Origin: Candidatus Amesbacteria bacterium GW2011_GWC2_45_19
Lineage (GTDB): Bacteria > Patescibacteriota > Microgenomatia > CAZETR01 > Amesbacteraceae
Assembly (NCBI GenBank): GCA_001001555.1
Contig: LCKS01000004.1
Coordinates: 36,130 to 100,129, forward strand
DNA: 64,000 nt
Reading direction: 5' to 3'
Made by a program: the position numbers and the translations under genes. The notes beneath the pieces are model-generated. The model was given only the letters and a program-made list of their open reading frames with translations, made no database searches and was not told where the DNA came from. This document shows, one piece after another, positions 1 through 64,000 of the stretch (positions within the stretch are counted from its first letter, which is position 1; each line of letters starts with the position of its first letter).

Positions 1-3000
1 GCCTTGGGGAATAACTTGCAGACCCAAGCTTTGCAGTTCCTTGACCAAAACGTTAAAGGACTCGGGAACGGAGGCGCTGGGAATTTCCGTGCCCTTGACG
101 ATGGCTTCAAAAGCTTTGGCCCGGCCGACGACGTCATCGGACTTGATAGTCAGCATTTCCTGCAAAGTGGCGGCGGCTTTGTGAGCTTCCAGACCCCAAA
201 CTTCCATTTCTCCCAGGCGCTGGCCGCCCATCTGGGCTTTGCCTCCCAGGGGCTGCTGGGTAATCAGGGAGTAGGGACCAGTAGAACGGGCGTGGGTTTT
301 GTCCTCCACCATATGATGGAGCTTGAGGATATAGCCGATACCCACCACCGAGGTTTGTTCGTAAGCCAAGCCGGTCCGGCCGTCAATAAGAGGGGCCTTT
401 CCGGAAACAGGCAGGCCGGCTTTGATAAGGCTGTGGGCAATTTGATCCTCCGATACCCTCTCAAAAACCGGAACAGCCACGGTTTGACCCAGTTTTCTCA
501 TGGCCCAGCCCAAACGGGCTTCCAGAAGCTGTCCCAGATTCATCCGGGCCAGAACCGAAAGAGGAGAAATCATAATATCCACCGGGGTGCCGTCAGCCAG
601 ATGGGGCATGTCTGCTACCGGAACAATTTTACTGATGACGCCTTTATTGCCGTGCCGGCCGGCCAGTTTATCCCCGACAGTAATTTTTCGCAGTTGCGCT
701 ACTTTGACGACCACCCGTTTACTGGTACCGGGGGGCAGTTCGTCTCCGGCTTCACGGTCCAAAATGTGCACGTCAACCACTATCCCCCGTTCGCCGTGGG
801 GCATGCGCAAGGAAGTGTCGCGGACGTCGCGGGCTTTTTCACCAAAGATAGCCCGCAGCAGCCGCTCTTCGGCCGAAAGCTCGGTCTCTCCTTTGGGGGC
901 GATTTTACCGACCAAAATATCGTTGGGGCGGACTTCACTCCCGACCGTGACAAAGCCGCCTTCGTCGAGGTTGGCCAGATAGCTTTCGCCGACGTTGGGA
1001 ATGTCCCGGGTTGGTTCCTCTGGTCCAAGCTTAGTGTCTACTACGTCGGCTTCGTACTTTTCAATATGAATAGACGTGAGCAGATCTTGAGTGACTAACC
1101 TATCCGAAATAACTATAGCGTCTTCGTAACCCAGACCGTCATATGAAGCGTAAGCGATGAGCAGATTTTGGCCGAGGGCGATTTCTCCGTTCTCGGTAGC
1201 CGGACCATCGGCTAAAAGAGTACCGGGGGTAACTTTTTGGCCCGGAGAGACAACCGGGGTTTGAGAAAAGTTGGTGCTGTGGGAAGTCCGCTTGAACTTG
1301 GTGAGATAGAAAGTCTGCAAATTTTCCTGGAAGACAACTTCTTCACAGCCAGCGGGGTTTTGGGGTTTTTTATCCAATTTAATTATGATTTTATTGGCGT
1401 CCACGTAGGCGACTGTCCCAGAATAGGTGGCATAAATTGCCCAGCCCATGGCAGCGGCGACCTCTTTTTCCATGCCGGTGCCCACTATAGGAGCGGAGGG
1501 GGAAAGCAGGGGCACAGCTTGAGATTGCATGTTAGTGCCCATCAGGGCCCGGTTAGCCGCGTCGTTGGCCAGGAAGGGAATAAGGGAGGCGGAGGTACCC
1601 ACCACCTGCCGGGCGACCACATCTACGAAATCAACTTGGGAGGCCGGGCCTTCGGTGAAGATATTGGCGTGGCGGATAGGCAACCACTTATCCAAAATAT
1701 AGCCCTTACTGTCTACCCGCATGTCACTGGAAGAGATCCGATACTGTTCTTCGTCGTCTGCAGTTAAATACACGATTTCGTCTGTCACCCGGCGCTTTAT
1801 AACCCGGCGGTATGGAGCTTCTAAAAATCCATATTCATTAATTCGGGCATACAGAGACAAATAAGTAATCAGGCCGATATTCGGACCTTCCGGAGAGCGG
1901 ACCGGGTCAATGCGGCTATATTGGGAGGCGTTGATATCGCGGATGCTGAAAGAGGCCCGTTCCCGGGTCAGGCCGCCGGGGCCAAAAACGGACAAGCGGC
2001 GGAGATGGTCTATCTCGGATAAGGGATTTGTCTGATCCAAAATTTGGGATAGTTGGGAGCTCCGGAAAAATTGGTTGATGGCGGAAATGACCGGGCGGGC
2101 GTTGACCAGCTGGGTAGGGGTAATCAACTCCTCGGTATAAACCAAGCTCATTTTTTCGCGGATAGCCCGTTCCAGGCGCAGCAGGCCTTCGCGAAAAGCG
2201 GTTTGAACGACAATTTCTCCCACCCGGCGGACACGGCGGTTGGCCAGATTATCGATATCGTCGGTGTAACCCTGGCCTTGAGACAGACTGATAAGATATT
2301 TAATGGCGGCTACTAAATCGTCGCGGGTAAGAATTCTGGAGTCGGAAATTCCGCCCAGACGGCGGTTTATTTTGTAACGGCCAACTGCGCCCAGGTCGTA
2401 ACGGCGGGGATTAAAAAACAGGTCGTACAAAAGTTTTTGGGCGTTTTCCAGAACAATGGGTTCTCCGGGGCGCATCTTTTTATAAACTTCGATGAGGGCG
2501 TCTTCGGTAGTTTTGGTAGTGTCTTTGGCCGCTGCAGCTTCCAGGCCTTCAGGAAATTCCGACAGACCCATAGCCCGGAGAATGGTGGTGGCTAAGAATT
2601 TGCGCCGGCGGTCAATCCTGATGTAAATAACGTCGGAACGGGCAGTTTCAAATTCCAGCCAAGTGCCGCGGATGGGCCGCAACTCGGCGGTATGCAAAAG
2701 TTTGCCGGAGGCCGCGTCCAGTTCGGCTCCAAAGTAGACTCCGGGAGAACGCACGATTTGGTTGACGACTACCCGCTCTACGCCATTGACGATGAAAGTT
2801 CCGCGGCTGGTCATTTGCGGAATATCACCCAGAAAGACTTCGCTGGCAGTGGTTTTGCGGGTTTGCTTGTTGGTCAGCTTGGCCGCAACGCGCAGGGCAG
2901 AAGAATGAGTCAGGCCTTTACGAATAGCGTGTTGGGGAGTAATTTTAGGCTTTTCCACGGAGTAAGCCCCAAATTCCAGAAGCCAGTTCTTGCCGGTAAA

Positions 3001-3147
3001 ATCCTCGACAGGGGAAATTTCAGCAACAGCTTCTTTAATTCCATCGCTAATAAACCACTGCCACGAGTCCAATTGAATCTGAGTCAGATTGAGGGGAGGA
3101 AGGTGGGCGGGTTCCTGTCCCCAAATGTAACGGCGAGATACTGGCAT
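1..3147 (-). CDS. rpoB: DNA-directed RNA polymerase subunit beta (partial; C-terminus lies beyond window start)
   Basis: Own reverse-strand translation from ATG at ~3147: MPVSRRYIWGQEPAHLPPLNLTQIQLDSWQWFISDGIKEAVAEISPVEDFTGKNWLLEFGAYSVEKPKI... It stays open to position 1 and shows RpoB N-terminal conserved blocks (LDSF-like and GTFIVNGVERVVV-like). It is absent from the ORF track because no stop falls in the window. The plus-strand ORFs listed here are antisense artefacts. Confidence 0.8.
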   Translation of the reverse strand, partial: MPVSRRYIWGQEPAHLPPLNLTQIQLDSWQWFISDGIKEAVAEISPVEDFTGKNWLLEFGAYSVEKPKITPQHAIRKGLTHSSALRVAAKLTNKQTRKTTASEVFLGDIPQMTSRGTFIVNGVERVVVNQIVRSPGVYFGAELDAASGKLLHTAELRPIRGTWLEFETARSDVIYIRIDRRRKFLATTILRAMGLSEFPEGLEAAAAKDTTKTTEDALIEVYKKMRPGEPIVLENAQKLLYDLFFNPRRYDLGAVGRYKINRRLGGISDSRILTRDDLVAAIKYLISLSQGQGYTDDIDNLANRRVRRVGEIVVQTAFREGLLRLERAIREKMSLVYTEELITPTQLVNARPVISAINQFFRSSQLSQILDQTNPLSEIDHLRRLSVFGPGGLTRERASFSIRDINASQYSRIDPVRSPEGPNIGLITYLSLYARINEYGFLEAPYRRVIKRRVTDEIVYLTADDEEQYRISSSDMRVDSKGYILDKWLPIRHANIFTEGPASQVDFVDVVARQVVGTSASLIPFLANDAANRALMGTNMQSQAVPLLSPSAPIVGTGMEKEVAAAMGWAIYATYSGTVAYVDANKIIIKLDKKPQNPAGCEEVVFQENLQTFYLTKFKRTSHSTNFSQTPVVSPGQKVTPGTLLADGPATENGEIALGQNLLIAYASYDGLGYEDAIVISDRLVTQDLLTSIHIEKYEADVVDTKLGPEEPTRDIPNVGESYLANLDEGGFVTVGSEVRPNDILVGKIAPKGETELSAEERLLRAIFGEKARDVRDTSLRMPHGERGIVVDVHILDREAGDELPPGTSKRVVVKVAQLRKITVGDKLAGRHGNKGVISKIVPVADMPHLADGTPVDIMISPLSVLARMNLGQLLEARLGWAMRKLGQTVAVPVFERVSEDQIAHSLIKAGLPVSGKAPLIDGRTGLAYEQTSVVGIGYILKLHHMVEDKTHARSTGPYSLITQQPLGGKAQMGGQRLGEMEVWGLEAHKAAATLQEMLTIKSDDVVGRAKAFEAIVKGTEIPSASVPESFNVLVKELQSLGLQVIPQG

Positions 3148-3219
3148 TTGCTTCTCTATAGCGCAAAAGACCCCTCCGGTATCTCTACCGTTCGGGGTTT
3201 CTAAGCTAGCCTGACTTTA

Positions 3220-4146
3220 TCAGCGGGTAAGATATTTGTCAATGTTCAAATTGTGTTCTTCGATAGTGACGGCATAATGAGTGGTCCCGTCGGGGGCGTG
3301 CAGATAAAACCAGTAAGGCGAAATTCGGGGAGAGCGGGCGGCTTCAATGGAGGCTAAGCCAGGATTGGCAATGGGAGTGGGGGGAAAGCCAGGATAGATG
3401 TAAGTGTTGTAGATGGAAGGATAACGCGTATCTGTAACAGGAGACCAATCGCCGCGGGCATACTGGACAGTGGCGTCTACCTGAAGGGGCCAGCCGGCCC
3501 TAAGACGTTTGAGAAGAATCCCGGCTACGATGGGACGATCGGCTACAGTTCTGGTTTCCCGCTCAACCAGTGAAGCCAAAATCAGAATATCCGGGTCGAT
3601 GGGGCCTACTTTACGGTCAAAAGTAGAAACCATAGTGTCCACAATATCTGCCGGCGTGGCGTAGGTGGGAATGAGGTAGGTATCGGGAAAGAGACGGCCT
3701 TCAAGAGTGGCGGTTAGAGACAAAAAAGTAGTAGTATCAAAATTCTCCAGATTGGAAGCTAGGCGGGCGGCAATTTGCTCCCGGCGCCAACCCTCCGGAA
3801 TGGTGACCCAAATGTCCCTAGGACCGGCGGTCAGTGAAGTGAGGAGGTTTTTGAGACCGGTACCAGAAGAAATAAGATAAGTCCCCGCTTTAATTTTTTT
3901 GTCCAGGCCGGAAAATATAAAGTATATCTTGGCCACTTGAGCCGAGCGGATAAATTTTTGGGCAAAAAGAGCCTGGGAGACGGCAGAGGCCGACTGGGCG
4001 GGAGTAATGATGAAAGAGCGATGAAGATCTGAAGCAGGATCTAGAGGAGAAAGCTGGCGGGTCCACCAGGTAAAGCCCAATAAAGCGGTTAAAGTGAGAA
4101 GAACAAACGAACCGGCCAGGAGCTTCACGATTTTAGACCTCCTCAA
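3220..4146 (-). CDS. mltG: endolytic murein transglycosylase MltG/YceG family
   Basis: N-terminal TM; motifs DTYLIP, LASLVERE, LQVDATVQYA, SIYNTYIYPGFPPTPIANPG typical of YceG/MltG. Confidence 0.8.
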   Translation of the reverse strand: MRRSKIVKLLAGSFVLLTLTALLGFTWWTRQLSPLDPASDLHRSFIITPAQSASAVSQALFAQKFIRSAQVAKIYFIFSGLDKKIKAGTYLISSGTGLKNLLTSLTAGPRDIWVTIPEGWRREQIAARLASNLENFDTTTFLSLTATLEGRLFPDTYLIPTYATPADIVDTMVSTFDRKVGPIDPDILILASLVERETRTVADRPIVAGILLKRLRAGWPLQVDATVQYARGDWSPVTDTRYPSIYNTYIYPGFPPTPIANPGLASIEAARSPRISPYWFYLHAPDGTTHYAVTIEEHNLNIDKYLTR

Positions 4147-4336
4147 ACAAGGCCCGACGATATTTGTCAGTTTCGGATTCTTTGATAAAAATGCGGCTAC
4201 ACTTTTTACAGATTATTTTAGTGCCTTTAGAGTGTTTTATAGATTTGCCCAAGGAGAGATCGGTACCACAGCCCACACAACGGCCTTGAGAGAGAAGCCA
4301 GGCCTGGACAGGGGCGATGACGTTTTTGAACATCAC
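4133..4336 (-). CDS. small zinc-ribbon protein (CxxC...CxxC), function unknown
   Basis: 67 aa with CVGCG...CKKC; same strand as neighbours; the overlapping plus ORF 4094..4342 judged less likely. Confidence 0.35.
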   Translation of the reverse strand: MMFKNVIAPVQAWLLSQGRCVGCGTDLSLGKSIKHSKGTKIICKKCSRIFIKESETDKYRRALFEEV

Positions 4337-4344
4337 TGGTGACT

Positions 4345-4833
4345 TTAACGGGTTTTAGATTTCCAGTCAAGGCGCTTGCGAAAAATTCCCTCTGTATAGC
4401 CTCCTTCTTTGATAAATTTCTCTTCCAGAGACCTTATCTGTCTATCTAAAAGATAGTTGGTTCTTCTAATAAGGTTGGCCGAATAATTAAGAGGGATAAA
4501 TGGGTTAAGATTGTCCCGTTTACCCCCCTTATCCCACTTGGGTAAAATTGTCAGTTCTCGGGTTCGGGCAAAGTCTTCATAATCTTTAAGCAGTTCTTCG
4601 TTAGACCCCCTGGTTACTCCTAAAAGTTTAATATAACCCTTGAGGCTTTTTTGGAGGTAGCCCTCAACAATACACTGCTTGCTAGATCTGGCGGCTTGAA
4701 CCATCTGTTCTCTGGTTCGTAGATATTCCCTTCCGGAAAGAAACCTGTCGCAAAATTGAATAGTCAGATCGTAGACTTCTATCGAGTTTTGGTAAGTGAT
4801 TAGATACTCGTATCCAGGTTTTGATCCAGCCAT
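4345..4833 (-). CDS. four-helix-bundle protein (Avd / 23S rRNA IVS-like family) with C-terminal extension
   Basis: YQNSIEVYDLTIQF...QMVQAARSSKQCIVEGY...LLGVTRGSNEELLKDY resembles the TIGR02436 pattern (RAA.S...NIAEG ... ArGS..EL). Confidence 0.5.
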   Translation of the reverse strand: MAGSKPGYEYLITYQNSIEVYDLTIQFCDRFLSGREYLRTREQMVQAARSSKQCIVEGYLQKSLKGYIKLLGVTRGSNEELLKDYEDFARTRELTILPKWDKGGKRDNLNPFIPLNYSANLIRRTNYLLDRQIRSLEEKFIKEGGYTEGIFRKRLDWKSKTR

Positions 4834-5156
4834 CCTTGTAATATTATAGTTGCAGACGCCGCGTGTTCCAAATTGCGTCGTTTGGACTTAGTAGTATGCA
4901 ATAGGAATCGACGGGCGTCGTGAGAAGAAAGAGTCTCGTCAACTTTATGCACAATTGCTAACTCCGACAATTTGTCTAAAAAACTTTCCGGACAATCCCC
5001 CACTACAATACCATCTATATTATGTTTACTAATCAGCAATTTAATTGACTGAAGTGCTTTGATGGTCTTAACTGTGGCCAGCGGTTCAGTCAACGGCCCA
5101 ATAGCCAACGCCACTCCCACTCTCGCCGCTCCATAATCAATTCCCAAATAGTTCAT
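4800..5156 (-). CDS. ruvX: Holliday junction resolvase-like YqgF/RuvX
   Basis: MNYLGIDYGAARVGVALA N-terminus, about 118 aa. Confidence 0.75.
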   Translation of the reverse strand: MNYLGIDYGAARVGVALAIGPLTEPLATVKTIKALQSIKLLISKHNIDGIVVGDCPESFLDKLSELAIVHKVDETLSSHDARRFLLHTTKSKRRNLEHAASATIILQGWLDQNLDTSI

Positions 5157-5221
5157 TGAAACAATGATAACAAATAACTCCCTATATTAACAATTTTAAT
5201 GCGGTCGCATTTTAATTGTTA

Positions 5222-5252
5222 AATAAAAAATCCCACTTTTCAGGCGGGATTG
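5222..5252 (-). terminator. rho-independent terminator downstream of sortase gene (hairpin AATCCCGCC..GGGATT followed by TTTTTATTT on minus strand)
   Basis: Plus-strand sequence aaaaaatcccacttttcaggcgggatt. On the minus strand this is a stem-loop followed by a T-run. The adjacent 37-bp palindrome ttaacaattttaatgcg-gtc-cgcattttaattgttaa (5196..5232) may be an operator. Confidence 0.5.
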
Positions 5253-5307
5253 GAGTAGACACGCTCCTCTATATCAAATCGTATCAAAAAGGCGTGGCCT
5301 TTCAAGG

Positions 5308-5958
5308 CTAGTTTACCAGTTCGGCGCGGGCGACGAAGCGGCGCAGATAAGTGCCTAGGGGAACACAAGTTATTAGAGTCAGCTCGTTTTTATCATAGCG
5401 CTGGGCTAAAACTTCAATTTGGGAGGGGTCAACTTCGGTAATGTTGCGCACTATGTATTTATAGGTCACGCCGTCGTACTGGATAGTGACGGCGTCGCCG
5501 ACTTTGATTTTGGGCAGAGGATTAAAAAGGGAAATGGGATCATTGGGTTTGTAGAGAGCGGGTAACGTAGAATGGCCAAAGATAACGGTGTTGCCGTAAT
5601 CACCCGGCAGCGCAGTGCCGGGAAATTGAATGGCGTTTTTTTTCAGATCAGTACCATTAATCTCTACAGGGATATCTTGAAGATTAAGCTGGGGGATAGA
5701 CAGAGTATAGTAGCGAACCCGACTAACGGTGGGGGTGGCGCTGGCTGTAGGAAACCAAGTGGTGGGTTGGGTGTAATCAGGAGTAGTTACGCCTAGGATA
5801 TTAGCAACAAAAGGCACAGGAACTAAGGCCACGGCGGTGGGGTCCAGAAGTTTCGGCTGGAGACTAAAACTTAATTGGGATAAGCCAATAGGCAACAGGA
5901 CACTTAAAAGAAGTATTAGGCCCACTATGATTAGGGACAGGGAGAGAAAACGGCGCAT
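5308..5958 (-). CDS. sortase family transpeptidase
   Basis: N-terminal TM, catalytic His (GNTVIFGHS) and TLITC Cys motif, conserved Arg downstream. Confidence 0.75.
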   Translation of the reverse strand: MRRFLSLSLIIVGLILLLSVLLPIGLSQLSFSLQPKLLDPTAVALVPVPFVANILGVTTPDYTQPTTWFPTASATPTVSRVRYYTLSIPQLNLQDIPVEINGTDLKKNAIQFPGTALPGDYGNTVIFGHSTLPALYKPNDPISLFNPLPKIKVGDAVTIQYDGVTYKYIVRNITEVDPSQIEVLAQRYDKNELTLITCVPLGTYLRRFVARAELVN

Positions 5959-8021
5959 TATTTTAGAGAACGGACGGAGACGGTAATGTGCTTAGAAACG
6001 CGAGGTAGGGTGGCCAGAAAAGCGGGCAGCCGGGGAGAAATTAGAATGTTTATTTGGCCAATGGCGGGTAAGGATTGGAGATATTCTTTAGCCCAGCCCG
6101 GATATTTGCCAGCTATGTCTTTGGCAATTTTTGCAGTATCCATTTGCGGCAGAAGCAAAGCGGCTACCCGGACTTGAAAAGTGGCGGTGTTTTTGTCGGC
6201 TTTTTTGACAGTCATGCTCTGGGTGACGTCGGTATCAAAAACGTAGCCGGCGGGTATTTGGGGATTGACCTGGGCGTCAATGATGGACTGCAGGTCAGAC
6301 TTAGAAACTACCAAGCCGCGGGCGGTGGCCGAAAGTTTAAGAGAAACGTTGTCTGCCTCTTCGTCGATCTTGTAATTAAAGTTTTCGGAGACCGACTGGA
6401 GACTGATAGATTCGGCAATAAGCTGCATGTCTGAACTGACTTTTTGAGACAGCTCGTCCTTGGCCTTATTTTTCAGAGTTTCAGTCAAGTCGGCCCGGAG
6501 TTTGGCGGCATCATCTTTGGAGACCACTTTGGCCTGCCGGCTGGTACCTCCCGAAAGGGCCGCATCGTTTTTTGCGGAGGTTTCTACAGAGGAGTAACTT
6601 CCTATACGAAAGTCTGTTCCAGCAGAAAGATTATAGTCTCCGCCAATTTGTCCGGCGGTAACTTTGGCAGTCACTTTTCCTGATTGAACGTTCGGGGCAT
6701 ATCCGCTAGCAGAGGCAACGGTGGCAATTTCATCTAAAACGAATTTCAGTCCGGATGGAGAAATTAAAATTGTCCCTGCAGTAAAAGTGCGACTGGCGGC
6801 AGCATTGTTGGTGATAACTACCGAACCCGTGGCTTTGTCGCCGACAATTTTGGAGCCAGTGGCGGGAATGGATTTGTCTGCAGAAACCGCTTCCTCCAAG
6901 CTTTCTGCCGGCAGGTCTTTGCCGCCGGCCACAAGTTCAAATTGATGCTCCAGATTCTTGGGGGTGACAAACAAAACAACTTCGGCTTTGGGTAAGTACC
7001 AGTAAGCTGCTCCTAATCCGCCGACGACAGCAAGAAATATTAACACGGAAATGATAGCTACTGCAGAAAAATTGAGGTGAATTTTTGGCAAGTGAATCGT
7101 GGGGAGTTTAAATTTGGGTTTGGGTGGCACAACCACCGGAACAGGTTCCGGTTCCGGAGGCGGCGGAAGCGGAGATTGAGCGGCCACATCTATATCTTGG
7201 ACAAACCCCAGGTCAGAGGCAGAGTGAGCCGGTTGGGATTCAGTGGTAGGTTCTTCTTCAGCCCGAGCGACTTCTGATCCTCCAGAGAGGGCAATGGCCC
7301 GGATGGTGAAATCGGCCGGCAAAATTTCTACCTTGGGAAAGTGCAGAAAAGGCAGGTGTTTTTGCGGGGCTTGCCAGGGGTGGGCCAAAAGCAATTGTTT
7401 GACTTCCTCCAAGTCTATGCCGGAATCATACAGAAGCATCCGGGAAGGCAGCATGTCAATATCGGAAAAGCGGGACAGACCTTCGACCACATCGTCGGCC
7501 AGGTGGGAACTTTTTTGCACCAGATAGGTACCGTTAATCTTACCTAATCTAACCAAGGTGATTTCCAGACAGTGCGGCCAAAAACCAATGAGAATGGCGG
7601 TGGGGGGGACACCTTCAGTGGACTGGAGATATTTGGCGGCGGCTTCGGGAGTAACTACAAATCCCACCGGCACCAGGTCCAGTTTTTCTGATAAAGCTTT
7701 AAGAAGACGAAGTTGGGAGGGGAAAATTTTGTCTGCCCCTACCCAATCGGCGGGCAGGCCAAAGATAACCTTGTGGACGTCTACTTTGCCGGTGGGGTCC
7801 AGGTGGGAAGTGGCGTCGGAAAGAGTGGCGTCCGCAATTGTGATAAGTGAGTCTTCGGCTTTGTCATCCCACGATTGGCTACTACTGACGGCTAAAACTT
7901 GGGGCTTGTCATTGATAACTGACCAAACAGCGCTTTTGATTAAACCGTGGTCGATCTCCAAAGCGAAAAAATATTCCCGGGCAGGGGTTTTTTCGGGTTT
8001 TTTAAGAAACGGCAGTTGCAT
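5958..8021 (-). CDS. membrane protein with N-terminal cytoplasmic actin-like (FtsA/PilM-like) domain, Pro-rich linker, TM, large extracytoplasmic C-terminal domain (possible PilM-PilN-like fusion)
   Basis: FALEIDHGLIKSAVWSV and ILIGFWPHCLEITLV resemble PilM/FtsA phosphate motifs; PPPPEPEPVPVVVPPKPK linker; TM AVAIISVLIFLAVVGGLGAAYWYL preceded by an IHLP/IHLNF stretch (PilN-like INLLP?). Confidence 0.4.
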   Translation of the reverse strand: MQLPFLKKPEKTPAREYFFALEIDHGLIKSAVWSVINDKPQVLAVSSSQSWDDKAEDSLITIADATLSDATSHLDPTGKVDVHKVIFGLPADWVGADKIFPSQLRLLKALSEKLDLVPVGFVVTPEAAAKYLQSTEGVPPTAILIGFWPHCLEITLVRLGKINGTYLVQKSSHLADDVVEGLSRFSDIDMLPSRMLLYDSGIDLEEVKQLLLAHPWQAPQKHLPFLHFPKVEILPADFTIRAIALSGGSEVARAEEEPTTESQPAHSASDLGFVQDIDVAAQSPLPPPPEPEPVPVVVPPKPKFKLPTIHLPKIHLNFSAVAIISVLIFLAVVGGLGAAYWYLPKAEVVLFVTPKNLEHQFELVAGGKDLPAESLEEAVSADKSIPATGSKIVGDKATGSVVITNNAAASRTFTAGTILISPSGLKFVLDEIATVASASGYAPNVQSGKVTAKVTAGQIGGDYNLSAGTDFRIGSYSSVETSAKNDAALSGGTSRQAKVVSKDDAAKLRADLTETLKNKAKDELSQKVSSDMQLIAESISLQSVSENFNYKIDEEADNVSLKLSATARGLVVSKSDLQSIIDAQVNPQIPAGYVFDTDVTQSMTVKKADKNTATFQVRVAALLLPQMDTAKIAKDIAGKYPGWAKEYLQSLPAIGQINILISPRLPAFLATLPRVSKHITVSVRSLK

Positions 8022-9792
8022 AGATGCGGCGGACGCCGGCGGATACCGCCTCCTGGCGGGTTATCTTTATCCTACCAATTTCCCCAGTGGATTGCACATG
8101 GGGACCGCCGCACAGCTCTTGGGAAAAATCCCCTATTGAATAAACCGAGGTCACCTCGGGATATTTTTCCGGGAAAAAAGCCAGGGCGCCTTCGGCCAGA
8201 GCTTGGGCTTTGGGCATTTCCACTCGCTCAATTTTAATGTCCTCTCCGATCTTTTTATTAACAATTTCCTCGACCTGTTTTATTTTGTCATCGGTAAGTT
8301 TTTCCGGATGGGAAAAATCAAAGCGTAGGCGTTCGACGGTAATATTGCTGCCTTTTTGAGACACGTGAATCCCCAGTACTCTCCTCAGGGCCGCGTGTAA
8401 AAGATGTGTGGCGGTGTGATACTTAGTAACAATTTCTGATTGGTCTTGCAGTCCTCCTTTGAACATGCTTGCGGAGGCAGTGCGAGATAACTTTTTATGT
8501 CTTTCGTTTATATGATCGAATTCATTTTTATCAAGGTCTTTCCCTTTTTGTTTAAATAATTCTTCTGTGACTTCGTAAGGGAATCCATATGTCTGATATA
8601 GATTAAAGGCGTTAAGCGCGTTCAGTTGGTTGTCTTGATATTTATTAAACTCTCGCAATCCTCTGTCTAAAGTGTCGCTGAATTTACTCATTTCTTCCTC
8701 TATTATTGACCGTACAGTTTCTCTGTCTTTAGATTCTTCGAAATACACGGCGTCTCTGTATGTTTCTAATACTGAATGACAGATAGCTTGAAAGCCAGGA
8801 ATTGGAGTTAGCCCGCCCTTGAGTTGATGCATCTTTACCGCAGCACGTCGAAGTAATCGACGAAGAAAATATCCTTGAGTCTTATTTGAGGGGGTTACTC
8901 CGTCTACCATCAAAAATGTGGCCGCCTTGAGATGGTCGGTTATTGTTCTCATTGCAGGCTTGTTTTGGTCGTCGGAATACTTTTTATCTGTATAGTCTTC
9001 GACCGTTTTAAGTATTATGGAAAATAGATCTGTTTTAAAAATGTCCGGGTCGTGGTTAACTGCGGCAGTGATTCTTTCCAATCCCCCGCCAAAATCTATG
9101 TTTTTTTTGGCTAGCGGTTCAAATCCATCTTTGGTTTTTTGATAGGTCATGAAGACGTTGTTGCCGATTTCCAAAAATCTGCCGCAGTCACAGTTGGGAT
9201 GGCAGGAGTCGCCGAATTTCGGATCGTGGGGGGTACCAAAATCATAAAAAACTTCAGAGTCTGGGCCGCCGGGTTCGCCAATTGGCATGCTGGCATAACT
9301 GCTTCTGGCCCACCAATTTTTTTCCACACCATAATAAAAAATGTGTTCTGACGAAACTCCCAACTTTTTCCAATTATCCGCGGCTTCCTCATCACGGGGA
9401 ACTTGATTATTCCCTTCAAATACGGAAACGTATAACCTTTTGGGGTCTAAGCCTAATTCTTTGGTAAAAAATTCCCAAATCCAGGCTTGTTGTTCGGCCT
9501 TGAAATAATCTCCCAGAGACCAGTTGCCCAGCATTTCAAAAAAAGTGGTGTGACAGTTGTCCCCAACTTCTTCAATATCCTGGGATCGGAAACATTTTTG
9601 GGAATCAACTAAACGGGTGCCTAAAGGGTGGGGTTGGCCCAGTAAGTATGGCAACATGGGTTGCATACCGAATCCGGTAAAGAGGGTAGTGGGATCGTTT
9701 TCGGGAACGAGAGGCGCCGAGGGAATTTCTATGTGTCCCCGGTCTTTAAAAAACTTCAGATATTTAGCTCTGACATCATTGGCCGAAACCAT
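8002..9792 (-). CDS. alaS: alanine--tRNA ligase (short form lacking C-Ala domain)
   Basis: KYLKFFKDRGHIEIPSAPLVPENDPTTLFTGFGMQP class II AlaRS N-terminus; editing domain HTATHLLHAAL and CGGPHV; 596 aa. Confidence 0.85.
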   Translation of the reverse strand: MVSANDVRAKYLKFFKDRGHIEIPSAPLVPENDPTTLFTGFGMQPMLPYLLGQPHPLGTRLVDSQKCFRSQDIEEVGDNCHTTFFEMLGNWSLGDYFKAEQQAWIWEFFTKELGLDPKRLYVSVFEGNNQVPRDEEAADNWKKLGVSSEHIFYYGVEKNWWARSSYASMPIGEPGGPDSEVFYDFGTPHDPKFGDSCHPNCDCGRFLEIGNNVFMTYQKTKDGFEPLAKKNIDFGGGLERITAAVNHDPDIFKTDLFSIILKTVEDYTDKKYSDDQNKPAMRTITDHLKAATFLMVDGVTPSNKTQGYFLRRLLRRAAVKMHQLKGGLTPIPGFQAICHSVLETYRDAVYFEESKDRETVRSIIEEEMSKFSDTLDRGLREFNKYQDNQLNALNAFNLYQTYGFPYEVTEELFKQKGKDLDKNEFDHINERHKKLSRTASASMFKGGLQDQSEIVTKYHTATHLLHAALRRVLGIHVSQKGSNITVERLRFDFSHPEKLTDDKIKQVEEIVNKKIGEDIKIERVEMPKAQALAEGALAFFPEKYPEVTSVYSIGDFSQELCGGPHVQSTGEIGRIKITRQEAVSAGVRRIYATAVS

Positions 9793-9860
9793 ATGGTAAT
9801 TTTAGCATTCATAGTGCTACTATTATGTACAGGTCTGATTTGAAGACCTACTTTGTGGTC

Positions 9861-9889
9861 TTGACAGGCAACCTAATTCCGGTTAGAAT
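9861..9889 (+). promoter_or_regulatory. sigma70-like promoter TTGACA-N17-TAGAAT driving phd/relE, near-leaderless (ATG about 7 nt after -10)
   Basis: ttgacaggcaacctaattccggttagaat directly upstream of ATG at 9896; preceded by hairpin aagacc-tactttgt-ggtctt. Confidence 0.45.
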
Positions 9890-9895
9890 TTCTAA

Positions 9896-10135
9896 ATGAC
9901 TAACCTATCTATTTCCCAACTCAAAATGAATCCGCGCCAGGCAATATTGGCGGCTCTTGACTATCCAGTAGCTATTAAAAGCCGGAATCAGGTTCAAGGT
10001 TATTTGGTCGGAAAGGATCTCTATGAAAAAATCATTACTTATATTGAAGATTTTATAGACCAAAGAGCTATCAAACATACGGACTTTTCCAAAGGTAGAG
10101 ATTTTGAAACCGTCGCCAAAAAACTGGGAATATGA
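9896..10135 (+). CDS. Phd/YefM-family antitoxin
   Basis: 79 aa; overlaps downstream RelE-like gene by 4 nt (ATGA); YefM-like length and charge pattern. Confidence 0.65.
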   Translation: MTNLSISQLKMNPRQAILAALDYPVAIKSRNQVQGYLVGKDLYEKIITYIEDFIDQRAIKHTDFSKGRDFETVAKKLGI

Positions 10136-10398
10136 GGGTCGTTCTTTCTCCCCGGGCGGAAAAGCAGTTAAAAAAATTACCTAAGATTGCCCAAATTGCG
10201 GCGGCTAATAAAATTAGATCAATAAGAGATAACGATATTACCGTCAATGAAGAGAAATTGGGCGGTTATAAGAATATCTATCGGGTCAGAATCGGAGACT
10301 ACCGGATTGTCTACCGCAAAATGGTTGGGGAACTATATATTGTCTTAATCCATCACCGTAAAGACGTTTATCTCCTACTCCATCGACTATTTAATTAG
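10132..10398 (+). CDS. RelE/ParE-family toxin (mRNA interferase)
   Basis: 88 aa, GDYRIVYRKMVGELYIVLIHHRKDVY typical of the RelE/StbE C-terminus. Confidence 0.75.
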   Translation: MRVVLSPRAEKQLKKLPKIAQIAAANKIRSIRDNDITVNEEKLGGYKNIYRVRIGDYRIVYRKMVGELYIVLIHHRKDVYLLLHRLFN

Positions 10399-10413
10399 TC
10401 TGATCGCTAGAGC

Positions 10414-10689
10414 TTGAGGGACATGCTAAAAATTCCTAAACAAATATATTTCGATCAGGAAACACTTACCCTCTATTCGGAATACGCTCAGATGGAACAT
10501 AAACCATTCGCCCTTGTCATCCGAGAAGTCTTAGCTGAAAAAGCCCCAGCGATCAAAAAACGTGTTGCCAAAACCGTAACAAAAAGTTCTTCCCTGCTTG
10601 ATCTTTATGGTTCTGTCAAAAGCCCGTACAAAAAACGTTTCTCTTCAGAGGAAGAACGGGCTTCCTTCGAAATGAGGATACGCTCATAA
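10414..10689 (+). CDS. hypothetical protein (possible orphan antitoxin-like)
   Basis: 91-aa ORF following relE; no recognisable motif. Confidence 0.35.
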   Translation: MRDMLKIPKQIYFDQETLTLYSEYAQMEHKPFALVIREVLAEKAPAIKKRVAKTVTKSSSLLDLYGSVKSPYKKRFSSEEERASFEMRIRS

Positions 10690-10856
10690 ATATACACTCG
10701 TGCTAGCCCCGGTACTTTTTTTGGAGTTAACGTGGCTACTCAATTCATTTTATAAACAGAAAAAGGACTCAGTCATTTTGATACTCAAGAAAATGCTTAG
10801 TTTCTCAAATTTTGAAGTCATTGAAAAAGAACTTGTCACAAACATGGTATCTCTAT

Positions 10857-10969
10857 AGCGAGCGGGAATGGGATCTGAGCCAGGAGGAGATGGCTTTTAA
10901 TTCAGGCTGGGAATTGTCCACATAAACCATAAAATCGGCGGCTTCTTTAAATATAAATCCCACCTGTAA
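10857..10969 (-). pseudogene. remnant of doc 3' end (diverged duplicate)
   Basis: Minus-strand translation ...FIFKEAADFMVYVDNSQPELKAISSWLRSHSRSL* aligns to Doc residues REKEIVKFMVSVANQNLSVDEISSWLKSN. It starts immediately after the vapC stop. Confidence 0.55.
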
Positions 10970-11359
10970 TTACGGTTCGAGGCGTTTTACCCAATTAAAT
11001 TTACTTAACCCCTTATCATACGAATATATCTCTCTAACATTGTCATCTTTAATAAGAAATATATTCAAACAGTCGGTCCAGTCCACAGTATGAGACTCGT
11101 AAAATTCTATTGCTTTTACAAGTATCATCTTGTTATCAATTTCAATATTAGAAGATATAACTGTTTTCAAACATTTCACGACAACACGTTTATCCAACTC
11201 ATATGCTGACCTTAATACCCACTCAATCTCAGAAAAAACAAAGCTGGAAGTCTGTAAATTTTTCGCTTCTTTTAATAAAGCTTTGCACCTGTCTGATTTG
11301 TTGCCAAACCTCACAAACACTTCAATAAAAATATTAGTATCTACGAATTTATTTACCAT
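10970..11359 (-). CDS. vapC: PIN-domain toxin VapC
   Basis: Starts at internal Met MVNKFVDTNIFIE (the ORF-track N-extension overlaps vapB); acidic PIN residues D..E..D; SYDKG motif. Confidence 0.75.
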   Translation of the reverse strand: MVNKFVDTNIFIEVFVRFGNKSDRCKALLKEAKNLQTSSFVFSEIEWVLRSAYELDKRVVVKCLKTVISSNIEIDNKMILVKAIEFYESHTVDWTDCLNIFLIKDDNVREIYSYDKGLSKFNWVKRLEP

Positions 11360-11615
11360 ATTTCTTGGCGAGTCTTTGGGCTTCTTTTTTCCTAGCGATT
11401 TCAATGATTTGTAATGTTGAATATTTTTTAGAAATAGGATGATTTGCCAAAAGACCCTGCAGACTATCCCAATCATCCTCTGCCTTTTCCAAAAAAATGG
11501 TATTATCTTTAACTTTCGTCCATAATTTACTTCCTTTATTCAGTCCCAATAGGGAGACAATAGATACCGGCAAAGTAAGCTGATTTTTTGAAGTTAACGT
11601 CAATAATGTATTCAT
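11349..11615 (-). CDS. vapB: AbrB/MazE/SpoVT-type antitoxin VapB
   Basis: 88 aa; swapped-hairpin-like N-terminus SKNQLTLPVSIVSLLGL; 11-nt overlap with vapC. Confidence 0.65.
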   Translation of the reverse strand: MNTLLTLTSKNQLTLPVSIVSLLGLNKGSKLWTKVKDNTIFLEKAEDDWDSLQGLLANHPISKKYSTLQIIEIARKKEAQRLAKKYGK

Positions 11616-11618
11616 CCC

Positions 11619-12059
11619 TTACTTTATAACATCTTCCTTACTCTTTGTCAACATCCTTACTTTTATCCTAGAGACCACCAGCATGTATCCGTTGGATTTG
11701 AGCCAGGAGGAGATTTCGTCAACGGAGAGATTTTGATTGGCTACAGAAACCATAAATTTCACTATCTCTTTCTCTCTAGCTGTGATTTTAACTCCGTTTA
11801 GGGATAGAAAGTTGTAAGTAGTAATAAAAGCGGTGCGTTTATTACCATCTATGAAGGGATGATTTTTAACGATAGACTGGATGAGGGCTCCGGCTTTGAG
11901 AAAAATGTCGGGGTATAAGTCCTGGCCATCGAAAGTGGCGAAAGGGCGGAAAATAGCTGACTGAAGCATACTGGTATCCCGAATACCAGAGGATCCGCCG
12001 TATTTTTGGATTGCCCGCTCGTGAACTGCCAAAACCTGTTTAAGAGTAAAACTTATCAC
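11619..12059 (-). CDS. doc: Doc (death-on-curing) Fic-family toxin
   Basis: Fic motif HPFIDGNKRTA; 146 aa. Confidence 0.8.
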   Translation of the reverse strand: MISFTLKQVLAVHERAIQKYGGSSGIRDTSMLQSAIFRPFATFDGQDLYPDIFLKAGALIQSIVKNHPFIDGNKRTAFITTYNFLSLNGVKITAREKEIVKFMVSVANQNLSVDEISSWLKSNGYMLVVSRIKVRMLTKSKEDVIK

Positions 12060-12307
12060 TGAAGTTGGGCTAGTTCTTTGAGAGCGTGACCATAGCGTTT
12101 TTCCACCTCTTTAATTAAATCAAACCACTCTTTATCCGGGGCGGTCGCATATTGGGTGGATCTGGGAATATGGGTAGAATAAGTGATAGATCCGTCTGTG
12201 TGGGCAACGGAAATTTTGGAATTTTTGGTGACTTTGTTTTTGGTGACAAAATCTCTTGGAAGAGTGACACCCAAAGAATTTCCAATTTGGACGACGGATT
12301 GGATCAT
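12056..12307 (-). CDS. AbrB/Phd-type antitoxin partner of Doc
   Basis: QIGNSLGVTLPRDFV swapped-hairpin motif; 4-nt overlap with doc. Confidence 0.65.
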   Translation of the reverse strand: MIQSVVQIGNSLGVTLPRDFVTKNKVTKNSKISVAHTDGSITYSTHIPRSTQYATAPDKEWFDLIKEVEKRYGHALKELAQLQ

Positions 12308-12315
12308 GGGCTTAT

Positions 12316-12343
12316 GTTATAACATGTTATAACGGTTTGTCAA
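12316..12343 (-). promoter_or_regulatory. promoter (-35 TTGACA, -10 TATAAC) overlapping two tandem copies of the palindrome GTTATAAC (putative antitoxin operator)
   Basis: Plus-strand atgttataacatgttataacggtttgtcaa immediately upstream of the antitoxin ATG at 12307; leaderless arrangement. Confidence 0.45.
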
Positions 12344-12363
12344 GAGGGCTTGAGGGGCGTGCC

Positions 12364-12576
12364 CTACTTCGCTTGTGGGCTACGTAAGGGTGAACCGCCG
12401 CGGTGGAAGAAGCGGCGCAGGTGGGTGGAAAGTTCCGGGGGAGATTTACCTTTGAATTGCTTGATAGCGATGCGGATGTCGCGCAGAAGAAGAACTGTTT
12501 CGATGGTTACAAAGACCAGGAGAATGGTCAGGGTGACGATGACTATAACGAGTAAGAATTGAGCCAAATTAGTCAT
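12364..12576 (-). CDS. small single-TM membrane protein (LapA/DUF1049-like?)
   Basis: 70 aa; TM LLVIVIVTLTILLVFVTI followed by a basic tail; abuts rodZ-like gene. Confidence 0.3.
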   Translation of the reverse strand: MTNLAQFLLVIVIVTLTILLVFVTIETVLLLRDIRIAIKQFKGKSPPELSTHLRRFFHRGGSPLRSPQAK

Positions 12577-13205
12577 TTTTTAACAACGGTACGCATCAGA
12601 CTGGCAGTCTTGCCGGACTTGGAAGTAGCCATAATAGAAATAATATTGTCTCCTGGTGTGAGAGGCAGGCGGAGAAAGAAACGGCCGCCTTTTTCCAGAG
12701 CCACCAGCTGGCCGTTAACTGAAACGGTGGCTTCCGGGCTAGTGATACCCACAACTTCAACGGTGGCCTCGGTGGTTTCTTGCCTATCAATTGGCATAAC
12801 TAGGCGCAGAGAAGGCGGGCCGGTGAGCACCCGGTATTGGAAAATGAGATAAGCCCCAAAGAGAGTAAAAATTAGGGCGATGGCGGCAATGATAGTGGTG
12901 CGCGGGGTCCAAAAACTGACTTCACTCACCGGTTTGACCATCCCCCGGGGGATAATTTGCCCTTGCTCGTTTTCCCCAAAATCCCGGCGGAAAATGGCCA
13001 GGATACTTTCCGGCTTTAACTCTAAAAATTCACTGTAATTTCTGATAAATCCCCGGGCTACCGCCCCCGAAGGCAATTGGGTGTAATCGTCGGCTTCGAC
13101 GGCATCTAAAAAGCGGGCCCGGATGCGGGTGATACGGGAAACATCCTTGAGATCCAGCTTTTGAGCGTTACGGGCTGTCTGCAGAATTTGGCCGACTGTT
13201 TTCAT
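12573..13205 (-). CDS. rodZ: RodZ-like HTH (Cro/C1-type) membrane protein
   Basis: N-terminal HTH ILQTARNAQKLDLKDVSRITRIRARFLDAVE, TM, C-terminal DUF4115-like domain. Confidence 0.6.
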   Translation of the reverse strand: MKTVGQILQTARNAQKLDLKDVSRITRIRARFLDAVEADDYTQLPSGAVARGFIRNYSEFLELKPESILAIFRRDFGENEQGQIIPRGMVKPVSEVSFWTPRTTIIAAIALIFTLFGAYLIFQYRVLTGPPSLRLVMPIDRQETTEATVEVVGITSPEATVSVNGQLVALEKGGRFFLRLPLTPGDNIISIMATSKSGKTASLMRTVVKK

Positions 13206-15288
13206 TTCCTAATTGATCCAGGCTTTTAATAAGAATATCCCGGGGTTTGGCTCCGGCGGCCGGGCCGATGATGCCGGCCTGCTGCAGCTCATCCAAAATC
13301 CGGGCGGCCCGGGCATAACCGATGCTTAACTTGCGCTGCAAAAACGAAGCGGAGGCGTTGTTAGCCGAAAGAATCAGGCGGACAGCGTCTTCAAATAATG
13401 GATCCCGGTCCTCGCCGTTGGGGGAAATGAAACTCCGGCCTTTTTGGCCCACAGACATAGAGGTGACTTCCTCGGTATAGTGGGGGGCCACTCCCTGTTT
13501 TTTCAAAAACTCGATCAACTGGTGAATTTCCCGGTCGGAAACAAAGGCGCCCTGAATACGGGTAGGTTTGGCCTGGTCCGGGGGAATGTAGAGCATATCT
13601 CCGCGTCCCAAAAGTTTTTCGGCGCCGGGCTGGTCGATGATGACTTTGGAATCGATCATGGAGGAAACGGCAAAGGCAATCCGGGTGGGAATATTGGCTT
13701 TGATCAGGCCGGTGATAATATCCACGGAGGGACGTTGGGTGGCCAAAACTAAGTGCAGGCCGGTGGCCCGGGCCATTTGGGCAATGCGGGTAATGGCATC
13801 CTCCACTTCCACCTGGGCATAGAGCATGATATCTGCCAATTCGTCGATAACAATAATGATATACGGCAAAGCCTGGAAACCGGACAATTCGTTGTAGGCG
13901 TCGATGTTTCTGGCGCCGACTTCGGCAAAAAGTTTGTAGCGGCGGTCCATTTCGCCGGTGGCCCATTTGAGGGCCGAAAGGACCTTGGCCGGTTCGACGA
14001 TAACCGGACAGAGCAAGTGAGGAATACCATTATAGTTAGTCAGTTCCACCCGTTTGGGGTCGACCATAATCAGATTAACCTCGCTGGGCGAGGTGCGGAA
14101 AAGCAGGGAGCCGATAAAAGCATTGATGCACACGGATTTGCCGGAACCGGTGGCGCCGGCGATTAAAACGTGGGGCATTTTGGCAATATCCGCTACAATA
14201 GGATTACCGGAGACGTCCAGGCCTAGAGCCACGGCCAGCTTGCTTTTGTGATGCTTCATGGGATCCGACTCCAGCATTTTGCGCAAAGACACAAATTCAG
14301 GAGAGCGGTTGGGAAGTTCTATGCCGACCAGGGACCGGCCGGGGATAGGAGCTTCAATACGGATTTGGCCGGTGGGAGCGGCCAGGGCCAAGGCTAAATC
14401 ATTAGACAGGGCGGAAATTTTGGAAAGCTTGGTGCCGATAGCTACCTCTAAAGCGTATTGGGTGACGGCCGGGCCATAATTAATTTCGGAAACTTTGGCG
14501 GTAATGCCAAAAGCGTCCAGGGTTTTTTCAATAGTACCGGCGTTGGTTTTGGTATCTCCCCGGTCGGCTTTGCCGGAGATATTTTCAGACAGCAGAGACA
14601 GGGGGGGGAAATGCCACGGCGTTTCGGAAGCGGAAGGCGGCAGGGGGGGGCGGAAATGCGACAGCTGCGCTGGAGAAGCTGGGGACGGCGGGGTAAATGG
14701 GGGAGGAGTTGCCATGCCGGAAAATTTAATGACTCTTTGAGTGGGGGCTTGGGAAACTTTTTTGAATTTGGATAAGAAATTTCTTACCCGAGAAAAAGTT
14801 TTGCCAAAAAAGGCTAAGACGTCCTCAAAAGGAATGTTGAACATAATAATCACACCAATAGATAAGCCAGCCAGTAAAAATAAGCCGGCACCCGGCGGTG
14901 ATAAAAATGAGCTGCTGCCCTGCCAGAGCTGATTACCCAATTGGCCGCCGCGGGATAGCCCGGCCAGAGCGGCCAAAACCACAAAGCTGCCAATAAAAAC
15001 ATGGGGCTCGGCCAGGCTGGATCTGATTTTGGTCAGCATCAGGCCACCCACAATAAAGGGAAAGGGCAGGAAGAAAGTGGTGAGGACGCCGAATTGAGTA
15101 GTGAGTAGTGAGTAGAGAGTGGAGAGGAGAGGTCCTTGTTTGGTAAAAGACAGCCAGATGAGGCCGGCGATAGCAAATAAGAGGATGGCGGTGATGGAGT
15201 AAATGACAGACTTTTTTAATTTGACTTTGAATGAAGTCTTGCGGCCAAAGAATGCGCGGGTTCTGGGCATGAACTTATTATACCTCAA
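13168..15288 (-). CDS. ftsK: DNA translocase FtsK/SpoIIIE
   Basis: N-terminal TMs, Pro-rich linker, Walker A GATGSGKSV, C-terminal gamma winged-helix domain. Confidence 0.85.
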   Translation of the reverse strand: MRYNKFMPRTRAFFGRKTSFKVKLKKSVIYSITAILLFAIAGLIWLSFTKQGPLLSTLYSLLTTQFGVLTTFFLPFPFIVGGLMLTKIRSSLAEPHVFIGSFVVLAALAGLSRGGQLGNQLWQGSSSFLSPPGAGLFLLAGLSIGVIIMFNIPFEDVLAFFGKTFSRVRNFLSKFKKVSQAPTQRVIKFSGMATPPPFTPPSPASPAQLSHFRPPLPPSASETPWHFPPLSLLSENISGKADRGDTKTNAGTIEKTLDAFGITAKVSEINYGPAVTQYALEVAIGTKLSKISALSNDLALALAAPTGQIRIEAPIPGRSLVGIELPNRSPEFVSLRKMLESDPMKHHKSKLAVALGLDVSGNPIVADIAKMPHVLIAGATGSGKSVCINAFIGSLLFRTSPSEVNLIMVDPKRVELTNYNGIPHLLCPVIVEPAKVLSALKWATGEMDRRYKLFAEVGARNIDAYNELSGFQALPYIIIVIDELADIMLYAQVEVEDAITRIAQMARATGLHLVLATQRPSVDIITGLIKANIPTRIAFAVSSMIDSKVIIDQPGAEKLLGRGDMLYIPPDQAKPTRIQGAFVSDREIHQLIEFLKKQGVAPHYTEEVTSMSVGQKGRSFISPNGEDRDPLFEDAVRLILSANNASASFLQRKLSIGYARAARILDELQQAGIIGPAAGAKPRDILIKSLDQLGNENSRPNSADSP

Positions 15289-16933
15289 CTACCACCGGCA
15301 GGATCATGGGGCGGCGGCCGGTGCGGTCGAAGAAGAAACGCTCCAGGGTATCGGATATTAACTCCCGCAGGCGGCGCTCGGAATCGATGTGGCCCAGGCG
15401 GCGCAGGACAGTTTGTTTAACCAGAGCCCCGGCCTCGGCTAAAAGATTAGTGTTTTCTTTGTTGAAAACAAAACCCCGGCTGATAAGGTCCACGTTTTCA
15501 ATCCGGGACAGCTGGTTTTGCTTGGCTTGGATAACGGCCACTACTACGCCCTCTTCGGCCAGGACCCGGCGGTCCCGCAGAACCACATGGCCCACATCTC
15601 CGACTCCCAGGCCATCGACCATGATGTTTTTAACATCAACCACCGGGCCGGCTTTGACGAGGTCCGGAGTTACTTCGATAGTTTGGTTGTATTCGGGAAG
15701 GAGAATTTGGGCTTCCTGATAACCCATAGATTGGGCCAGGCGGGAATATTGAACCATATGCCGGTAGGTGCCGCCGATGGGAACCAGATATTTAGGCCGG
15801 GTCAGGGCTATCATTAGCAGTAAATCTTGTTGGCTGCCGTGGCCGGAGACGTGCAGATTATCGGTGATATTGGAATAAACGACGGTGGCCCCGAGTTTAG
15901 AGAGAGAATCAATCAAAGATTGAGTGGCCGACTCGGTGCCGGGAATATAGTCCGAGGAAAAAACAATTTTGTCTCCGGGCTTGATAACGGCGTCTTGATG
16001 TTCGCCCGCAGCCAGCCGTTCCATGGCCGAGCCAGTCTGGCCCTGGGAACCGGCTACTAATAAACATAAATTTTGCGCGGGCAACTTGCGGGCTTGTTTA
16101 GGGTCGACAAATACCCCTTTGGGGACTTTGAGATAGCCTAGGTTTTGAGCTACGTTTAGGTTGCGGCCAATGGACCGGCCCAGAATGGCCACCCGCCGGC
16201 CGTGACGGATGGCGGCATCGATAGCCTGGCGGAAACGGCTAATATTGCTGCCCATGGTGGTGACGATGAATTTGCCGGGGCAATGGTTAATTTCCCGCTC
16301 AAACATTTCTTCCAGGGTTTTTTCGGAAGGAGTGTGGCCTTTGCGCTCGCTGCCCAAACAATCGGAAAGCAGGAGATGGATGCCGGAGTTGCCGGCGGCG
16401 GCGATGCGGCCGATATCGGGAAGGACGCCGTCAACAGGAGAAAAATCAAATTTAAAATCGCTGCCGTGGTAAACGGTACCGGCGGGAGTTTTAATAATTA
16501 AATTGGTGGCATCCGGAATGGAATGAGAAATGCGGGCAGATTCGACGGTAAATTTTCCCAAGGTTAGGGACTGGCCAGGAACTAAAATATTTACTTGCTT
16601 GGGAATCCCTTCGTATTCGGCCAGCTTTTCCATAACCAGGTGGGCGGTGAGTTTGCTGGCATAAACCGGTACGCCTTTGAGCTGGGGCAGGATGTAGGGC
16701 AGGGCGCCGGTGTGATCTTCGTGGCCGTGGGTGAGAACTAAAGCCCTGACCCGGTTAAGTTTGTTTTTAAGATATGAAATATCGGGAATTAATAGATCCA
16801 CTCCCAGCATGTCTTCGGTGGGAAAACCGATGCCGCAGTCAACCAACAAAATATCGTCGCCATATTCGTAAACGAACATGTTGGACGTTACCTTACCAAA
16901 ACCCCCCAATGAAATGATTTTCAAATTTTCCAT
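15278..16933 (-). CDS. rnj: ribonuclease J
   Basis: metallo-beta-lactamase HGHEDH, beta-CASP and C-terminal domain; 551 aa. Confidence 0.85.
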   Translation of the reverse strand: MENLKIISLGGFGKVTSNMFVYEYGDDILLVDCGIGFPTEDMLGVDLLIPDISYLKNKLNRVRALVLTHGHEDHTGALPYILPQLKGVPVYASKLTAHLVMEKLAEYEGIPKQVNILVPGQSLTLGKFTVESARISHSIPDATNLIIKTPAGTVYHGSDFKFDFSPVDGVLPDIGRIAAAGNSGIHLLLSDCLGSERKGHTPSEKTLEEMFEREINHCPGKFIVTTMGSNISRFRQAIDAAIRHGRRVAILGRSIGRNLNVAQNLGYLKVPKGVFVDPKQARKLPAQNLCLLVAGSQGQTGSAMERLAAGEHQDAVIKPGDKIVFSSDYIPGTESATQSLIDSLSKLGATVVYSNITDNLHVSGHGSQQDLLLMIALTRPKYLVPIGGTYRHMVQYSRLAQSMGYQEAQILLPEYNQTIEVTPDLVKAGPVVDVKNIMVDGLGVGDVGHVVLRDRRVLAEEGVVVAVIQAKQNQLSRIENVDLISRGFVFNKENTNLLAEAGALVKQTVLRRLGHIDSERRLRELISDTLERFFFDRTGRRPMILPVVVEV

Positions 16934-16934
16934 G

Positions 16935-17564
16935 TCAAAATAAACTGGCTTGACTGGGAGTATTATCCTCTATTTTGGCTTGGGGCGCCAGCAGATTTTT
17001 TAATTTAACAAAGTCGGCTTTAAAAGCGTTCATCATGGTGGTACCACGCAGGGCGGCGGCCGGGTGATACATAGGAAATATGATTAGTTGATAGTTCATG
17101 GTTGATGGTTGATAGTAGCGGGCAACGCCGTGGATTTGGGAAATGGTGACGCCGGGGATGAATTTGGTCATACTGAAACGGCCCAATGTAACAATAATCT
17201 TGGGAGAAATAATTTTTATCTGCCGGTCCAGCCAATCGGCGCAGGCGGCAATTTCGTTATCAAACGGGTCGCGGTTGTCCGGAGGCCGGAATTTAACAAT
17301 ATTGGTAATATACACATCCCCGCGCTTTAGGCCTAAAACTTCCAGTAGAGTTTTCTCCAACAACATCCCGGCTTGACCGACAAAAGGGCGGCCCTGCATA
17401 TCCTCGTTATACCCCGGCGATTCGCCGATAAACATAATGGCCGCGTCAGGATCACCCTCTCCGGGTACAGCGTGCGTAGCATTTTTAGCAATATCCAAGC
17501 CCTTAAAGGCTTTTATTTCCCGGGCAATTTTCTCCAGCTCTTGCTTTTTTTGATCCGTAGTCAT
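16935..17564 (-). CDS. uracil-DNA glycosylase family 4
   Basis: GEGDPDAAIMFIGESPG and GRPFVGQAG motifs. Confidence 0.8.
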   Translation of the reverse strand: MTTDQKKQELEKIAREIKAFKGLDIAKNATHAVPGEGDPDAAIMFIGESPGYNEDMQGRPFVGQAGMLLEKTLLEVLGLKRGDVYITNIVKFRPPDNRDPFDNEIAACADWLDRQIKIISPKIIVTLGRFSMTKFIPGVTISQIHGVARYYQPSTMNYQLIIFPMYHPAAALRGTTMMNAFKADFVKLKNLLAPQAKIEDNTPSQASLF

Positions 17565-17586
17565 CTCTCAATAACTCCCTCTCATT

Positions 17587-17610
17587 CTCCCTCTTAATCT
17601 AAGAGGGAGA
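17587..17610. repeat. palindromic hairpin TCTCCCTCTTA-atc-TAAGAGGGAGA overlapping the last codons and stop of the phosphoesterase gene (related to the CCCCCTCCTAA hairpin family)
   Basis: Perfect 10-bp stem; the minus strand reads ...SLLD* through it. Confidence 0.5.
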
Positions 17611-18100
17611 CGCTAGTATAACTGCTAGATAAGGTGTCATAAATTCCAAAAGATGCGGGAGCTAGTTTGCCGGAAATGATGCCGCAGATGGAGCCGGGGT
17701 TGGCAAGCAAAGTTTTGCCTACTTGCTCTTGATAGGCTTTGTGGGTGTGACCGTGGAAAACCGCGTCATAATCTCCCGTTCCGGCCAAAAGTTTGCCGAG
17801 TTTGGGATAATGACAGAAGGCGATTTTTTTACTTTCCAATTCTACTTCGGCAAATTCTTTGGTTAGAGGCCAAAGCTGGACAGCTTTTAATTTTTCGGAA
17901 ATGGCAAATTGATCCTCATCATTATTCCCAAAACAAGCATAAATTGGTAAGGCTGATTCGGCTAAAATTACAGCCGTAAATGGAGCGCAAAAGTCTCCGC
18001 AAAAAATTATGACCTCGCATTTTTGCTCTTTGATTATTTGAATCGCCTTCCGCAGGTTCCAAATATGATCGTGGGTATCTGATAAAACTGCTATTTTCAT
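17594..18100 (-). CDS. metallophosphoesterase (YfcE/MJ0936 family)
   Basis: MKIAVLSDTHD...GDF...GNND...GHTH motif set. Confidence 0.75.
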   Translation of the reverse strand: MKIAVLSDTHDHIWNLRKAIQIIKEQKCEVIIFCGDFCAPFTAVILAESALPIYACFGNNDEDQFAISEKLKAVQLWPLTKEFAEVELESKKIAFCHYPKLGKLLAGTGDYDAVFHGHTHKAYQEQVGKTLLANPGSICGIISGKLAPASFGIYDTLSSSYTSVSLLD

Positions 18101-18219
18101 TAGTAGGTGGGCAGGAATTGTTTGAGATTGTTTTTCATTTCCACACCCAATGGTCCGTAGTCATAAAAGTCCTGCAAGCCTTCGTTTTTGCACAGGCTGA
18201 CAATTTTTTCCATGAGGTC
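18100..18219 (-). pseudogene. remnant of lon-like gene 3' end. The last 28 nt are nearly identical to 19100..19127.
   Basis: Minus-strand [43 protein letters not shown] ends NLKQFLPTY*, identical to the C-terminus of ORF 19096..20076. Its TAA overlaps the ATG of the phosphoesterase gene. Confidence 0.5.
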
Positions 18220-18383
18220 CATGTGTTTAGTTTACAACAAAAAGCTCTTCTTTCCAATTCCGACTCGATTTGTCGTTTGGCGCGGCCGCGACTAACGGCA
18301 AAATTGACGGGTACTGACAAATAGTTTGTGGGGATAAAATACTTCAGTAGTTTTCTCCAACTCAATTTTCTTTTCATCGGTAG

Positions 18384-18803
18384 TCATCGTAAGGGGTTGA
18401 TTACTTTAATATCTTTCATAGGATAGTGCTTGATGTTCATGGTCAAAAGAGTCAGTTTGTGAATTTTGCAAGTTGCGGCGATTAAATAATCTATTAAGTT
18501 AATATTAACGTTTCGATACTTATTCCAATACTCTCCTGCCAGTTTTGCTATCGCGAAGTTTATGGGGACCTGGTTATGCCACTTGAAAAAGTGTCTGTTC
18601 GAGGCCTCTTCTTCGGGAAAAGAATTTTTGTAAATTTCGCCAACCGTTAAGATAGAGATAGCTACGAACTGATCATCCACTATTTTTGAAACTGCTTCAA
18701 TTGCCCTTTCATTCCCCCTGATTATCCAAATTGAGACATCTGAATCAAGTAAAAATCTATCTTTCCTTTTTGGGCTTGGCATAGGGAATATATGAATAAT
18801 CAC
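18384..18803 (-). CDS. PIN-domain toxin (VapC-like)
   Basis: FLLDSDVSIWIIRG N-terminus and DYLIAATCKIHKLTLLTMNIKHY C-terminus; AT-rich. Confidence 0.7.
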   Translation of the reverse strand: MIIHIFPMPSPKRKDRFLLDSDVSIWIIRGNERAIEAVSKIVDDQFVAISILTVGEIYKNSFPEEEASNRHFFKWHNQVPINFAIAKLAGEYWNKYRNVNINLIDYLIAATCKIHKLTLLTMNIKHYPMKDIKVINPLR

Positions 18804-19068
18804 GGTTAGTTGCGGCCCGGCCTTCGTTTACCCAGTTTACAATGTTTTCCATGTTTTCCCATCCAGGCCGGCTTCTTACGCCCAACACACCGGTAAACTT
18901 TCTCAACGCATCCGCATAAGAAACTTTTCTCTTTCTCAATTTCAACTGCTTGCCAACCGCCATAGCCACAAAACGGCTTCTTTGCCTAGTGGACACTTGA
19001 TCTTTCAGGTCTGAGTATAAGTCCCAAGGCAACGTAAAATTCACTCTAGTCGTTGTTTGCATATACAC
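18757..19068 (-). CDS. ribbon-helix-helix (CopG-like) antitoxin
   Basis: TRVNFTLPWDLYSDLKDQVSTRQRSRFVAMAV RHH pattern; overlaps the PIN gene. Confidence 0.6.
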   Translation of the reverse strand: MYMQTTTRVNFTLPWDLYSDLKDQVSTRQRSRFVAMAVGKQLKLRKRKVSYADALRKFTGVLGVRSRPGWENMENIVNWVNEGRAATNRDYSYIPYAKPKKER

Positions 19069-19095
19069 ACTTTATATCACCATTATACACACTTG

Positions 19096-20076
19096 TCAAT
19101 AGGTGGGTAGGAATTGTTTGAGGTTGTCGGCGGTAATATAAAATTGGTTGCCTTTGCCTTCGACTATGAGTTTGGCGGTTTTGCGGACGATGCCCTGGAT
19201 AGTGCGCTCCAGAGTGCGGATACCGGCGTCAAAGCCTAGGGGGCGGACGATTTGGGGCCAAACGGCGTCGTCGATTTTGAGAGCTGAATCCGGAAGAGAA
19301 GCATTTTTAATCTCGATGGGCAAAACGTAATCGCGGGCGATGGTGATTTTTTCCTCGTCGTTGTAGGAGGGCATAGTCAGAGGCTCGAGCCGGTCCATGA
19401 CGGCAGCAGAAATATTGGTAGTGTTGTTACAAGTGGCAATAAACAGAACCTGGGAGAGATCGAAAGGATAATCAATGTAATGATCGGTAAAACCGGCATT
19501 TTGTTCCGGGTCGAGAAGCTCGACCAATACACCCATGATTTCAGAGCGGGCGGAATCGGCCACCCGGTCGATTTCGTCCAGTAAAATTACCGGGTTTTTG
19601 GTTTGGGCCCGGCGCAGATTTTTGATGATTTGGCCCGGCTCGGCGTCGGGGTAAACCCGGGACTGGCCACGCAAGTCTAAGGCCAAGCCCATGCCGCCAA
19701 AGGGAATGCGCACAAATTTTCTGCCCATAGCTTCGGCGATGGATTTGGCCAGAGTGGTTTTGCCGGTACCCACCAGGCCCACCAGCAATAAAATCGGGGC
19801 GTGATAAATGGTGCTTTTTTGCTGATTTAGGATCAGGACTGAGAGATATTCCAGAATGCGTTGTTTTAAATCTTCCAGGCCGTAGTGGTGCCGGTCGAGA
19901 ATTTGCTTGGCGTGACCCAAGTCTAAAATATCTTTGGTGGTTTTGTCCCAGGGAAGATTAGTAATCCAATCAATATAGTGGGCCGCCTGCTCGGGATTGG
20001 TGCCCCGAGTCAAAACCTCTTCGGCTTTGGCCCGCAGGTCATCCGGCAGCGTGGCAGTCTTTAACTTGTCATCCAT
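19096..20076 (-). CDS. Lon-like AAA+ ATPase module (no N-domain, no S16 protease domain)
   Basis: Residue-level match to the Lon AAA+ region: HYGLEDLKQRILEYL, GTGKTTLAKSIAEAMGRKFVRI, ILLDEIDRV, LDPEQNAGFTDHY, ATCNNTTNI, DRLEPL. It ends ([10 protein letters not shown]) exactly where canonical Lon continues into the protease domain. Confidence 0.75.
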   Translation of the reverse strand: MDDKLKTATLPDDLRAKAEEVLTRGTNPEQAAHYIDWITNLPWDKTTKDILDLGHAKQILDRHHYGLEDLKQRILEYLSVLILNQQKSTIYHAPILLLVGLVGTGKTTLAKSIAEAMGRKFVRIPFGGMGLALDLRGQSRVYPDAEPGQIIKNLRRAQTKNPVILLDEIDRVADSARSEIMGVLVELLDPEQNAGFTDHYIDYPFDLSQVLFIATCNNTTNISAAVMDRLEPLTMPSYNDEEKITIARDYVLPIEIKNASLPDSALKIDDAVWPQIVRPLGFDAGIRTLERTIQGIVRKTAKLIVEGKGNQFYITADNLKQFLPTY

Positions 20077-20091
20077 TGGTTCTAGTTTACA

Positions 20092-22221
20092 TCAAAAGCG
20101 GCGGCGGGTGTCGCGGCGCATGGGGGCACGGAAGCGGTTGTCGGGGCGCCCGCCTTCGCTAAAGCTACGGCGAGGTGAAGGACGGGGCTCACGGGCTTTG
20201 ACTAGAGGCTGGCCGGCCGCGTCGAAAAGCATGGACAGGCTGATACGGTTTTGAGCGTCGATTTCGATGACCCACACCCGGACTTTATCGCCTTCGTGGA
20301 CAATCTGATTGGGATCGGCCACAAAACCCTGGGCCATCTGGGAAACGTGGACCAGGCCGTCCTTGCCGGGCAAAATATTTACAAAAGCGCCAAAAGGCTG
20401 GATGCGGGCCACGGTGCCTTCATAGATTTCTCCGGCTTTGACTTCCTGGCCCAAGGATGCAATCCAACTAATAGCGCCGTTTACACCATCCTGGTCGGTA
20501 CCGGAGATAAAAACGGAGCCGTTATCATTGACATCGATTGACACACTGAAGTCGGCCATGAGTTTTTTGATGACTTTGCCGCCCGGACCGATCAGCTCGC
20601 CGATCTTGTCCACGGGAATAGTGACCACATGAATTTTGGGAGCGTACTGGGATAATTCTTTTCTGGGTCCGGGAATAGTCTTGAGCATGGTTTGCAAAAT
20701 CTGCATGCGGGCGGTTCTAGCCCGGGCGAATGTTTGTTCACAAATATCCAAGGTTAATCCGGGAATTTTGACGTCTAATTGAATGGCGGTGATACCTGTT
20801 TCTGTGCCGGCGACTTTAAAATCCATATCGCCGTAGTGATCTTCCCCACCATTAATATCTGTCAACAGCTGGCGGTCAACCAGACCGATAGAAATACCGG
20901 CTACGGGAGCAATGATAGGAACTCCGGCGTCCATCAAGGACAAGGTTGAACCGCAGGTACTGGCCATGGAAGTGGAGCCGTCGGAGGACATGATTTCCGA
21001 AACCACCCGGATGGCGTAGGGAAAATCAGTTTCAGCAGGAATAACCGGGGCCAAGGCCCTTTCAGCCAAAGCTCCGTGACCGATTTCCCGCCGGCCGGGC
21101 GAACCCATGCGGCCGGTTTCTCCGGTGGAAAACGGGGGGAAATTGTAATGGCACATGTAACGTTTGGTGTCTTCTCCTTCGGCCGATTCCAGAGATTGAG
21201 ACAGAGAGGGGGCGCCGAGAGTTGTGACGGTTAGGACTTGTGTTTCTCCTCTTTGAAAAATGGCAGAGCCGTGAACCCGGGGCAAAACTCCAACTTCGGC
21301 AGAAAGCGGGCGGATTTCATCCAATTTGCGGCCGTCGGGGCGCTGGCCGGCCAGAATATTTTTGCGGAAAGCGGCAGAAAACAATTCTTCAACTATTTCT
21401 TTGACTTCTGCCTGGTCCTGGGGATCAAAGCTGGAAACGAGAGGTTCTATTTCTGCCTCATCCTGCAAATTTTTGGCGGCTTTGCGAACTTGGGCCACCA
21501 GTTCAGAATTATGATCTTTAGCGGTAACAGAAATTTTGTCCCGGCCAATTTCTTTGACCAAGTTATTGATGAGGGAGATAATTTTTTTGTTTTCGGCAAA
21601 CCCGGTTTTCAAAGCTTCCAGGATAGTAGCTTCCGGGACTTGATTGGCCCCGGCCTCAATCATAGGAATAACAGTTTCGGAACTGGTGACAACCAAGTCC
21701 AAATCCACTCCAGCGCGGTTTCCGTTTTCGGGGTTAATCACCAACTGGCCGTCGACCAATCCCATACGAACTGCGGCCACGGGTCCATTCCAGGGAATTG
21801 GGGAAATAGCCAAAGCGGCCGAGGTGGCAATGAGACCTAAAACGTCGGCATCGTTGGCGGTGTCTACGGAGAGGACGGTAATAATTACCTGGACTTCGTT
21901 TTTAAGCCCTTTGGGGAAAAGAGGGCGGATGGAACGGTCAATGAGCCGAGCTGATAAAACTTCGGCGTCGGTAGGGCGGCCTTCGCGTTTAACCCAACGC
22001 GAACCTTTGATGCGGCCGCCGGCATATAAACGCTCTTGGTACTCGACAGATAAAGGAAAATAATCTTTTTTCAGGTCTTCTTTACCCAGAACGACAGTGG
22101 CCAAAAGCGAAGTGTCCCCATAACGGGCAAAAACGGCGCTGGTGGCACGAGAAGCGAACCGACCAACCTCTAAGGTTAAAGTACGTCCGGCTAGTTCTAA
22201 AGTTTTACTGACTAATTTCAT
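20092..22221 (-). CDS. pnp: polynucleotide phosphorylase
   Basis: two RNase PH domains, KH and S1 domains; 709 aa. Confidence 0.9.
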
Positions 22222-22487
22222 TTGGATAAACCCAATTTCTTAGACAGGTCATTATATCTTTTAATGTCCTTCTTTTGTAAGTAGAATAATAGTCGGCGGC
22301 GCTTGTTGACCATAGATAGCAGGCCCCGGCGGGAATGTTCGTCCTTTTTATGGGCTTGCAAATGTTCGACCAATTTGGTGATCTTTTCGCTCAGCAGGGC
22401 CGCCTGAACTTCGGGAGAACCGGTGTCTCCTTTGCCTTGGGCAAATTTCTTGATGACGTCTTCTTTTGATTTAGGGTCTAAAGCCAT
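22218..22487 (-). CDS. rpsO: 30S ribosomal protein S15
   Basis: [24 protein letters not shown]; 89 aa. Confidence 0.9.
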
Positions 22488-22671
22488 AATAAACGTAAGA
22501 GGTAGGGCGAGAGTGAGTCCGCTTAGCGGACAAACCCCCGTTAATGTCTCTTACTGCCGGTATTATAACACAAAAATGGGTTCTAAAACCAATTTGGGCT
22601 ATTATTCGCATCAAATTATCCTCTTACAAATCCCCACGGCCGTCAAAATTTGTAAGAAACTTGTCCAAAAT

Positions 22672-23421
22672 TTAGGAAACGGTGGTGCCGGAAAAGACTT
22701 TGGGGGTGTACCAATCGGGAGACGGGTTAGTTGGTTCTTGGTTATTGGTTATCTGCGAGTTACTTGGTTCTGGAGTGAAGCCGTCGTGGCGGCGGGCACC
22801 CTGGCGCATAAGAACTGCGGCGATTTCAAAAGTATCGGCCGTGACATTAGCCGTAAAATTGGAGGTAGATTTTTCCAGTCCGGCTAAGAGATTAGAGGCG
22901 GCATCATTAGAAATAGGGAGCTTGAGAGTTTCGAGAAGGCGGGTGACTTCCTCGGATCCAGCCAGAGAAAAGTGTTTGGTTTGAGCAAAAACTTCCGGAA
23001 CTTCCGCTCCGGCCACCAGAATGATCAGATCGGCCTGGGCGCCGCCAGAGATGAAATTTAATTTGCGGTGGTCAAGACCGGGGGTGTTGGGTTTGGGAGT
23101 GATAACTAAATTCAGCTCCCCCCTATCATCTAAATGATAACTGACTTTATCCACAATTTCCGTCTGGCCGGGAAAGGTGATCACCAGGTTGCGGCTGCCA
23201 AAGTTAGAAATGACCGTATCTGCTCCCACTAAGCGGTGAAATTCCACGGTCATGGGATCGGCACAGGTCACAGAGGCGGGTTTGCCGAACTGATCCAGGG
23301 AGAGTTTGAGAGCCAGGGCGGCGGCCACGGCATCATAGCCAGGGTTTTGGGGAAGAAGAATGGCTACCGAACGGGCAGAATCCAGCAGGCCCTTAAATTG
23401 ATTGGTATCAACTGGCGCCAT
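22672..23421 (-). CDS. DHH-family (NrnA-like) domain protein with degenerate catalytic motifs
   Basis: Occupies the nrnA-like slot between infB and rpsO; AILLPQNPGYDAVAAALAL resembles DHH motif I but lacks the Asp residues and the DHH triad. Confidence 0.35.
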   Translation of the reverse strand: MAPVDTNQFKGLLDSARSVAILLPQNPGYDAVAAALALKLSLDQFGKPASVTCADPMTVEFHRLVGADTVISNFGSRNLVITFPGQTEIVDKVSYHLDDRGELNLVITPKPNTPGLDHRKLNFISGGAQADLIILVAGAEVPEVFAQTKHFSLAGSEEVTRLLETLKLPISNDAASNLLAGLEKSTSNFTANVTADTFEIAAVLMRQGARRHDGFTPEPSNSQITNNQEPTNPSPDWYTPKVFSGTTVS

Positions 23422-24796
23422 GGATAGTGACGGCTATTATAATATCACCGGTCTTGAAGTCAACTGGCGGAGAAAAAACGGCCCCGAATTCCTGGCCGGT
23501 TTTAATTTTTTCAACTTCGGCTTTGCCAATTTTAAGAGATTTTATTTTGGTAATTTTGTCACCGATTTTGATCGAGTTGGTTTTGAGTATTTCTCCTTCG
23601 GTGCATTTACCCCCGGCCACCCGTAGATTGTCTATTTTGAACCCGGCCAGAATCTGGGCCCGGCCGGTAATGGTTTCGGTCTCTTGAGGATGGACTAATT
23701 TTTCTATGGCATCTAAAAGCTCATAAATAACATTAAAAGAGTGGATTTTAACTTTGTCTATTTCGGCTAGTTTGGCGGTGGAGCCGGGAATTTTGACATT
23801 AAAAGCAATTATTTGAGAATTTGTGGAAGTGGCAAAAAGAATGTCAGATTCGGTAACTTCGCCAGTAGCTGACGAAATTAGATTGACTTCCGGGGGTAAC
23901 AAAGAAGTAATGGCCTCAAGAGAACCGAGAGTGTCGGCTTTGAGGATAATTTTGACTATATCACCCTCTCCCTTCGGCCTGCCTGCCGGCAAGGCAGGGT
24001 TTCCCCCTCTTAAATTAAGAGGGGGAACGAAAGGGGGTGATATTTTAGTGATAGCAGAACTTAGTACAGACCCTACAGGGACGACGGAAGTGAGGCCGAG
24101 AATTTCGACGGGGGTAGAAGGCAGAGCAGGATTGACAGACAGGGCCTTGGCTTTACCGACCAATTTGTCTGAAAATAGCTCCTGGCCAACTTTTAAAGTA
24201 CCGTTTTTGACGATGCACATAGCCAAAGGGCCGCGGCGGGTATCCAAGTGAGATTCAAGAACAATACACTCTAGAGAGCCGGAAGGGTCGGAGACTGGAG
24301 GTTGGAGGCTAGAAACTAGATGGACCATCTCCAAAAGTTCAGGCAAGCCCTGGCCGGTTTTGGCAGAAACGGGAATGGCAGGTACGTCACCTCCAAACCC
24401 TTCGACTAAAACTGCGTTTTCAACCAATTGGGATTTGACGGTGTCTGCGGAGGCCCCGGGAAGGTCCATTTTATTAATAGCCACAATCATGGGAATACCG
24501 GCTGATTTAATGGTGGCTATAGATTCTTTGGTCTGGGGCATGACCCCGTCTACGGCGGAAATTACCAAAATAGCAATGTCGGCAATATCAGCTCCCCGGC
24601 TGCGCATTTGAGAAAAAGCAGCGTGTCCCGGCGTGTCGATGAAAGTGATACCGTTCGTCTGGAAAGCGTGAGTGCTTTGGGTTATACCCCCGACTTCACG
24701 AGAGGCGATGTTGGTTTTACACAGAGCATCAAGAAGAAAAGTTTTGCCATGATCTACATGGCCCAAAATGACAACGATAGGTGGTCTGGTTTGCAT
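23408..24796 (-). CDS. infB: translation initiation factor IF-2 (short form starting at the G domain)
   Basis: [28 protein letters not shown] GTPase motifs; 462 aa. Confidence 0.85.
   Translation of the reverse strand: MQTRPPIVVILGHVDHGKTFLLDALCKTNIASREVGGITQSTHAFQTNGITFIDTPGHAAFSQMRSRGADIADIAILVISAVDGVMPQTKESIATIKSAGIPMIVAINKMDLPGASADTVKSQLVENAVLVEGFGGDVPAIPVSAKTGQGLPELLEMVHLVSSLQPPVSDPSGSLECIVLESHLDTRRGPLAMCIVKNGTLKVGQELFSDKLVGKAKALSVNPALPSTPVEILGLTSVVPVGSVLSSAITKISPPFVPPLNLRGGNPALPAGRPKGEGDIVKIILKADTLGSLEAITSLLPPEVNLISSATGEVTESDILFATSTNSQIIAFNVKIPGSTAKLAEIDKVKIHSFNVIYELLDAIEKLVHPQETETITGRAQILAGFKIDNLRVAGGKCTEGEILKTNSIKIGDKITKIKSLKIGKAEVEKIKTGQEFGAVFSPPVDFKTGDIIIAVTIHGAS
23939..24022. mobile_element. 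RPE-like nested palindromic element (TIR TATCACCC/GGGTGATA; inner hairpin CCCCCTCTTAA-tt-TAAGAGGGGG plus CCTGCC-GGCAA-GGCAGG) inserted in-frame within infB
   Basis: About 84 bp (28 codons). Translated within IF2 as ...VPPLNLRGGNPALPAGRPKGEGDIV. A homologous element lies in grpE. Confidence 0.55.
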
Positions 24797-24797
24797 C

Positions 24798-25769
24798 TCA
24801 TTTTTCGCTCTTGATATCGATGTGATAGCCGGTGAGCTTGCCGGCTAGTTTGGCGTTTTGACCCTCGCGGCCGATAGCCAGAGACAGTTGATCGGCGGGG
24901 GCAGTAACAACGGCCTCAGCTTTTTTGGCATTGGCTTTGACGATCAGGCCGGTGGCGGGAGACAGGGCGGAGGCGATAAATTTCTCCGTCTCTTCACTAA
25001 ACTGAACTATATCTATTTTTTCTCCGTTGAGCTCACCGATAACAGCCTGAACCCGGACGCCTTTTTGGCCTACACAGGAGCCGACCGGATCTACCCCAGA
25101 TTGGTGGGAGTAGACGGCAATTTTGGTCCGGGATCCGGGGTCGCGGGCAATGACTTTAATCTCGACAGCACCGGAGTTGACCTCGGGAACTTCTCTTTTG
25201 AACAATTCCTTGATCAGACCGGTGTTGGCCCGGGAAACGATCACTTCGCGGCCACGTAAGGAGTCGCGGATACTGTCCAGATAAAAAGTCAGGCGTTGGT
25301 TGATGTGATAGTCCTCGGAATAGACCTGTTCGGCGGGAGGCATGACGGCCTCGGCCTTGCCGATATCCACAATGATTTCGTTGCCGATGAAGCGCAGAAT
25401 CATGCCGTTGACCAGTGTGCCTAAGCGTTTTTCATATTCGGTGACGGTGGCGGATTTTTCGGCCTCGCGGATTTTCTGCATGATAACTTGCTTGGCAGTT
25501 TGGGCGGCGATGCGGCCAAACCCCGGAGGAGTGATATCCAATCTTTTTTTACCCTTGAGAACAAATACCCGGTGGTCGCCTGTTTGAGAATCGAGGTCCG
25601 AATCGTATGTTTTAGTCTCGTCGTATTGGTCGGGATGGTCTTTTTTAAAGGCGGCGACAATGGCTTGCTTAATAGTGTCCAGGACGACTTGAGGATCCAG
25701 ATTGCGCTCATGCGCCACCTGATTTAAGGCGGAGGCAAATTCGGTTCTGGCTTGCAAAACTTTGGCCAT
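24798..25769 (-). CDS. nusA: transcription termination/antitermination factor NusA (short, no AR repeats)
   Basis: N-terminal domain, S1, KH1/KH2; 323 aa. Confidence 0.85.
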   Translation of the reverse strand: MAKVLQARTEFASALNQVAHERNLDPQVVLDTIKQAIVAAFKKDHPDQYDETKTYDSDLDSQTGDHRVFVLKGKKRLDITPPGFGRIAAQTAKQVIMQKIREAEKSATVTEYEKRLGTLVNGMILRFIGNEIIVDIGKAEAVMPPAEQVYSEDYHINQRLTFYLDSIRDSLRGREVIVSRANTGLIKELFKREVPEVNSGAVEIKVIARDPGSRTKIAVYSHQSGVDPVGSCVGQKGVRVQAVIGELNGEKIDIVQFSEETEKFIASALSPATGLIVKANAKKAEAVVTAPADQLSLAIGREGQNAKLAGKLTGYHIDIKSEK

Positions 25770-25801
25770 ACAGTGGCCAATTTTATCAGAAGCTGAGGCG
25801 T

Positions 25802-25841
25802 TATACCACCCCCACCCTCCCCCTCCTAATCTAGGAGGGGG
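25802..25841. repeat. left inverted repeat TATACCACCCCCACCCTCCCCCTCCTAATCTAGGAGGGGG (contains hairpin CCCCCTCCTAA-tc-TAGGAGGGGG)
   Basis: Inverted partner at 27011..27048; the hairpin overlaps the DUF559 stop (..LTPS*). Confidence 0.6.
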
Positions 25842-26190
25842 TAAGTTCCTTTCTAATCTGGTCCACTACTTTGTCTAAATTGGACTGAACTTCCCAATTC
25901 CAAAATCTAATAACTTTGATGTTAAAAGCCCCTAGATATCTGGTTCTATACGAATCATATTTATAATTTTGCTTGTGTTGCTCGCCATCGAGTTCTATGG
26001 CAAGTTTTTTCTCCGGACAGTAAAAGTCCAAAATATAAAATGTTACACTGTGCTGTCGGCGAAACTTAAAGCCGAGGCGGCTATTTTTCAACTTGCTCCA
26101 AAGCAACCTTTCTTCTCTAGTGCCATAGTTTCTTGACCTCCTTCGTTTTTGTTTGAGTTTAGGAGTATTAAAAATAAATTCTTTTCTCAT
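25831..26190 (-). CDS. DUF559 (Vsr/restriction-endonuclease-like fold) domain protein
   Basis: YILDFYCPEKKLAIELDGEQH core motif; AT-rich. Confidence 0.7.
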   Translation of the reverse strand: MRKEFIFNTPKLKQKRRRSRNYGTREERLLWSKLKNSRLGFKFRRQHSVTFYILDFYCPEKKLAIELDGEQHKQNYKYDSYRTRYLGAFNIKVIRFWNWEVQSNLDKVVDQIRKELTPS

Positions 26191-26260
26191 AAAACTGTAG
26201 TTTTATTTCCTTAATCTTACCAGTGCGCGCCTTTTGTGTTCAGGGTGTTAATATGATCGC

Positions 26261-27022
26261 ATGGTCAGTCGTTTGTATTCCGCTATATATTTATTGGAAA
26301 AATTATCTAATTTGGGGGCCATGAAGGTTAATATGCAGTATTTAACGAAAGGTGGCCCGGAATTAAATCACTTTATCGATCGTCAGGCACACCCTGCTAG
26401 AAATGAATATCTTGATATATGCAACCTTAAAAGATTTGTTGAGAGTGGCGAATATGTGATCTCAAATAAATATGTATGTATTTCGACTACATTTGAAACT
26501 TCCGATGTCAAATATAAGGCTTTTATTGGTCTTGATGTGGAGATCGGCGATGAGAAAGTAGTGTTTAATGTTGCCAAGTTTCTCGCACATAAATTAGGTA
26601 AATCGATTGATGTATTTAAAACAACGCGCGGTTTCCACTTTTTTATTCCTGATTTGGTATTTTCTGGTGATTTTGAGTACTTAACGAAAATATTTGAAAT
26701 TGCGAACGATGCTTCTTTGCGGATTGGAGACAAGTGGGTCGCAGGATATTTTGACTGTGTAAAAAAAGCAAAAACTTATAAAGATTTACAACAAATTTCG
26801 CGAGAAATATTAAACAATTTCGGACACTATCAAGCCAGAGGAAAATACACCTTCTTTGACTTAAGACATATCGCTCATGGCATGTTCGAATATGAACGTC
26901 AGCGGGGTATTTCTGATCAGAATAATGGTGTTAGAACACAATTGTTTTTTAGAATAACATCCAAGAACCACAACGATCATCCTCCGGTGTTTATAAAACA
27001 GTTTATTTATTCCCCCTCCTAA
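26261..27022 (+). CDS. hypothetical protein, possible archaeo-eukaryotic primase-polymerase (PrimPol/AEP) domain
   Basis: IGLDVEIGDE (motif I DxE), then about 28 aa later TTRGFHFFIP (motif II sxGxH), then an acidic motif III candidate; AT-rich; start may be an internal Met. Confidence 0.35.
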   Translation: MVSRLYSAIYLLEKLSNLGAMKVNMQYLTKGGPELNHFIDRQAHPARNEYLDICNLKRFVESGEYVISNKYVCISTTFETSDVKYKAFIGLDVEIGDEKVVFNVAKFLAHKLGKSIDVFKTTRGFHFFIPDLVFSGDFEYLTKIFEIANDASLRIGDKWVAGYFDCVKKAKTYKDLQQISREILNNFGHYQARGKYTFFDLRHIAHGMFEYERQRGISDQNNGVRTQLFFRITSKNHNDHPPVFIKQFIYSPS

Positions 27023-27048
27023 GTTAGGAGGGGGACGAGGGGGTGGTA
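27011..27048. repeat. right inverted repeat (hairpin CCCCCTCCTAA-gtt-AGGAGGGGG, spacer ACGA, then GGGGGTGGTA)
   Basis: Its reverse complement TACCACCCCCTCGTCCCCCTCCTAACTTAGGAGGGGG matches the left repeat at 25802; the hairpin supplies the ...SPS* stop of the 253-aa ORF. Confidence 0.6.
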
Positions 27049-27115
27049 CTAGAGAATGTCTGCTAATTCTTCCAGTAAACGTCTTTGTTCGTGGGAAAGA
27101 TGGGCGGGGAGATCG
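27049..27115 (-). pseudogene. remnant of dnaJ 3' end (diverged duplicate)
   Basis: Minus-strand translation VEHFYIDLPAHLSHEQRRLLEELADIL* versus DnaJ C-terminus DFYIRLIIDFPTHLSHRQKQILEEFERS*. Confidence 0.55.
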
Positions 27116-27221
27116 ATGTAGAAATGTTCCACCTAAGAGATGGAACTGCCTAACTATATTAAGCTAGGCGGTCTAATTGTTTATTGACATCTGGTCTTAC
27201 CCTTGTTAACATTAGTTTACA

Positions 27222-27827
27222 ATGGAACAGGGTGATGCGGGTGTTGCTGTTCCCGAAAAGGAAGCGGCCGATGAGACGTTAAGGCCTGTTGTTGACAGGT
27301 TGCTCCTTGACACGCATTTTCGGGAAGTTCCCCTCCCAGATAACTTTGATGGTTGGACTGGCGAAGATCTAAGGAAGCGCCCCAATGAATCTCTGAAGAG
27401 AATGCTTACCCAGGAGGCGGTTGGGGAAGTTCAACAGGCTTTGGGACTAAGTTTTGAATCTAAGTTTAGTGGTCACACTGGTCGCCCATTACCGAAGGCG
27501 GAGACAAAACAAGCTGTTCCTGATTATGAAAGTTGGTCTGCAAGACTAGAGGCTTTAAGAGGAGAAATGGGCGAGAAAGTAAATGAGGCGGAAGCACGAG
27601 GCGTGAGTGTTCCAAGATTTGACGCTGAAACGGGACAGCCCCTGCCCAAAAACTCATTAAGAGTTTATGAGGCCGTGCATGGCAGACGTCAGCCTCAAGA
27701 GGCACCTCCGTCTATGTCTGATCAAGAGGCTCTTGAAATGGGTCTTAGTGCCTTGAGGGAAATGAAGGCCATAAGGCGTGAAGACGAAGCTGCTAGGAAA
27801 TCCGGAGGACTACTGCCCAGATCGTGA
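27222..27827 (+). CDS. hypothetical acidic protein
   Basis: 201 aa, no recognisable motif; higher GC than the neighbouring cassette. Confidence 0.4.
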   Translation: MEQGDAGVAVPEKEAADETLRPVVDRLLLDTHFREVPLPDNFDGWTGEDLRKRPNESLKRMLTQEAVGEVQQALGLSFESKFSGHTGRPLPKAETKQAVPDYESWSARLEALRGEMGEKVNEAEARGVSVPRFDAETGQPLPKNSLRVYEAVHGRRQPQEAPPSMSDQEALEMGLSALREMKAIRREDEAARKSGGLLPRS

Positions 27828-27849
27828 GACGGTAATTTGGGTTACCAAC

Positions 27850-29262
27850 ATGTCAGAAACTACAACCTCAGAGGTTATGGTGCCAAAACAAGCTGCTGAA
27901 CTGGGATTAGAGTTGGTTTACACGGACGAAAGTTCGCACCCCCCATTTAACGTATTACCCAAAGCGTCTATCGGAATACAGAAAAACGGCGAGAAAGCAG
28001 AATTAATAAAAGTTAGCCCGGAACACGGGCGGGCGACGGCAGATGCCAGGCTATTGTCAACAGTCGTGTGGCGTGACGATTTTGGTATACCTTTTGGGTC
28101 GGTGGATTATAAGGGGAACGTCGTGGATGATGTGGTTATTGATACGGATCAAACCGATAAATTAAGGGTGTGTGGAATTAAAACAGGAAAGGTCACCAGA
28201 AGAATTATTGCGGCCTCTCGGGCCTTGAGAGGAATGGGGTTACCAACTGAGGCCATTTACAGGATGTATAAAATTACCTGGTTTCCCGAAAACGGTCGGC
28301 GGATAAGTCCAGAAGAATGGAGAAAACAACTACTAACAGAGCTTGAATCAGATATCGAATTTGCCAGAGAACAGCTGAGGAATCCCTCAACTTACGGCCA
28401 GAAAAAGGATGAACTAGAGGAGCTTTTGGCAAAAGCTGAAGAAGAGGTCAAATTTGTAAAAGGTTATTTGAAGCAGAATGACAATTTCTATGTTTTTGAA
28501 AGGCATCTACAAACACCGATTAGATTACGAGATATCCCGCACGCCAAGACCAAAAATGACTTTGAAAATCTGGCTAAGCAGAGCATGGAGTGGCTTGACA
28601 AAATTCTAACCAGGAGACAACGAGCGAAAACTCCGGTCTGGAATAAGTTGTTACGTAAATCTAAAGACTTATGTTTTGCGCTTTGGCCCTTTTCAGGAGA
28701 CGAAAAATTTGATTTTAATAACTCGGATCATTTATCTCGAGTGTTTGTTGAGTGGCTACCTGCTCAAATGGGACAATACTTAGCGAGGCTACATAAAAAT
28801 GGCTTGATTCATGGTTTTCCCCACTCACAAAACTGGTCCTTGGGAAGTCTTTACGACTTAGACAGTGTGTATGGCCCTGCGTTGGGAGATAACCCGAGAA
28901 CCGAAGATAATTTTGTAAAGGATGTAGAGATTGCGGCAAGAGCCGTCATGGATATCTTTGCTGTACGGGCCCCAGGTTTTGACTGTGTGGGATTGACGGC
29001 AAGTCACTATCTGGCTCAGACGATTCTTGGGCAAAACAAAGATGAACTGCCTTTGGTAAAAGCTGTAGCTAACTTTGAATACGGCTACTTGGAGGCAAGA
29101 TTTAGGAAAAAGCTGACTCCTGCGAATGTTGATGGGTATGTCAGGAGGTATATGCCCCAAGTAAAGGTCGGCGGAGACGTTGTGAGAAGTTGGGCTGCCG
29201 TAAATGAGAGAATTATTAATTTGATTAAGTCTAAACTTTTGGTCTTGCGGGAGACGGGGTGA
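27850..29262 (+). CDS. hypothetical large protein (weak kinase-like HG..H..N / DLD signature, central coiled coil)
   Basis: Probable start at MSETTT after the upstream stop (the track start 27778 overlaps the previous gene); LARLHKNGLIHGFPHSQNWSLGSLYDLDSVYG. Confidence 0.45.
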   Translation: MSETTTSEVMVPKQAAELGLELVYTDESSHPPFNVLPKASIGIQKNGEKAELIKVSPEHGRATADARLLSTVVWRDDFGIPFGSVDYKGNVVDDVVIDTDQTDKLRVCGIKTGKVTRRIIAASRALRGMGLPTEAIYRMYKITWFPENGRRISPEEWRKQLLTELESDIEFAREQLRNPSTYGQKKDELEELLAKAEEEVKFVKGYLKQNDNFYVFERHLQTPIRLRDIPHAKTKNDFENLAKQSMEWLDKILTRRQRAKTPVWNKLLRKSKDLCFALWPFSGDEKFDFNNSDHLSRVFVEWLPAQMGQYLARLHKNGLIHGFPHSQNWSLGSLYDLDSVYGPALGDNPRTEDNFVKDVEIAARAVMDIFAVRAPGFDCVGLTASHYLAQTILGQNKDELPLVKAVANFEYGYLEARFRKKLTPANVDGYVRRYMPQVKVGGDVVRSWAAVNERIINLIKSKLLVLRETG

Positions 29263-29265
29263 TAT

Positions 29266-30096
29266 TTAAGATCTTTCAAACTCTTCCAGTATTTGTTTTT
29301 GGCGGTGGGAGAGGTGGGTGGGGAAATCGATGATGAGACGGATATAGAAATCGCCGCGGTTGGCTACTCCACGGCCGGCCAGGCGAACCATGGTACCGGG
29401 TTGGGTGCCGGGGCGGATTTTAAGCTTTAAGTCCGCGTCTAAGGTAGGGACACTTGTGGTCCCTCCGAGAATAGCCAGGGTGAAAGGAATTTTGTGGTCT
29501 ATATAGATGTCTGCCCCATCGCGGCGGAAAATTAGATCCGGCTCAACTTCAAAAGTAATATCAAAATCGGTAAAACGCAGATGAGTACCGGTATCAGCGC
29601 CGGCGGGAATTTTAATAGCGTGGGTCCGGCCGTCAATGGTGACGCTTTCGGTACCGCCTGAAACTGCCGTTTTAAAAGGAATGCGCAAAGAATAATGAGG
29701 CTTGGCAGGCCGGCTGCGGCCAAAGGGCGAAGCGCCGCCAAAAAATTGTTCAAATATTTCAAAAGGATCGCCCATGTCCCCGAAAGGATTTTGTCCGCCT
29801 CCAGAAGTTGAATAGTAATATTGGAAAGGGCCTTGCTGTTGCCCGGCAAAGCCGGATCCGCCGGAAAAACCACCGGGCGGAGTGTGGCCGAATTGGTCAT
29901 AAGTTTGCTTCTTTTGAGAGTCGGAAAGAACTTGATAAGCCTCGTTTATTTCTTTGAACTTCTCTTCGGCTTCGGGAGACTTATTTTTGTCCGGGTGCCA
30001 CTGCATGGCCATTTTGCGGTAGGCAGATTTGATCTGGGCATCGGAAGCGCCTTTAGAAACACCTAAAATATCATAATAATCACGCTTAGCGGCCAT
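29266..30096 (-). CDS. dnaJ: DnaJ-like co-chaperone (J domain + G/F region + C-terminal domain, no zinc finger)
   Basis: DYYDILGV...HPDKN J domain with HPD; 276 aa. Confidence 0.8.
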   Translation of the reverse strand: MAAKRDYYDILGVSKGASDAQIKSAYRKMAMQWHPDKNKSPEAEEKFKEINEAYQVLSDSQKKQTYDQFGHTPPGGFSGGSGFAGQQQGPFQYYYSTSGGGQNPFGDMGDPFEIFEQFFGGASPFGRSRPAKPHYSLRIPFKTAVSGGTESVTIDGRTHAIKIPAGADTGTHLRFTDFDITFEVEPDLIFRRDGADIYIDHKIPFTLAILGGTTSVPTLDADLKLKIRPGTQPGTMVRLAGRGVANRGDFYIRLIIDFPTHLSHRQKQILEEFERS

Positions 30097-30211
30097 AGTT
30101 CAGCTTGACATTCTATGCTATTATAAATGTTGACAAGTAATTCCCCATGCGTGGGCTGCCGGAATGGTTGCTCGAATATAGCGTGTGGGGTTTTGTCATT
30201 TTTACGGAACT

Positions 30212-30847
30212 TCAAGCAAACAGAGAGCTTTCTCCGATAATCAGGGACTTAATAATATCATAGTAACTGCTGTCTCCATATTCGTACTTTCTAAAAATTG
30301 ACCAGCTAATAAAATCGGTCGCTTGTAAAGACTTCTCTTCGTGGGGAGTTTTTATTATTACCTGTAGTTTGTGTTTATGATTCACCTTGATCTTATCAGC
30401 CAGGTACGATTTGAAATTTTCGTTCAAAAAACGATTTGTTTCCTTTCTGGAAGCTATCAGTGTTAAATTGTCCAGAGGAACTAACTTATTTTCATAAATT
30501 CTATTCAATAGGATATTAGTTACATAGTTGTACAAGACACTCTTCTCTTCTTGAAGTTTGGTATAAACTTTCTTCTTGTTTAGATATATAACCATAATTT
30601 GGCAGTCTCTGCCTGCCAATTCCCGAAGTAATCGGAATCTGGTTGTGGGCGACTCTTTATGACAATGAAGCACTCCGCTTTTCTTTTTGTGAATTTTTTT
30701 AAGTCCCGTATGAATTTTTGATACTAATTTTTCAATTAGGCGTTTTTCCTTGCAAAATAGAAATGTGACCAAAAACCATTGAGTGGTTCTCTTTTTGCTA
30801 AAGTCAAAACCTAAGTCTCCACTCTCATCCATGAATATATACGCCAT
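30212..30847 (-). CDS. DUF3800 family protein
   Basis: N-terminal MAYIFMDESGDLGF (DESG motif); strongly AT-rich; the track start 30886 probably extends too far. Confidence 0.5.
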   Translation of the reverse strand: MAYIFMDESGDLGFDFSKKRTTQWFLVTFLFCKEKRLIEKLVSKIHTGLKKIHKKKSGVLHCHKESPTTRFRLLRELAGRDCQIMVIYLNKKKVYTKLQEEKSVLYNYVTNILLNRIYENKLVPLDNLTLIASRKETNRFLNENFKSYLADKIKVNHKHKLQVIIKTPHEEKSLQATDFISWSIFRKYEYGDSSYYDIIKSLIIGESSLFA

Positions 30848-31188
30848 CTTACTGGCAATTGTACCCCGCGAGTGCCAAATTGACAAATTTTAAACATTGA
30901 GTAAGATACGAATATATGAGTTCTCAAATCGAATATGTGCTAACACGAGAAAGAGGCACTTGGGTTGATTGGTTTGTTCGGATAACATCGGTGGGGTTTT
31001 TGGGTTGGGAGAAAAATCTGGTTTCTAATACATGGGGAATGACATCTGGACCCGATGTTTCTGCGCCCAGAAAATCAGGGAGTTTCTATTGGTGGTTTTT
31101 TGGTCTGGGATGAAAGTAGAGATTGTGGAAAAGACCGAAGGTTGATACAATTGAAGAAAGCTAATTGGCTTTATTTTTTTGACCTCTT

Positions 31189-33333
31189 ATGGCTGATGTA
31201 AAGACTACTAACAGGATGGTGCCGTTGGATCGGGTGCGCAACATTGGCATAATTGCCCATATCGACGCCGGAAAGACGACGACAACCGAAAGAATTTTGT
31301 TTTACACCGGGAAAAGTTACAAGATTGGAGATATTGACGAAGGAGACACACAAATGGACTGGATGGAGCAGGAAAGAGAACGAGGAATCACCATTGTTTC
31401 GGCTGCAACTACAACCTTTTGGACAGTAAACGACGCAAATTCTCCAGTGGAGGCGGGGTCGTATCGGATAAATATCATCGACACGCCCGGACACATTGAT
31501 TTTACGGCAGAAGTAGAACGGAGCTTACGGGTATTGGATGGGGCAGTAACTGTTTTGGACGCGGAAGAAACGGTACAGTCGCAGACAGAAACGGTGTGGC
31601 GGCAGGCGGACAAATATAAAGTCCCGCGGATAATTTTTGTGAATAAAGTGGATAAACTGGGAGCCAATTTCGAAGGGACAGTCAAAGCAGTCATCGACAG
31701 GCTAGGGGCCAACCCGGCGGTCATGGCCTATCCCATTGGAGTTGAAAATACTTTCCGGGGGGTAGTTCTACTTTTGGAGCGCAAGGCTTTAATTTGGCAG
31801 GGTGACGAAACCGGGGCCAAATTTGTAGAGGAAGAAGTGCCGGCAGAGATGAAAGAAGTGGTAGAGAAATGGCGCAGCCAGTTAATTGAGCAGATTTCAG
31901 AAACAGACGATGACTTGCTAAATAAATTCCTGGCCGGAGAAGAGCCGAGCATTACGGAGCTAAAAACTGCCCTAAGAAAAGCCACTATTGCCTATAAATT
32001 GGTACCCATATACTCGGGGGCATCACTTCGCAATAAAGGGGTGCAGCCGCTTCTGGACGCAGTGGTGGAGTATCTGCCCTCCCCGGTTGACATTGACCAG
32101 GCAAAGGGAGTCAACCCCAAAACTGGGGGTGAAGAGGTCAGAAAAACTATTAATGAAGAAAAATTCTGCGGGCTGGCGTTTAAGATCCAGACCGACCCGC
32201 ATGTGGGACGGCTGACTTATCTGCGGATTTATTCAGGAAAACTCACGGCCGGGCAGGGAGTGTATAACGCCACCAAAGACAAGGAAGAGCGGATTTCCCG
32301 AATGCTTCTGATGCACGCTAACAAGCGGGAAGAGATAGACGCGGCCTACACGGGAGAGATTGTGGCTCTGGTGGGGCTGCGGGAGACGAGTACAGGACAT
32401 ACTCTATGCGACAAAAGCGCACCAATTGTACTCGAGTCTATTACGTTTTCGGAACCGGTTATTTCTTTAGCTATCGAGCCAAAAACTAAACAGGATCAGG
32501 AAAAGATGGGGTTGGCTCTGAATAAATTATCGGACGAGGATCCAACTTTCCGGATCAAGTCTAACCTGGAAACAGGACAGACGATTATTTCCGGAATGGG
32601 AGAATTGCATTTGGAAATTATCGTGGACCGGATGAAACGGGAGTTTGGAGTGGAAGCGACCACGGGAGCTCCCCAGGTGGCATACAAAGAAACTGTCAGA
32701 AAAGCCGCTGAGGCGGAAGGAAAATATATCCGCCAGTCCGGTGGCCGGGGACAATATGGCCATTGCTGGTTGAGACTTGAACCGTTACCCCGAGGCGCAG
32801 GGTTTGAATTTGAGGACGAGATTAAGGGTGGGGCAATTCCAGCAGAATTCATCCCGGCTATTGAAAAAGGGGTCAAGGAAGCTATGGAAAATGGAGTATT
32901 GGCGGGTTTTCCGGGAGTAGATATGAAAGTCGCCTTATTCGACGGAACTTATCACGATGTGGATTCTTCGGAAATGGCGTTTAAAATTGCCGGTTCAATG
33001 GCGTTTCAACATGGGGTGAAATTGGCCGATCCGTGCCTTTTAGAGCCGATCATGAAGGTGGAAGTGTCCACCCCCGAAGACTATATGGGGGATGTAATTG
33101 GTGACTTGTCCAGCAAGCGGGCGCAGATTTTGGGAACTGACAAGCGGGGGCACTTAACCATTATTAACGCTTTTGTGCCCTTGGCCGAACTATCAGGTTA
33201 TGCTACCAAACTGCGGTCCATGTCCCAAGGCCGGGCCACCTATTATATGGAGCCATCCCACTATGAAGAAGTGCCCAAAAACATCGCCGAGAACATCATT
33301 GCTAAATCTGGTAAAGTGACAGCAAATGCTTAA
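31189..33333 (+). CDS. fusA: elongation factor G
   Basis: [27 protein letters not shown]; 714 aa. Confidence 0.9.
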
Positions 33334-33898
33334 GTGGATAATTGGGATATTAATTTTGGTCGGCGGCGGAGTATGGCTGGTGAGCGGGCGGGGCGGTTTG
33401 CCGGGGGAAGCGGTGGCGGATCAGGGAAGAGAACATCGGGACCATGGCAAACTGGATGAGTTTAAATATAACTCTAATCCCCCCGCTTCCGGTCCGCATG
33501 ATGCGGATTGGATACGGCCGGGGGTTTATGGCGAGGCGCAGGATAAATACAAGTTAATCCATTCACTGGAACACGGATATGTGGTCGTGCACTATAACTG
33601 TGCAAAAGCCCTCAGCGCTCAGCCCTCAACGCTCAGTGTGAGCGCACATGAAGATAACGAGGTGGCAACGGATAGTGGAACAATTAAGACTGATTGTGCT
33701 TTGGGCCAACAATTGGCTGATTTTGCCAAGAAAATGGAGTTAAAAAAACTCATTGTCCAACCTAATCCGACGATTGATAAACCAATCATTATGGTGGCCT
33801 GGGACAGGATACTAAAAATGGATACATTTGACGAAAAGCTGGCAGAAAAATTCGTCAAAGCTTTCCGCAATAAAGGCCCGGAAGCAACAATGGAATAA
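33326..33898 (+). CDS. DUF3105 domain membrane-anchored protein
   Basis: TM then [10 protein letters not shown] and [11 protein letters not shown] motifs typical of DUF3105; overlaps the fusA stop by 8 nt. Confidence 0.55.
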
Positions 33899-33906
33899 TT
33901 TGGGAC

Positions 33907-33935
33907 TTGCGTAGAAAAATCATTTCGTTTAGAAT
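33907..33935 (+). promoter_or_regulatory. sigma70-like promoter TTGCGT-N17-TAGAAT upstream of tuf with about 6-nt leader
   Basis: ttgcgtagaaaaatcatttcgtttagaat, then the ATG at 33948. Confidence 0.4.
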
Positions 33936-33947
33936 TGAGGGCATCAT

Positions 33948-35126
33948 ATGGCTACTTTTGTCAGAAATAAACCCCACGTCAATATCGGAACCATTGGTCA
34001 TGTAGATCATGGGAAGACGACTTTGACGTCCGCTATTACCGTGGTGTTGGCCAAAAAAGGGATGGCCACTGCCAAGAGATATAATGAGATCGATTCGGCT
34101 CCGGAAGAAAAGGCCCGGGGAGTGACCATTAACCTGTCCCATCAGGAATACGAAACTGAGAAAAGACACTACGCCCACATTGATGCTCCGGGGCACGCCG
34201 ACTACATCAAGAACATGATTACGGGCGCAGCCCAGATGGACGGGGCCATTTTAGTGGTGTCCGCTCCGGACGGACCCATGCCGCAAACCCGGGAACACAT
34301 TCTGCTGGCCAAACAGGTAAATGTGCCGGCTATTGTGGTCTTTTTGAACAAATGTGACATGGTGGACGACCCGGAGCTATTAGATCTGGTGGAAATGGAA
34401 GTCCGAGAACTATTAACTAAATATGGATTCCCCGGCAATGACGTGCCTATCATCCGCGGGTCGGCATTAAAGGCTACCGAAGGAGACGCCAAAGCGGAAG
34501 AAGCGGTTTTAGAACTTATTAAGAAGGTGGATGAATATATTCCCGACCCGGTGCGCGAACTGGATAAGCCGTTTTTGATGCCGGTAGAGGATGTCTTTTC
34601 TATCAAGGGCCGGGGAACGGTGGTCACGGGCCGGATCGAGCGCGGAAAAGTGAAAATTAACGACACGATTGAAATTGTAGGCATCAAGGCTACCCAGTCT
34701 ACGGTGGTTACGGGCGTGGAAATGTTTAGAAAACAACTGGACGAGGGATTGGCCGGAGACAATGTGGGAATACTGCTAAGGGGAATTGAAAAGGATCAAG
34801 TAGAGAGGGGCCAAGTCTTGGCCAAGCCAGGCACGGTTACTCCACATACTGAATTTGAAGCTGAAGTATACGTTTTGACCAAAGAGGAGGGCGGGCGGCA
34901 CACGTCTTTCTTTTCGGGATACCGGCCCCAGTTCTACATCCGGACCACTGACGTGACCGGCGAAGTGACATTGGCGGCTGGAGTAGAGATGGTCATGCCC
35001 GGAGACAACGCCAAAGTGAAAGTAAAGCTAATTGCTCCGGTAGCTTTGGAAGAGGGACTGCGGTTTGCTATCCGTGAAGGCGGCAAGACCGTGGGTGCAG
35101 GCGCGGTGACCAAGATCATCGCATAA
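33948..35126 (+). CDS. tuf: elongation factor Tu
   Basis: [23 protein letters not shown]; 392 aa. Confidence 0.95.
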
Positions 35127-35145
35127 AACTTATTAGCACTTTAAT

Positions 35146-35454
35146 ATGGCAAAAGGAAGACTACGAGTCCGGCTGAAGTCTTTTGACCATCGGGTCGTAG
35201 ACGAAACAGCCGCCAAGATACTAGAAACGGCTTTGGCCACTGGGGCTAAAGTATCGGGTCCGGTTCCTTTGCCGACTGACCGAAAATTAATTGTGGTGAC
35301 GTCCTCGCCCCATGTGGACAAAAACGCCCGGGAACACTTTGAGATGCTGGTGCACAAACGCTTGATTGATATTCTGGACCCTACACCCAAAACAATAGAG
35401 TCTCTTTCCAACCTGGAACTGCCGGCGGGAGTGGATATTGAGATCAAGATGTAA
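35146..35454 (+). CDS. rpsJ: 30S ribosomal protein S10
   Basis: [23 protein letters not shown]; 102 aa. Confidence 0.9.
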
Positions 35455-35462
35455 AAAGCCCG

Positions 35463-35780
35463 CTATTCATTCGTGGTTGTTCCATGGCTAATTTTGGCAG
35501 ACCGGATGCGAACTTGATGGGGAGAGACAATAACAATATTTTGGCGATAATTTTTTTCATTTAGTTGTGACAGTAACTGAAAAACTCTTTGATTAATCAA
35601 TTTAATTGATAACTCGTTGGGAAAGCGGAGAACGGCCTTCTTTTGTTGAGCGAAGGAGAATATTTCCGAGTCCGAATAGCCTCGCAAGCCGTGGTCACGG
35701 ATATCGAACACGGTAAAGCCTAGGGACTCAAGAACTGGTTTTAGCGATCGATGGAGGTCCTCGTCAATTACGGCATTCAT
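35463..35780 (-). CDS. DUF5615 (PIN-like) putative toxin
   Basis: MNAVIDEDLHRSL...GFTVFDIRDHGLRGYSDSEIFSFAQQKKAVL matches the DUF5615 pattern. Confidence 0.6.
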   Translation of the reverse strand: MNAVIDEDLHRSLKPVLESLGFTVFDIRDHGLRGYSDSEIFSFAQQKKAVLRFPNELSIKLINQRVFQLLSQLNEKNYRQNIVIVSPHQVRIRSAKISHGTTTNE

Positions 35781-36010
35781 GCCGATAAAAATCGTTCTGA
35801 AGAGACAATGGCTGCGGCGTATTGGAGCGCGGCCATGACTTGCTCCCGAGTCAAGTCATACTCGCCTCTAACCGCCTCAATTTCCATACCGCCTGCGATT
35901 TTCCCCACTACCAACTCTACTGGTACTCTCGTGCCGGCAATTACCGGTTTACCAAACCGCACCTTAGGATCAACCTTAATCAACTTTTTGAGTTTAGGAG
36001 TCATGCTCAC
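35777..36010 (-). CDS. DUF433 putative antitoxin
   Basis: DPKVRFGKPVIAGTRVPVELVVGKIAGGMEIEAVRGEYDLTREQVMAAL is the DUF433 signature; 4-nt overlap with the DUF5615 gene. Confidence 0.65.
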   Translation of the reverse strand: MSMTPKLKKLIKVDPKVRFGKPVIAGTRVPVELVVGKIAGGMEIEAVRGEYDLTREQVMAALQYAAAIVSSERFLSA

Positions 36011-36065
36011 TGTGAGAATACAGGGCGCATACTGCGGATAACGTAAGTGCGGACGGCGAACTTTA

Positions 36066-36090
36066 GAAAGTGCTTTCCGGCACTTTTTTT
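36066..36090 (+). terminator. terminator-like hairpin AAAGTGC-tttccg-GCACTTT followed by T7, immediately upstream of rplC start
   Basis: 7-bp perfect stem plus a TTTTTTT run on the plus strand; it could insulate the rp operon from antisense TA transcription, or attenuate. Confidence 0.4.
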
Positions 36091-36096
36091 GTGCAT

Positions 36097-36627
36097 ATGT
36101 TGAATACTATTTTTGCCAAAAAAAAGGAAATGACCATGAGATATACCTCCGATGGAAGGCAGGCGGGGGTAACTTTGCTTTCCATATTACCCACGACTGA
36201 TGCCGGGACACGTACTGTTGAAAAACACGGGTATGCCGCCCAAATTCTTAAAATTCAAATGACAAATAACAAATATCAAATAAAAGAAGTCCGCAACGTA
36301 AAAGAGGCGGACTTTTTAGTTGGGGATGTAGTGAAAGTAAGAGGAGTGTCTAAGGGCAAAGGGTTTGCCGGGGTGGTAAAAAGACACGGATTTGCCGGCG
36401 GACCCAGAACCCACGGCCAATCTGACCGCGAAAGAGCTCCCGGATCCATCGGACAAACGACCACTCCGGGACGGGTGTACCGGGGAAAGAGAATGGCGGG
36501 CAGAATGGGTGGAGAAACTGTGACCACAAAGGGGCTCAAAGTTTTGGATATTAACGAAAAAGAGATAGCGATTATTGGAGCGATACCGGGACACCGAGGA
36601 ACGCTGGTCAGGATTACAAAAATATGA
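36097..36627 (+). CDS. rplC: 50S ribosomal protein L3
   Basis: Start chosen at ATG MLNTIFAKKKEMTMRY (the track begins at an upstream GTG); GFAGGPRTHGQSDRE..GR L3 motifs. Confidence 0.85.
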   Translation: MLNTIFAKKKEMTMRYTSDGRQAGVTLLSILPTTDAGTRTVEKHGYAAQILKIQMTNNKYQIKEVRNVKEADFLVGDVVKVRGVSKGKGFAGVVKRHGFAGGPRTHGQSDRERAPGSIGQTTTPGRVYRGKRMAGRMGGETVTTKGLKVLDINEKEIAIIGAIPGHRGTLVRITKI

Positions 36628-37238
36628 TTTCAGCTGTAACATACAACTTGAAGGGAGAAAAGGTTGAGTCAACTTCCCTGCCTGGTTCTATTTTTGAAAT
36701 TAAGGTCAAACCAGTTTTGCTGGCTCAAGCGGTACGGGTGTGGCTGTCTAACCAGCGGCGGGGAATGGCAAAAACCAAGACCCGAAGTGAGGTAGCCAAA
36801 ACAACGGCCAAAATGTATAGGCAAAAAGGCACAGGCCGGGCCAGACATGGATCTTATGCGGCTCCAATTTTCGTGGGGGGAGGCATAGCCCACGGTCCGT
36901 CAGGGAAACAAAACTACAAATTGAGCCTGCCGGCAAAAATGCGCCGGCTGGCCCTACTGGGAGCGTTGTCTGTCAAGGCTAAGGCCAAAGAGATACTAAT
37001 TGTTGAGGGAGTGGATAAGGCATTGGGGAAAACCAAACAATTAGCTTGGCTCCCCGCAGGCAAGAAACTGGTAATAATGGAGGGCGGCCAGACAAAATTC
37101 AAGCGGGCAATTCGCAATCTGGAACAAACCAGCGTCAGGGGACCGGAGAGCCTGTCGGCGTATGAGGTGTTGGCACACAAACAATTGGTTTTGACCAAAG
37201 AAGTTATTTCGAGCATTAAGAAAATATATGCTGCTTAA
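36624..37238 (+). CDS. rplD: 50S ribosomal protein L4
   Basis: 204 aa, uL4 composition; overlaps rplC/rplW. Confidence 0.85.
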   Translation: MISAVTYNLKGEKVESTSLPGSIFEIKVKPVLLAQAVRVWLSNQRRGMAKTKTRSEVAKTTAKMYRQKGTGRARHGSYAAPIFVGGGIAHGPSGKQNYKLSLPAKMRRLALLGALSVKAKAKEILIVEGVDKALGKTKQLAWLPAGKKLVIMEGGQTKFKRAIRNLEQTSVRGPESLSAYEVLAHKQLVLTKEVISSIKKIYAA

Positions 37239-37455
37239 AGCCATCATCACGGAAAAGTCTATGCGGGAAGCCCAAAACAAAAGATATACTTTTGGGGTGA
37301 CTCCGGCAGCCACCAAGTCGGGGATAAAAAGGACTGTAGAAAAGATGTTTGGAGTAAAAGTGTTAAGAGTGCACACCTTGCGGTCAGGCGGCAAAAAAAA
37401 GGCGATCGTGCAGATTAATTCCCAGCAAAGCATTGACTTATGGAAAAGAGATTAA
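37228..37455 (+). CDS. rplW: 50S ribosomal protein L23 (short)
   Basis: LLKAIITEKSMREAQNKRYTFGV. Confidence 0.8.
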   Translation: MLLKAIITEKSMREAQNKRYTFGVTPAATKSGIKRTVEKMFGVKVLRVHTLRSGGKKKAIVQINSQQSIDLWKRD

Positions 37456-38180
37456 CCTGGACATTACCAAAGAAGTCCGGCCGGAATGCTACCGGAGTAG
37501 TGACCACCCGGCACCAGGGGGCCAGAGAGAAAAGACGCTACCGGGAAATTGACTGGAAACGGGATAAGCGAGACATGCCGGCCCGGGTGGTGGCTGTTGA
37601 ATACGATCCCAATCGCACGGCAGATTTGGCTCTAGTTCAATATGCGGATGGAGAAAAAAGATATATCCTGGCACCTGAAACTCTCCGCGTGGGTCAGAAA
37701 GTAATGAGTGGTGAGTCAGCCCCCCTGACTGTCGGAAGCGCGTTGCCACTGAAGGCAATCCCGGTAGGAACCATGATCCATTGCCTGGAGCTGGCTATCG
37801 GCCGGGGAGCAAAGCTGGTACGCGGGGCGGGGGGGGCTGCCATGATTCAGGGTTTCGAAGGGCCGTGGGCTCTGGTAAAATTGCCGTCGGGTGAGATCCG
37901 GCGCATCGGAGCCGGCGCGTATGCCACTATCGGGCAGGTCGGTAATCCGGATTGGAAGAACGTAAACCTAGGTCTGGCGGGAAGAAAAAGGCATATGGGA
38001 ATCAGGCCAACCGTCCGGGGAACAGCCCAAAATCCCAGGTCTCATCCGCACGGCGGCGGGGAGGGACGGTCTGGTGAAGGCATGCATCCTAAAACACCGT
38101 GGGGCAAGTCTGCCCGGGGAAACAGGACCAGAAACAAGTCTAAATATTCGCACAAAATGATTGTGCAAAGACGCAAATGA
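37440..38180 (+). CDS. rplB: 50S ribosomal protein L2
   Basis: [40 protein letters not shown]. Confidence 0.9.
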
Positions 38181-38431
38181 AAGCACCATATCTGGATCAA
38201 AAATTAATGGCCAAAGTGGGCAAAAAAATTAATCCCATCAAGACCTGGGCCAGAAATAGTCAGATTCCCCCAGAATTTGTGGGGACGACTTTTCGGGTGC
38301 ATAACGGACATAAATTTGTGGACGTGTTTGTAAATGAATCAATGGTGGGGCACCGCTTGGGAGAATTTGCTCCCACCCGGACATTTCGTGGCCATGGAGC
38401 AATAGTTAAAAGAACTATGGAGAAAACATGA
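38177..38431 (+). CDS. rpsS: 30S ribosomal protein S19
   Basis: [33 protein letters not shown]. Confidence 0.9.
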
Positions 38432-38781
38432 TAATTAAGGCCAAAGCCAGTTCTGTAATGACCAGCCCGCGGAAATTGCGGCTGGTGGCTAACGCCGTGC
38501 GAGGGCTATCCCCCAAGGTTGCCATTGACCAGCTAAGATTGCTGCCCAAGAGAGCAGCCAGGGTCTTACTGGCCGTGTTTGAGCAAGCTATGGGTAACGC
38601 CAAAAATAACTTTAAGATGTCACCGGAAAATCTAAAAATTAAATCTCTACAAATTAACGATGGTCCGCGGGGACCAAAGCGGATGGACCGATCCCATGGA
38701 GCCAGGTTTGACAGAGGTGTCAAGAGGCGTAAGTATGCACATATTAACCTAGAGTTGGAGGAGGAAATACATGGGAAATAA
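38428..38781 (+). CDS. rplV: 50S ribosomal protein L22
   Basis: [14 protein letters not shown]. Confidence 0.9.
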
Positions 38782-39430
38782 AGTCAATCCGGTAGGATAT
38801 CGGCTACCGCTATCCCCAACCGCAACCTGGAAATCCCGGTGGTTTACTACCAACCCCAAGAAATACCGGGAATACTTGGCGGTCGATGTCAAACTAAGAA
38901 AAGCCCTCATGGAAAAATTGAGGGCAGCCGGGGTAACCAGAGTGAACATAGAAAGGTCTCTTAAAAGTTTAAAAGTAACCATCTTTGTCACCCGACCCGG
39001 AGTGGTAATCGGACGAGGTGGGGCGGGAATCGACGATCTAAAACGGTTTATCTCCAAAACGCTGGGCCGCCTAGATTTGAGGGTAGACCAACCGCAAATC
39101 GAAGAGGTCAAATTCCCGGACTTGAATGCGCATCTGGTAGCGTCTAAAATCGCCGAGCAAATTGAGCGCCGGCTGCCGGCTCGCAGGGTAGCTAAAAAAT
39201 CGCTGGAAAGAACCATGCAAGCCGGAGCCAAGGGAATAAAAATATTGATCGCCGGCAGAATTAACGGAGCGGAAATATCCCGACGGGAGCTATATCACGA
39301 AGGGTCCGTGCCACTCCAAACCTTGCGGGCGGACGTGGATTATGCCCAAATACCGGCTCTTACCCGTTCCGGATATGTGGGGGTAAAAGTATGGATTAAC
39401 CGAGGAGAAACAAATTATGCTCCAACCTAA
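38771..39430 (+). CDS. rpsC: 30S ribosomal protein S3
   Basis: [14 protein letters not shown] and C-terminal domain. Confidence 0.9.
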
Positions 39431-39827
39431 AAAGCAAAAATACCGAAAACAATTCCGGGGCCATATGGGGGGATCGGCTAGCCGGGGCAACACTTTGAAT
39501 TTTGGGGAATACGGCCTAAAGGCTATAAGCCGGGGGTGGCTGTCGGCCAAGCAAATTGAGGCGGCCAGGAAGGCCATTACCCATTACTCCCAAAGAGGCG
39601 GCAAAGTGTGGATTCGGGTTTTTCCGGATAAGCCGATTACCAAGAAAGCTCTGGGGACCAGAATGGGGTCGGGTAAGGGAGATATCGTTGATTACGTAGC
39701 GGTGGTCACCCCGGGCAGGATTATTTTTGAAATTGCCGGAGTGCCTGAAGAAGTGGCCCGAACAGCCTTTCGTAGGGCAATAGCTAAATTACCGTTTAAA
39801 TTCAGAGTCATTTCTAAAAATGATTAA
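39417..39827 (+). CDS. rplP: 50S ribosomal protein L16
   Basis: [15 protein letters not shown]. Confidence 0.9.
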
Positions 39828-39987
39828 ATTTAAGTCTCAAGTTAAAATACTGACCGCAAACGAATTAGTGGTTAAAGTGCGAGAGTTGGCGGCACAAATC
39901 GCCCGGGCCAGAGTTGAGAAAAAACCAACTCTAAAATTGCGTAAACAGTTAGCTATTGTAAAAACATATGAGAACGCTAAGCGGTAA
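39820..39987 (+). CDS. rpmC: 50S ribosomal protein L29 (not in ORF track, under 60 aa)
   Basis: Own translation [55 protein letters not shown]; ATGA overlap with the rplP stop. Confidence 0.7.
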
Positions 39988-40183
39988 GGTCATATCCAAT
40001 AAAATGGCCAAAACCGTAGTGGTAGAGGTGGAGCGGTTAGTCGTCCACCCCAAATACCACAAGCGGATAAAGAGAACGCAAAAGTTTCACGCCCATAGCG
40101 AGCTAGGGATAAAAATTGGGGATGTGGTGAAAATAGCTGAAGTTAAACCTATTTCCAGAACCAAAACCTGGAGAATTATATGA
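39968..40183 (+). CDS. rpsQ: 30S ribosomal protein S17
   Basis: [28 protein letters not shown]. Confidence 0.85.
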
Positions 40184-40551
40184 TTCAATTACGCAGCATA
40201 TTAGTCCCGGCAGACAACAGCGGCGCCAAAAAACTGAAGGTCATTCAGATTATGGGGGGCTCGAAGCGCAAATGGGGAAGCTTGGGAGACGTGGCGACGG
40301 CGGTGGTGGACGGAGCGGATCCTACCGGAGTGGTCAGGGATTCAGAGATAGTCAAAGTGGTCATTGTGCGCATCCGCAAGGAACGGCGACGCAAAGACGG
40401 CAGTTATATCCGTTTCGATGATAATGCCGGAGTGGTTATAGACATCAAAACGGGCGAGCCCAGAGGGAGCCGGATCTTTGGACCGGTGGCCCGGGAAGTA
40501 AAAGACGCCGGTTTTAATAAAATCGCATCGCTGGCGGCGGAAGTGATATGA
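40180..40551 (+). CDS. rplN: 50S ribosomal protein L14
   Basis: [18 protein letters not shown]. Confidence 0.9.
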
Positions 40552-40853
40552 AGTTACACAAAGGAGATAAAGTTCTGGTTACAGCCGGAAAAGACCGGGG
40601 GCGGGAGGGCGTGGTAGAAAAGGTGTGGGCAGATAAATCACGGGTGCTAATTCCAGGAGTAAATCAATATAAGAAGCACCGCAAGGCCCAGGGGGAAAAA
40701 CAGCCAGGAGAAATCTTGACCTTGAGCCGGCCGCTGCCGGTTGGCAACGTAGCTTTAGTTTGTCAAAAATGCAAACAGCCAACCCGGGTAGGATATAGGA
40801 TAATTAACGACAAAAAAGTTAGAATCTGCCGCAAGTGCGACCAAAATATTTAA
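40548..40853 (+). CDS. rplX: 50S ribosomal protein L24 with C-terminal Cys4 zinc-ribbon
   Basis: [22 protein letters not shown] motif; C-terminus [30 protein letters not shown]. Confidence 0.85.
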
Positions 40854-41323
40854 ATATGTGGGAAGCAAAAATCACCAAGGCCGTTTTGAATATCGGACTG
40901 AAAGAGGCCGTGACCGATAAAGGGGTGCTGGCCAAAGCTTCCGAACAACTGGCGGCTATTGCCGGACAAAAACCTAAGGTTACCCGAGCTAAAACTTCCA
41001 TCGCTAACTTTAAAGTAAGAGAAGGAGATCCGGTGGGTCTAACTGTGACCTTGCGTGGTAAAAGAATGCAAGATTTTGTGACTAAATTGATAAACATTGT
41101 TCTACCCAGGGTGCGGGATTTCCATGGCGTGCCGACCACTGCTTTCGATAAAAAGGGCAACTATACACTGGGGCTGGCTGAACAAATCGTTTTCCCGGAA
41201 ATAGACTATGCGAAAATTGATAAAATCAGGGGTCTGGAAATTACCTTGGTAAACAACGCCGACAATCCGAAGTCTGCCAAAAAGTTATTAGAATCTCTAG
41301 GGTTCAAATTTAAAAATGGCTAA
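40835..41323 (+). CDS. rplE: 50S ribosomal protein L5 (start may be ATG at ~40856)
   Basis: [12 protein letters not shown]...[19 protein letters not shown]. Confidence 0.85.
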
Positions 41324-41504
41324 AACATCTAAAGTCGTCAAACAAGAAAAAGGTTACTTAAAGTATCCGACGCAATACCGCAACCGGTGCCACCGCTGCG
41401 GCCGGCCCCGGGGTTATCTGCGGATGTTTGGCCTGTGCCGGCTGTGTTTCAGGGAGCTGGTACACCGCGGAGAATTGCCGGGGGTAAAAAAAGCATCATG
41501 GTAA
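41316..41504 (+). CDS. rpsZ: 30S ribosomal protein S14 type Z (zinc-binding)
   Basis: [23 protein letters not shown]. Confidence 0.85.
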
Positions 41505-41878
41505 ACGATCCCCTATCAGATTTGATTTCCCGAATTAAGAACGGTTACCGGGCAAATCTAACCGAAGTGCGTCTGCCGTGGAGCCGGGTAAAAGAGAATG
41601 TGGTGCGGGTGCTGGCCGAACAAAAACTAGTTGAAAAATGCGATAAGCAAAAAGACGAATTGGTAGTAAAACTGCAATATGAAGGCAAAACTCCGGCTCT
41701 GACAGATATCCGCCGGGTAAGCAGGCCGGGGGTGCGGATTTACGCCGGGGTGAAAAAGTTGCCGCGGGTTCTGGGGGGACTGGGGATTAATATCCTGTCT
41801 ACACCCCAGGGGGTTATGGCGGATAAACAGGCTAAAAAGTTACATGTGGGGGGCGAAATTATCGCCCAAGCCTGGTAA
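41498..41878 (+). CDS. rpsH: 30S ribosomal protein S8
   Basis: Own translation from ATG overlapping the rpsZ stop: [20 protein letters not shown]...; the ORF-track entry 41387..41878 is the same frame with a spurious 5' extension. Confidence 0.85.
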
Positions 41879-41882
41879 AAAT

Positions 41883-42416
41883 ATGTCCAGAATGGGCAGA
41901 CTACCGGTCCCCATCCCAGAAGCTGTAACTGTAACGGTAAACAGTAACAGGATAAGTGTCATAGGACCAAAAGGACAGCTCGAATGGACAATGCCGGATG
42001 GAGTGGAAGCAAAAATTGAGGAAGGCAGAGTAATGATAACGGCCAAGTTATCGAACTTGCATGGGCTATCCAGATCGCTAATTAATAATATGGTTTACGG
42101 AGTAAGCCAAGGCTGGAGCAAAACTTTGGAACTGACGGGGACTGGTTACCGGGCCAGCACTAGCGGGACTGAACTAAACTTGTCTTTGGGGTTCTCACAT
42201 CCGGTGAAAATCCCGGCTCCCGAAGGCATTACTTTTGAGGTGGTAGAAAACAAAATTAAGGTCCTGGGAATAGACAAGGTGAAAGTGGGAGAGGTGGCTG
42301 CTAAAATTAGGTCCTGGCGGCCGGCTGATCCTTATAAAGCCAAGGGGCTAAAATATGAAGGCGAAATTATCAGGCGAAAAGCCGGAAAAGCGGCCAAAGC
42401 TGAAATAAAAATATGA
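41883..42416 (+). CDS. rplF: 50S ribosomal protein L6
   Basis: Start at [12 protein letters not shown] after the rpsH stop; two L6 repeats. Confidence 0.85.
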
Positions 42417-42652
42417 GACTGACTGTGTTTCGCTCCAATAAATATATTTATGCCCAAGCGATTGATGACGCCAAGGGGATAACCGTGGCAGAAGCACATG
42501 GAAAGAATCCTTCCGAAGTGGGTAAGCTGGTGGCCCAAAGGGCAATCAAGGCCGGAGTGAAAAAAATTGTTTTTGACCGGGGACGATACCGATATCATGG
42601 CCAGGTCAAGATTTTGGCAGAGGCCGCCAGAGAAGGGGGGTTAACGTTTTGA
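42413..42652 (+). CDS. rplR: 50S ribosomal protein L18 (short)
   Basis: [18 protein letters not shown]...[24 protein letters not shown]. Confidence 0.8.
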
Positions 42653-43119
42653 GACCGTTTGTAAGAACCGGACAATTCAACGCGGAACCCAAGGAGTTTG
42701 ACGAAAAAACGGTGCAAGTGAACCGGGTGTCCAAAAAAACCAAGGGCGGCAACCGGATGAGCTTTTCGGTGTTAGTGGTAGTGGGAGACAAAAAAGGCCG
42801 GGTGGGAGTGGGCCTGGGGAAAGCCGCCGATGTGAGCTCTGCCATGCGCAAAGCCAGCACATATGCCCAAAAGCACCTGATCACGGTTCCTCTTAAGGGC
42901 CGGACCATTCCCCATGAGATACGGATCAAAGTGGGGGCAGCCCAAGTAATGATGAAGCCGGCTCCGGACGGGACCGGGGTGATTGCCGGCGGGCCGGTAA
43001 GAGCGGTGGTAGAAGCGGCGGGAATCCGGGATATTGTGAGTAAAATCCTAGGAACAAAAAACAAGGCGTCTAACGTATATGCGGCATTTGCAGCGCTGAA
43101 GCGTTTGAAACAGATATGA
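42649..43119 (+). CDS. rpsE: 30S ribosomal protein S5
   Basis: [24 protein letters not shown]. Confidence 0.9.
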
Positions 43120-43352
43120 ATTTAAATAAATTACCCAGAATAATCACCAGACCCAAGAAGAGGGTGGGACGGGGTATGGGATCCGGCAAAGGCAGCCACA
43201 CCGCGGGGCGGGGAACTAAGGGGCAAAAAGCCCGGGGAAAAGTGTCTATTTTATATGAGGGGACCAAAACCAAAAAATCCCTGGTCAAGCGTATTCCCAT
43301 GCTGCGCGGCAAGGGCAAATTCAAGGCCAAAGTAAAGCCGGGGACATATTAA
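43116..43352 (+). CDS. rplO: 50S ribosomal protein L15 (N-terminal half only, 78 aa)
   Basis: [26 protein letters not shown]; ends 2 nt before the secY start; no rpmD (L30) between rpsE and rplO. Confidence 0.75.
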
Positions 43353-43353
43353 A

Positions 43354-44640
43354 ATGAATAAAGTGCTGACCAGTCTGAAGCAAATTTGGGGGACGCCGGA
43401 GATACGCAAGAAATTGTTATTTACGGCGGCGGTACTGCTGATCTACCGCCTGTTGGCGCATATTCCAGTGGCGGGAATCGACCGCCAAGCTCTGGCTAAC
43501 CTGTTCTCCGGTTCACAACTTTTGGGGCTTCTGGACATTTTTTCCGGAGGGACGCTAGCCAATTTCTCGCTGATCGCTCTGGGCTTGGGGCCATATATCA
43601 ATGCCTCGATTATCTTGCAACTATTGACCATGGTATTTCCCAAGCTGGAAGAGCTGTCCAAAGAGGGAGAATCCGGCCGGGAGATGATCAACCAATATAC
43701 CCGGTGGCTGACGGTGCCCATCGCGATTTTACAGGGTTTTGGAATGTATTCGCTCCTGCGGGGGCAAAACATAATTGGACAGCTAAATTTGGGGTCACTG
43801 CTGGCTCTCATTGTCACCATGACGGCCGGGACCATCCTGGCAGTATGGCTGGGGGAGTTGATCTCTGAATATGGGGTGGGCAATGGCGTGTCTTTGCTTA
43901 TTTTTGCCGGAATTGTGGGCCGGCTGCCGGTGGTTCTGGGGCAGACAGCGGTGACTTTGGAAACGTTGTCTGTGGGGAATTTAGGGATTTTTGGGATGGT
44001 GGGGTTGATACTGGTGGCGGCGGTGGTGTTTGTGAACGAAGCTTCGCGAAAGATTCCGGTGCAGTATGCCAGACGCGTCCGGGCCGGCAAGGTATATGGC
44101 GGGCAATCCACCCATTTGCCGCTGCGGGTAAATCAGGCCGGGGTAATCCCCATCATATTTGCGGTATCTCTGGTTTTACTCCCCTCTTTGGTAGGCCAAT
44201 TTTTGCAAAATGTGAACAATGCCCAAGTAGCCTTGGCGGCCAGGTCGGTGCTGGCTTTTATGCAACCGAACGGTTGGGCTTATAACTTGATTTATTTTGC
44301 TTTGGTGGTGGGATTTACTTACTTTTATACCGCGGTGGTATTTAATCCGGTGAAAATTGCCGACGAAATCAAAAAATACGGAGGGTTTGTACCGGGAATT
44401 AGACCGGGGGGGGCAACTGCCAATTATTTAAATGGCATTATGAACAGAGTAACGGCGGCCGGAGCGGTATTTTTGGGGGCCATCGCCATTATGCCGGCCA
44501 TTGTCCAAGTGGTTTTCAGAATTCCTACTTTGAGCTTGGGGGGGACCGGGATTTTAATTGTGGTATCGGTGGTTCTGGAAACAGTCAAGTCCCTGCAATC
44601 CCAACTGTCTGTTAGAAATTACGATAGTTTTTTGCCGTGA
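43354..44640 (+). CDS. secY: preprotein translocase SecY
   Basis: 10-TM topology, [17 protein letters not shown]-terminus; 428 aa. Confidence 0.9.
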
Positions 44641-45179
44641 ACATAATTTTGCTGGGACCACAGGGGTCGGGAAAGGGAACGCAGGCGGCACTACTAGCCG
44701 AGAGGTTTGGGCTGCAGCATTTTGAAGCGGGAAAGATTTTGCGCAGCATTGCCGATTCTGATAATCAGCATGCCTCCGCCGTAAAAGCGGCGGCTAACTC
44801 GGGAAACTTGGTGCCGGATGAACTGGTGAGGTTAATTGCCTGGAACTTTGTTAACAAACACAGAAACGGCGGGTTTGTTTTTGACGGATATCCCAGATCA
44901 GCGGCCCAATACGAACATTTGCAGGATATGTTAATGAAATTTGGACAAAAAATTGACCGGGTGATTGACCTGGAAATTTCACAGGCGGAAACTATTAAAA
45001 GGCTGGCGAAAAGAGGAAGGGAAGATGATACGCCGGAAGCAATTAAAAAAAGGTTGGAGCTGTTTAGATTGCAGACAGAGCCGGTGATAGAAAAAGCCAG
45101 ACAAGACGGAATACTTCTGGAAATTGACGGAGAAAGACCGATCGACGTAATCCACCGGGACATGGTGAGTAAATTATGA
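44637..45179 (+). CDS. adk: adenylate kinase (short-lid form)
   Basis: [12 protein letters not shown]-loop, VFDGYPR. Confidence 0.85.
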
Positions 45180-45925
45180 CTAAATTAACCATCAAGACCG
45201 GAAAGGAGATAGAGATGATGAGAGAAGGGGGAGTGAAGCTGGCAGGCATTAGAGATAAGATAGTCAGAGCCGTAAGACCGGGGATAACCGCGGCGGAACT
45301 GGACAGTCTGGCGGATAAATTGATTGCCCAGGCAGGAGGAAAACCGTCGTTTAAAATGGTTCCCGGGTACAGATGGGCAACCTGTATAAATATCAACGAC
45401 GTAGTAGTACATGGAATACCTAATGATTACAAAATCAAGGCGGGAGATAAAGTAGGAATAGACATGGGCTTTTTTTATAAGGGGTGGCACACGGATACTT
45501 CGGTAACGGTGGGCGGGCCGGCCAGATTTTTAGAAGTCGGCCGGCTAGGACTGAAGAGGGCCATCGCACAGGCGCAAATGGGAAAGAGGGTAGCAGATAT
45601 TTCCGCCGCCATGCAAAAAACAGTGGAAGGGGCGGGATACAATGCGGTGCGGGCGCTGACGGGACACGGGATAGGGAGAGAGCTGCACGAAGAACCGGCT
45701 ATCCCCTGCTTTGTGCTGGGGAGTTACGGGCACAGTCCGAAATTAATTCCCGGCATGGTATTAGCTATCGAAATTATGTATAACCAGGGAGGATCGGCAG
45801 TGGTATACAAAAATAGCGACGGTTGGACAATAGTCACGGCTGATGGTAAAATATCAGGGCTGTTTGAAGAGACCGTGGCCATAACCAGTCACGGTCCCCT
45901 TGTTTTGACATGCCAAACTCGTTAA
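45176..45925 (+). CDS. map: methionine aminopeptidase type I
   Basis: 249 aa; conserved Asp/His/Glu metal ligands, HGIG region. Confidence 0.85.
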   Translation: MTKLTIKTGKEIEMMREGGVKLAGIRDKIVRAVRPGITAAELDSLADKLIAQAGGKPSFKMVPGYRWATCININDVVVHGIPNDYKIKAGDKVGIDMGFFYKGWHTDTSVTVGGPARFLEVGRLGLKRAIAQAQMGKRVADISAAMQKTVEGAGYNAVRALTGHGIGRELHEEPAIPCFVLGSYGHSPKLIPGMVLAIEIMYNQGGSAVVYKNSDGWTIVTADGKISGLFEETVAITSHGPLVLTCQTR

Positions 45926-46131
45926 TTTTTGAGGTAGAGGGAGAAGTCGTAGAAAATCTACCTAATACCTCTTTCCGGGTCAAATTAAACGGCTCGGAAA
46001 AAGTTGTATTGTGCCACTTGGCAGGCAAGATGAGAATCCACTGGATCCGCCTGTTGCCTGGGGACAAAGTAAGAGTGGCTATGGCAGGTCCTAACGAAAC
46101 ATTAGGCAGAATTATTTATAAATTAAAGTGA
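45910..46131 (+). CDS. infA: translation initiation factor IF-1
   Basis: S1-like fold; [20 protein letters not shown]...KMR. Confidence 0.85.
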
Positions 46132-46241
46132 AAGTCCAAGCATCCATCAAAACCAGGTGCAGAAACTGCAAAATTGTGAAGCGGAAAGGGGTGTTATTTG
46201 TAATTTGCACCAACCCCAAGCATAAGCAACGCCAAGGATAA
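46127..46241 (+). CDS. rpmJ: 50S ribosomal protein L36 (GTG start; not in ORF track)
   Basis: Own translation [37 protein letters not shown]. Confidence 0.7.
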
Positions 46242-46243
46242 AT

Positions 46244-46651
46244 ATGCCCAGAATCGCCGGACGAGACATTCCCGAGAACAAAAAAATAGAGTTTTCCCTG
46301 CGGTACATATATGGCATTGGGCCGACGAACGCTGCCGGAATTTTAGCCAAAGCAAAACTGGATACGAATAAAAGAACGAAAGACCTGACGGCGGAGGAGC
46401 TGGCCAGACTGCAAAAAGCAGTAGACGAAGTAAAAGTGGAGGGGGACTTGAGAAAAACTGTCCAGCAAAATATATCCAGGTTAAAGGAGATTGGGTCGTA
46501 TCGGGGCCACCGGCACGCTAAGGGATTACCTGTTCGGGGGCAACGAACGCGGACTAATGCCCGGACTAAGAGAGGTAAAAGAATGACCATCGGGGCGCTG
46601 AAGAAAGAGGTGTTAGCTACCAAGGAACCTAAAGTGGAGGAAAAGAAATGA
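46244..46651 (+). CDS. rpsM: 30S ribosomal protein S13
   Basis: [16 protein letters not shown]. Confidence 0.9.
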
Positions 46652-46989
46652 CCGGCAAAGCCTTTATTACGGCCACTTTTAATAACACCCTGGTGACTAT
46701 TACAGACATGGCGGGAAATGCTATTGCCTGGGGATCGGCAGGAGCGGCCGGATTTAAGGGCGCCCGCCGGGCTACTCCGTACGCGGCTACGACGGCAGTC
46801 GAAGTGGTGGCCAGAAAAGCCATGACAGCGGGAATTAAGGAAGTGGAGGTATATTTGAAAGGCCCGGGATCTGGACGAGACGCGGCCCTAAGAGCGTTAA
46901 AAGCGGCAGGATTAAAAATGAATCTGATTGCCGACGTAACGCCAGTTCCGCATAACGGAGTCAGGCCGAGTAAAAAGAGAAGAGTTTAG
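46648..46989 (+). CDS. rpsK: 30S ribosomal protein S11
   Basis: [18 protein letters not shown]. Confidence 0.9.
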
Positions 46990-47024
46990 TTTACCACTTC
47001 CCCTTCTTCGGCTTTTTTGGCGTC
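46987..47024 (-). pseudogene. remnant of dnaK 3' end (38 bp, 2 mismatches to 47590..47627)
   Basis: The reverse complement reads ...[12 protein letters not shown], identical to the DnaK C-terminus. Its first TAG also serves as the rpsK stop. Confidence 0.55.
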
Positions 47025-47058
47025 ATATGTTGGGCTAGTTGCTTGTTATAATGGGAAG

Positions 47059-47592
47059 ATGTTCAAAATATCGCGTTTGCATGTTTTTATCGCAACATCT
47101 TTGGGGGTAGGAGTTCTTATTGGATTTTTAATAGGGAGATATGTTAAGCCGAGGGTAGTTTATATAAAAAAAGAGAAAGAAAAGGTTGTCGTAAAATACG
47201 CTGAAGAAACAGCTGAAAACAGGATAATAAGATGTGGTTTCATCCCAGAAAATTTTAGGACAAACCAGGATCACTTTAGTGTAGTGTCAGGGCCCGATTG
47301 GTCCCCTGACTGCAGGTATATTGCTTGGGGTTTTTGGCAGTCGGGAACTTCATGGCTAGGAGATGATACTCAAGTTGTGTGGGAAAGAAAGTTGGATCAG
47401 CGGGAAGGTTTATATTTATACAACGATCGGACGGGGCGGACTAGAAAAATATACGCCCCTAAAGAACTAGATGAAAGCGTGACTTTTAACAAGTGGGTCG
47501 ATAGTGGTTCTATTGAGTTCGCTGCTAAAAGAATTGGGTATGTGTACGATATCGCGTCCGGTAAAATATCTATACAAGAAAATGGCTATTAG
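47059..47592 (+). CDS. hypothetical membrane-anchored protein
   Basis: Start at [29 protein letters not shown] (the track begins at an upstream TTG); TATAAT 7 nt upstream of the ATG; AT-rich; no motif. Confidence 0.45.
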
Positions 47593-49466
47593 TTTACTAC
47601 TTCCCCTTCCTCGGCTTTTTTGGCGTCGGCTGGTTTTTCTTCCGCGGGTTTTTCTTCTGTGGGAGGTGGGGTTTGCTTATACATTTCGGCCCCTAATTTT
47701 TGCAAAGAATCCATGAGGTCTTTGGATTTGGCTTCCAGATCTTCTTTGGTGCCGGATTCGAGAATATCTTTGAGAGCTTTTACTTTATCTTCTACCTCGG
47801 TTTTAAGTTCAGCCGGGGCTTTGTCGCCGGCATCTTTGAGAGTTTTTTCGGCGGTAAAAATTAAAGAATCTGCCTGGTTTTTGGATTCGATCTTGGTTTT
47901 CTTTTCGGCGTCTTCGGCGGCGTGGGCTTCGGCTTCTTTGCGCATTCTTTCCACTTCTTTTTCATCGAGGTTTGTGGAGTTGGTAATGGAAATGTGCTGC
48001 ATTTTGCTCGTAGCTTTGTCGAGGGCTTTGACATTAAGAATACCGGAGGCGTCAATATCGAAAGTAACTTCGATCTGGGGCACGCCACGGGGGGCAGGAG
48101 GAATACCATCCAGAATAAAGCGGCCGAGAGTTTTGTTATCCGCGGCCATGGGGCGTTCGCCCTGAAGGACGTGGATTTCGACGGAGGTCTGAGAATCAGC
48201 GGCGGTGGAAAAAACTTGAGATTTAGAAGTGGGAATAGTGGTATTCCTCTCTATAAGAGGGGTCATGACCGATCCGAGAGTCTCCAGCCCCAGGGTCAAA
48301 GGGGTGACGTCCAAAAGAACTACATCTTTGACATCGCCTGTGAGAACGCCGCCCTGAATGGCGGCGCCGACGGCCACCACTTCGTCGGGATTGACAGACT
48401 TGTTAGGCTCTTTGCCAAAGAATTTCTTGACCACTTCAATAACAGCCGGCATGCGGGTCATCCCGCCGACCAGGACCACTTCGTTAATTTTAGAAGTATC
48501 GATTTTGGCGTCCTTAAGACAGGCTTTAACTGGAGCAACGGTTTTTTGAATTAGGGAATCCACTAAAGCTTCTAATTTGGCCCGGGTGAGTTTGAGATTT
48601 AAATGCAGGGGTTGGCCGTTATTCTGAGTAATATACGGCTGATTGATCTCTGTTTCCATGGCCGAAGACAGTTCGATTTTGGCTTTCTCGGCGGCGTCGC
48701 GGACGCGCTGCAGAGCTTGGGTGTCTTTTTTAAGGTCCACACCGTTATCTTTCTTGAACTCCGAAACTATCCAATCCATAATTACCTGGTCAAAATCGTC
48801 TCCCCCTAAGTGGGTGTCGCCGTTGGTGGCTTTGACTTCAAAAACGCCGTCGCCCAGTTCGAGGACGGAAATGTCAAAAGTACCGCCACCCAGATCATAG
48901 ACGGCCACGGTGTGGGCATTTTTCTTGTCCAGACCGTAAGCCAGGGCCGCGGCGGTGGGTTCATTAATTATTCTTTCGACTTTCAGGCCGGCGATTTCCC
49001 CGGCTTGCTTGGTAGCTTGGCGCTGGGAGTCATCAAAATAAGCTGGGACGGTAATCACGGCCCGGTCGACGGTGCCACCCAGGTAAGACTCGGCGTGGGC
49101 TTTCATGATTTGCAGAATCTTGGCGGAGATTTCCTGGGGAGTGTAAGTCTTACCTTCGACCTCGACGCAAGCCATATTGTCTTTGCCGGCCACGATTTTG
49201 TAGGGCACCATTTCCATGGTGCGCTTGACTTCGGGGTCGGAAAACTTGCGGCCCATCAAACGTTTGATGGAGTAGATAGTGTTTTTGGAATTTAAGATCA
49301 TCTGGCGTTTGGCGACTTCGCCCACCAGATTTTTGACCGGTTCCACAATAGAGGGGGTGGTGTTGCGGCCGGTGTCCGCAGCGGGGATAACCTTGGGAGT
49401 CCCCCCCTCCATAACGGCCACACAGCTATTAGTGGTCCCCAAATCAATTCCGATTATCTTTGACAT
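47589..49466 (-). CDS. dnaK: molecular chaperone DnaK (Hsp70)
   Basis: [22 protein letters not shown], Hsp70 signatures; 625 aa. Confidence 0.95.
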
Positions 49467-49962
49467 ATGCTTTTATTTTAGCGGGTCTAATAACATAATT
49501 GTTAATTTTATAACCTTTAGTGACTATTTCTGCAATAGTATTATCGGGCTCTCCCGGCAAAGTTTCAAGACATTCGTGTATCTCGTGATTATATGAATCG
49601 CCTATTTTGGGAGAAATTTCCTGCAGACCTTCGGCTGTCAAGACGTCTCGAAATTGCTTAACGGCCATTTGCACCCCCTGATCTTGGGAGTGGATGGCGG
49701 CCAACTCCAAAACGTCTAGAGTGGGCAGAAGTTTGGCCATAATATTAGCCGTGGCGTAAGTGACAAAGTCTTTTTTGTCAGCGTCAACACGTTTAACCAG
49801 ATTATGATAATCAGCTAAGGCCCGTTTCCAGTTTTCTGTAAGGGTTTTAACCGTATCACCCTCGGCCTGCGGGCCACCCCCTCTTAAATCGAGCCTTGGG
49901 CTCGCGTCTGACGCCGTAAGAGGGGGATGGGGGGTGATATTGGGTGATTTTTTAGTCTTCAT
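49444..49962 (-). CDS. grpE: nucleotide exchange factor GrpE (N-terminal region carries in-frame palindromic element)
   Basis: [18 protein letters not shown]...; sits between hrcA and dnaK. Confidence 0.8.
49854..49939. mobile_element. RPE-like nested palindromic element (TIR TATCACCC/GGGTGATA, inner hairpin CCCCCTCTTA..TAAGAGGGGG) within grpE coding sequence
   Basis: Translated as ...[27 protein letters not shown]; homologous to the infB copy at 23939. Confidence 0.55.
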
Positions 49963-49969
49963 TTTTTGA

Positions 49970-50713
49970 TTACCAGCCAGAAGTCATTCCAGAAACCAGT
50001 TCAGAGAAATAACGCAAGGTGGGCAAAACGACGGGAAAATTGAGACGGCAGGGACCGATGAGTCCCAAAATGCCCCGACGGCCGGAGCCGGCAGCAAAAG
50101 GCGTAAAAGCAAAACCGACCGGCTCGAAATAATCTCCCCAACCCAGATCCTGCCCAAAAACGATATGCACTGTTTCGGCGGGGTCATATTGGCGGTCAAA
50201 AAACAGCTGGCGGATGCGAGTTTCCTGATCTAAAAGAGTCAGCACGGTGCGGGTCACGTCAATATCGTAAAACTCGGGAGTAGAAAGAATGTTGGCTGTC
50301 CCGGCATAATACACATCGCCGGCGTCGGTGACGGCTACGGACAGATTTTTGGTGCGGTCAGCCAGGGCCAAGGTGGTATGGCGCATCAGGCGGTCAAAAT
50401 CGAAACGGGAGTCCCAAACTTTTTCTTTGGCGGCCACTTCCTCCGTCACAGACATCTTTTTCTCTTGCATGAGGTGGCCGATGTAAAAGCGCAGAGCTTC
50501 CGGGGTAGGCACCCGGCCGGCAGAGGTATGGAGTTGTTTTAACAGACCCACCTCGGTCAGAGCGGCCATTTCGTTACGAATGGTGGCCGGGGAAACACCT
50601 AGGGAATATTTACGGTCCAGAACTTCGCTGCCTACCGCTTCGGCGGTGTTGATATATTCCTCGATCAGACATTTAAGGATCCGGATCTGGCGGGTAGTAA
50701 GGTTGGTGTCCAT
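49970..50713 (-). CDS. hrcA: heat-inducible transcription repressor HrcA
   Basis: N-terminal wHTH TTRQIRILKCLIEEY; 247 aa; upstream of grpE-dnaK. Confidence 0.85.
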   Translation of the reverse strand: MDTNLTTRQIRILKCLIEEYINTAEAVGSEVLDRKYSLGVSPATIRNEMAALTEVGLLKQLHTSAGRVPTPEALRFYIGHLMQEKKMSVTEEVAAKEKVWDSRFDFDRLMRHTTLALADRTKNLSVAVTDAGDVYYAGTANILSTPEFYDIDVTRTVLTLLDQETRIRQLFFDRQYDPAETVHIVFGQDLGWGDYFEPVGFAFTPFAAGSGRRGILGLIGPCRLNFPVVLPTLRYFSELVSGMTSGW

Positions 50714-50715
50714 AT

Positions 50716-50742
50716 TGTCACTCTTATATCAAGAGTGCTAAC
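50716..50742. promoter_or_regulatory. CIRCE operator (TTGTCACTC-N9-GAGTGCTAA)
   Basis: 16/18 match to TTAGCACTC-N9-GAGTGCTAA; lies between the divergent hrcA and glycoside hydrolase genes. Confidence 0.6.
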
Positions 50743-50776
50743 GATTGTCAAGGGGAGAATCTCGGAGTAGAATCAA

Positions 50777-52102
50777 ATGATGAAGAGGGACCAGATAATT
50801 TCATTGGGGGGGGTGGTGATACTGGCGCTGGCGCTGCCGCTGCTGCTGAAGGGAGTGAATTATGTGCAGAAATTAATGGTGGGGGCGGAGGGAAGATTGG
50901 CAGCCATTACGGTGGAAACGGATCGCGTTTTAGGACCTATGCCTCAACCCTGGCGGGCGCTAGCCCAAGGCGGAGAGGATCTGTTGGGTTTTATGGACCA
51001 GGTTGGAGGACAAGTGGCGGGAGTCAAGACCCAGTATGTGCGGATAGATCATATATATGACGGCTTCAACGTGGTGGGGAACGGTTTAACCTTCAACTGG
51101 ACAGGGCTGGACCGGGTGGTAGATAAAATACGGGCGGCCGGAGCCACGCCATTTTTGTCCTTGTCTTACATGCCCCTGGCCATCTCCAAAGGAGATATTT
51201 TGGATGAGCCGCGAGATTGGAACGAGTGGTCGTTAGTAGTCCGGAAAACGATTGAACACTTTAGCGGAGAAAAAAATATCCCGGGAGTGTACTACGAAGT
51301 CTGGAATGAGCCGGATCTATTTGGTAAATGGACCATGGGAGGAAATAAGGATTATAAAAAATTATATTTGTATGCCTCCAGAGGAGCACAGGCGGCCCGG
51401 GTGTCCCAATCTTTTAAATTCGGAGGACCGGCCACAACGGGACTATATAAAAATTGGATGGACCGTTTCTTTCCGTTTATTTTGGAAAACCGTTTAAGAC
51501 TGGATTTCTTCTCCTGGCATAGGTATGACGCAGATTTGGCTAAATACAGCCAGGATGTGGCCTTTGTAAACCGGTGGATAGAAAGCCACCCGTATTTTGC
51601 AAATGTGGAAAAAGTGATTTCAGAAATGGGGCCGGATAGTGAAAAAGGCGGGCAAAATGATACCCGGGCGGGGGCGGCCCATTTGCTGGCGGTAATGCGG
51701 GAGTTACTGTACCAAATAAAATACGTGTTTACATTTTCAGTAACGGGACAGTGGGGAGTGGTGGGCAAGCCCAGGTATGAAGCCTTGAGACTGCTGTCTA
51801 ATTTGGGAGATCAAAGACTGGCGGTGACCGGAGACGGGACCTGGGTGCGGGCGTTTGGAGCCAAAAAAGGCGACGCGTATCAGGTGCTAGTGGTGAATTA
51901 CGATCCCAAAGGCAGACATTCGGAAGTGGTGCCGGTGACGTTTGTAAATTTATCAAGTGAAAATTTTTTGCTGCGGCAGATAACCATGGGCGGAGGAACT
52001 ATTCAATCCGAAGTAGCCACTACAGAAGCTATACTCCAGCGAGAAATACCTATGACTCCAAATAGCGCGGTACTACTCGAACTCACACCCAAATCCCAAT
52101 AA
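50777..52102 (+). CDS. membrane-anchored glycoside hydrolase, clan GH-A (GH39/GH5-like)
   Basis: N-terminal TM; YYEVWNEPD catalytic acid motif. Confidence 0.55.
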   Translation: MMKRDQIISLGGVVILALALPLLLKGVNYVQKLMVGAEGRLAAITVETDRVLGPMPQPWRALAQGGEDLLGFMDQVGGQVAGVKTQYVRIDHIYDGFNVVGNGLTFNWTGLDRVVDKIRAAGATPFLSLSYMPLAISKGDILDEPRDWNEWSLVVRKTIEHFSGEKNIPGVYYEVWNEPDLFGKWTMGGNKDYKKLYLYASRGAQAARVSQSFKFGGPATTGLYKNWMDRFFPFILENRLRLDFFSWHRYDADLAKYSQDVAFVNRWIESHPYFANVEKVISEMGPDSEKGGQNDTRAGAAHLLAVMRELLYQIKYVFTFSVTGQWGVVGKPRYEALRLLSNLGDQRLAVTGDGTWVRAFGAKKGDAYQVLVVNYDPKGRHSEVVPVTFVNLSSENFLLRQITMGGGTIQSEVATTEAILQREIPMTPNSAVLLELTPKSQ

Positions 52103-52112
52103 ATTTGTGTTC

Positions 52113-53318
52113 TTAAATTTGAAATCCATATATTACTTTTTTTAATTTTTTGTCGGCTTTGTCCAAACTCACCACCCGGCAATTGGTTATTCCCAGCTTT
52201 AACGCCGTTCTTTCCAATTTCTGCACGTCAAATCCTCCCCCCGCCGTTTTTACCTCATAAGCTGTTCTGCCTTCCACTATAAAATCAATCTCCGCTCCGC
52301 TTTTTAGCTGGTAATACCCTATGTTTTCTTTCATGTTCCCCAATTTCCCTCCGTAAACCAATCGGATAAACAACTGGTTAAATACCTTATTTTCAAACAA
52401 TTGTCCTCGCGACACTTGAGCCACTCTGTTCAATATCCCCGTGTCTCCAAAATAGATCTTGGGTAAATGCTTAACCTGCACGTCCCGGGAACCAGATATC
52501 GGCCTTAAGTAATGAATCAAGTATGTCTGTTCAAAAAAATCTAAATAGCCCGATACGGTCTGACGGGACACACCCAAACTTTCGGCCAACTTACCTATTT
52601 CCGGCTTTGATCCCACTCGGGAAGACAATAAAAACAACAAATCTTTCAGGTTTTGATTATCCCGAAAGTTGGCCAGCGCTTGCACATCCAGCTTAAAATA
52701 TGATCCCAATATATCATCCAGCCGCAATAACTTCTCTTCCGCCGACTGGGCCAACACTACCCCCGGAAACCCCCCATATGTCAAATATTCCTCATATAGT
52801 GCCGACAGCCACTCATACCCCGCGTCCGGTCTGACCTGCGTTTCTTTAAACCATAAGAACTCTGCAAAATCTAATGGATATAACTCAAACAGGAACTTCC
52901 TCCCCGCCAGGCTTTCCGAAAACCAGTTTTTTAAATAAAAACTGCTTGATCCGGTCAGGTAAAATTTAATATTGTTATGGTCATAAAGATACTTTACTGC
53001 CGACGGCAGATTACGCACGTTCTGAATTTCATCCAAAAACACATACGCCCTCCGGCTATAATCAATCCCCAACCTGCCTAAATACGCCTTGATATTGTCA
53101 TAGTTATCATCGGCAAACACTCTTTGATTCACCGGACTTTCCATATCCAAAAAAATCTTGTTTTTGGTGGCTACACCCTCGTAAATATGTTTTAACAATT
53201 CCGTCTTCCCCACTCGCCTGAATCCAGTTACCACTATCGCTTCTTGGGCATCTGCATGCCTGGCTAAAATATCTAAAATCTTGCGCTTTTGGAACATATC
53301 TGGCATAGAGCTTAACAA
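52113..53318 (-). CDS. AAA family ATPase (AAA_14 + DUF4143)
   Basis: VTGFRRVGKTELL Walker A, FLDEIQ Walker B; 401 aa. Confidence 0.7.
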   Translation of the reverse strand: MLSSMPDMFQKRKILDILARHADAQEAIVVTGFRRVGKTELLKHIYEGVATKNKIFLDMESPVNQRVFADDNYDNIKAYLGRLGIDYSRRAYVFLDEIQNVRNLPSAVKYLYDHNNIKFYLTGSSSFYLKNWFSESLAGRKFLFELYPLDFAEFLWFKETQVRPDAGYEWLSALYEEYLTYGGFPGVVLAQSAEEKLLRLDDILGSYFKLDVQALANFRDNQNLKDLLFLLSSRVGSKPEIGKLAESLGVSRQTVSGYLDFFEQTYLIHYLRPISGSRDVQVKHLPKIYFGDTGILNRVAQVSRGQLFENKVFNQLFIRLVYGGKLGNMKENIGYYQLKSGAEIDFIVEGRTAYEVKTAGGGFDVQKLERTALKLGITNCRVVSLDKADKKLKKVIYGFQI

Positions 53319-53347
53319 AAAGCATGCTTTTTGTCAAGTAATTGCGG

Positions 53348-55111
53348 TCAATTTACTTTCAAAATCGACAGGAAGGCTTCCTGAGGGAGGTCGATTTTAC
53401 CCACACGTTTCATGCGGGCTTTGCCTTTTTTTTGTTTTTTGAGGAGCTTGTCCTTGCGGGTTTGGTCTCCCCCGGAAAGTTTGGCGATGACGTCTTTGCG
53501 GTAGGCTTTGACGTCGGCCCGGGCCAGAATACGACTGCCGATGGCGGCCTGGATGGGCACCTCAAAGTTTTGCCTAGGAATAATATTTTGCAGGGTATCG
53601 ACTAAACTTTTAGCCAAATACCGGGCTTGGGCGCTGGGGATGATTTGAGACAGGGCCTCTATTTTTTCGCCGGCGACGAGAACGTCTAGTTTAGCCAGAT
53701 CTGCTGCCTGATAACCAGCCAGTTCATAATCCAGAGTGGCAAAGCCCTGGGAAACGCTTTTGAGAGAATCGTAAAAGCCGCGGATCAGCCCGGCCAGGGG
53801 CAGAGAGTAGGACAACTGGACTAAACGAGCCAGGTATTGAATATGGGTTTGAGTACCGCGATGATTCTGGCACAGCCGGATGACCGGACCGATGTATTCT
53901 TGAGGAACAAAAATTGAGAGATTTAACATAGGTTCGCGAATTTCTTTGATGATTGACGGGTCGGGGAAGGCGGAGGCCTGGTTGATAGTTATTAGTTCAT
54001 GGTTCATGGTTAGTATTTGATAGGAAACCGAGGGGGCAGCGGCGATAACATCCAGACTAAACTCACGCTCCAGTCTTTCCTGGACGATGTCGGCGTGAAG
54101 CAGGCCCAAAAAGCCGACGCGAAAACCGTTACCCAGGGCCGGAGAAAATTCCGGAGTAAAAGTGAAAGCTGAATCGGATAGCTGAAGTTTGTCCAGAGCG
54201 CCGCGCAGGATATTTATTTCGGATCCCTCGGTGGGGTAAAAACTGATGAAAACCACGGGTTTTATTAGTTTGTAGCCAGGGAGTGAAACAGCGTTTAAAG
54301 AAGATGAAAGCGTGTCGCCAACAGTAAGAAGAGATAGATCTTTAAGGTTGGTGACAACGTAACCCACCTCTCCGGCTGATAACTTGGGAGAGGGGGTACG
54401 CTGGGGGGTAAAATAACCAACCTCAATAGCTGTGGTTGGGGCGCGGGTGCCTAGCAAAAAGAGTTTGTCGTGTGCTCTAATTTCGCCATCGACAAGCCTG
54501 ACCCAGGCAACCACTCCTAAGTGGGGGTCGAAATTACTATTGAATACCAAGGCCCGGGTGGGCCCGCCTTCGCTAGAGCTACGGCGAGGCGAGGGAATAC
54601 GATGGATGATAGTAGTGAGGAGTTCGGGGACGCCGGCGCCGGTTTTGGCCGAGACCAGTAATGGAGATTCCAAATTTAATATTTCTTTAAGCTGTTTTTC
54701 AGCGCCGGCGATATCCGCGGTAGTAATATCGATTTTATTAATGACGGGGATAATGGTTAGGCCTAACTTTTTGGCTTGGTGATAGTGGGCCAGGGTTTGG
54801 GCCTGAACGCCCTGGGTAGCGTCGACAAGTAAAATCGCTCCTTCGCATGCGGCCAGGGAGCGGCTGACTTCGTAGGAAAAATCTACATGACCCGGGGTAT
54901 CTATCAGGTTCAGAATATAATTCTGGTACTCCATCCGCACCGGTGCCAATTTAATCGTGATCCCCCGCTCTCTTTCGATAGGGTTGCTGTCTAAAAGTTG
55001 GGCCCGCATTTGCCGCTTGGGGACAGTGCCGGTGATTTCCAGCAACCGGTCGGCCAAGGTAGATTTACCATGGTCAACATGAGCAATAATGGCAAAATTG
55101 TGGATATTCAT
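53348..55111 (-). CDS. lepA: elongation factor 4 (LepA)
   Basis: Start at MNIHNFAIIAHVDHGKSTLADRLL (the track N-extension is probably spurious); its ATG overlaps the murJ stop. Confidence 0.85.
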   Translation of the reverse strand: MNIHNFAIIAHVDHGKSTLADRLLEITGTVPKRQMRAQLLDSNPIERERGITIKLAPVRMEYQNYILNLIDTPGHVDFSYEVSRSLAACEGAILLVDATQGVQAQTLAHYHQAKKLGLTIIPVINKIDITTADIAGAEKQLKEILNLESPLLVSAKTGAGVPELLTTIIHRIPSPRRSSSEGGPTRALVFNSNFDPHLGVVAWVRLVDGEIRAHDKLFLLGTRAPTTAIEVGYFTPQRTPSPKLSAGEVGYVVTNLKDLSLLTVGDTLSSSLNAVSLPGYKLIKPVVFISFYPTEGSEINILRGALDKLQLSDSAFTFTPEFSPALGNGFRVGFLGLLHADIVQERLEREFSLDVIAAAPSVSYQILTMNHELITINQASAFPDPSIIKEIREPMLNLSIFVPQEYIGPVIRLCQNHRGTQTHIQYLARLVQLSYSLPLAGLIRGFYDSLKSVSQGFATLDYELAGYQAADLAKLDVLVAGEKIEALSQIIPSAQARYLAKSLVDTLQNIIPRQNFEVPIQAAIGSRILARADVKAYRKDVIAKLSGGDQTRKDKLLKKQKKGKARMKRVGKIDLPQEAFLSILKVN

Positions 55112-56751
55112 TAATTTTGGTCCGGGGCGGGGAGAATGACGGGCTCGGAAGGCGTGGGGGCAAGAATGTTTCTCCATTTGGTAATTCGTTTAATTAAATC
55201 GACGAAAGTGGCCAGTTCTTGAATTTTGAAAACTACCGAGAGAAAGAAATAGACGGACAAACCAATGAGAGTAGTAATTCCGGTCAATAAAAGCAGGGGG
55301 AGAGTCCGGGTAGTATCGAAAACAAACTCGTCCAGAAGGCGCATGGGCAGCCACAAGAAGAGGCCGGTGATGAGGCTGGTAAGAATCATTTTGGCCAGAG
55401 GGACAAAAACCTTATGGGGAGCGACAGAGACGCGGCGGTATAGCAGCCAGGACAGGACTAGGGTTTCTAGGATGGCGGTAGCGGAAATGGCCACCGCGAT
55501 GCCTAAGATTCCCCACCCCAACCAAGTAACGGAGAAAACTGCCAGCAAAGAACTAAAAATGGCGGCCAAGAAGCCCACTAAAAGCGGAGTGCGGGTGTCG
55601 TGTAAAGCGTAAAAACCGCGGATGACTAATTGCATTACCGCGTAGAACGCTGCTGAAGCACAAAGAATGGCCAGGGTTTTGCCGGTTAAAAGAGTAGCGG
55701 CCCAAGGAAAGGTTTTGGCCCCAAAAATAAGACGCACGATGGGAATTCTCAAGATGATAAACAGGGTGCTCAGAGGAAGAGCCATGAAAGCAATTTGTAA
55801 AAATGAGGAGATGAGGGTGCTACGAAATTGATCTAGGTTGGAATGGGCAGCTTCTTTGGCCAGTTGGGGAAAAGCGGCCTGACTGATGGTCACCCCAAAA
55901 AGAGAAGTGGGGATAGTAAAAAGGAGACGGGCGGCATTAAGGAGAGATAAAGAGCCGGGAACCAAAAGCGAGGCTAGAGTAACGGCCACGAACTGTTCTA
56001 TTTGATCAATGCCCAGGGCCAAGACCCGGGGAGGCATGAGCCGGCCTACTTCCCGAACCCCGGGGTGAGAAAAATTCAAGGACAAAGAGGGACGAAAACC
56101 CAAACGCCAGGCCAACGGCAGTTGGATGAGCATGTGCAAAACCGCCCCCAGGACGACTCCCCAAGCCGGTCCGAGAATGCCCAAGGTGGGGGAGAGAAAG
56201 ACGATACCGGCGATAATACCCAGGTTATAGGCCACCGGAGCCAGGGCGGGAATAAGAAAACGCTGGTGAGACTGGATGATGCCGGTCAAAAATCCGGAAA
56301 TGGAAAAGAAAATTTGAGCCACTAACATGATCCGCAGCAACTGAACCATAGTGCCGATTTGGAAAGCGGTAAATCCGGGGGCAATCAGGCGGGAGAGCGG
56401 GTAGGCAAAGACAAAAATCAAAGCCGAGAGAAGCATAAAAATCAGAATAATCAGGTTCATGGTGGTCGAGGTCATGGTCCAGGCTTCTTTTTCATCCTTG
56501 GCCAGATATTTACTAAAGGTGGGGATGAAAGCCGCAGAAAGAGAGCCGATGACCAGAAGTTGAAAAATAGTATCAGGGATAACAAAGGCGGCGTAATACA
56601 CATCCAGCAACTGGGATTGGGCGCTAAAGAAAGAAGAGATAAGCAGGCGGGTTTTGACCAGACCGATGAGGTGGGACAAGCCATAAGTGGCCATAATGAT
56701 AAAAGCGGCGGAGAGAATATGGCTCTGGCGCCGGAAGAAAATATCCCGCAT
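55111..56751 (-). CDS. murJ: lipid II flippase MurJ/MviN
   Basis: 546 aa, about 14 TM segments, MviN-like N-terminus. Confidence 0.75.
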   Translation of the reverse strand: MRDIFFRRQSHILSAAFIIMATYGLSHLIGLVKTRLLISSFFSAQSQLLDVYYAAFVIPDTIFQLLVIGSLSAAFIPTFSKYLAKDEKEAWTMTSTTMNLIILIFMLLSALIFVFAYPLSRLIAPGFTAFQIGTMVQLLRIMLVAQIFFSISGFLTGIIQSHQRFLIPALAPVAYNLGIIAGIVFLSPTLGILGPAWGVVLGAVLHMLIQLPLAWRLGFRPSLSLNFSHPGVREVGRLMPPRVLALGIDQIEQFVAVTLASLLVPGSLSLLNAARLLFTIPTSLFGVTISQAAFPQLAKEAAHSNLDQFRSTLISSFLQIAFMALPLSTLFIILRIPIVRLIFGAKTFPWAATLLTGKTLAILCASAAFYAVMQLVIRGFYALHDTRTPLLVGFLAAIFSSLLAVFSVTWLGWGILGIAVAISATAILETLVLSWLLYRRVSVAPHKVFVPLAKMILTSLITGLFLWLPMRLLDEFVFDTTRTLPLLLLTGITTLIGLSVYFFLSVVFKIQELATFVDLIKRITKWRNILAPTPSEPVILPAPDQN

Positions 56752-56763
56752 GTGTGATATTAT

Positions 56764-57012
56764 ATGGCGGATATGCCAGTAACTCTAGGCGCAATCAGAA
56801 AGCTCCGGACTGATAAGGGCAGGACCGGGATTAATGCCGTGGTAAAGCGGATATTTAGAGAAGTAGTATCAAAGATGCGTAAACACCCGACGGCGAAGAA
56901 CCTGGTGGAGGTCTATAAAAGGCTGGACCGGGCCGCCAAATCCCAGGTCATCCACAGAAACAAGGCCGATAGGTTAAAATCCAGGCTCTCGCGTTTGCTG
57001 CGGAAAAAATAG
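56764..57012 (+). CDS. rpsT: 30S ribosomal protein S20
   Basis: AIRKLRTDKGRTGINAVVKRIFRE... Confidence 0.8.
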   Translation: MADMPVTLGAIRKLRTDKGRTGINAVVKRIFREVVSKMRKHPTAKNLVEVYKRLDRAAKSQVIHRNKADRLKSRLSRLLRKK

Positions 57013-57024
57013 TATACTACAGAC

Positions 57025-57555
57025 ATGACTGCCCCGGGTAATATCAATTTGTTGCCTAAGTCTGGTTTCGAAGCTTCTTTTTGGGGGAAATTTTTGAAAT
57101 GGGGACTGAGCACCGGAAGATACCTGGTAATTTTGACGGAGTTGGTCGTAATCGCCGCGTTTTTATCCAGATTTAAATTGGATCAGGATTACGCAGACCT
57201 AGGAGACAAAATTAACGGCAAAAAAGCGGTGCTGACAGCCATGGCCGAAACGGAAAAAAGATTTAGACTGGCTCAGGAAAGATTGGAAGCGGCCGGAAAA
57301 ATCATCGGGGGGCAGTTAGAGGCAGCAAACGAAATTGAAGAAGTGACTGCCAAAGTTCCTGTGGGAGTAGTTTTAACTGATTTGGCAGTGTCTAATAAAG
57401 TAATATCGGTAACGGGAAGCGCTGATAAAACGGATGAAATTGGAGTCTTTTTATCCCGTTTGGCAGGAGGCGGCGGTTGGAAAAGCGTGCGGGTGACCAG
57501 CTTGTCTGCTGACGGGCAGACGGGAATTAAATATTCAATTAATATTTCGCTCTAA
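57025..57555 (+). CDS. pilN: type IV pilus assembly protein PilN-like
   Basis: N-terminal INLLP motif followed by a TM and coiled coil. Confidence 0.55.
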   Translation: MTAPGNINLLPKSGFEASFWGKFLKWGLSTGRYLVILTELVVIAAFLSRFKLDQDYADLGDKINGKKAVLTAMAETEKRFRLAQERLEAAGKIIGGQLEAANEIEEVTAKVPVGVVLTDLAVSNKVISVTGSADKTDEIGVFLSRLAGGGGWKSVRVTSLSADGQTGIKYSINISL

Positions 57556-57557
57556 AT

Positions 57558-58124
57558 ATGGCTCAACTAAACTACAAAAGCAGTTTGGCTCAATACCGCA
57601 GATACTTGGCGGTAATTCGAGAACAGCCTATGTTTGCGGCTAGTTTGGGATTGGTGCTATCTTTAATGTTGGTAATAATTTTGGTATCGGCAGCCTTGAG
57701 GCCGACTTTAGTAGCTATCGCTTCCCTGCTGGGAGATATTAGGCAGCAAAGCGAAGTAGAGAAAAAATTGGATGAAAAAATTGCGGAAGTAACGGCAGCC
57801 CAAGCGGTGTACCTGAAGAATGAATCCAGGCTGAAAGTGCTGGACGAAGCATTGCCAATCGGCCGGAAATACGCGGCCTGGGCAATAAGATTGGAAGACG
57901 TCGCTTCCGAGAGTGGAGTGAAAGTGGCAGAATGGTCGCTCCTTGAAGGGAAAAATTTTAGTGTCTCCCTGGTCGGAGACGTCCCGGAGTTAAAACGGTT
58001 TTTGGCTGCTTTGGAAAACTTGCGAAGATTAGTGGAAATTGAGAGCGTGCAGCTGGCTAAAGAAAAAGAATTGACGTTAATTATGAAGGGAGTTCTGAAA
58101 TCATATGAGGAAAAACAAGATTGA
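57558..58124 (+). CDS. pilO: type IV pilus assembly protein PilO-like
   Basis: TM plus coiled coil plus C-terminal domain; immediately follows pilN. Confidence 0.45.
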   Translation: MAQLNYKSSLAQYRRYLAVIREQPMFAASLGLVLSLMLVIILVSAALRPTLVAIASLLGDIRQQSEVEKKLDEKIAEVTAAQAVYLKNESRLKVLDEALPIGRKYAAWAIRLEDVASESGVKVAEWSLLEGKNFSVSLVGDVPELKRFLAALENLRRLVEIESVQLAKEKELTLIMKGVLKSYEEKQD

Positions 58125-58305
58125 CCGTGATATTGTGATGGTACTAGTTATGACTTTGATTACGCTGACCGCGTGGGTGGGATTTGAAGTTTACCGGGCT
58201 TATACCCGAGTAAATATTTCTCCTGTCCCAGATAAGCAACTGCTAAAGTTATCTCCCACGCTGGACATCCCCGTGCTGGAAAAATTAGAAAGCAGGACCC
58301 CGTGA
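58105..58305 (+). CDS. small single-TM protein
   Basis: 66 aa, TM MVLVMTLITLTAWVGF. Confidence 0.35.
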   Translation: MRKNKIDRDIVMVLVMTLITLTAWVGFEVYRAYTRVNISPVPDKQLLKLSPTLDIPVLEKLESRTP

Positions 58306-59561
58306 GAAAAAGAGAGCTGACCATTCCTACAATCTTGGGGGTTCTGGCCATAATTGGGGGACTGGTAGGGGGGATGGTGTTATTGAACAAACCGTTACGG
58401 AATTTGGTGGGAGCTAGTCCGGAGGAAACTCCGAAAGAAGTCAAAATTACTAATATTTCCGACACAAATTTTGTAGTCAGCTGGGTGACAGACAAATCTA
58501 CTTCCGGTTATATCCAATATAATGGAGAATTGGTGGTATCCGACGACCGGGATCAGGAAAGGGGCGAAATTGGCAACTATTTTACCCATTTGGTAACGGT
58601 CAGGGGGCTGAAACCGGCTACCAAGTATAGCTTTAAAATCGGGTCCGGGGGAGATTTATACGAGGTGACGACAGCCATGACGGCGGGACAACCTCCGGCA
58701 GCAGACGTGGCATATGGACAAGTGGTGACGGCCAGCGGCGATCCGGTAGAAGGAGCTATTGTGTATTTATTGATGCCGGGAGCGGTGACCCAAGCCGCCA
58801 TGACCAAGCCCTCTGGATCGTGGGTTATTCCCGTATCTGCCGCCCGCAGCGCAGATTTAACCAGCTTCGCAGCTTACGACCGGGAAAAAGAACGGGTAGA
58901 AATTGTGGTCCAGGTGGGAATGTTGGGAACGGCGACAATAAATACGACGGCTGGAGCGACTAAACCAGTGGCAGAGATTGCTTTAGGAAAATCCAGGAAT
59001 GAGCCAGAGCCAACTACCGGATCAAAATTTCCGGCTATGGACGTGGAGAAAGAATTGGTAATTTTGACGCCCAAGTCGGGAGAGAGAGTAAATTCCCCAA
59101 AGCCGGAAATTATGGGCAGAGCTCCGGCAGGAAGCCAAGTTACCATTAAAGTGGAATCGTCCAAATTATTTACCGAGACTTTAACCGCCAGTGAAAACGG
59201 GGAATGGACGTATAGTGTTCCTGAAAACTTGGAACCCGGAGAGCATACGGTGACGGTGACGTCGATCATTGACAGTGTAACTAAAACGATCAAGAAGAAT
59301 TTTGTGGTGGAAGCGGCGGGCGTTTCTAACGCGCCAGCCAGAGTGGCTACTCCGTCTGCAACCCTAAAACCGACTCCTACGCCAACGCCGACTCCAACAC
59401 CTACTCCGACGCCAACGCCTACAATTGCTCCCAGAGTCGCTTATCCGTCCACGGAATCCGGCATTCCCGTATCTGGAAATTTGATTCCGACTTTAATTTT
59501 ACTCATACTGGGAACAGGATTAATTGTAGCCGGATATACTGGCTACAATTACAAATTCTGA
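58302..59561 (+). CDS. cell-surface protein: signal-anchor, FN3-like domain, Ig-like region, (PT)n linker, C-terminal TM anchor
   Basis: ITNISDTNFVVSWVTDKSTSGYIQYNGE FN3-like; [16 protein letters not shown]; C-terminal LIPTLILLILGTGLIVAGY. Confidence 0.5.
   Translation: MRKRELTIPTILGVLAIIGGLVGGMVLLNKPLRNLVGASPEETPKEVKITNISDTNFVVSWVTDKSTSGYIQYNGELVVSDDRDQERGEIGNYFTHLVTVRGLKPATKYSFKIGSGGDLYEVTTAMTAGQPPAADVAYGQVVTASGDPVEGAIVYLLMPGAVTQAAMTKPSGSWVIPVSAARSADLTSFAAYDREKERVEIVVQVGMLGTATINTTAGATKPVAEIALGKSRNEPEPTTGSKFPAMDVEKELVILTPKSGERVNSPKPEIMGRAPAGSQVTIKVESSKLFTETLTASENGEWTYSVPENLEPGEHTVTVTSIIDSVTKTIKKNFVVEAAGVSNAPARVATPSATLKPTPTPTPTPTPTPTPTPTIAPRVAYPSTESGIPVSGNLIPTLILLILGTGLIVAGYTGYNYKF
59377..59427 (+). 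repeat. tandem PT-encoding dinucleotide-codon repeats within surface protein gene
   Basis: ccgactcctacgccaacgccgactccaacacctactccgacgccaacgcct. Confidence 0.6.
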
Positions 59562-59675
59562 TTTCTAATTTCTAAATCCTAAATAAATTTCAATGTCAAA
59601 ATCTAAAAAGTTTAAACAATTGGAATTTAGATATTATTTAGAGTTTAGATATTAGAATTTAGAGTTTTTTAAAGT

Positions 59676-60614
59676 ATGGATTCTGTCCAAGACCTAAAAA
59701 TAATTATGCCGGGTACGGAGGAGACAACTCCCGTACCGCCTCCGCCCCCACCCACTCCGGTGATTGAACCCCCGACAACTTCAACGCCGGCTCCGGCCAG
59801 TGACAGCGCGCAAGTTATAAAGCCCCGGAAAAAATGGGGTACGGGAGTGCTAATTGGCAGCGCGACCGCATTGATGGTCTTAGTCGTGGGGCTGGGTTTT
59901 GGTATATGGCAAGTCAAGCAAAATCAAAAAATAAAACCGTCGCTAGCAGCTAATTGTCGTTGTATAACTCCAGGAAGTTCTTGTTATGGAGACAGAATTC
60001 CTAATGGTAGTTGTCCACTCGACGCAAATGGCCAAGGTCAGGCTTGTTGTGACAAGGTGGGTGATGACGAAGACGAGAACGGCGATGATAGTGCTAGGCA
60101 CTATATTACATTTACGTGCGATAGGTGTGCCAGCGATAGAAGGTGTCAAACACCTGATATAGGAACTAATCCGCGCTATTCGACGGGGGCGGCTCCCGGA
60201 GCGTGCGCTCAAGTAGATAGTTGTGAGTCACCCGGAAATAGTAATTGTAGAGTAGTATCGTTGTGTGCAGAATCGTGCAGTGGCCCCACCCCAACGCCAA
60301 GGCCAACACCTACTCCCGCCCCAACGCCACCTCCAACGAGTTCGATGTGTCAGAGGATAGATATTTTGAGAAATGGGGTAGTGATTGCTCAAAATCAAAT
60401 TCAAGTTGGAGACCAAGTTGTATTTAGAGGTTTTGCCAGCGCGGTAAATACGACGGTGACGGCTATTAATTTTGCTGTTTCTCAAAACGGAGTCGTTACT
60501 AGTTATGCAGGAACTGGTTTACAGTTGGTGGGTGGGTTATGGCAAGCAGACTCCCCGACTATTACTATAGTTGCCGCTAGTTATTCGGTGACGGCGACAC
60601 CAATATATCCATGA
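59676..60614 (+). CDS. Cys-rich secreted/membrane-anchored protein with Pro/Thr linkers
   Basis: N-terminal Pro-rich region plus TM, at least 16 Cys in the central region, [17 protein letters not shown] linker. Confidence 0.5.
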
Positions 60615-61201
60615 ATTTAGATACGCAGCCAAAAATAAATGTCATTGGGCCGAAAAAGGGGTTGGATTGGCCCAGATTTCCAAAAATAAGTCCAACTTGG
60701 GTGGTGGCGGCAACAGTGGTGTTGGCAATAATATCGGTGATTTCGGCGGTGCTTTTGTATCAAAGAAGGCAGGAGTCGGTGGCGCCGACAGCAGGAATTC
60801 CTAGCCAGGCGGCAGTGGGTACATCTTGTACAATTGCATTTAATGTAACTGCTTCTCCCACTCCGACGCCATCTCCATCGTCTACACCCACACCGTCACC
60901 CACGCCAACGGGAACCCCGGATCCCACCCCAACCCCCACCACTACACCAACCCCCACACCTACTCCATCGCCATCCCCATTCCCCACCCCGACGCCAACG
61001 GGCACTCCACAACCTACTCCCACCCCGACGCCAATTGTGAGCGGGCCGACGCCTACCTCAACGCCGGTGACTATTGTGAGCGGGCCGACGCCCACTCCGG
61101 TAGAATTGGCAAAGGCGGGCGATGTAACCGGAACCTGGACCATCTCAATTGCCGGTATACTGCTTTTGGGCTTGGGAAGCTTACTAATGTTAGCGTTTTG
61201 A
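60611..61201 (+). CDS. PT-rich surface protein with N- and C-terminal TM anchors
   Basis: About 80 aa of PT/PS repeats; tandem 40-bp repeat IVSGPTPT; C-terminus [31 protein letters not shown]. Confidence 0.5.
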
Positions 61202-61269
61202 TCTGGAGTTATGGTGGTATTATGTTAATCCGCTTTTCCCGCGGCCGCTGAAGAATGGGATTAAAAAAT

Positions 61270-62469
61270 CTATTTCCAGGAGGGGAACCAGAAGTACGAA
61301 TTGGCCAGAGATTTGGGAATGTGAATGCCTGTCCAGTGAGAATAGAAATATACAAAAACCACAAATCCCAGGCCACAAATCCCAAGCGTGATAAATTTGT
61401 TATTTAACTTTTGCAAAGTGTAAGCCAAAGCGATATATAAAAAGGGGATCGAAGGCAAGTAGTGATAAAGAAACATAATGCGGGGGGCCCGGGCCCAAGG
61501 AAGCCAGAAGACCAGAAAACCACAAATCCCAAGCCACAAGCGCCAAGAGCGGGTTTTAAAAGCTGAATAAAGAGTGTAGAGAATTGCCGGAATGCCCAGC
61601 CACCATAAAATGGGATTGCCCATGGCATAAATATTGGCAATTTTATCGCCGGCATAATCCACAAAATACCACACCGGCCGCAGCATGAAAGGCCAAGTCC
61701 ACCAATCTGACTGGTAGGTATGAGTGGCCTTAAGAGTAGTGTTGTACCACCACATCTGATTCTGCAACTCCAGGAAATTTTTCCAGGTGCCGCCTAAAAC
61801 AAAGTACTGGGAATACGACAGCACATATAGAACAGCGGGGATGAAAACCAGAGAAATAAATATAGAGGGCCAGTTTTTAATCTTTTTGAGATTTTGCAGT
61901 CCGATCCAGCCGCCGAATAAGACGATGGCGTAGAGACCTGTCCATTTGGTTGCAATTAACAGTCCAAGAATAAACCCTAGTCTAAGCAGAGATAATTTAC
62001 TAGTTTTGAGCTGATACTTAATAAATGCCCAGAAAGAGAAAAGAATAAAAAAAGTAGCCACAATGTCGTTCATGTTGATGCGGGATTGGACGAGGAGAAG
62101 ACCATCGAGGCTGGCAAAGCCGGCAGCCAAAAGAGCCCAGCGCTTAGTGCCTAATAAATCTTTGGCAATTAGGTAAGTCAGATAAATTGCACCGGTGCCG
62201 ATTAGGACGTTGGCGATGCGCCATCCAAATGAATTGGGGCCGAAAACCAGAATGCCGGTGGCGTCAATTAGTTTGGCTAGGGGCGGATGTGTCCAGCCGT
62301 AGGCGGTCCCGGGGGGAGTAGTGTGGAACCATTCATAGGCGTCTTTGTTACCTTTGGCAATTTCCAGGGTGGTAAAAGCGTTGTAGACCTCGTCAAAATA
62401 AAAATTCGGAGGGTAAGAAAGGTTGAAAATGCGGGTAAGAAAAGCAAACGCTAAAATTAAGCCCAACAT
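61270..62469 (-). CDS. GT39/GT83-type (PMT/ArnT-like) integral membrane glycosyltransferase
   Basis: YFDEVY motif in the first loop, multiple TM segments; 399 aa. Confidence 0.6.
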   Translation of the reverse strand: MLGLILAFAFLTRIFNLSYPPNFYFDEVYNAFTTLEIAKGNKDAYEWFHTTPPGTAYGWTHPPLAKLIDATGILVFGPNSFGWRIANVLIGTGAIYLTYLIAKDLLGTKRWALLAAGFASLDGLLLVQSRINMNDIVATFFILFSFWAFIKYQLKTSKLSLLRLGFILGLLIATKWTGLYAIVLFGGWIGLQNLKKIKNWPSIFISLVFIPAVLYVLSYSQYFVLGGTWKNFLELQNQMWWYNTTLKATHTYQSDWWTWPFMLRPVWYFVDYAGDKIANIYAMGNPILWWLGIPAILYTLYSAFKTRSWRLWLGICGFLVFWLPWARAPRIMFLYHYLPSIPFLYIALAYTLQKLNNKFITLGICGLGFVVFVYFYSHWTGIHIPKSLANSYFWFPSWK

Positions 62470-62485
62470 ACGCTAAAATAATATC

Positions 62486-64000
62486 ATGCTGGGGCTAATA
62501 TTGGGAACGATGATAGGAACATGGGCCAGTTTTTTAGTGTCTCTGGTGACAAAACAGGTTGAAGTGTGGCCATTTGTTGTTGTGATGTTAATTTTTGTGA
62601 CAAGAATTTCACTGCGAATAAAAGAGACTAAGGTTTTTTGGATAACGACGGTGGGATGGGGAATATTTTTGGTAAAACTTTTTTCGCAGATGATGGTGGT
62701 GAGACCGGATGGAATTTGGGCCGGGGGGAGTAATGTGTGGGGAGATTGGGCGGGACACGTGGGATACATTGCCAACTGGCTATATGGCAGTAATTTTCCA
62801 CCGCAAAATCCCTGGTACGCCGGCATCCGCTTGTCGTATCCGTTCTTATTCGATTTTACCAGTGCAATATTAGCCAAAATGGGACTGTCCATTCCCTGGT
62901 CGATGGAGTTACCTGGGATCGTTTTTGGGTTAACGATTGTAATTCTGTTGTTTAAACTGGCTGAAAAGATTTCGGGGAAGGCGGCGGTGGGGGCAATAGC
63001 GGTAGCAATTTTTATGCTCTCGGGAGGATTGGGATTTGTGTATCTAAAAGACGGAGCAAAAGAGGCCACGCACTATTATGAAAAGAATATCCAGTGGGTA
63101 AATTTTGTGATTTCGGAAATGGTGCCGCAAAGGGGAATATTAATAGGCATTGCGGCGGCACTGCTGATATTTAATTTATGGTGGGATGGCTATGAGAAGA
63201 ATGATAGCAAAAAGTTTTTACTGTCTGGAGTGATTGCCGGGCTGGTCCCCTTTTTTCACGCGCATACTTTTTTGGTTCTGGCCGCGGTTTCAGGATTTTT
63301 GTTTTTAATAAAACCCAAAAAGGTATGGTGGTACTTTTTCATTCCGGCGGGGATATTGGTCCTCCCCCAGTTGGCTTATTTTGTGCCGCAAGTGGCCGGT
63401 TATAGTCCGGGATTTATGAGGTGGCAGCCGGGGTGGACGGCTTATGTGCAAAGCGACAATTGGTTTTGGTTTTGGATAAAAAACATAGGACCGGCGGCCA
63501 TCCTTATCCCGGTGGCGTGGGCCACAGCTTGGAAAAAAGACCGGAAATTATTTTGGCTGTATATGCCGTTTGTGATTATTTTTGCGGCGGCAAATTTATG
63601 GATATTCCAGCCATGGGAAAACGACAATTCCAAATTGCTGCGATTTTGGTATTTGGGATCGGCAATACTGATGGGGTGGTGGCTGGCGAGAATACCTAGG
63701 GTTTTGGCTGTAATTTTCTTGATAATGATAACTTTGGCGGGAGCGATAGACGCGGGTAGCTGGCTGAATTTTGAGAAAAACAAATTAATGATGTGGAACA
63801 ACTCTGATATGTCTCTAGCCGAGTGGACGAAAGACAATACGCCAAAAGATGCTATTTTTTTGACAACAGATGCGCATAACCATTGGGTGGTGGATTTAGC
63901 GGGAAGAAAAATTGTCATGGGATTTAAGGGATGGCTATGGAGCTGGGGTATAAACTATGGCGAGAGAGAAAAAGACGTAGAAAAAATGTGGAACACCGGC
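62486..64000 (+). CDS. polytopic membrane protein, probable GT-C-type glycosyltransferase (partial, runs off window end)
   Basis: Own translation from ATG 62486: MLGLILGTMIGTWASFLVSLVTKQVEVWPFVVVML...; open for more than 500 codons to the window end; W/F/Y-rich TM segments. It is not in the ORF track (no stop). The antisense ORF 62473..63069 is spurious. Confidence 0.5.
   Translation, partial: MLGLILGTMIGTWASFLVSLVTKQVEVWPFVVVMLIFVTRISLRIKETKVFWITTVGWGIFLVKLFSQMMVVRPDGIWAGGSNVWGDWAGHVGYIANWLYGSNFPPQNPWYAGIRLSYPFLFDFTSAILAKMGLSIPWSMELPGIVFGLTIVILLFKLAEKISGKAAVGAIAVAIFMLSGGLGFVYLKDGAKEATHYYEKNIQWVNFVISEMVPQRGILIGIAAALLIFNLWWDGYEKNDSKKFLLSGVIAGLVPFFHAHTFLVLAAVSGFLFLIKPKKVWWYFFIPAGILVLPQLAYFVPQVAGYSPGFMRWQPGWTAYVQSDNWFWFWIKNIGPAAILIPVAWATAWKKDRKLFWLYMPFVIIFAAANLWIFQPWENDNSKLLRFWYLGSAILMGWWLARIPRVLAVIFLIMITLAGAIDAGSWLNFEKNKLMMWNNSDMSLAEWTKDNTPKDAIFLTTDAHNHWVVDLAGRKIVMGFKGWLWSWGINYGEREKDVEKMWNTG

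Follow-up and report, generated by a model that had tools for sequence, protein, structure and literature searches.

SelO/YdiU proteins are 'pseudokinases' capable of AMPylation and UMPylation, and they can act in the control of stress responses and chaperones. In SelO, a glutamate of helix alpha-C (E136 in P. syringae and E130 in E. coli) pairs with the Lys. The P. syringae enzyme has no HRD Asp and relies on K113, R176, R183, N253, and D262; the Lys and two Arg residues hold the gamma-phosphate of a flipped ATP (PMC8097203). YdiU UMPylates DnaK, GroEL, HtpG, and ClpB (bioRxiv 10.1101/692707). A second group of precedents concerns the acquisition of foreign DNA. Homology-facilitated illegitimate recombination (HFIR) has been defined (PMC3240628), and the T6SS effector modules of Vibrio cholerae undergo cassette displacement at hot spots flanked by core genes (PMC5361080).

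The locus described here comes from a groundwater member of the Amesbacteria (CPR). It lies in a window of 64,000 nt, the whole stretch of DNA analyzed, and is compared with loci of relatives designated by L-numbers. Two genes, orf201 and orf470, are enclosed by the 3' end of dnaJ and a diverged copy of it (Table 1). The best explanation overall, which we consider reasonably probable, is the homology-anchored insertion at a hot spot of an enzyme with a predicted SelO-type fold together with a possible partner.

Table 1. Features of the fusA-dnaJ-nusA region, in window coordinates
Feature	Coordinates	Strand	Description
DUF3800 gene	30212..30886	minus	Low GC (0.34-0.38); separate insertion between fusA and dnaJ
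dnaJ	29266..30096	minus	276 aa; intact; J domain and C-terminal domain, without zinc finger
Direct-repeat copy A	29249..29332	minus	Functional 3' terminus of dnaJ: final 22 codons, stop, and the next 17 nt (ATATCACCCCGTCTCCC)
orf470	27850..29262	plus	470 aa; unannotated family; predicted protein-kinase-like fold closest to SelO/YdiU
orf201	27222..27827	plus	pI 5.2, mildly acidic; predicted helical, partly disordered; partner protein
Sigma-70-like promoter match	27184..27212	plus	TTGACA-17-TAACAT, extended TG; ~10 nt upstream of the orf201 start
Hairpin GTTCCATCTCTTAGGTGGAAC	27126..27146	minus	21 nt; junction of cassette and repeat copy B
Direct-repeat copy B	27032..27118	minus	dnaJ 3'-end relic (IDLPAHLSHEQRRLLEELADIL*, stop 27049-27051) plus start of palindromic element
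Palindromic element, distal copy	27011..27048	no strand	TACCACCCCC...CCCCCTCCTAACTTAGGAGGGGG on the minus strand; inverted repeat, and direct repeat with 25804-25841
orf253	26261..27022	plus	Low GC (0.36); belongs to a second insertion, located between relic B and nusA
DUF559 gene	25831..26190	minus	Vsr-like endonuclease fold; low GC; Pfam DUF559 1.9e-32
Palindromic element, nusA-proximal copy	25804..25841	no strand	Flank collinear with the L011 spacer upstream of nusA
nusA	24798..25769	minus	Ancestral downstream neighbor of dnaJ, by synteny

The dnaJ tails and the dnaJ-nusA spacer

The dnaJ product matches the Pfam families DnaJ (6.7e-30) and DnaJ_C (4.5e-25), ends in ...DFYIRLIIDFPTHLSHRQKQILEEFERS* at 29266, and has orthologues in 80 Microgenomates loci. 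The original prediction of a second dnaJ tail on the same strand is borne out, with the similarity given as about 70% over 60 nt revised to 77.8% over 54 nt. This match (27065-27118, E 2e-7) is returned by blastn when the last 100 nt of dnaJ are compared with the window, where the next match has an E-value of 0.055; the C-terminal 40 residues of DnaJ recover the tail copy by tblastn at E 5e-5. Its local alignment score is 48, with 30 for the second-best location in the window, and the pair of tails is the longest direct repeat in the repeat scan. Because the gapped alignment pairs 29332-29249 with 27118-27032 (~85 nt), the repeat spans the dnaJ stop and ~17 nt beyond it. Read on the plus strand, the 17 nt after the stop of the intact dnaJ are the last codons and stop of orf470. 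Copy A is 88% identical to the L011 dnaJ end over 83 nt, and copy B is 81% identical to it over 54 nt. Copy B, a short stretch of 22 codons, keeps its frame and stop, carries conservative substitutions, and reads as a plausible DnaJ tail similar to those of L012-L014. A 'VEHFY' peptide proposed at the front of this copy is doubtful, as the 21-nt hairpin and a T-rich tail are found there. The hairpin matches L011 8739-8759 at 20 of 21 positions and spans the dnaJ stop codon in that relative. It recurs at other Amesbacteria gene ends, near the pnp stop and at the stop of an MFS-transporter gene in L018, and is also present in L015.

A repeat this short and diverged (78% over 54 nt) might suggest chance similarity or an assembly artefact. 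However, the E-values within the window are low for both DNA (2e-7) and protein (5e-5), the copy is on the same strand and in frame, and its stop falls at the homologous position. The arrangement is also seen in 12 contigs from different samples (ENA, Logan, and NCBI assemblies). Because these represent independent samples and assemblers, the locus is not an assembly artefact, and we give the reading as chance or artefact a negligible probability.

The order dnaJ-nusA-infB is conserved in most of the 80 loci, with a dnaJ-nusA spacer of 16 nt to 7 kb among 58 relatives. In the closest relatives, L001 and L011, fusA, dnaJ, and nusA follow one another and dnaJ directly abuts nusA (spacers of 16 and 98 nt, respectively). 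The cassette is accessory because these three genes are directly adjacent in L001 and L011. The island of two opposite-strand reading frames between the tails, both of which exist as proposed, is a strain-specific accessory insertion that the closest relatives lack. The DUF3800 insertion is likewise missing in L001 and L011. A DUF559 gene is also found in the dnaJ-nusA spacer of L016, L018, and L047, flanked in each by a palindromic-element pair of the same kind. None of Pfam, NCBIfam, PADLOC, and PHROGs recognizes orf253, tblastn finds no counterpart of it in the 80 relatives' loci, and Rfam returned no match over 24500-31500.

Further dnaJ relics are found in two relatives. L009 carries a 239-nt in-frame relic (83 codons, 82% nucleotide identity, codon differences mostly silent) directly upstream of nusA, past a different low-GC island of 4.2 kb. 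The ORFs of this island encode an aaRS-like protein, a hydrolase, an unknown protein, and a methyltransferase, and none of them contains an integrase or recombinase domain. L047 has a short third relic of ~30 nt. We read the dnaJ-nusA spacer of the source genome as an insertion hot spot and the repeat as the scar of homology-anchored recombination, for which L009 offers an independent parallel of a dnaJ relic with an integrase-free island. The 2.1-kb cassette comprises orf201, orf470, and a promoter-like site of its own, which agrees with the consensus at 10 of 12 positions (a consensus match only). It would have entered on DNA carrying a dnaJ 3' end, which would pair with the resident dnaJ by homology. 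A circular fragment could have been taken in by one Campbell-type crossover; alternatively, homologous pairing at one end could have been combined with an illegitimate join at the other. Either course would leave dnaJ intact and a second, functionless dnaJ tail (copy B) beyond the cassette. We infer that the cassette arrived by such recombination with the resident dnaJ. No recombinase domain was found in orf201, orf470, or orf253 with Pfam, NCBIfam, PADLOC, or PHROGs. Sliding-window identity revealed no breakpoint inside the window dnaJ (noise only), and no donor genome carrying the cassette next to dnaJ came to light. The 85-nt repeat could also have arisen by duplication in situ and subsequent decay.

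Many integrative and conjugative elements (ICEs) and prophages integrate into the 3' ends of genes in an att-style manner. The cassette could similarly be an integrative element aimed site-specifically at the dnaJ 3' end, with the tails as attL and attR and a replacement gene end brought by the element. The insert is indeed flanked by direct repeats of a gene's 3' end, relatives show an empty site, and dnaJ shows this pattern again in L009 and L047. However, integrase and recombinase domains are absent from both the window cassette and the L009 island, and the repeats lack an exact core (78% identity, longest exact run 7 nt). Repeat lengths are also far apart between cases (85, 239, and ~30 nt), the island contents are unlike each other, and the recombination junctions appear at different positions case by case. 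A site-specific element is consequently improbable. tRNA-targeted integration was dropped as a candidate; the window contains no tRNA genes.

On this reading, the location beside dnaJ reflects the hot spot and not a functional tie to the chaperone. A functional link between the YdiU-like enzyme and dnaJ was considered and dropped because the adjacency is unique to the source genome. The dnaJ-tail relics, independent in the window, L009, and L047, provide a simple sequence marker that could trace the movement of accessory cassettes between CPR genomes without obvious integrases.

Family, predicted fold, and active site of orf470

The maximal ORF in the orf470 frame (27778-29262) begins with a GTG at 27778, and the overlap with orf201 in the original prediction holds for this version only. 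The ATG at 27850 lies 22 nt past the orf201 stop and is backed by a database protein, by gene calls in 12 independent contigs, and by the N-termini of homologues; the two frames probably do not overlap. The description of orf470 as having no obvious family is accurate for curated libraries, with no match in Pfam, NCBIfam, PADLOC, or PHROGs, but the protein is one of a large group of relatives, an unannotated family with 358 representatives. Homologues outside the source population share at most 36% identity in a library representing ~15 billion proteins. A word-index database returned three proteins for a profile query and only orf470 itself for the single sequence, and a search of PDB sequence profiles yielded only spurious PBP5 matches and not SelO. 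Ten long family members (660-1250 aa) have no Pfam domain in their extensions. The known contexts of the family are CPR/Microgenomates-type contigs, and no relatives were found in phage, plasmid, and viral-contig collections. The surroundings of one long homologue (P0066) are phage-like and include a primase and the small subunit of a terminase.

Structure prediction, proposed as a check on orf470, gave a confident kinase-like AF2 model (pLDDT 85.9, pTM 0.87) with the SelO/YdiU type of pseudokinase fold. The predicted central coiled coil corresponds to long paired helices at residues 154-209, and the motif IHGFPHSQN...DLDS, a kinase-like signature whose catalytic Asp is replaced, is present with Phe at the HRD-Asp position. 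In a Foldseek search of the PDB, the top nine matches are all SelO/YdiU (E 1.4e-5 to 7e-4, probability 1.0), with TM-scores of just 0.33-0.40. ROP2, Bud32, and GSK3 follow at E >= 0.019 (canonical kinases ~2e-2). The model thus places orf470 among enzymes with a protein-kinase-like fold of SelO/YdiU type that lack the canonical catalytic Asp.

None of 40 family members matches the SelO family (PF02696), nor does orf470 itself have such a match in Pfam or NCBIfam. An hhalign comparison of the family with nine diverse SelO sequences was not significant (E 0.011, probability 4%). Its alignment is collinear, placing HGFPHSQNWSL-GSLYDL on SelO HGVMNTDNMSLLGLTLDY and RIIAASRALRGMGLPT on REyLaSeAMhaLGIPT, and the catalytic-loop register sets HGFPHSQN..D on HGVMNTDN..D. 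K88 and R218/R225 were paired with SelO residues by manual motif mapping and not by superposition, hhalign having left these blocks unaligned. The spacing of the Arg pair, seven residues, is the same as for R170/R177 of E. coli SelO. Conservation was counted over 150 representatives with <50% mutual identity. K88 is found in 145 of them, R218 in 143, R225 in 149, N328 in 147, and D336 in all 150, and a second conserved Asp, D338, forms a DxD with D336. The HRD-Asp position (323) is F or Y in 128 of 150. As in SelO, the HRD Asp is gone while the catalytic-loop Asn and the DFG-type Asp are kept. The alpha-C Glu of SelO is absent: hhalign sets R-E-x-L-A-S against R-I-I-A-A-S, with Ile119 at the Glu position, which is I, V, or L in 109 of 150 members. 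The near-invariant E134 (143/150) might substitute for it. The C-terminal Cys/Sec is also missing, since orf470 ends in ...LVLRETG, whereas all nine aligned SelO sequences have C476.

By this mapping, orf470 would keep the Lys, Arg pair, Asn, and metal-binding Asp that hold flipped ATP in SelO. By analogy, its predicted chemistry is most likely the transfer of a nucleotide monophosphate (AMP or UMP) to a protein. It could instead be catalytically dead and serve as a scaffold, or be a conventional phosphotransferase of another kinase-like family. The non-significant SelO sequence match, TM-scores of ~0.4, a weak Bud32 match (E 0.03), and an unconserved alpha-C Glu at the aligned position are compatible with this reading, and the DxD of D336 and D338 recalls aminoglycoside/choline-kinase-like enzymes. 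However, the near-invariance of K88, R218, R225, N328, and D336 across the 150 representatives argues for catalysis, F or Y replaces the canonical catalytic base in 128 of them, and the Foldseek E-values of SelO/YdiU are about a thousandfold lower than those of any other kinase. A dead protein or a different kinase is therefore the rather unlikely case.

With hundreds of sequence clusters, a predicted SelO-like fold and motifs, and no Pfam or NCBIfam model, the orf470 family can tentatively be proposed as an undescribed SelO-like NMP-transferase branch, mainly of CPR/Microgenomates-type contigs. The active site of this branch would vary in lacking the alpha-C Glu where SelO has it, in a DxD metal site, and in the insertion of paired helices. 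In the source subclade, the enzyme would work with orf201 as a dedicated acidic partner, either its substrate or its regulator. If true, ultra-small bacteria would possess a mobile module for post-translational modification. Active members would bring SelO-type chemistry to the CPR bacteria, a group in which little is known about regulation, and would offer natural active-site variants for studies of flipped-ATP catalysis.

orf201 and its pairing with orf470

orf201 has no family in Pfam, NCBIfam, PADLOC, or PHROGs, and its only match in a word-index database was itself. Its single-sequence AF2 model is poor (pLDDT 56) and unfit for a fold search. The single homologue is in L081 (1789-3156; 34% identity over 144 aa, E 5e-22), where it adjoins the closest relative of orf470. 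The suggestion of a two-component module gains from this recurrence of a homologous pair but is otherwise weak: an orf201-type partner is found in two of seven distinct family contexts (the window and L081) and is absent from the other five (L082, the L084 group, L089, L097, and L098). No orf201-orf470 fusion occurs among the 150 family representatives. The two genes are divergent in L081 and co-directional in the window. orf201 may, speculatively, be a substrate or a regulator of the orf470 enzyme.

The pair was also suggested to be a toxin/effector or defence system, for which no positive evidence emerged. As a toxin-antitoxin or anti-phage pair, orf470 would be a kinase-fold toxin (as in HipA, Fic/Doc) and orf201 its acidic antitoxin. 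Several features could be accommodated by such a role, including the accessory, patchy distribution, the hot spot near DUF559 and DUF3800 genes, the L081 pair beside an AbiEii toxin with a DUF6922 protein, a Fic protein next to the L082 homologue, and the phage-like surroundings of P0066. Yet PADLOC detects nothing in orf201, orf470, orf253, or the DUF3800 gene, PHROGs gives nothing significant for orf201 and orf470, and relatives are not found in phage, plasmid, and viral-contig collections. Most homologues stand alone among housekeeping genes, and the gene orientation differs between L081 and the window. A toxin-antitoxin or defence function is thus unlikely.

Comparison with known systems

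The best structural match of the orf470 model is SelO/YdiU, the protein adenylyltransferase SelO (Pfam PF02696; PDB 6eac, 6k20, 6lna, and 6iii). Both have an HGxxxxxN loop in which a hydrophobic residue replaces the HRD Asp, a metal-binding Asp 8-9 residues on, and a G(L/I)PT motif past helix C, and they are of similar size (470 and 478 aa). By manual motif mapping, two Arg residues 7 apart beyond the hinge strand and a conserved N-lobe Lys-Gly may also correspond. Unlike SelO/YdiU, orf470 contains a paired-helix insertion of ~55 residues (154-209) and a second, partly low-confidence insertion at 235-300. Its family has Ile for the alpha-C Glu, Gln, Gly, or His for SelO D246, and the extra Asp D338. 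The non-significant sequence-profile similarity, the absent C-terminal Cys/Sec, the CPR/Microgenomates contexts, and the adjacent partner gene in the source subclade further separate the two. Coronavirus NiRAN, a SelO-like NMP transferase, shares the use of a kinase-like fold for NMP transfer, but ORF1ab matches in a viral Foldseek library are not significant (E 0.04-0.15) and its context is unrelated.

With respect to gene arrangement, the att duplications of ICEs and prophages resemble this locus in that the insert lies between directly repeated 3' ends of the target gene, which itself stays intact. They differ in that the locus has no integrase, no identical core, and a variable repeat length. 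In HFIR and the T6SS exchange of V. cholerae, as proposed here, homology in a conserved flanking gene anchors the foreign DNA, remnants of the earlier arrangement remain beside the new cassette, and a dedicated recombinase is not needed. The remnant is an orphan immunity gene in V. cholerae, whereas here it is a duplicated gene tail.

An accessory cassette in the dnaJ-nusA spacer

The window matches Candidatus Amesbacteria bacterium GW2011_GWA2_47_70. The gene order (fusA)-dnaJ-nusA-infB is conserved among 80 Microgenomates loci retrieved through their DnaJ. The dnaJ-nusA spacer, whose length in 58 relatives varies between 16 nt and 7 kb, is an insertion hot spot. The closest relatives with enough flanking sequence are L001 (DnaJ 84% identical) and L011 (Amesbacteria GWA1_47_20). 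Relative to these, there are at least three insertions around the window dnaJ, namely a DUF3800 gene, the two-gene cassette orf201-orf470, and orf253 with a DUF559 gene. The first and the last are low in GC, and the GC of the cassette is genome-like.

Features of the dnaJ region, in order along the minus strand
Feature	Position	Strand	Remarks
fusA	31189-33333	plus	
DUF3800 gene	30212-30886		low GC (0.34-0.38); between fusA and dnaJ; phrog_9243 match 1.6e-12
dnaJ	29266-30096		
orf470	27850-29262	plus	
orf201	27222-27827	plus	
Promoter-like site	27184-27212		TTGACA-17-TAACAT; just upstream of orf201
21-nt hairpin	27126-27146		
dnaJ-tail relic (copy B)	27032-27118		
Palindromic element, copy one	27011-27048		
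orf253	26261-27022	plus	low GC
DUF559 gene	25831-26190		low GC
Palindromic element, second copy	25804-25841		inverted relative to 27011-27048 copy
nusA	24798-25769		followed by infB

The original prediction that the cassette, whose two genes are 22 nt apart, is accessory agrees with the relatives, in which the dnaJ-nusA gap is 16 nt (L001) and 98 nt (L011). No relative of orf201, orf470, or orf253 is encoded in any of the 80 dnaJ loci, and when orf470 was compared with a library that stands for about 15 billion proteins, the top non-self match had 36% identity. In both L001 and L011, fusA directly abuts dnaJ with no DUF3800 gene between them; this gene entered the core-gene cluster as an insertion of its own.

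The second dnaJ tail and its origin

A second dnaJ tail across the cassette had been proposed from the sequence, and it is real. In a search of the window, the final 100 nt of dnaJ match 27065-27118 (78% over 54 nt, E 2e-7; runner-up E 0.055), and the two tails also match at the protein level (E 5e-5). The gapped repeat (29332-29249 versus 27118-27032) extends through the stop codon to about 17 nt past it. Next to the functional dnaJ end (copy A), these 17 nt (ATATCACCCCGTCTCCC) are the last codons and stop of orf470 on the opposite strand, which places the cassette junction within a few bases of 29249. Gene order is identical in 12 contigs from different samples and different assemblers, so the duplication is not an assembly artefact. 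The residues VEHFY, previously read as the front of copy B, are more probably the 21-nt hairpin and its T-rich tail. The hairpin agrees with that of L011 at 20 of 21 positions.

The frame and stop of copy B are intact, and it reads IDLPAHLSHEQRRLLEELADIL before the stop. The longest identical run between copies A and B is 7 nt, with no exact core common to both. The L011 orthologue is 88% identical to copy A over 83 nt and 81% identical to copy B over 54 nt, and both values fall inside the range found along the whole dnaJ. The copy B type of tail also occurs in other Amesbacteria (ending LLEELEDTL in L012 and LLEELQRSL in L013).

All recovered relatives were scanned for second dnaJ tails. An independent case was found in Microgenomates bacterium Gr01-1014_16 (L009; VMGA01000011.1, region 8001-13330), where a 239-nt relic (13043-13293) of the last 83 dnaJ codons lies directly upstream of nusA. 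This relic is in frame with 82% nucleotide identity, and the codon differences are mostly silent. Between it and the intact dnaJ lies a 4.2-kb low-GC island, again free of integrase genes, whose products are a truncated class-I aaRS-like protein, a hydrolase, an unknown protein, and a methyltransferase. A third, short relic (AAAATCCTGGAAGAATTTGAGGAGACTTAA, encoding KILEEFEET and a stop) lies in the dnaJ-nusA spacer of L047 (~9357-9386), immediately past the distal inverted repeat that bounds a DUF559 element.

The relics may represent alternative functional dnaJ alleles, and family-library scans of the window ORFs found no recombinase domain. Together with the unequal repeat lengths and different cargoes, these features fit recombination anchored in dnaJ homology better than site-specific integration. 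Such recombination could have proceeded by a Campbell-type single crossover or by homology-facilitated illegitimate recombination (as defined in PMC3240628), each anchored in dnaJ. Because no donor of the cassette was found, the mechanism is one that we infer. As a recombination scar the duplication is of an ordinary kind, and it recurs in relatives. Separately, the window DnaJ lacks nine residues present in the compared relatives (~29360-29370; GRGV-ANRGDFYI versus GKGAPQLHALSRANRGDFYI). This deletion, which could have arisen as a side effect of the recombination, sits about 35 nt upstream of where copy A starts.

Small repeated elements

In an element of about 38 nt, ATATCACCCC or TACCACCCCC forms the outer end, and the palindrome CCCC(C)TC(T/C)TAAnnT(A/T)AG(A/G)GGGG comes next. 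In the window, ATATCACCCC occurs three times, versus 0.22 expected by chance. An inverted pair of the element surrounds the low-GC DUF559 (plus orf253) segment, and the same pair brackets DUF559 in three other Amesbacteria: L016 (~1135-1170 and ~1540-1585), L018, and L047. Such a pair resembles the terminal inverted repeats that delimit small mobile elements. Solo copies also lie within coding sequences, where they keep the reading frame, and recall Rickettsia palindromic elements. One (23995-24043) adds about TKISPPFVPPLNLRGG to InfB in comparison with L001, L011, and L016, and the other (49880-49940) follows the start codon of ORF 49444-49962.

Copies of the 21-nt hairpin (GTTCCAYCTCTTAGGTGGAAC), each with unrelated flanks, are found at gene 3' ends or shortly past them in L011 (8739-8759), L015 (15051-15071), and L018 (7045-7065 and 8279-8299). 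The hairpin spans the dnaJ stop codon in L011 and lies near the pnp stop and at an MFS transporter stop in L018, giving L011 dnaJ and the transporter their last codons (...STS) and stop. The hairpin may be a mobile terminator-like element.

The orf470 family and its resemblance to SelO

orf201 encodes a mildly acidic protein (pI 5.2), and its single-sequence model is helical, partly disordered, and poor (pLDDT 56). The only homologous sequence makes up the N-terminal 170 residues of a 455-aa protein encoded on the metagenome contig L081 (34% identity over 144 aa, E 5e-22), with common motifs including FDG(W/Y)TGEDLR and VP(R/K)FDA(E/D)TG. The L081 gene adjoins, and is divergent from, the gene for the closest relative of orf470 (P0003, 36% identity). 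An orf201-like gene is absent from the remaining family contexts examined (L082, the L084 group, L089, L097, and L098), and none of 150 family representatives is an orf201-orf470 fusion. Thus, the pairing is specific to a subclade.

The original prediction also suggested a toxin or defence pair. This part is unsupported, whereas the accessory status, kinase-like fold, and replaced catalytic Asp stood. Neither protein has a PADLOC match, and no relatives were found in phage, plasmid, or viral collections. Some neighbours of orf470 homologues are hints only of such a role. L081 also carries an AbiEii toxin and a DUF6922 protein. On a Woesebacteria-like contig (L082, 6001-8393), a Lon-like AAA+ gene and a Fic/DOC gene flank the homologue, which sets two different AMPylase-type folds side by side. 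The 1078-aa member P0066 (L098/L099, 6001-9237) has phage-like surroundings, its neighbours being a 1084-aa ClpB-like AAA+ protein, a terminase small subunit, and a DnaG/Toprim primase.

An exhaustive HMMER search groups 358 representatives with orf470 at E <= 1e-3, 202 of them at E <= 1e-10. Curated libraries match orf470 only through a Bud32 fragment (E 0.03). Pfam domains are absent from ten long members and from 40 members, save one marginal Alp7A_like_C (E 0.008). The AlphaFold2 model, built with 40 homologues, is confident (pLDDT 85.9, pTM 0.87). Its best nine Foldseek matches in the PDB are YdiU/SelO (6iii, 6lna, 9jym, 6k20, 6eac; E 1.4e-5 to 7e-4, probability 1.0, TM 0.33-0.40), in line with the kinase-like signature first noticed; ROP2, Bud32, and GSK3 come next (E >= 0.02).

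Conservation was counted in 150 representatives with <50% mutual identity. The catalytic Asp is indeed replaced, by F or Y in 128 of them, and K88 (145/150), R218 (143/150), R225 (149/150), N328 (147/150), and D336 (150/150) are conserved. The orf470 motifs are collinear with those of E. coli SelO, the pairings of K88, R218, and R225 being made by manual motif mapping: HGR (59-61) with DGR, K88-G with K107-G, RIxxAS..GLPTE with RExLAS..GIPTT, R218...R225 with R170...R177, HGFPHSQN with HGVMNTDN, and D336 with D256. In SelO, which has no HRD Asp, the Lys, Arg pair, Asn, and Asp keep ATP flipped so that AMP is transferred (PMC8097203). Since orf470 keeps the putatively equivalent residues, its chemistry is predicted to be NMP transfer. 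A selO-like reading frame on a Riemerella anatipestifer plasmid (L103, NZ_CP081930.1, 301-1737) contains one internal stop and may be a pseudogene or have a recoded codon.

YdiU UMPylates DnaK, GroEL, HtpG, and ClpB (bioRxiv 10.1101/692707). A functional link between orf470 and the DnaJ chaperone was rejected, the position beside dnaJ being unique to this population. The adjacency is treated as a coincidence, with orf470 lying there because of the insertion hot spot.

orf470 also differs from SelO. Compared with nine diverse SelO sequences, the family profile reaches only E 0.011 and 4% probability in profile-profile comparison. The position of the alpha-C Glu is Ile in orf470, the C-terminal Cys of SelO is absent, and the family has two helical insertions. 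orf470 is SelO-like in modelled fold and in motifs, but its sequence does not establish it as a member of the SelO family. The main interest lies in an unannotated family, found here mainly on CPR-type contigs, with the predicted fold and motif set of SelO.

What the first reader, a model, noticed from the sequence alone, without database searches (positions are those of the whole stretch)
35463..36097. A TA-like pair (DUF433 + DUF5615/PIN-like) inserted antisense between rpsJ and rplC
In nearly all bacteria rpsJ is immediately followed by rplC. Here a 640-bp segment lies between them and encodes, on the opposite strand, a textbook DUF433 protein and a DUF5615 PIN-like protein with a 4-nt overlap. 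A strong plus-strand hairpin with a T7 run sits only about 7 nt before the rplC ATG. Convergent transcription into the most highly expressed operon, with a terminator in front of rplC, means either rplC has its own promoter or the hairpin acts as an attenuator. This is an unusual place for a selfish module to persist.
Basis: partly seen in the sequence, partly recalled or inferred. Interest (0 to 1): 0.65.

Follow-up and report, generated by a model that had tools for sequence, protein, structure and literature searches.

The report
Decayed toxin-antitoxin cassette before rplC
A known type of toxin-antitoxin gene pair does sit backwards between two ribosomal-protein genes of a groundwater Amesbacteria genome, but its toxin is crippled, the site is a variable spacer in this bacterial group, and the hairpin in front of rplC is a conserved regulatory leader unrelated to the insert.

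Summary
Between rpsJ (35146-35454) and rplC (36097-36627) lie, on the minus strand, a full-length DUF433 antitoxin gene (35777-36004) and a DUF5615 toxin gene (35463-35780). They overlap by ATGA. A hairpin plus T7 ends 6 nt before the rplC ATG.

The interpretation needs revision:
- **Toxin.** It carries an in-frame 72-nt deletion that removes 24 residues, including invariant D55, F58 and H69. It is probably inactive.
- **Site.** It is not exceptional in this clade. Of 95 Patescibacteria relatives, 7 have rpsJ and rplC within 30 nt and 31 have gaps above 400 nt with unrelated cargo. The same TA pair occupies this site in three other lineages, with intact toxins.
- **Hairpin.** It belongs to a conserved rplC leader found with or without cargo (13 of 14 close relatives). 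It is not part of the insert.
- **Promoters.** Five other assemblies of this population or its relatives carry 34 nt that the window lacks. That piece holds the rplC promoter (TTGATT-17-TATAAT) interleaved back-to-back with the TA promoter.

Verdict: a degenerate member of a known TA family sitting at a boundary between two transcription units. The leader and the variable spacer look undescribed and are the more interesting part.

The parts
35146..35454 (+). rpsJ (ribosomal protein S10), last gene of the fusA-DUF3105-tuf-rpsJ unit. In relatives its last codons supply the -35 of the rplC promoter.
   Evidence: Pfam Ribosomal_S10, E 3e-32. Gene order. The -35 lies in the rpsJ tail of relatives.
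35463..35780 (-). DUF5615 (COG4634-type, PIN-like) toxin gene remnant, 105 aa, with an in-frame 24-codon internal deletion. Its stop codon lies 8 nt from the rpsJ stop (convergent).
   Evidence: The Pfam hit covers only profile positions 1-51 of 110. All homologs are 119-125 aa and carry the missing segment LFTADLGFANILQFPPGTHPGIVV. D55, F58 and H69 are invariant in 64 homologs. On the AlphaFold model of intact P0003 (pLDDT 94) the deletion removes the end of strand 49-53, helix 56-59 and strand 72-75.
35628..35634 (.). Scar of the 72-nt toxin deletion: the single remaining copy of a 7-bp direct repeat, GAGAACG (junction 35627|35628).
   Evidence: In L083 the 72 nt are present and flanked by GAGAACG on both sides. 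The same deletion occurs in L001, L002, L176 and L177.
35777..36004 (-). DUF433 (COG2442) antitoxin gene, 75 aa from the conserved ATG. It overlaps the toxin start by ATGA.
   Evidence: Pfam DUF433, 70.6 bits, profile 1-56 of 56. It is 98.7% identical to the L083 antitoxin and 69-70% identical to those of L084 and L085.
36004..36009 (.). Junction (36006|36007) where the window lacks 34 nt, TTGATTATTATAACATTAGCTGGTATAATCCTCT. In other assemblies this piece carries the rplC promoter and, on the other strand, the TA promoter.
   Evidence: L001 and L002 are otherwise 100% and 99.99% identical over 12.3 kb. L083, L175 and L177 also carry the 34 nt. The scanner calls TTGATT-17-TATAAT with TG (10 of 12) in L001 and nothing in the window. 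Inverted repeat ATTATAACA/TGGTATAAT found.
36007..36096 (+). rplC leader, about 90 nt from the predicted transcription start to the start codon. It is conserved in Amesbacteria-like relatives.
   Evidence: Homology with L003 starts at 36008. Alignments. Covariance model R1 gives one hit in the window (36022-36096, 86 bits) and hits in L003/L095, L097, L083, L085, L099 and L008/L102. No Rfam family matches.
36027..36033 (+). Invariant leader block 1, GCATACT. It overlaps the CGCAT stretch (36026-36030) that is complementary to part of block 2.
   Evidence: Invariant in 6 lineages. Pairs with block 2 in the minimum-energy folds of WIN, L003 and L097.
36044..36053 (+). Invariant leader block 2, TAAGTGCGGA. 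It is complementary both to block 1 and to the loop plus 3' arm of the terminator (36076-36085), making it a candidate antiterminator strand or protein-binding site.
   Evidence: Invariant in 6 lineages. The alternative helix pairs in 52 of 54 cells, against 38-54% in slid controls, with no two-sided covariation. It is the minimum-energy fold in L099 and L085.
36067..36090 (+). Terminator-like hairpin (36067-36086) plus T7 run (36084-36090), 6 nt before the rplC ATG. It is the attenuator end of the leader.
   Evidence: -8.1 kcal/mol. The equivalent hairpin plus T-run occurs in 38 of 95 relatives, against 3 on the opposite strand, 0.2 in shuffles and 0 of 41 before rplD. It occurs in 13 of 14 relatives with S10 identity of 75% or more. 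Stem sequences differ between lineages, with two compensatory pairs.
36097..36627 (+). rplC (L3), first gene of the rplC-rplD-rplW-rplB... unit. The true start is 36097, not the 36136 called in public records.
   Evidence: The N-terminus MLNTIFAKKKEMT is conserved in L003 and L005-L007. Pfam Ribosomal_L3. Public gene calls.
35524..35551 (+). Weak promoter-like site (GAGACA-16-GATAAT) inside the toxin gene on the rplC strand. It is the only candidate internal promoter for rplC in the window as given.
   Evidence: 9 of 12 matches, no more than expected by chance. Inference only.

Best explanation
The segment is a type II toxin-antitoxin cassette of the known PIN-like (COG4634/DUF5615) plus DUF433 (COG2442) family. 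It sits in the variable spacer that separates two transcription units in Amesbacteria-like Patescibacteria: ...tuf-rpsJ, and the rplC operon with its own promoter and leader.

The cassette is an old resident. The same pair lies at the same place, toxin stop 1-8 nt from the rpsJ stop, in at least three other lineages.

In this organism it is decaying. A slippage deletion between 7-bp repeats removed 24 core residues of the toxin, including an invariant Asp and His, so the toxin is most likely inactive. The antitoxin gene is intact.

The hairpin plus T7 is not part of the cassette. It is the terminator end of a conserved rplC leader of about 90 nt. That leader contains two invariant blocks that can pair with each other or with the terminator's 3' arm, which is the layout of a transcription attenuator. 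Autogenous control by a ribosomal protein is inferred, not shown.

In the population consensus the rplC promoter (TTGATT-17-TATAAT) and the TA promoter (TGTTATAAT, 8 nt before the antitoxin ATG, so nearly leaderless) are interleaved back to back within 34 nt. The window lacks exactly these 34 nt. This is either a rare variant or an assembly error. If it is real, the TA pair is silent here and rplC depends on read-through from rpsJ.
For: Shown:
- Pfam identities and the half-length toxin match.
- A 24-aa deletion relative to all 70 or so homologs, removing invariant D55, F58 and H69, mapped onto a confident model.
- GAGACG-type 7-bp repeats (GAGAACG) flanking the 72 nt in L083. The deletion is shared by strain variants up to 2% divergent.
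- The same pair between rpsJ and rplC in L083, L084 and L085, all with intact toxins.
- More distant homologs sit in unrelated contexts.
- The rpsJ-rplC gap is highly variable and its cargo heterogeneous. Examples are HicAB in L014, an acyltransferase-like gene in L004, orphan ORFs, ABC transporters and AAA ATPases.
- Hairpin plus T-run conserved before rplC in 38 of 95 relatives (13 of 14 close ones), against 3, 0.2 and 0 in the controls. It is present in relatives without an insert.
- Extended -10 boxes about 100 nt upstream of rplC in 7 relatives.
- The 34-nt piece is present in L001, L002, L083, L175 and L177 and absent only in the window. The scanner calls its promoter.
- Invariant leader blocks and the alternative helix.

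From the literature: PIN-COG2442 pairs were predicted as TA systems (PMC2701414). One of them, VapBC10, was tested, and its antitoxin binds an inverted repeat in its own promoter (PMC3834315).
Against: - The toxin remnant keeps an open frame, and the WIN-L083 dN/dS is 0.19. It does not look like a freely drifting pseudogene and may retain some role.
- No transcription data exist. The promoters, the transcription start and termination at the hairpin are consensus-based inferences.
- The terminator scanner did not flag the hairpin, and its energy is unremarkable.
- The leader body structure has no two-sided covariation, because the blocks are invariant and only 6 lineages are available.
- PIN-like fold membership of the toxin could not be confirmed structurally.
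- Whether the TA pair was inherited vertically or re-inserted at the same site cannot be settled.
Confidence: 0.8

Rival explanations
1. An intact, active addiction or stress module. Its convergent transcription runs into rpsJ-tuf and interferes with expression of the ribosomal-protein genes.
For: - The gene pair has canonical TA layout, with the antitoxin first and an ATGA overlap.
- There is a strong TGTTATAAT box in sister assemblies.
- The toxin stop is only 8 nt from the rpsJ stop, and no terminator follows it on the minus strand.
- Intact versions exist in L083-L085.
Against: - In this organism the toxin lacks 24 residues, including invariant D55 and H69 and about one core strand.
- The window itself lacks the TA promoter.
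- Persistence of the deletion in several strain variants argues that toxin activity is dispensable.
Confidence: 0.07
2. Domesticated regulator. The DUF433 protein, perhaps with the truncated toxin as a co-factor, binds the inverted repeat formed by the two back-to-back -10 boxes. It thereby controls the rplC-operon promoter, coupling an ex-TA module to ribosomal-protein synthesis.
For: - The TA -10 lies inside the spacer of the rplC promoter, and the antitoxin ATG is 2 nt from its -35.
- The inverted repeat ATTATAACA-N5-TGGTATAAT is present.
- The same interleaved architecture occurs in L084 despite sequence divergence.
- The antitoxin is nearly identical between WIN and L083 (dS 0.018) while the toxin has diverged.
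- The toxin frame is kept open, with dN/dS 0.19.
- VapB10, a DUF433 antitoxin, binds an inverted repeat in its promoter and activates transcription (PMC3834315).
Against: - Most close relatives run the same promoter and leader without any DUF433 gene, so the operon does not need it.
- Two extended -10 boxes facing apart form an inverted repeat by necessity.
- No binding data exist.
- The window variant deletes the whole site.
Confidence: 0.1
3. The hairpin plus T7 is simply the terminator of the upstream unit (tuf-rpsJ or the cargo), and rplC is transcribed from a promoter elsewhere. There is no regulated attenuation.
For: - In insert-free relatives it is the first terminator-like site after rpsJ (L006, L010).
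- Hairpin energy is ordinary.
- There is no two-sided covariation for the antiterminator helix.
Against: - Only 0-25 nt separate the T-run from the rplC start in close relatives, which leaves no room for a promoter.
- A conserved extended -10 lies about 100 nt upstream, so rplC transcripts must cross the hairpin.
- Invariant 7- and 10-nt blocks sit in a non-coding leader across lineages whose S10 identity ranges from 81% (L008) to 97% (L003, L097), with L085 known only from short end fragments.
- Block 2 is complementary to the terminator's 3' arm in 52 of 54 cells.
- Cargo in L097 and L008 has its own separate hairpin upstream of the promoter.
Confidence: 0.12
4. The insert is an assembly chimera or contaminant and does not lie between rpsJ and rplC in the real genome.
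For: - Public assemblies of this locus disagree locally. The window lacks 34 nt. L175 lacks 119 nt and 113 nt. L083 is mosaic.
Against: - The same order rpsJ / toxin / antitoxin / leader / rplC is found in six independent assemblies from several samples, and in diverged relatives L084 and L085.
- GC content is not aberrant.
Confidence: 0.01

Closest known systems
PIN-COG2442 (DUF433) type II toxin-antitoxin pairs, e.g. VapBC10 (ssr2962/slr1767) of Synechocystis PCC 6803 and the DUF433-containing VapB45 (Rv2018) of M. tuberculosis, listed with the PIN_10 family
   Same: - A small DUF433 gene comes first, followed by an overlapping PIN-like gene of about 120 aa in intact relatives.
- The family was predicted as a TA system by Makarova et al. 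2009 (PMC2701414).
- VapBC10 was shown to be toxic and neutralised. Its antitoxin binds an inverted repeat in its own promoter (PMC3834315).
- COG4634/DUF5615 is placed in the Mut7-C group of PIN-like domains (PMC5499597).
   Different: - The toxin here has lost 24 core residues.
- The promoter is interleaved with a ribosomal-protein operon promoter, and is missing in the window.
- I did not test whether slr1767 itself is a DUF5615 member.
- No activity data exist for any Patescibacteria member.
E. coli S10 operon leader (L4-mediated transcription attenuation and translational control)
   Same: - A leader of about 100-170 nt precedes the L3-L4-L23-L2... gene block.
- It ends in a terminator hairpin and U-run close to the first start codon.
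- The operon encodes L4, the known regulator in E. coli.
   Different: - In E. coli the leader precedes rpsJ. Here rpsJ belongs to the upstream tuf unit and the leader precedes rplC.
- There is no sequence or Rfam similarity.
- The E. coli element is confined to Gammaproteobacteria (PMC3616713).
- The regulator here is unknown.
Candidate L4 ribosomal leader upstream of rplC-rplD-rplW-rplB in Archaeoglobi (Eckert and Weinberg 2020, PMC7247131)
   Same: A candidate cis-regulatory RNA located directly upstream of rplC at the head of the same gene block.
   Different: It is archaeal and a different motif. It gave no match in the Rfam scans. No bacterial rplC leader is listed in that survey.
Genomic islets integrated at the 3' end of a conserved gene and flanked by direct repeats of that end (as with tRNA/tmRNA-targeting islands)
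   Same: In relatives L003/L095, L005, L008/L102 and L097 the cargo is flanked by 19-45-nt direct repeats of the rpsJ 3' end.
   Different: - No such repeat flanks the TA cassette in the window.
- No integrase or transposase appeared among the 25 most frequent of 48 Pfam families in the cargo ORFs. The remaining families were not listed.
- The duplicated tail also restores the -35 of the rplC promoter, so selection alone, without site-specific recombination, may explain it.

Membership tests
Type II TA, PIN-like (COG4634/DUF5615) toxin with DUF433 (COG2442) antitoxin | Two small adjacent co-oriented genes, antitoxin upstream, coupled or overlapping | tested here: met
   35777-36004 and 35463-35780 on the minus strand, with a 4-nt ATGA overlap.
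Type II TA, PIN-like (COG4634/DUF5615) toxin with DUF433 (COG2442) antitoxin | Antitoxin matches the DUF433 model over its full length, above the curated cut-off | tested here: met
   70.6 bits against a cut-off of 23.6, profile 1-56 of 56.
Type II TA, PIN-like (COG4634/DUF5615) toxin with DUF433 (COG2442) antitoxin | Toxin matches the DUF5615 model over its full length | tested here: not met
   33.9 bits (above the 23.8 cut-off), but only profile positions 1-51 of 110. There is a 24-aa internal deletion relative to all homologs.
Type II TA, PIN-like (COG4634/DUF5615) toxin with DUF433 (COG2442) antitoxin | Toxin keeps the family's invariant acidic and catalytic-candidate residues | tested here: not met
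   D6, E7, D8 and D37 are kept. D55, F58 and H69, invariant in 64 homologs, are deleted.
Type II TA, PIN-like (COG4634/DUF5615) toxin with DUF433 (COG2442) antitoxin | Own promoter directly upstream of the antitoxin gene | tested here: not met
   None in the window. Sister assemblies have TGTTATAAT 8 nt before the ATG, inside the 34 nt that the window lacks.
Type II TA, PIN-like (COG4634/DUF5615) toxin with DUF433 (COG2442) antitoxin | PIN-like (Rossmann-like nuclease) fold of the toxin | tested here: inconclusive
   The model of intact P0003 is a confident alpha/beta fold (pLDDT 94). Foldseek against the PDB gives no hit with E below 0.05, and the sequence search of the PDB gives none. The literature says this group has no solved structure (PMC5499597).
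Type II TA, PIN-like (COG4634/DUF5615) toxin with DUF433 (COG2442) antitoxin | Toxin arrests growth and the antitoxin neutralises it | not testable with these tools
   Needs expression experiments.
Ribosomal-protein leader with transcription attenuator (S10-leader-like) | Stem-loop followed by a U-run, located between a promoter and the first gene of the operon | tested here: met
   Hairpin 36067-36086 plus T7, 6 nt before rplC. The promoter lies about 90 nt upstream in L001, L002, L083, L175 and L177. That promoter is missing in the window itself.
Ribosomal-protein leader with transcription attenuator (S10-leader-like) | Conservation of the element across relatives, with the structure kept while the sequence changes | tested here: met
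   38 of 95 relatives, 13 of 14 close ones. Controls give 3, 0.2 and 0 of 41. Stems differ between lineages, with two pairs changed on both sides.
Ribosomal-protein leader with transcription attenuator (S10-leader-like) | A mutually exclusive alternative (antiterminator) structure | tested here: inconclusive
   Block 36045-36053 is complementary to 36076-36085 in 52 of 54 cells, against 38-54% in slid controls. There is no two-sided covariation. It is the minimum-energy fold in only 2 of 6 leaders.
Ribosomal-protein leader with transcription attenuator (S10-leader-like) | Match to a described leader family | tested here: not met
   No Rfam hit at gathering or E-value thresholds, in the window or in 14 relatives.
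Ribosomal-protein leader with transcription attenuator (S10-leader-like) | Binding of a ribosomal protein (e.g. L4) that changes termination | not testable with these tools
   Needs in vitro transcription and binding assays.
Integrative islet at the 3' end of a gene | Insert flanked by direct repeats of the target gene's 3' end | tested here: not met
   No such repeat in the window or in L001. It is met only for other cargo in L003/L095, L005, L008/L102 and L097.
Integrative islet at the 3' end of a gene | Integrase or recombinase in or beside the insert | tested here: not met
   The window insert holds only the two TA genes. Among cargo ORFs of relatives, none appears in the 25 listed of 48 Pfam families.

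The most novel reading that the evidence does not exclude
In the promoter-bearing haplotype the ex-TA module has been co-opted. The DUF433 protein, with the non-toxic toxin remnant as partner, binds the inverted repeat made of the two interleaved promoters. It thereby sets the transcription rate of the rplC (L3-L4-L23-L2...) operon. Its own nearly leaderless transcript runs antisense into rpsJ-tuf. Together this would form an excludon-like switch linking a former addiction module to ribosome production in a reduced-genome CPR bacterium.
Probability: 0.08. Interest if true: 0.75.

Novelty: new member of a known kind. Interest (0 to 1): 0.42.

Why it matters
The TA pair itself is ordinary: a degenerate copy of a known family. 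The value lies in what the comparison exposed.

1. In Amesbacteria-like and many other Patescibacteria, rpsJ and rplC are not one operon. They are separated by a promoter, a conserved leader and a terminator-like hairpin. This candidate ribosomal-protein attenuator is absent from Rfam and from the surveys I could read.
2. The boundary between the two units is a variable spacer. It collects unrelated cargo, including TA pairs, in organisms with very small genomes. In some cases the cargo is flanked by duplicated rpsJ tails that rebuild the promoter's -35.
3. The TA promoter is physically interleaved with an essential operon's promoter, which is a testable case of regulatory entanglement.

There is also a practical warning. 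Public assemblies of this locus differ by short deletions, one of which removes the whole promoter. Public gene calls also start rplC 13 codons too late.

Tried and rejected
- **Rfam.** Scans of the window (gathering and E up to 10) and of 14 relatives found no family for the leader.
- **Other protein libraries.** PADLOC and NCBIfam gave nothing for either TA protein.
- **Solved structures.** A PDB sequence search with the toxin profile and Foldseek of the AlphaFold model gave no significant match, so the PIN-like fold could not be confirmed.
- **rpsJ-tail repeats.** I looked for direct repeats of the rpsJ tail flanking the TA cassette, as seen around other cargo. None was found.
- **Leader peptide.** A GTG-started 10-codon frame is kept in WIN, L003 and L097, but the frame is not kept in L008 or L085. 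I reject this idea (my reading of the sequences).
- **Covariance model.** The model of the window-type leader found only the six lineages it was built from, plus weak terminator-only hits. The window-type leader is therefore narrow and its body structure remains unproven.
- **More TA-bearing relatives.** The metagenome scan with S10 added no further TA-bearing loci.
- **Drift test.** dN/dS cannot isolate the window branch. The pairwise value of 0.19 is not evidence for or against decay.
Full report
**What is in the window**

The region reads fusA (31189-33333), a DUF3105 gene (33326-33898), tuf (33948-35126) and rpsJ (35146-35454). A 642-nt spacer follows, then rplC (36097-36627), rplD and the rest of the ribosomal-protein block, all on the plus strand.

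The spacer carries two overlapping minus-strand genes.
- The upstream one runs 35777-36004 from its conserved ATG (the ORF extends to a GTG at 36010). It matches Pfam DUF433 end to end (70.6 bits, E 9e-20).
- The downstream one (35463-35780, 105 aa) matches DUF5615 above the curated cut-off, but only over the first 51 of 110 profile positions.
- They overlap by ATGA.

A hairpin (36067-36086, 8 pairs) and a T7 run (36084-36090) end 6 nt before the rplC ATG. The hairpin is -8.1 kcal/mol. Its 61-nt context is not unusual against shuffles (z = -1.45), and the consensus terminator scanner does not list it.

**Source and reality of the locus**

The exact S10 protein occurs on contigs of the Rifle aquifer groundwater metagenome (PRJNA268031) with the same gene order. 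An NCBI record names the organism Candidatus Amesbacteria bacterium GW2011_GWA2_47_70. Six independent assemblies show rpsJ / DUF5615 / DUF433 / rplC, so the insert is not a chimera.

**The toxin is crippled**

About 70 homologs are 119-125 aa long. The window protein aligns to them end to end except for a clean 24-residue gap that removes LFTADLGFANILQFPPGTHPGIVV.
- In an alignment of 64 intact homologs, D6, E7, D8, D37, D55, F58, H69, L75, R76 and R115 are invariant. D55, F58 and H69 fall inside the deletion.
- An AlphaFold model of the closest intact homolog (P0003, pLDDT 94) puts the deleted residues (52-75) on the end of strand 49-53, helix 56-59, a loop and strand 72-75.
- At the DNA level the intact relative L083 has the missing 72 nt flanked by GAGAACG on both sides. 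The window keeps one copy at 35628-35634. This is the signature of replication slippage.
- The deletion is shared by strain variants differing by up to 2% (L176, L177).

The frame stays open, and the pairwise dN/dS to L083 is 0.19. I therefore call the toxin 'probably inactive', not a dead pseudogene.

**The same pair sits at the same site elsewhere, but not generally**

The three closest intact toxin homologs whose contigs could be read are all encoded as DUF433-DUF5615 pairs, antisense between rplC and rpsJ.
- L083 also carries a PhzF-family gene after the toxin. Its contig ends inside that gene, so rpsJ itself is not seen there.
- L084 has S10 84% and EF-Tu 90% identical to the window.
- L085 also carries a Phd-family antitoxin gene.

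The toxin stop lies 8, 8 and 1 nt from the rpsJ stop in the window, L084 and L085. More distant homologs (about 50% identity or less) lie in unrelated neighbourhoods in other CPR phyla.

Among 160 relatives fetched with S10 from genome and metagenome collections, none has the pair. This includes the nearest species L003/L095 and L097, with S10 96-97% identical. The pair is therefore an old, patchily retained resident of this site in a few Amesbacteria-like lineages, not a conserved operon member.

**The site is a variable spacer in this clade**

Across 95 distinct relatives with both genes identified, the rpsJ-rplC gap is distributed as follows:

| Gap (nt) | Relatives |
|---|---|
| 30 or less | 7 |
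| 31-100 | 12 |
| 101-200 | 32 |
| 201-400 | 13 |
| 401-1000 | 13 |
| above 1000 | 18 |

Cargo differs from lineage to lineage:
- a 291-aa orphan ORF, antisense, in L003
- an acyltransferase-like gene in L004
- small orphan ORFs in L005, L007, L008, L097 and L099
- a HicA/HicB pair, antisense, right after rpsJ in L014
- several kilobases of varied genes elsewhere (ABC transporter, MgsA-type AAA ATPase, DEAD helicase, HtrA-like protease)

In four close lineages the cargo is bracketed by direct repeats of the last 19-45 nt of rpsJ (L003/L095, L005, L008/L102, L097). No such repeat flanks the TA cassette.

**The hairpin belongs to a conserved rplC leader**

Close relatives, with or without cargo, show a GC hairpin plus T-run 0-25 nt before rplC, with different stem sequences.
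- Counted uniformly, 38 of 95 relatives have one within 70 nt on the sense strand.
- The controls give 3 on the opposite strand, 0.2 expected from shuffles, and 0 of 41 upstream of rplD.
- Among relatives with S10 identity of 75% or more it is 13 of 14.

About 100 nt upstream of rplC, seven relatives carry an extended -10 box (TGGTATACT, TGATAGAAT, TGCTAAAAT and others). The -35 falls in the last codons of rpsJ or in its duplicated tail. This explains why the duplicated tails are kept.

Between the promoter and the hairpin, six lineages (window, L003, L097, L099, L085, L008) share two invariant blocks: GCATACT (36027-36033) and TAAGTGCGGA (36044-36053).
- The blocks can pair with each other, and do so in the minimum-energy fold of WIN, L003 and L097.
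- Block 2 is also complementary to the loop and 3' arm of the terminator (36076-36085). Across the six sequences 52 of 54 positions pair, against 38-54% when the partner is slid. This alternative is the minimum-energy fold in L099 and L085.
- Because the 5' block never varies there is no two-sided covariation, so the switch is inferred, not shown.

No Rfam family matches. A survey of ribosomal leaders lists only an archaeal L4 leader in front of rplC (PMC7247131). The E. coli S10 leader is reported as confined to Gammaproteobacteria (PMC3616713).

By analogy with that system, I think the most likely mechanism is feedback by a ribosomal protein encoded in the operon, which favours the terminator form. 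This step is inference.

**The missing 34 nt**

L001 and L002 are 100% and 99.99% identical to the window over 12.3 kb, except that they contain TTGATTATTATAACATTAGCTGGTATAATCCTCT between window positions 36006 and 36007. L083, L175 and L177 contain it too.
- The scanner calls TTGATT-17-TATAAT with an upstream TG (10 of 12 matches) in L001 and nothing in the window.
- On the other strand the same piece reads TGTTATAAT, ending 8 nt before the antitoxin ATG. This would give a nearly leaderless message.
- The two -10 boxes form a 9-nt inverted repeat.
- L084 has the same interleaved design with different sequence: TGCTATAAT and TGCTACAAT.

In the population consensus, then, the TA promoter lies inside the spacer of the rplC promoter. 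The window lacks both. The deletion is bounded by a CTT microhomology. I cannot tell whether it is a rare real variant or an error of the source assembly. If real, the TA pair is silent here, and rplC must be read from upstream or from a weak internal site (35524-35551, no better than chance).

**Comparison with what is known**

PIN-COG2442 pairs were predicted as TA systems in 2009 (PMC2701414). One, VapBC10 of Synechocystis, was shown to be a working TA whose DUF433 antitoxin binds an inverted repeat in its promoter and activates it (PMC3834315). COG4634/DUF5615 is classed in the Mut7-C group of PIN-like domains, without a solved structure (PMC5499597).

This agrees with my failure to find structural matches. 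The module is therefore a degenerate new member of a known family. The leader, the variable spacer and the promoter interleaving are, as far as the searched literature and Rfam go, undescribed.

**Unexplained**

Window 35800-36521 is 100% identical to L083 (apart from the 34 nt). Yet the toxin side is only 88-90% identical and the rplC 3' end is unalignable. Synonymous divergence (dS) is 0.018 for the antitoxin against 0.48 for the toxin. This means either recent recombination between strains or a chimeric short contig.

Noticed in passing
L003:3285-3329 and 4303-4347; L008:4282-4308 and 4845-4871; L005:4288-4307 and 4812-4831; L097:~3290-3309 and 3629-3647: In four close lineages the cargo between rpsJ and rplC is flanked by direct repeats of the last 19-45 nt of rpsJ. 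The downstream copy supplies the -35 of the rplC promoter. L099 has two cassettes separated by a degenerate rpsJ tail. The mechanism is unknown: site-specific integration, or selection for promoter repair.
   Followed up: partly
L104, L106, L107, L109, L110, L120 (about 60-110 nt upstream of rplC): A different rplC leader type in other Patescibacteria contains a conserved ATGGAGGTGA: a strong Shine-Dalgarno-like GGAGGTGA that also opens a 6-8-codon mini-ORF (MEV...). A terminator-like hairpin follows. This may be a leader-peptide or anti-SD-binding attenuator.
   Followed up: no
L059, L065, L076, L160, L169, L171 (upstream of rplC): A third leader type has the motif CTAGTTAAAGTCC-hairpin-GGATACTCAACTAGCC. 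The outer helix CTAGTT/AACTAG shows G-U and compensatory changes. A terminator-like hairpin follows. It looks like a structured RNA and is not in Rfam.
   Followed up: no
L097:3755-3838: An extra palindromic element of about 85 nt (GTATCACCCCC...GGGTGATAC, MITE-like) is inserted between the leader terminator and the rplC start codon in one close relative.
   Followed up: no
L097:3590-3612 and L008:~4815-4837: The identical hairpin CCCACCTGAAAGGTGGGATTT lies just upstream of the duplicated rpsJ tail in two different lineages with different cargo. It may be a shared cassette end or a cargo terminator.
   Followed up: no
window 35800-36521 vs L083: A 720-nt block (antitoxin, leader, 5' part of rplC) is 100% identical to L083, while both flanks are strongly diverged. 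This indicates recombination between strains or a chimeric 1.9-kb contig.
   Followed up: partly
window 33326-33898: A DUF3105 gene (190 aa) sits between fusA and tuf, overlapping fusA by 8 nt. Of 111 relatives with readable sequence upstream of tuf, 4 have a hit within 200 nt upstream; L003 has one 400 nt upstream and L096 has a partial one. It is a second clade-specific addition to the str/S10 gene block.
   Followed up: partly
window 36097-36138: Public gene calls start rplC at the ATG at 36136 (163 aa). The N-terminus MLNTIFAKKKEMT, encoded from 36097, is conserved in relatives. The true start therefore lies 6 nt after the T-run and has no Shine-Dalgarno sequence.
   Followed up: yes
L175 (NCBI LCOO01000038.1) vs window 34028-34146 and 35431-35543: Relative to the window, the NCBI assembly of this organism lacks 119 nt inside tuf and 113 nt spanning the rpsJ end and the toxin end. 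This produces a spurious 176-aa 'DUF5615' protein (P0002). Local assembly discrepancies are common at this locus.
   Followed up: partly
L014:4406-4916: A HicA/HicB toxin-antitoxin pair lies antisense immediately after rpsJ in a Blackburnbacteria genome. A different TA family occupies the equivalent position.
   Followed up: yes
window 1-64000: Neither ARAGORN nor Rfam at gathering thresholds finds any tRNA or other RNA gene in the whole 64-kb window.
   Followed up: no

Follow-up and report, generated by a model that had tools for sequence, protein, structure and literature searches.

A duplicated dnaK terminus at the rpsK–dnaK junction of a Candidatus Amesbacteria genome as the probable scar of a single-gene insertion

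The direct repeat that brackets a small AT-rich gene between rpsK and dnaK in this Candidatus Amesbacteria genome is very probably the scar of a gene insertion into the end of dnaK that kept both essential genes, most likely made by an illegitimate join. The scar is real but fairly ordinary, and close relatives often differ from one another at the junction where it lies. The window referred to below is the whole 64-kb stretch of DNA that was analysed; its source is a metagenome-assembled draft genome from groundwater. Comparison with related loci leaves the sequence-only reading of the junction partly supported, with three corrections needed to its causal picture. A literature search found no paper on such scars in Patescibacteria, nor on the operon break in Amesbacteria.

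The repeat (TTAG…GGCGTC) spans 39 nt; one copy lies at 46986-47024 and the other at 47589-47627, their starts 603 nt apart. It is one base longer than the 38-bp duplication first described and does, as had been proposed, encode the end of DnaK. The two copies agree at 37 of 39 positions. Read in the dnaK frame, neither mismatch changes an amino acid, so both copies encode the same 12 C-terminal DnaK residues. When the 500 nt on either side of the bracketed ORF were aligned locally with each other, the score was 33, against 9.4±1.0 (highest 13) for shuffles (n=200; z=23). Direct repeats of 22 nt or more, with at least 85% identity and at most 4 kb separation, number just four in the whole window. 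Copy 1 (46986..47024, minus strand) is a relic of the dnaK 3’ terminus, consisting of the stop and 12 codons and still joined to rpsK; its first 4 nt are the final T and the TAG stop of rpsK. Copy 2 (47589..47627, minus strand) is the functional dnaK 3’ terminus, within the 625-aa DnaK ORF. The leading TAG of each copy was correctly read as the stop of the gene before it, at 46987-46989 for rpsK and at 47590-47592 for the ORF. Past the stop codon, copy 1 is the functional dnaK terminus of a relative, L027, base for base over 36 nt, and it shows no decay; copy 2 differs by two synonymous changes from copy 1 and from the relatives. A longer original duplication was ruled out, as the ORF leader has no homology to dnaK beyond 41 nt.

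It is barely credible that this structure is an assembly artefact, whether a chimeric join or a mis-assembly induced by the repeat when the metagenome was binned and assembled. Mis-joins can start from short repeats in a metagenome-assembled draft, but an independent assembly (L001; ENA ERZ909592, 99%) contains the same structure with both copies unchanged. A diverged form is present in an unrelated sample (L002), with compensating differences in both copies, and the ORF family is itself real and conserved. The mis-assembly that the sequence-only reading had allowed for is contradicted by these two further occurrences.

On the rpsK side, the ribosomal-protein operon closes with its second-to-last gene, rpsM (ribosomal protein S13; 46244..46651, plus strand; Pfam Ribosomal_S13, E=1.7e-32), and with rpsK (ribosomal protein S11; 46648..46989, plus strand; Pfam Ribosomal_S11, E=1.6e-44), its last gene in the clade. 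Convergent with rpsK and the ORF is dnaK (47589..49466, minus strand; Pfam HSP70, E=1e-253), the last gene of hrcA-grpE-dnaK, whose upstream members grpE and hrcA occupy 49444..50713 on the minus strand (Pfam GrpE, HrcA). This gene order is the same in all relatives examined. The DnaK of the window is 100% identical to that of Candidatus Amesbacteria bacterium GW2011_GWB1_47_26, and the ten-residue DnaK terminus is conserved across Amesbacteria. The genes within ±5 kb are infA, rpmJ, rpsM, rpsK, dnaK, grpE, hrcA, GH39 and AAA_14 only. A tblastn search of the window found no rpsD, rpoA, rplQ or rplM, in agreement with the observation that the operon stops at rpsK and lacks rpoA and rplQ here. 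The proposal that the inserted gene stands in place of rpoA-rplQ fails: there has been no displacement, as the operon ends at rpsK, adjoining convergent dnaK, in all five related Amesbacteria loci (L027, L028, L029, L030 and L031).

Two of these relatives, L028 and L029 (DnaK 93% identical), have an unoccupied site at which the convergent rpsK and dnaK overlap by 4 nt (TTAG). Their junction, …AGAGTTTAGTTTACCACTTCCCC…, is the rpsK/copy-1 junction of the window, base for base; the empty-site sequence …AAGAGAAGAGTTTAGTTTACCACTTCCCCTTCTTC… is likewise identical to that junction. Copy 1 can therefore be recognized as the ancestral junction left behind. Judged from these alignments, the position of the rpsK stop inside the dnaK terminus is most probably ancestral and not a product of the duplication, the TTAG overlap being present where the site is unoccupied. 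Import of copy 1 from an L028-type genome was ruled out, its 3’ half (GGCTTTTTTGGCGTC) being of the window/L027 type.

The inserted DNA is absent from L028/L029, L027, L030 and L031, and the junction has other occupants: a PF05635 gene in L027 and L030, a 49-aa ORF in L031, and what remains of a PF05635 gene in L002. Neither the intact PF05635 genes nor the 49-aa ORF are accompanied by a duplication. That different small genes occupy this junction in relatives points to an insertion hot spot; the relatives do not share the arrangement of the window minus its duplicate, as their junctions differ and include an empty site. The PF05635 proteins of L027, the closer relative, and L030, the more distant one, are 67% identical. 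As both have a PF05635 gene at the junction, L028 could have become empty secondarily, and the empty site is only probably the ancestral state.

L002, a diverged relative from another sample, is an occupied site with an ORF protein 83% identical to that of the window. Both repeat copies are present, over 41 nt at 78% identity, and copy 1 has decayed. Because L002 carries this older, decayed repeat, the insertion must predate the split between the window and L002 lineages. In L002 the ORF has a separate TAG stop that precedes the repeat by 3 nt, and the use of the copy-2 TAG by the ORF in the window is a lineage-specific accident of a 1-nt indel. Copy 1 of L002 has 6-9 changes, and all six differences between the window and L002 versions of copy 1 fall on the L002 branch. 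Neutral relic status alone does not predict the undecayed copy 1 of the window.

The intact state of copy 1 could also be taken to mean that both copies are kept as a signal, for example to terminate transcription of rpsK and the ORF, or to pair in antisense with the 3’ end of the dnaK mRNA. Copy 1 and the rpsK end can indeed form a hairpin followed by a U-run (GGCUUUUUUGG). Folding energies, however, were no better than those of shuffles (z = +0.76, +1.68, +0.05, -1.48), a terminator scan made no call at either copy, and the outer stem is not conserved in L028. With copy 1 decaying freely in L002 and copy 2 being plain dnaK coding sequence, we consider a functional role for the repeat highly improbable.

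The inserted unique DNA is 564 nt long (47025..47588, plus strand), comprising a short leader and a single-gene cassette; it is GC-poor. Its GC content of 40.2%, against 48.0% for the window, lies at the 7th percentile, and its GC3 is 37%, compared with 50-56% in rpsK and dnaK. As the features of a DDE transposon would have it, a target duplication (the 39-41-nt repeat) flanks the insert and the site is unoccupied in relatives (L028/L029). No terminal inverted repeats pair the ends of 47025-47588 or those of the L002 and L012 units, which rules out a transposon, and the cassette holds no transposase or recombinase gene recognizable with Pfam, NCBIfam or PHROGs. No integron attC palindrome was found at the cassette end, which folds no better than shuffles, and no integrase is nearby. 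No tRNA or Rfam RNA gene was found at the cassette. An origin from a phage or plasmid is unlikely, as the viral contigs of the collection searched contain no member of the ORF family and no copy of the repeat core.

Four further cassettes are bracketed by gene-terminus duplications of 27-80 nt, bringing the total to five in about 250 kb of Microgenomates sequence. Elsewhere in the window, a 28-nt repeat (18104/19100) surrounds a PIN-containing cassette. In L028, a 27-nt repeat surrounds a 193-aa gene between murJ and lepA, with empty sites in L030 and L004. L003 has about 80 nt of a PAP2 gene 3’ end around a TPR gene. In L012, a 33-nt repeat that starts at the stop of a convergent gene flanks a 39%-identical homologue of the ORF, and the repeated terminus is present in three copies that bracket successive gene blocks. 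This three-copy terminus resembles a reusable recombination site more than a one-off target duplication.

Such features could be attributed to site-specific integration, with the 39-41-nt repeat as attL/attR and a tyrosine or serine integrase, encoded at another place and acting in trans, to insert a small circle carrying the dnaK 3’ end. Repeat lengths of 27-47 nt are within the range of att cores, and genomic islands target the 3’ ends of tRNA genes and some protein genes. The exact start of the repeat at the target-gene stop codon in the window and in L012, and the threefold L012 array, would fit this model. It nevertheless seems very unlikely to us. No integrase lies within ±5 kb in the window or at any relative locus, there is no tRNA, and both the cassette family and the repeat sequence are absent from the viral contigs searched. 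The other occupants of the same junction have no duplication, and no att core is common to the sites at which the ORF family is integrated. Because the repeats are unrelated between cases and range from 27 to about 80 nt, a single recombinase is an unlikely source.

However the duplication first arose, the unit might now spread by homologous recombination in the host. Exchange between the two repeats would release a circle of the ORF and one repeat; this circle, or a linear ORF-repeat-dnaK fragment, might re-integrate at the dnaK terminus of naive relatives and restore the bracket each time, which would fit the finding that copy 1 of the window matches the functional dnaK terminus of its sub-clade over 36 nt while that of L002 has accumulated its changes. 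A mosaic pattern is consistent with this: at third codon positions the window and L002 agree in 44% of cases (23/52) for rpsK, 67% (116/174) for the ORF and 70% for the dnaK end, a contrast that rests on only 52 rpsK codons against 174 (chi-square p about 0.004; branch asymmetry 1/64). The rpsK 3’ end of the window is closest to that of the empty-site genome L028, and the conserved DnaK terminus would provide a common target across Amesbacteria. On the other side, RecA-dependent exchange would have little to work with in 39 nt, the known occupied genomes that have diverged number only two, and the statistics are modest. Copy 1 might instead be conserved because it supplies the stop of rpsK and its 3’ context. 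Such a spread of the cassette by recombination, taken as the main account of the bracket, seems to us unlikely.

A broader form of the idea would have Microgenomates (CPR), whose genes overlap and leave no spare room between them, recurrently gain single-gene cassettes without dedicated machinery, duplicating 25-80 nt of a gene terminus, with the bracket then serving as a portable homology arm or att-like site. Host recombination would let the cassette loop out and then insert again at the same conserved terminus in a relative. If true, this would cover the rpsK-dnaK cassette, the PIN cassette (18.1-19.1 kb), L028 murJ-lepA, the L012 array and L003 PAP2/TPR; we think such generality unlikely.

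The cargo gene itself (47059..47592, plus strand) has homologues (P0001-P0008) with invariant motifs in their alignment. The ATG at 47059 is the start used in relatives, giving 177 aa rather than the 191 aa first assigned. The TATAAT noted before the ATG is there, at 47047-47052, as part of the gene’s own candidate -10 box, and lies 6 nt, not 7, upstream of the relatives’ start. Preceded by TG, it forms an extended -10-like box, TGTTATAAT (47044..47052, plus strand), identified by reading the sequence and aligning it with L002, where the box is conserved and a 24-nt further leader with GGGAGAGGG follows. A two-hexamer consensus promoter scan did not report the box, and for this reason we only infer a promoter function. 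In this genome the gene seems to have its own transcript, started from the extended -10 box and leaderless or nearly so.

The encoded protein starts with a transmembrane helix, which a linker connects to eight strands that approximate two β-propeller blades with a PD40-like 11-residue motif. The predicted helix and low GC content uphold the description of an AT-rich, membrane-anchored hypothetical gene bracketed by the repeat. The AF2 model has a pLDDT of 75 overall and 86-95 for the 8 strands, and the best Foldseek matches in the PDB are WD40, TolB and S9-peptidase propellers, all weak (E 5e-3 to 5e-2); model and matches agree with a four-stranded antiparallel blade fold. Pfam PD40 was hit by one of eight family members (E=0.068) and TIGR02800 gave E=0.072, both far below cut-off, and nothing in Pfam, NCBIfam or PHROGs scored above threshold. 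Homologues form 122 clusters at E<=1e-10, and positions 80-109 of the family profile match large multi-repeat proteins 5-20 times each. As in PD40/TolB-type β-propeller proteins, the WSPDxRYIAW-type motif of the cargo matches many blades of large propellers; unlike them, the cargo has only about two blades after its membrane anchor. The prediction is of an extracytoplasmic protein, anchored in the membrane and with about two β-propeller blades; it is not a mobility enzyme.

The ORF family occurs in at least six different contexts, with bracketing repeats only in the window/L002 lineage and in L012; the repeat sequences of these two are unrelated. Universal bracketing was dismissed, as significant flanking repeats were confined to the window, L002 and L012 among 15 loci (about 10 distinct contexts). 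In L004, an ORF homologue lies upstream of hrcA. Local relocation from there was ruled out, as Amesbacteria without the ORF have GH39 and hrcA adjacent with no trace of it; the gap is 29 nt in L028.

Taken as the scar of an insertion, the repeat would have arisen in an ancestor whose operon already ended at rpsK and in which the stops of rpsK and convergent dnaK overlapped (TTAG on the plus strand, CTAA on the minus strand). A horizontally acquired, GC-poor single-gene cassette of ~565 nt would have entered the last 13 codons of dnaK, 39-41 nt from the stop, and the target stretch of 39-41 nt would have been duplicated at insertion. Both essential genes would survive because the left copy stays joined to rpsK and supplies its stop, and the right copy completes dnaK. 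The ancestral overlap, the insertion point and the duplication are shown by the comparison with relatives, and the manner of joining is inferred. Most likely it was not site-specific; the ends would have been joined illegitimately, at staggered positions, in the course of repair or replication, and selection would have kept only the event whose duplication covered the overlapped gene ends. Later, homologous recombination through the repeat may have carried the cassette and the dnaK side from one related lineage to another.

Because an empty site is available for comparison, the junction shows how a foreign gene can be gained even where a genome is streamlined and its essential genes overlap: insertion in the coding end of dnaK is tolerated because the terminus is duplicated. 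It also marks the rpsK-dnaK junction as a place of small accessory gene turnover among close Amesbacteria. With five bracketed cassettes, one can test whether gene gain in the candidate phyla radiation is generally marked by long terminus duplications. The cargo belongs to a family of about 100 clusters of hypothetical two-blade propeller proteins with a membrane anchor.

Among known systems, the target-site duplications of IS1634/IS1549 are long direct repeats of variable length, 8-514 bp, and no mechanistic model has been established for such long duplications (PMC2266710). The repeats described here are alike in being long target repeats that vary between events (27 to about 80 nt). They differ in that the insert has neither transposase nor terminal inverted repeats, the cargo is a single structural gene, and different cassettes have no end sequences in common. 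Integrative elements that target gene 3’ ends offer a second parallel, in that the repeat runs from the stop codon, the gene stays intact and the displaced terminus is a relic; here, however, there is no integrase, tRNA target, or viral or plasmid copy, the unit is only ~600 bp, and repeat length and sequence vary from case to case.

Merodiploids of Streptococcus pneumoniae, formed during natural transformation, are a precedent for a duplication that rescues an essential gene hit by a cassette; they arise by unequal or alternative pairing in recombination, and their duplications extend over 100-900 kb and are bordered by IS remnants (PMC3784515). In both systems a cassette in an essential gene is recovered only with a duplication that keeps an intact copy, but the duplication here is 39-41 nt with no pre-existing repeat at the site. 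The setting also recalls hypervariable or flexible genomic islets. These lie between core genes and are exchanged by flanking homology; likewise, one core-gene junction is empty or holds a PF05635 gene, a 49-aa ORF or the cargo ORF in different relatives. Unlike those islets, this one sits where two convergent essential genes overlap by 4 nt, and it is because this overlap leaves no intergenic space that one occupant needed a terminus duplication.

The gene wedged between rpsK and the convergent dnaK is bracketed by a direct repeat of 39 nt, one base longer than the sequence-only reading had claimed, whose copies at 46986-47024 and 47589-47627 (both TTAGTTTAC(C/T)ACTTCCCCTTC(T/C)TCGGCTTTTTTGGCGTC) are 37/39 identical and spaced 603 nt apart. 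A comparison of the 500 nt upstream of this ORF with the 500 nt downstream gave a best local match of 33, against 9.4±1.0 in shuffles (z=23), and the whole 64 kb contains only four direct repeats of similar quality whose copies are no more than 4 kb apart. Neither mismatch changes an amino acid in the dnaK frame, so that copies 1 and 2 encode the same minus-strand peptide; the repeat is, as proposed, a duplicate of the dnaK terminus. The ribosomal-operon genes infA and rpmJ precede rpsM (46244-46651) and rpsK (46648-46989) on the plus strand, while dnaK (47589-49466) lies with grpE and hrcA on the minus strand. The TAG at 46987 ends rpsK and the TAG at 47590 ends the ORF (47059-47592, plus strand), also as claimed. 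The ORF encodes 177 aa from its conserved ATG, rather than the 191 first given, and has no Pfam match; the promoter-like TATAAT before it is present (TGTTATAAT, 47044-47052), at 6 nt from the ATG and not 7. The insert has a GC content of 40.2%, against 48.0% for the window, and a GC3 of 37%, against 50-56% in rpsK and dnaK. The repeat does not make a convincing terminator: no site was called, and fold z-scores ran from -1.48 to +1.68.

Mis-assembly had been named as a possible refutation, but the structure recurs in independent data. The same two copies are present in L001, a near-identical locus from a groundwater run that was assembled independently (ENA), and the same layout is found in L002, a 975-nt contig from a different sample, in which the ORF protein is 83% identical to that of the window and the copies have diverged (41 nt, 78% identity). 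These sequences indicate that the two-copy arrangement is not an artefact. The window shares its DnaK, at 100% identity, with Candidatus Amesbacteria bacterium GW2011_GWB1_47_26.

We located close relatives by DnaK and read their rpsK|dnaK loci, whose arrangements differ. In the Amesbacteria loci L028 and L029 (DnaK 93%), rpsK and dnaK converge with a 4-nt overlap and no gene between them, and their …AAAAAGAGAAGAGTTTAGTTTACCACTTCCCCTTCTTCAGC… matches the rpsK/copy-1 junction of the window base for base; theirs is the unoccupied site. Two others, L027 (DnaK 96%) and L030 (90%, Amesbacteria GWA2_42_12), carry in the junction a 122-128-aa PF05635 (23S_rRNA_IVP) gene on the dnaK strand (6013-6399 and 7905-8273, respectively; proteins 67% identical), and L031 (DnaK 96%) carries a 49-aa hydrophobic ORF (3100-3249). 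The 114 nt separating rpsK, with its own TAG, from copy 1 in L002 are what is left of the rpsK-proximal end of the PF05635 insert (161-270). The PF05635 genes, the 49-aa ORF and the remnant have no terminus duplication of their own.

The absence of rpoA and rplQ after rpsK was correctly noted, and neither these genes nor rpsD and rplM were found anywhere in the window. The implication that the ORF replaced them does not hold, since rpsK is already the operon end facing dnaK in the five related loci that lack the ORF (L027 to L031), as it is in L002; in L010, a Microgenomates contig that is more distant, the order is the usual rpsK-rpsD-rpoA-rplQ-rplM. From the relatives' junctions it follows that the operon break is older than the ORF and independent of it, that the rpsK stop within the dnaK terminus is nothing special to this locus but the ancestral 4-nt overlap, and that an insertion of about 565 nt into dnaK, 39-41 nt from the dnaK stop, left copy 1 as the original junction; no extension of the duplication past 41 nt was found. 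The use of the copy-2 TAG by the ORF is secondary: the L002 ORF stops 3 nt earlier at its own TAG and the window differs by a 1-nt indel. We read the case as the scar of an insertion with a long duplication of its target, in a junction of two conserved genes that is itself hypervariable.

There are signs of later recombination. Past the stop codon, 36 nt of copy 1 are the same as in the functional dnaK terminus of L027, and at the two positions changed in copy 2, copy 1 has the state common to L028 and L030. Because copy 1 of the window matches the relatives' dnaK termini in this way, all six differences from copy 1 of L002 fall on the L002 branch (p=1/64 under equal neutral rates). At third codon positions, the window and L002 agree at 44% in rpsK (23/52), 67% in the ORF (116/174) and 70% at the dnaK end (16/23); for these counts, chi-square p ~0.004. 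Set against L027, L028 and L031, the window has 53-63% in all genes. The rpsK 3' end of the window is closest to that of L028, and that of L002 to that of L027. These thin data suggest an exchange between lineages, either of the cassette with its dnaK side or of the rpsK side, whose breakpoint was at copy 1; alternatively, constraint on copy 1, as the rpsK stop and its 3' context, could explain the pattern. In copy 1 of L002, CTCTCCCTTCTTC (282-294) is 85% complementary to the purine-rich leader/Shine-Dalgarno region of the ORF (GAAGAAGAGGGAG, 348-360), probably a chance effect of composition; the 24-nt leader of the L002 ORF is lost in the window.

The same anatomy recurs elsewhere with different repeat sequences and lengths. 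In the window, a 28-nt repeat (18104-18131 and 19100-19127; 26/28 identical, starts 996 nt apart) brackets a cassette of 40% GC (18132-19099); its second copy encodes the C-terminus (…NLKQFLPTY) of a minus-strand AAA/Lon-lid gene (19096-20076). The cassette, probably a toxin-antitoxin unit of VapBC type, holds a PIN-domain gene (18384-18803) and a 103-aa partner (18757-19068). A 40-aa relic (18101-18223, minus strand) terminates in the first copy; its N-terminal part resembles the N-terminus of glycyl-tRNA synthetase, and it may be a junction made at KNN(L/I)KQ microhomology. In L028, about 27 nt of the murJ terminus are duplicated before lepA (1094-1116 and 1704-1726) and enclose a 193-aa gene of unknown function, which terminates in a CCCACCTTTCAGGTGGG hairpin; the empty site, with murJ and lepA overlapping directly, is seen in L030 (~750-760) and in another contig, L004 (~6076). 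A 33-nt repeat (30/33; 1331-1363 and 2082-2114) surrounds a 39%-identical homologue of the ORF in L012 and starts, as at rpsK|dnaK, at the stop of a convergent gene, here of 146 aa. An ArsR-like gene and one of 139 aa come before a third copy, 1.9 kb on (3976-4003), and this locus looks like an array of blocks split by one repeated site. In L003, a decayed repeat of about 80 nt from a PAP2 gene 3' end (6072-6155 and 8451-8530) surrounds a 738-aa TPR gene.

A HicA toxin gene and a 92-aa partner lie between secY and adk inside the ribosomal operon of L028/L029 (10231-10721), a scan of which found no bracketing repeat; secY and adk overlap by 4 nt in the window. About 130 nt from upstream of secA are repeated just downstream of it in two other loci (L021, 4514-4639 and 7456-7580; L022, 5425-5640 and 8480-8582), at 86-96% identity in blocks and including a TTGATG…TATAAT promoter-like stretch. 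In the window, an 88%-identical 40-nt segment, of unexplained cause, occurs in two unrelated genes, encoding the C-terminal tail of a PNPase-like gene (20143-20182, in 20092-22221) and PSPRRSSSEGG inside a LepA-like GTPase (54557-54596, in 53348-55177). Four copies of a perfect or near-perfect 24-nt palindrome, TCCCCCTCCTAATCTAGGAGGGGG, at gene ends (17586, 24002, 25818, 27011) are probably shared hairpin terminators, and long degenerate ACNCCN runs (59343-61090) yield Pro/Thr-rich linkers in several adjacent ORFs (59676-61201).

A word search with the ORF gave eight homologues, and an exhaustive profile search 122 clusters at E<=1e-10, about 100 of them full-length (165-230 aa). In the alignment, a hydrophobic helix at the N-terminus is followed by a linker of variable sequence, and RCG and EGxYxYNDRT are among the invariant motifs. 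Profile positions 80-109 match large proteins 5-20 times each, as a propeller repeat would. An AlphaFold2 model has a TM helix and eight strands (pLDDT 86-95 in the β part, mean 75), and in the PDB it comes closest to WD40, TolB and S9-peptidase propellers, with weak E-values (5e-3 to 5e-2); Pfam PD40 and TIGR02800 both fell below threshold against the family. The cargo is thus membrane-anchored, with about two propeller blades, and not a recombinase. Other members of the family occur between map and infA, inside the ribosomal operon (L010, L013, L014), directly upstream of hrcA-grpE-dnaK-dnaJ (L004), between a radical-SAM-like gene and one that precedes secA (L017, L021, L022), and in further positions.

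The cassette lacks terminal inverted repeats, neither a tRNA nor an Rfam RNA was found at it, no recombinase lies within ±5 kb, and no viral copy was found. The variable lengths and unrelated sequences of the bracketing repeats argue against a single site-specific enzyme and favour illegitimate joining with staggered junctions. The cassette would have been joined in this manner, and where genes overlap, selection would retain only events whose duplication saves both gene ends. Such an insertion scar is of a known sort; less ordinary are the recurrent 27-80-nt terminus duplications around small Microgenomates cassettes. There are two parallels: IS1634 and IS1549 make direct repeats that are likewise long and of variable length, by no known mechanism (PMC2266710), and transformation-induced duplications save an essential gene into which a cassette has landed (PMC3784515).
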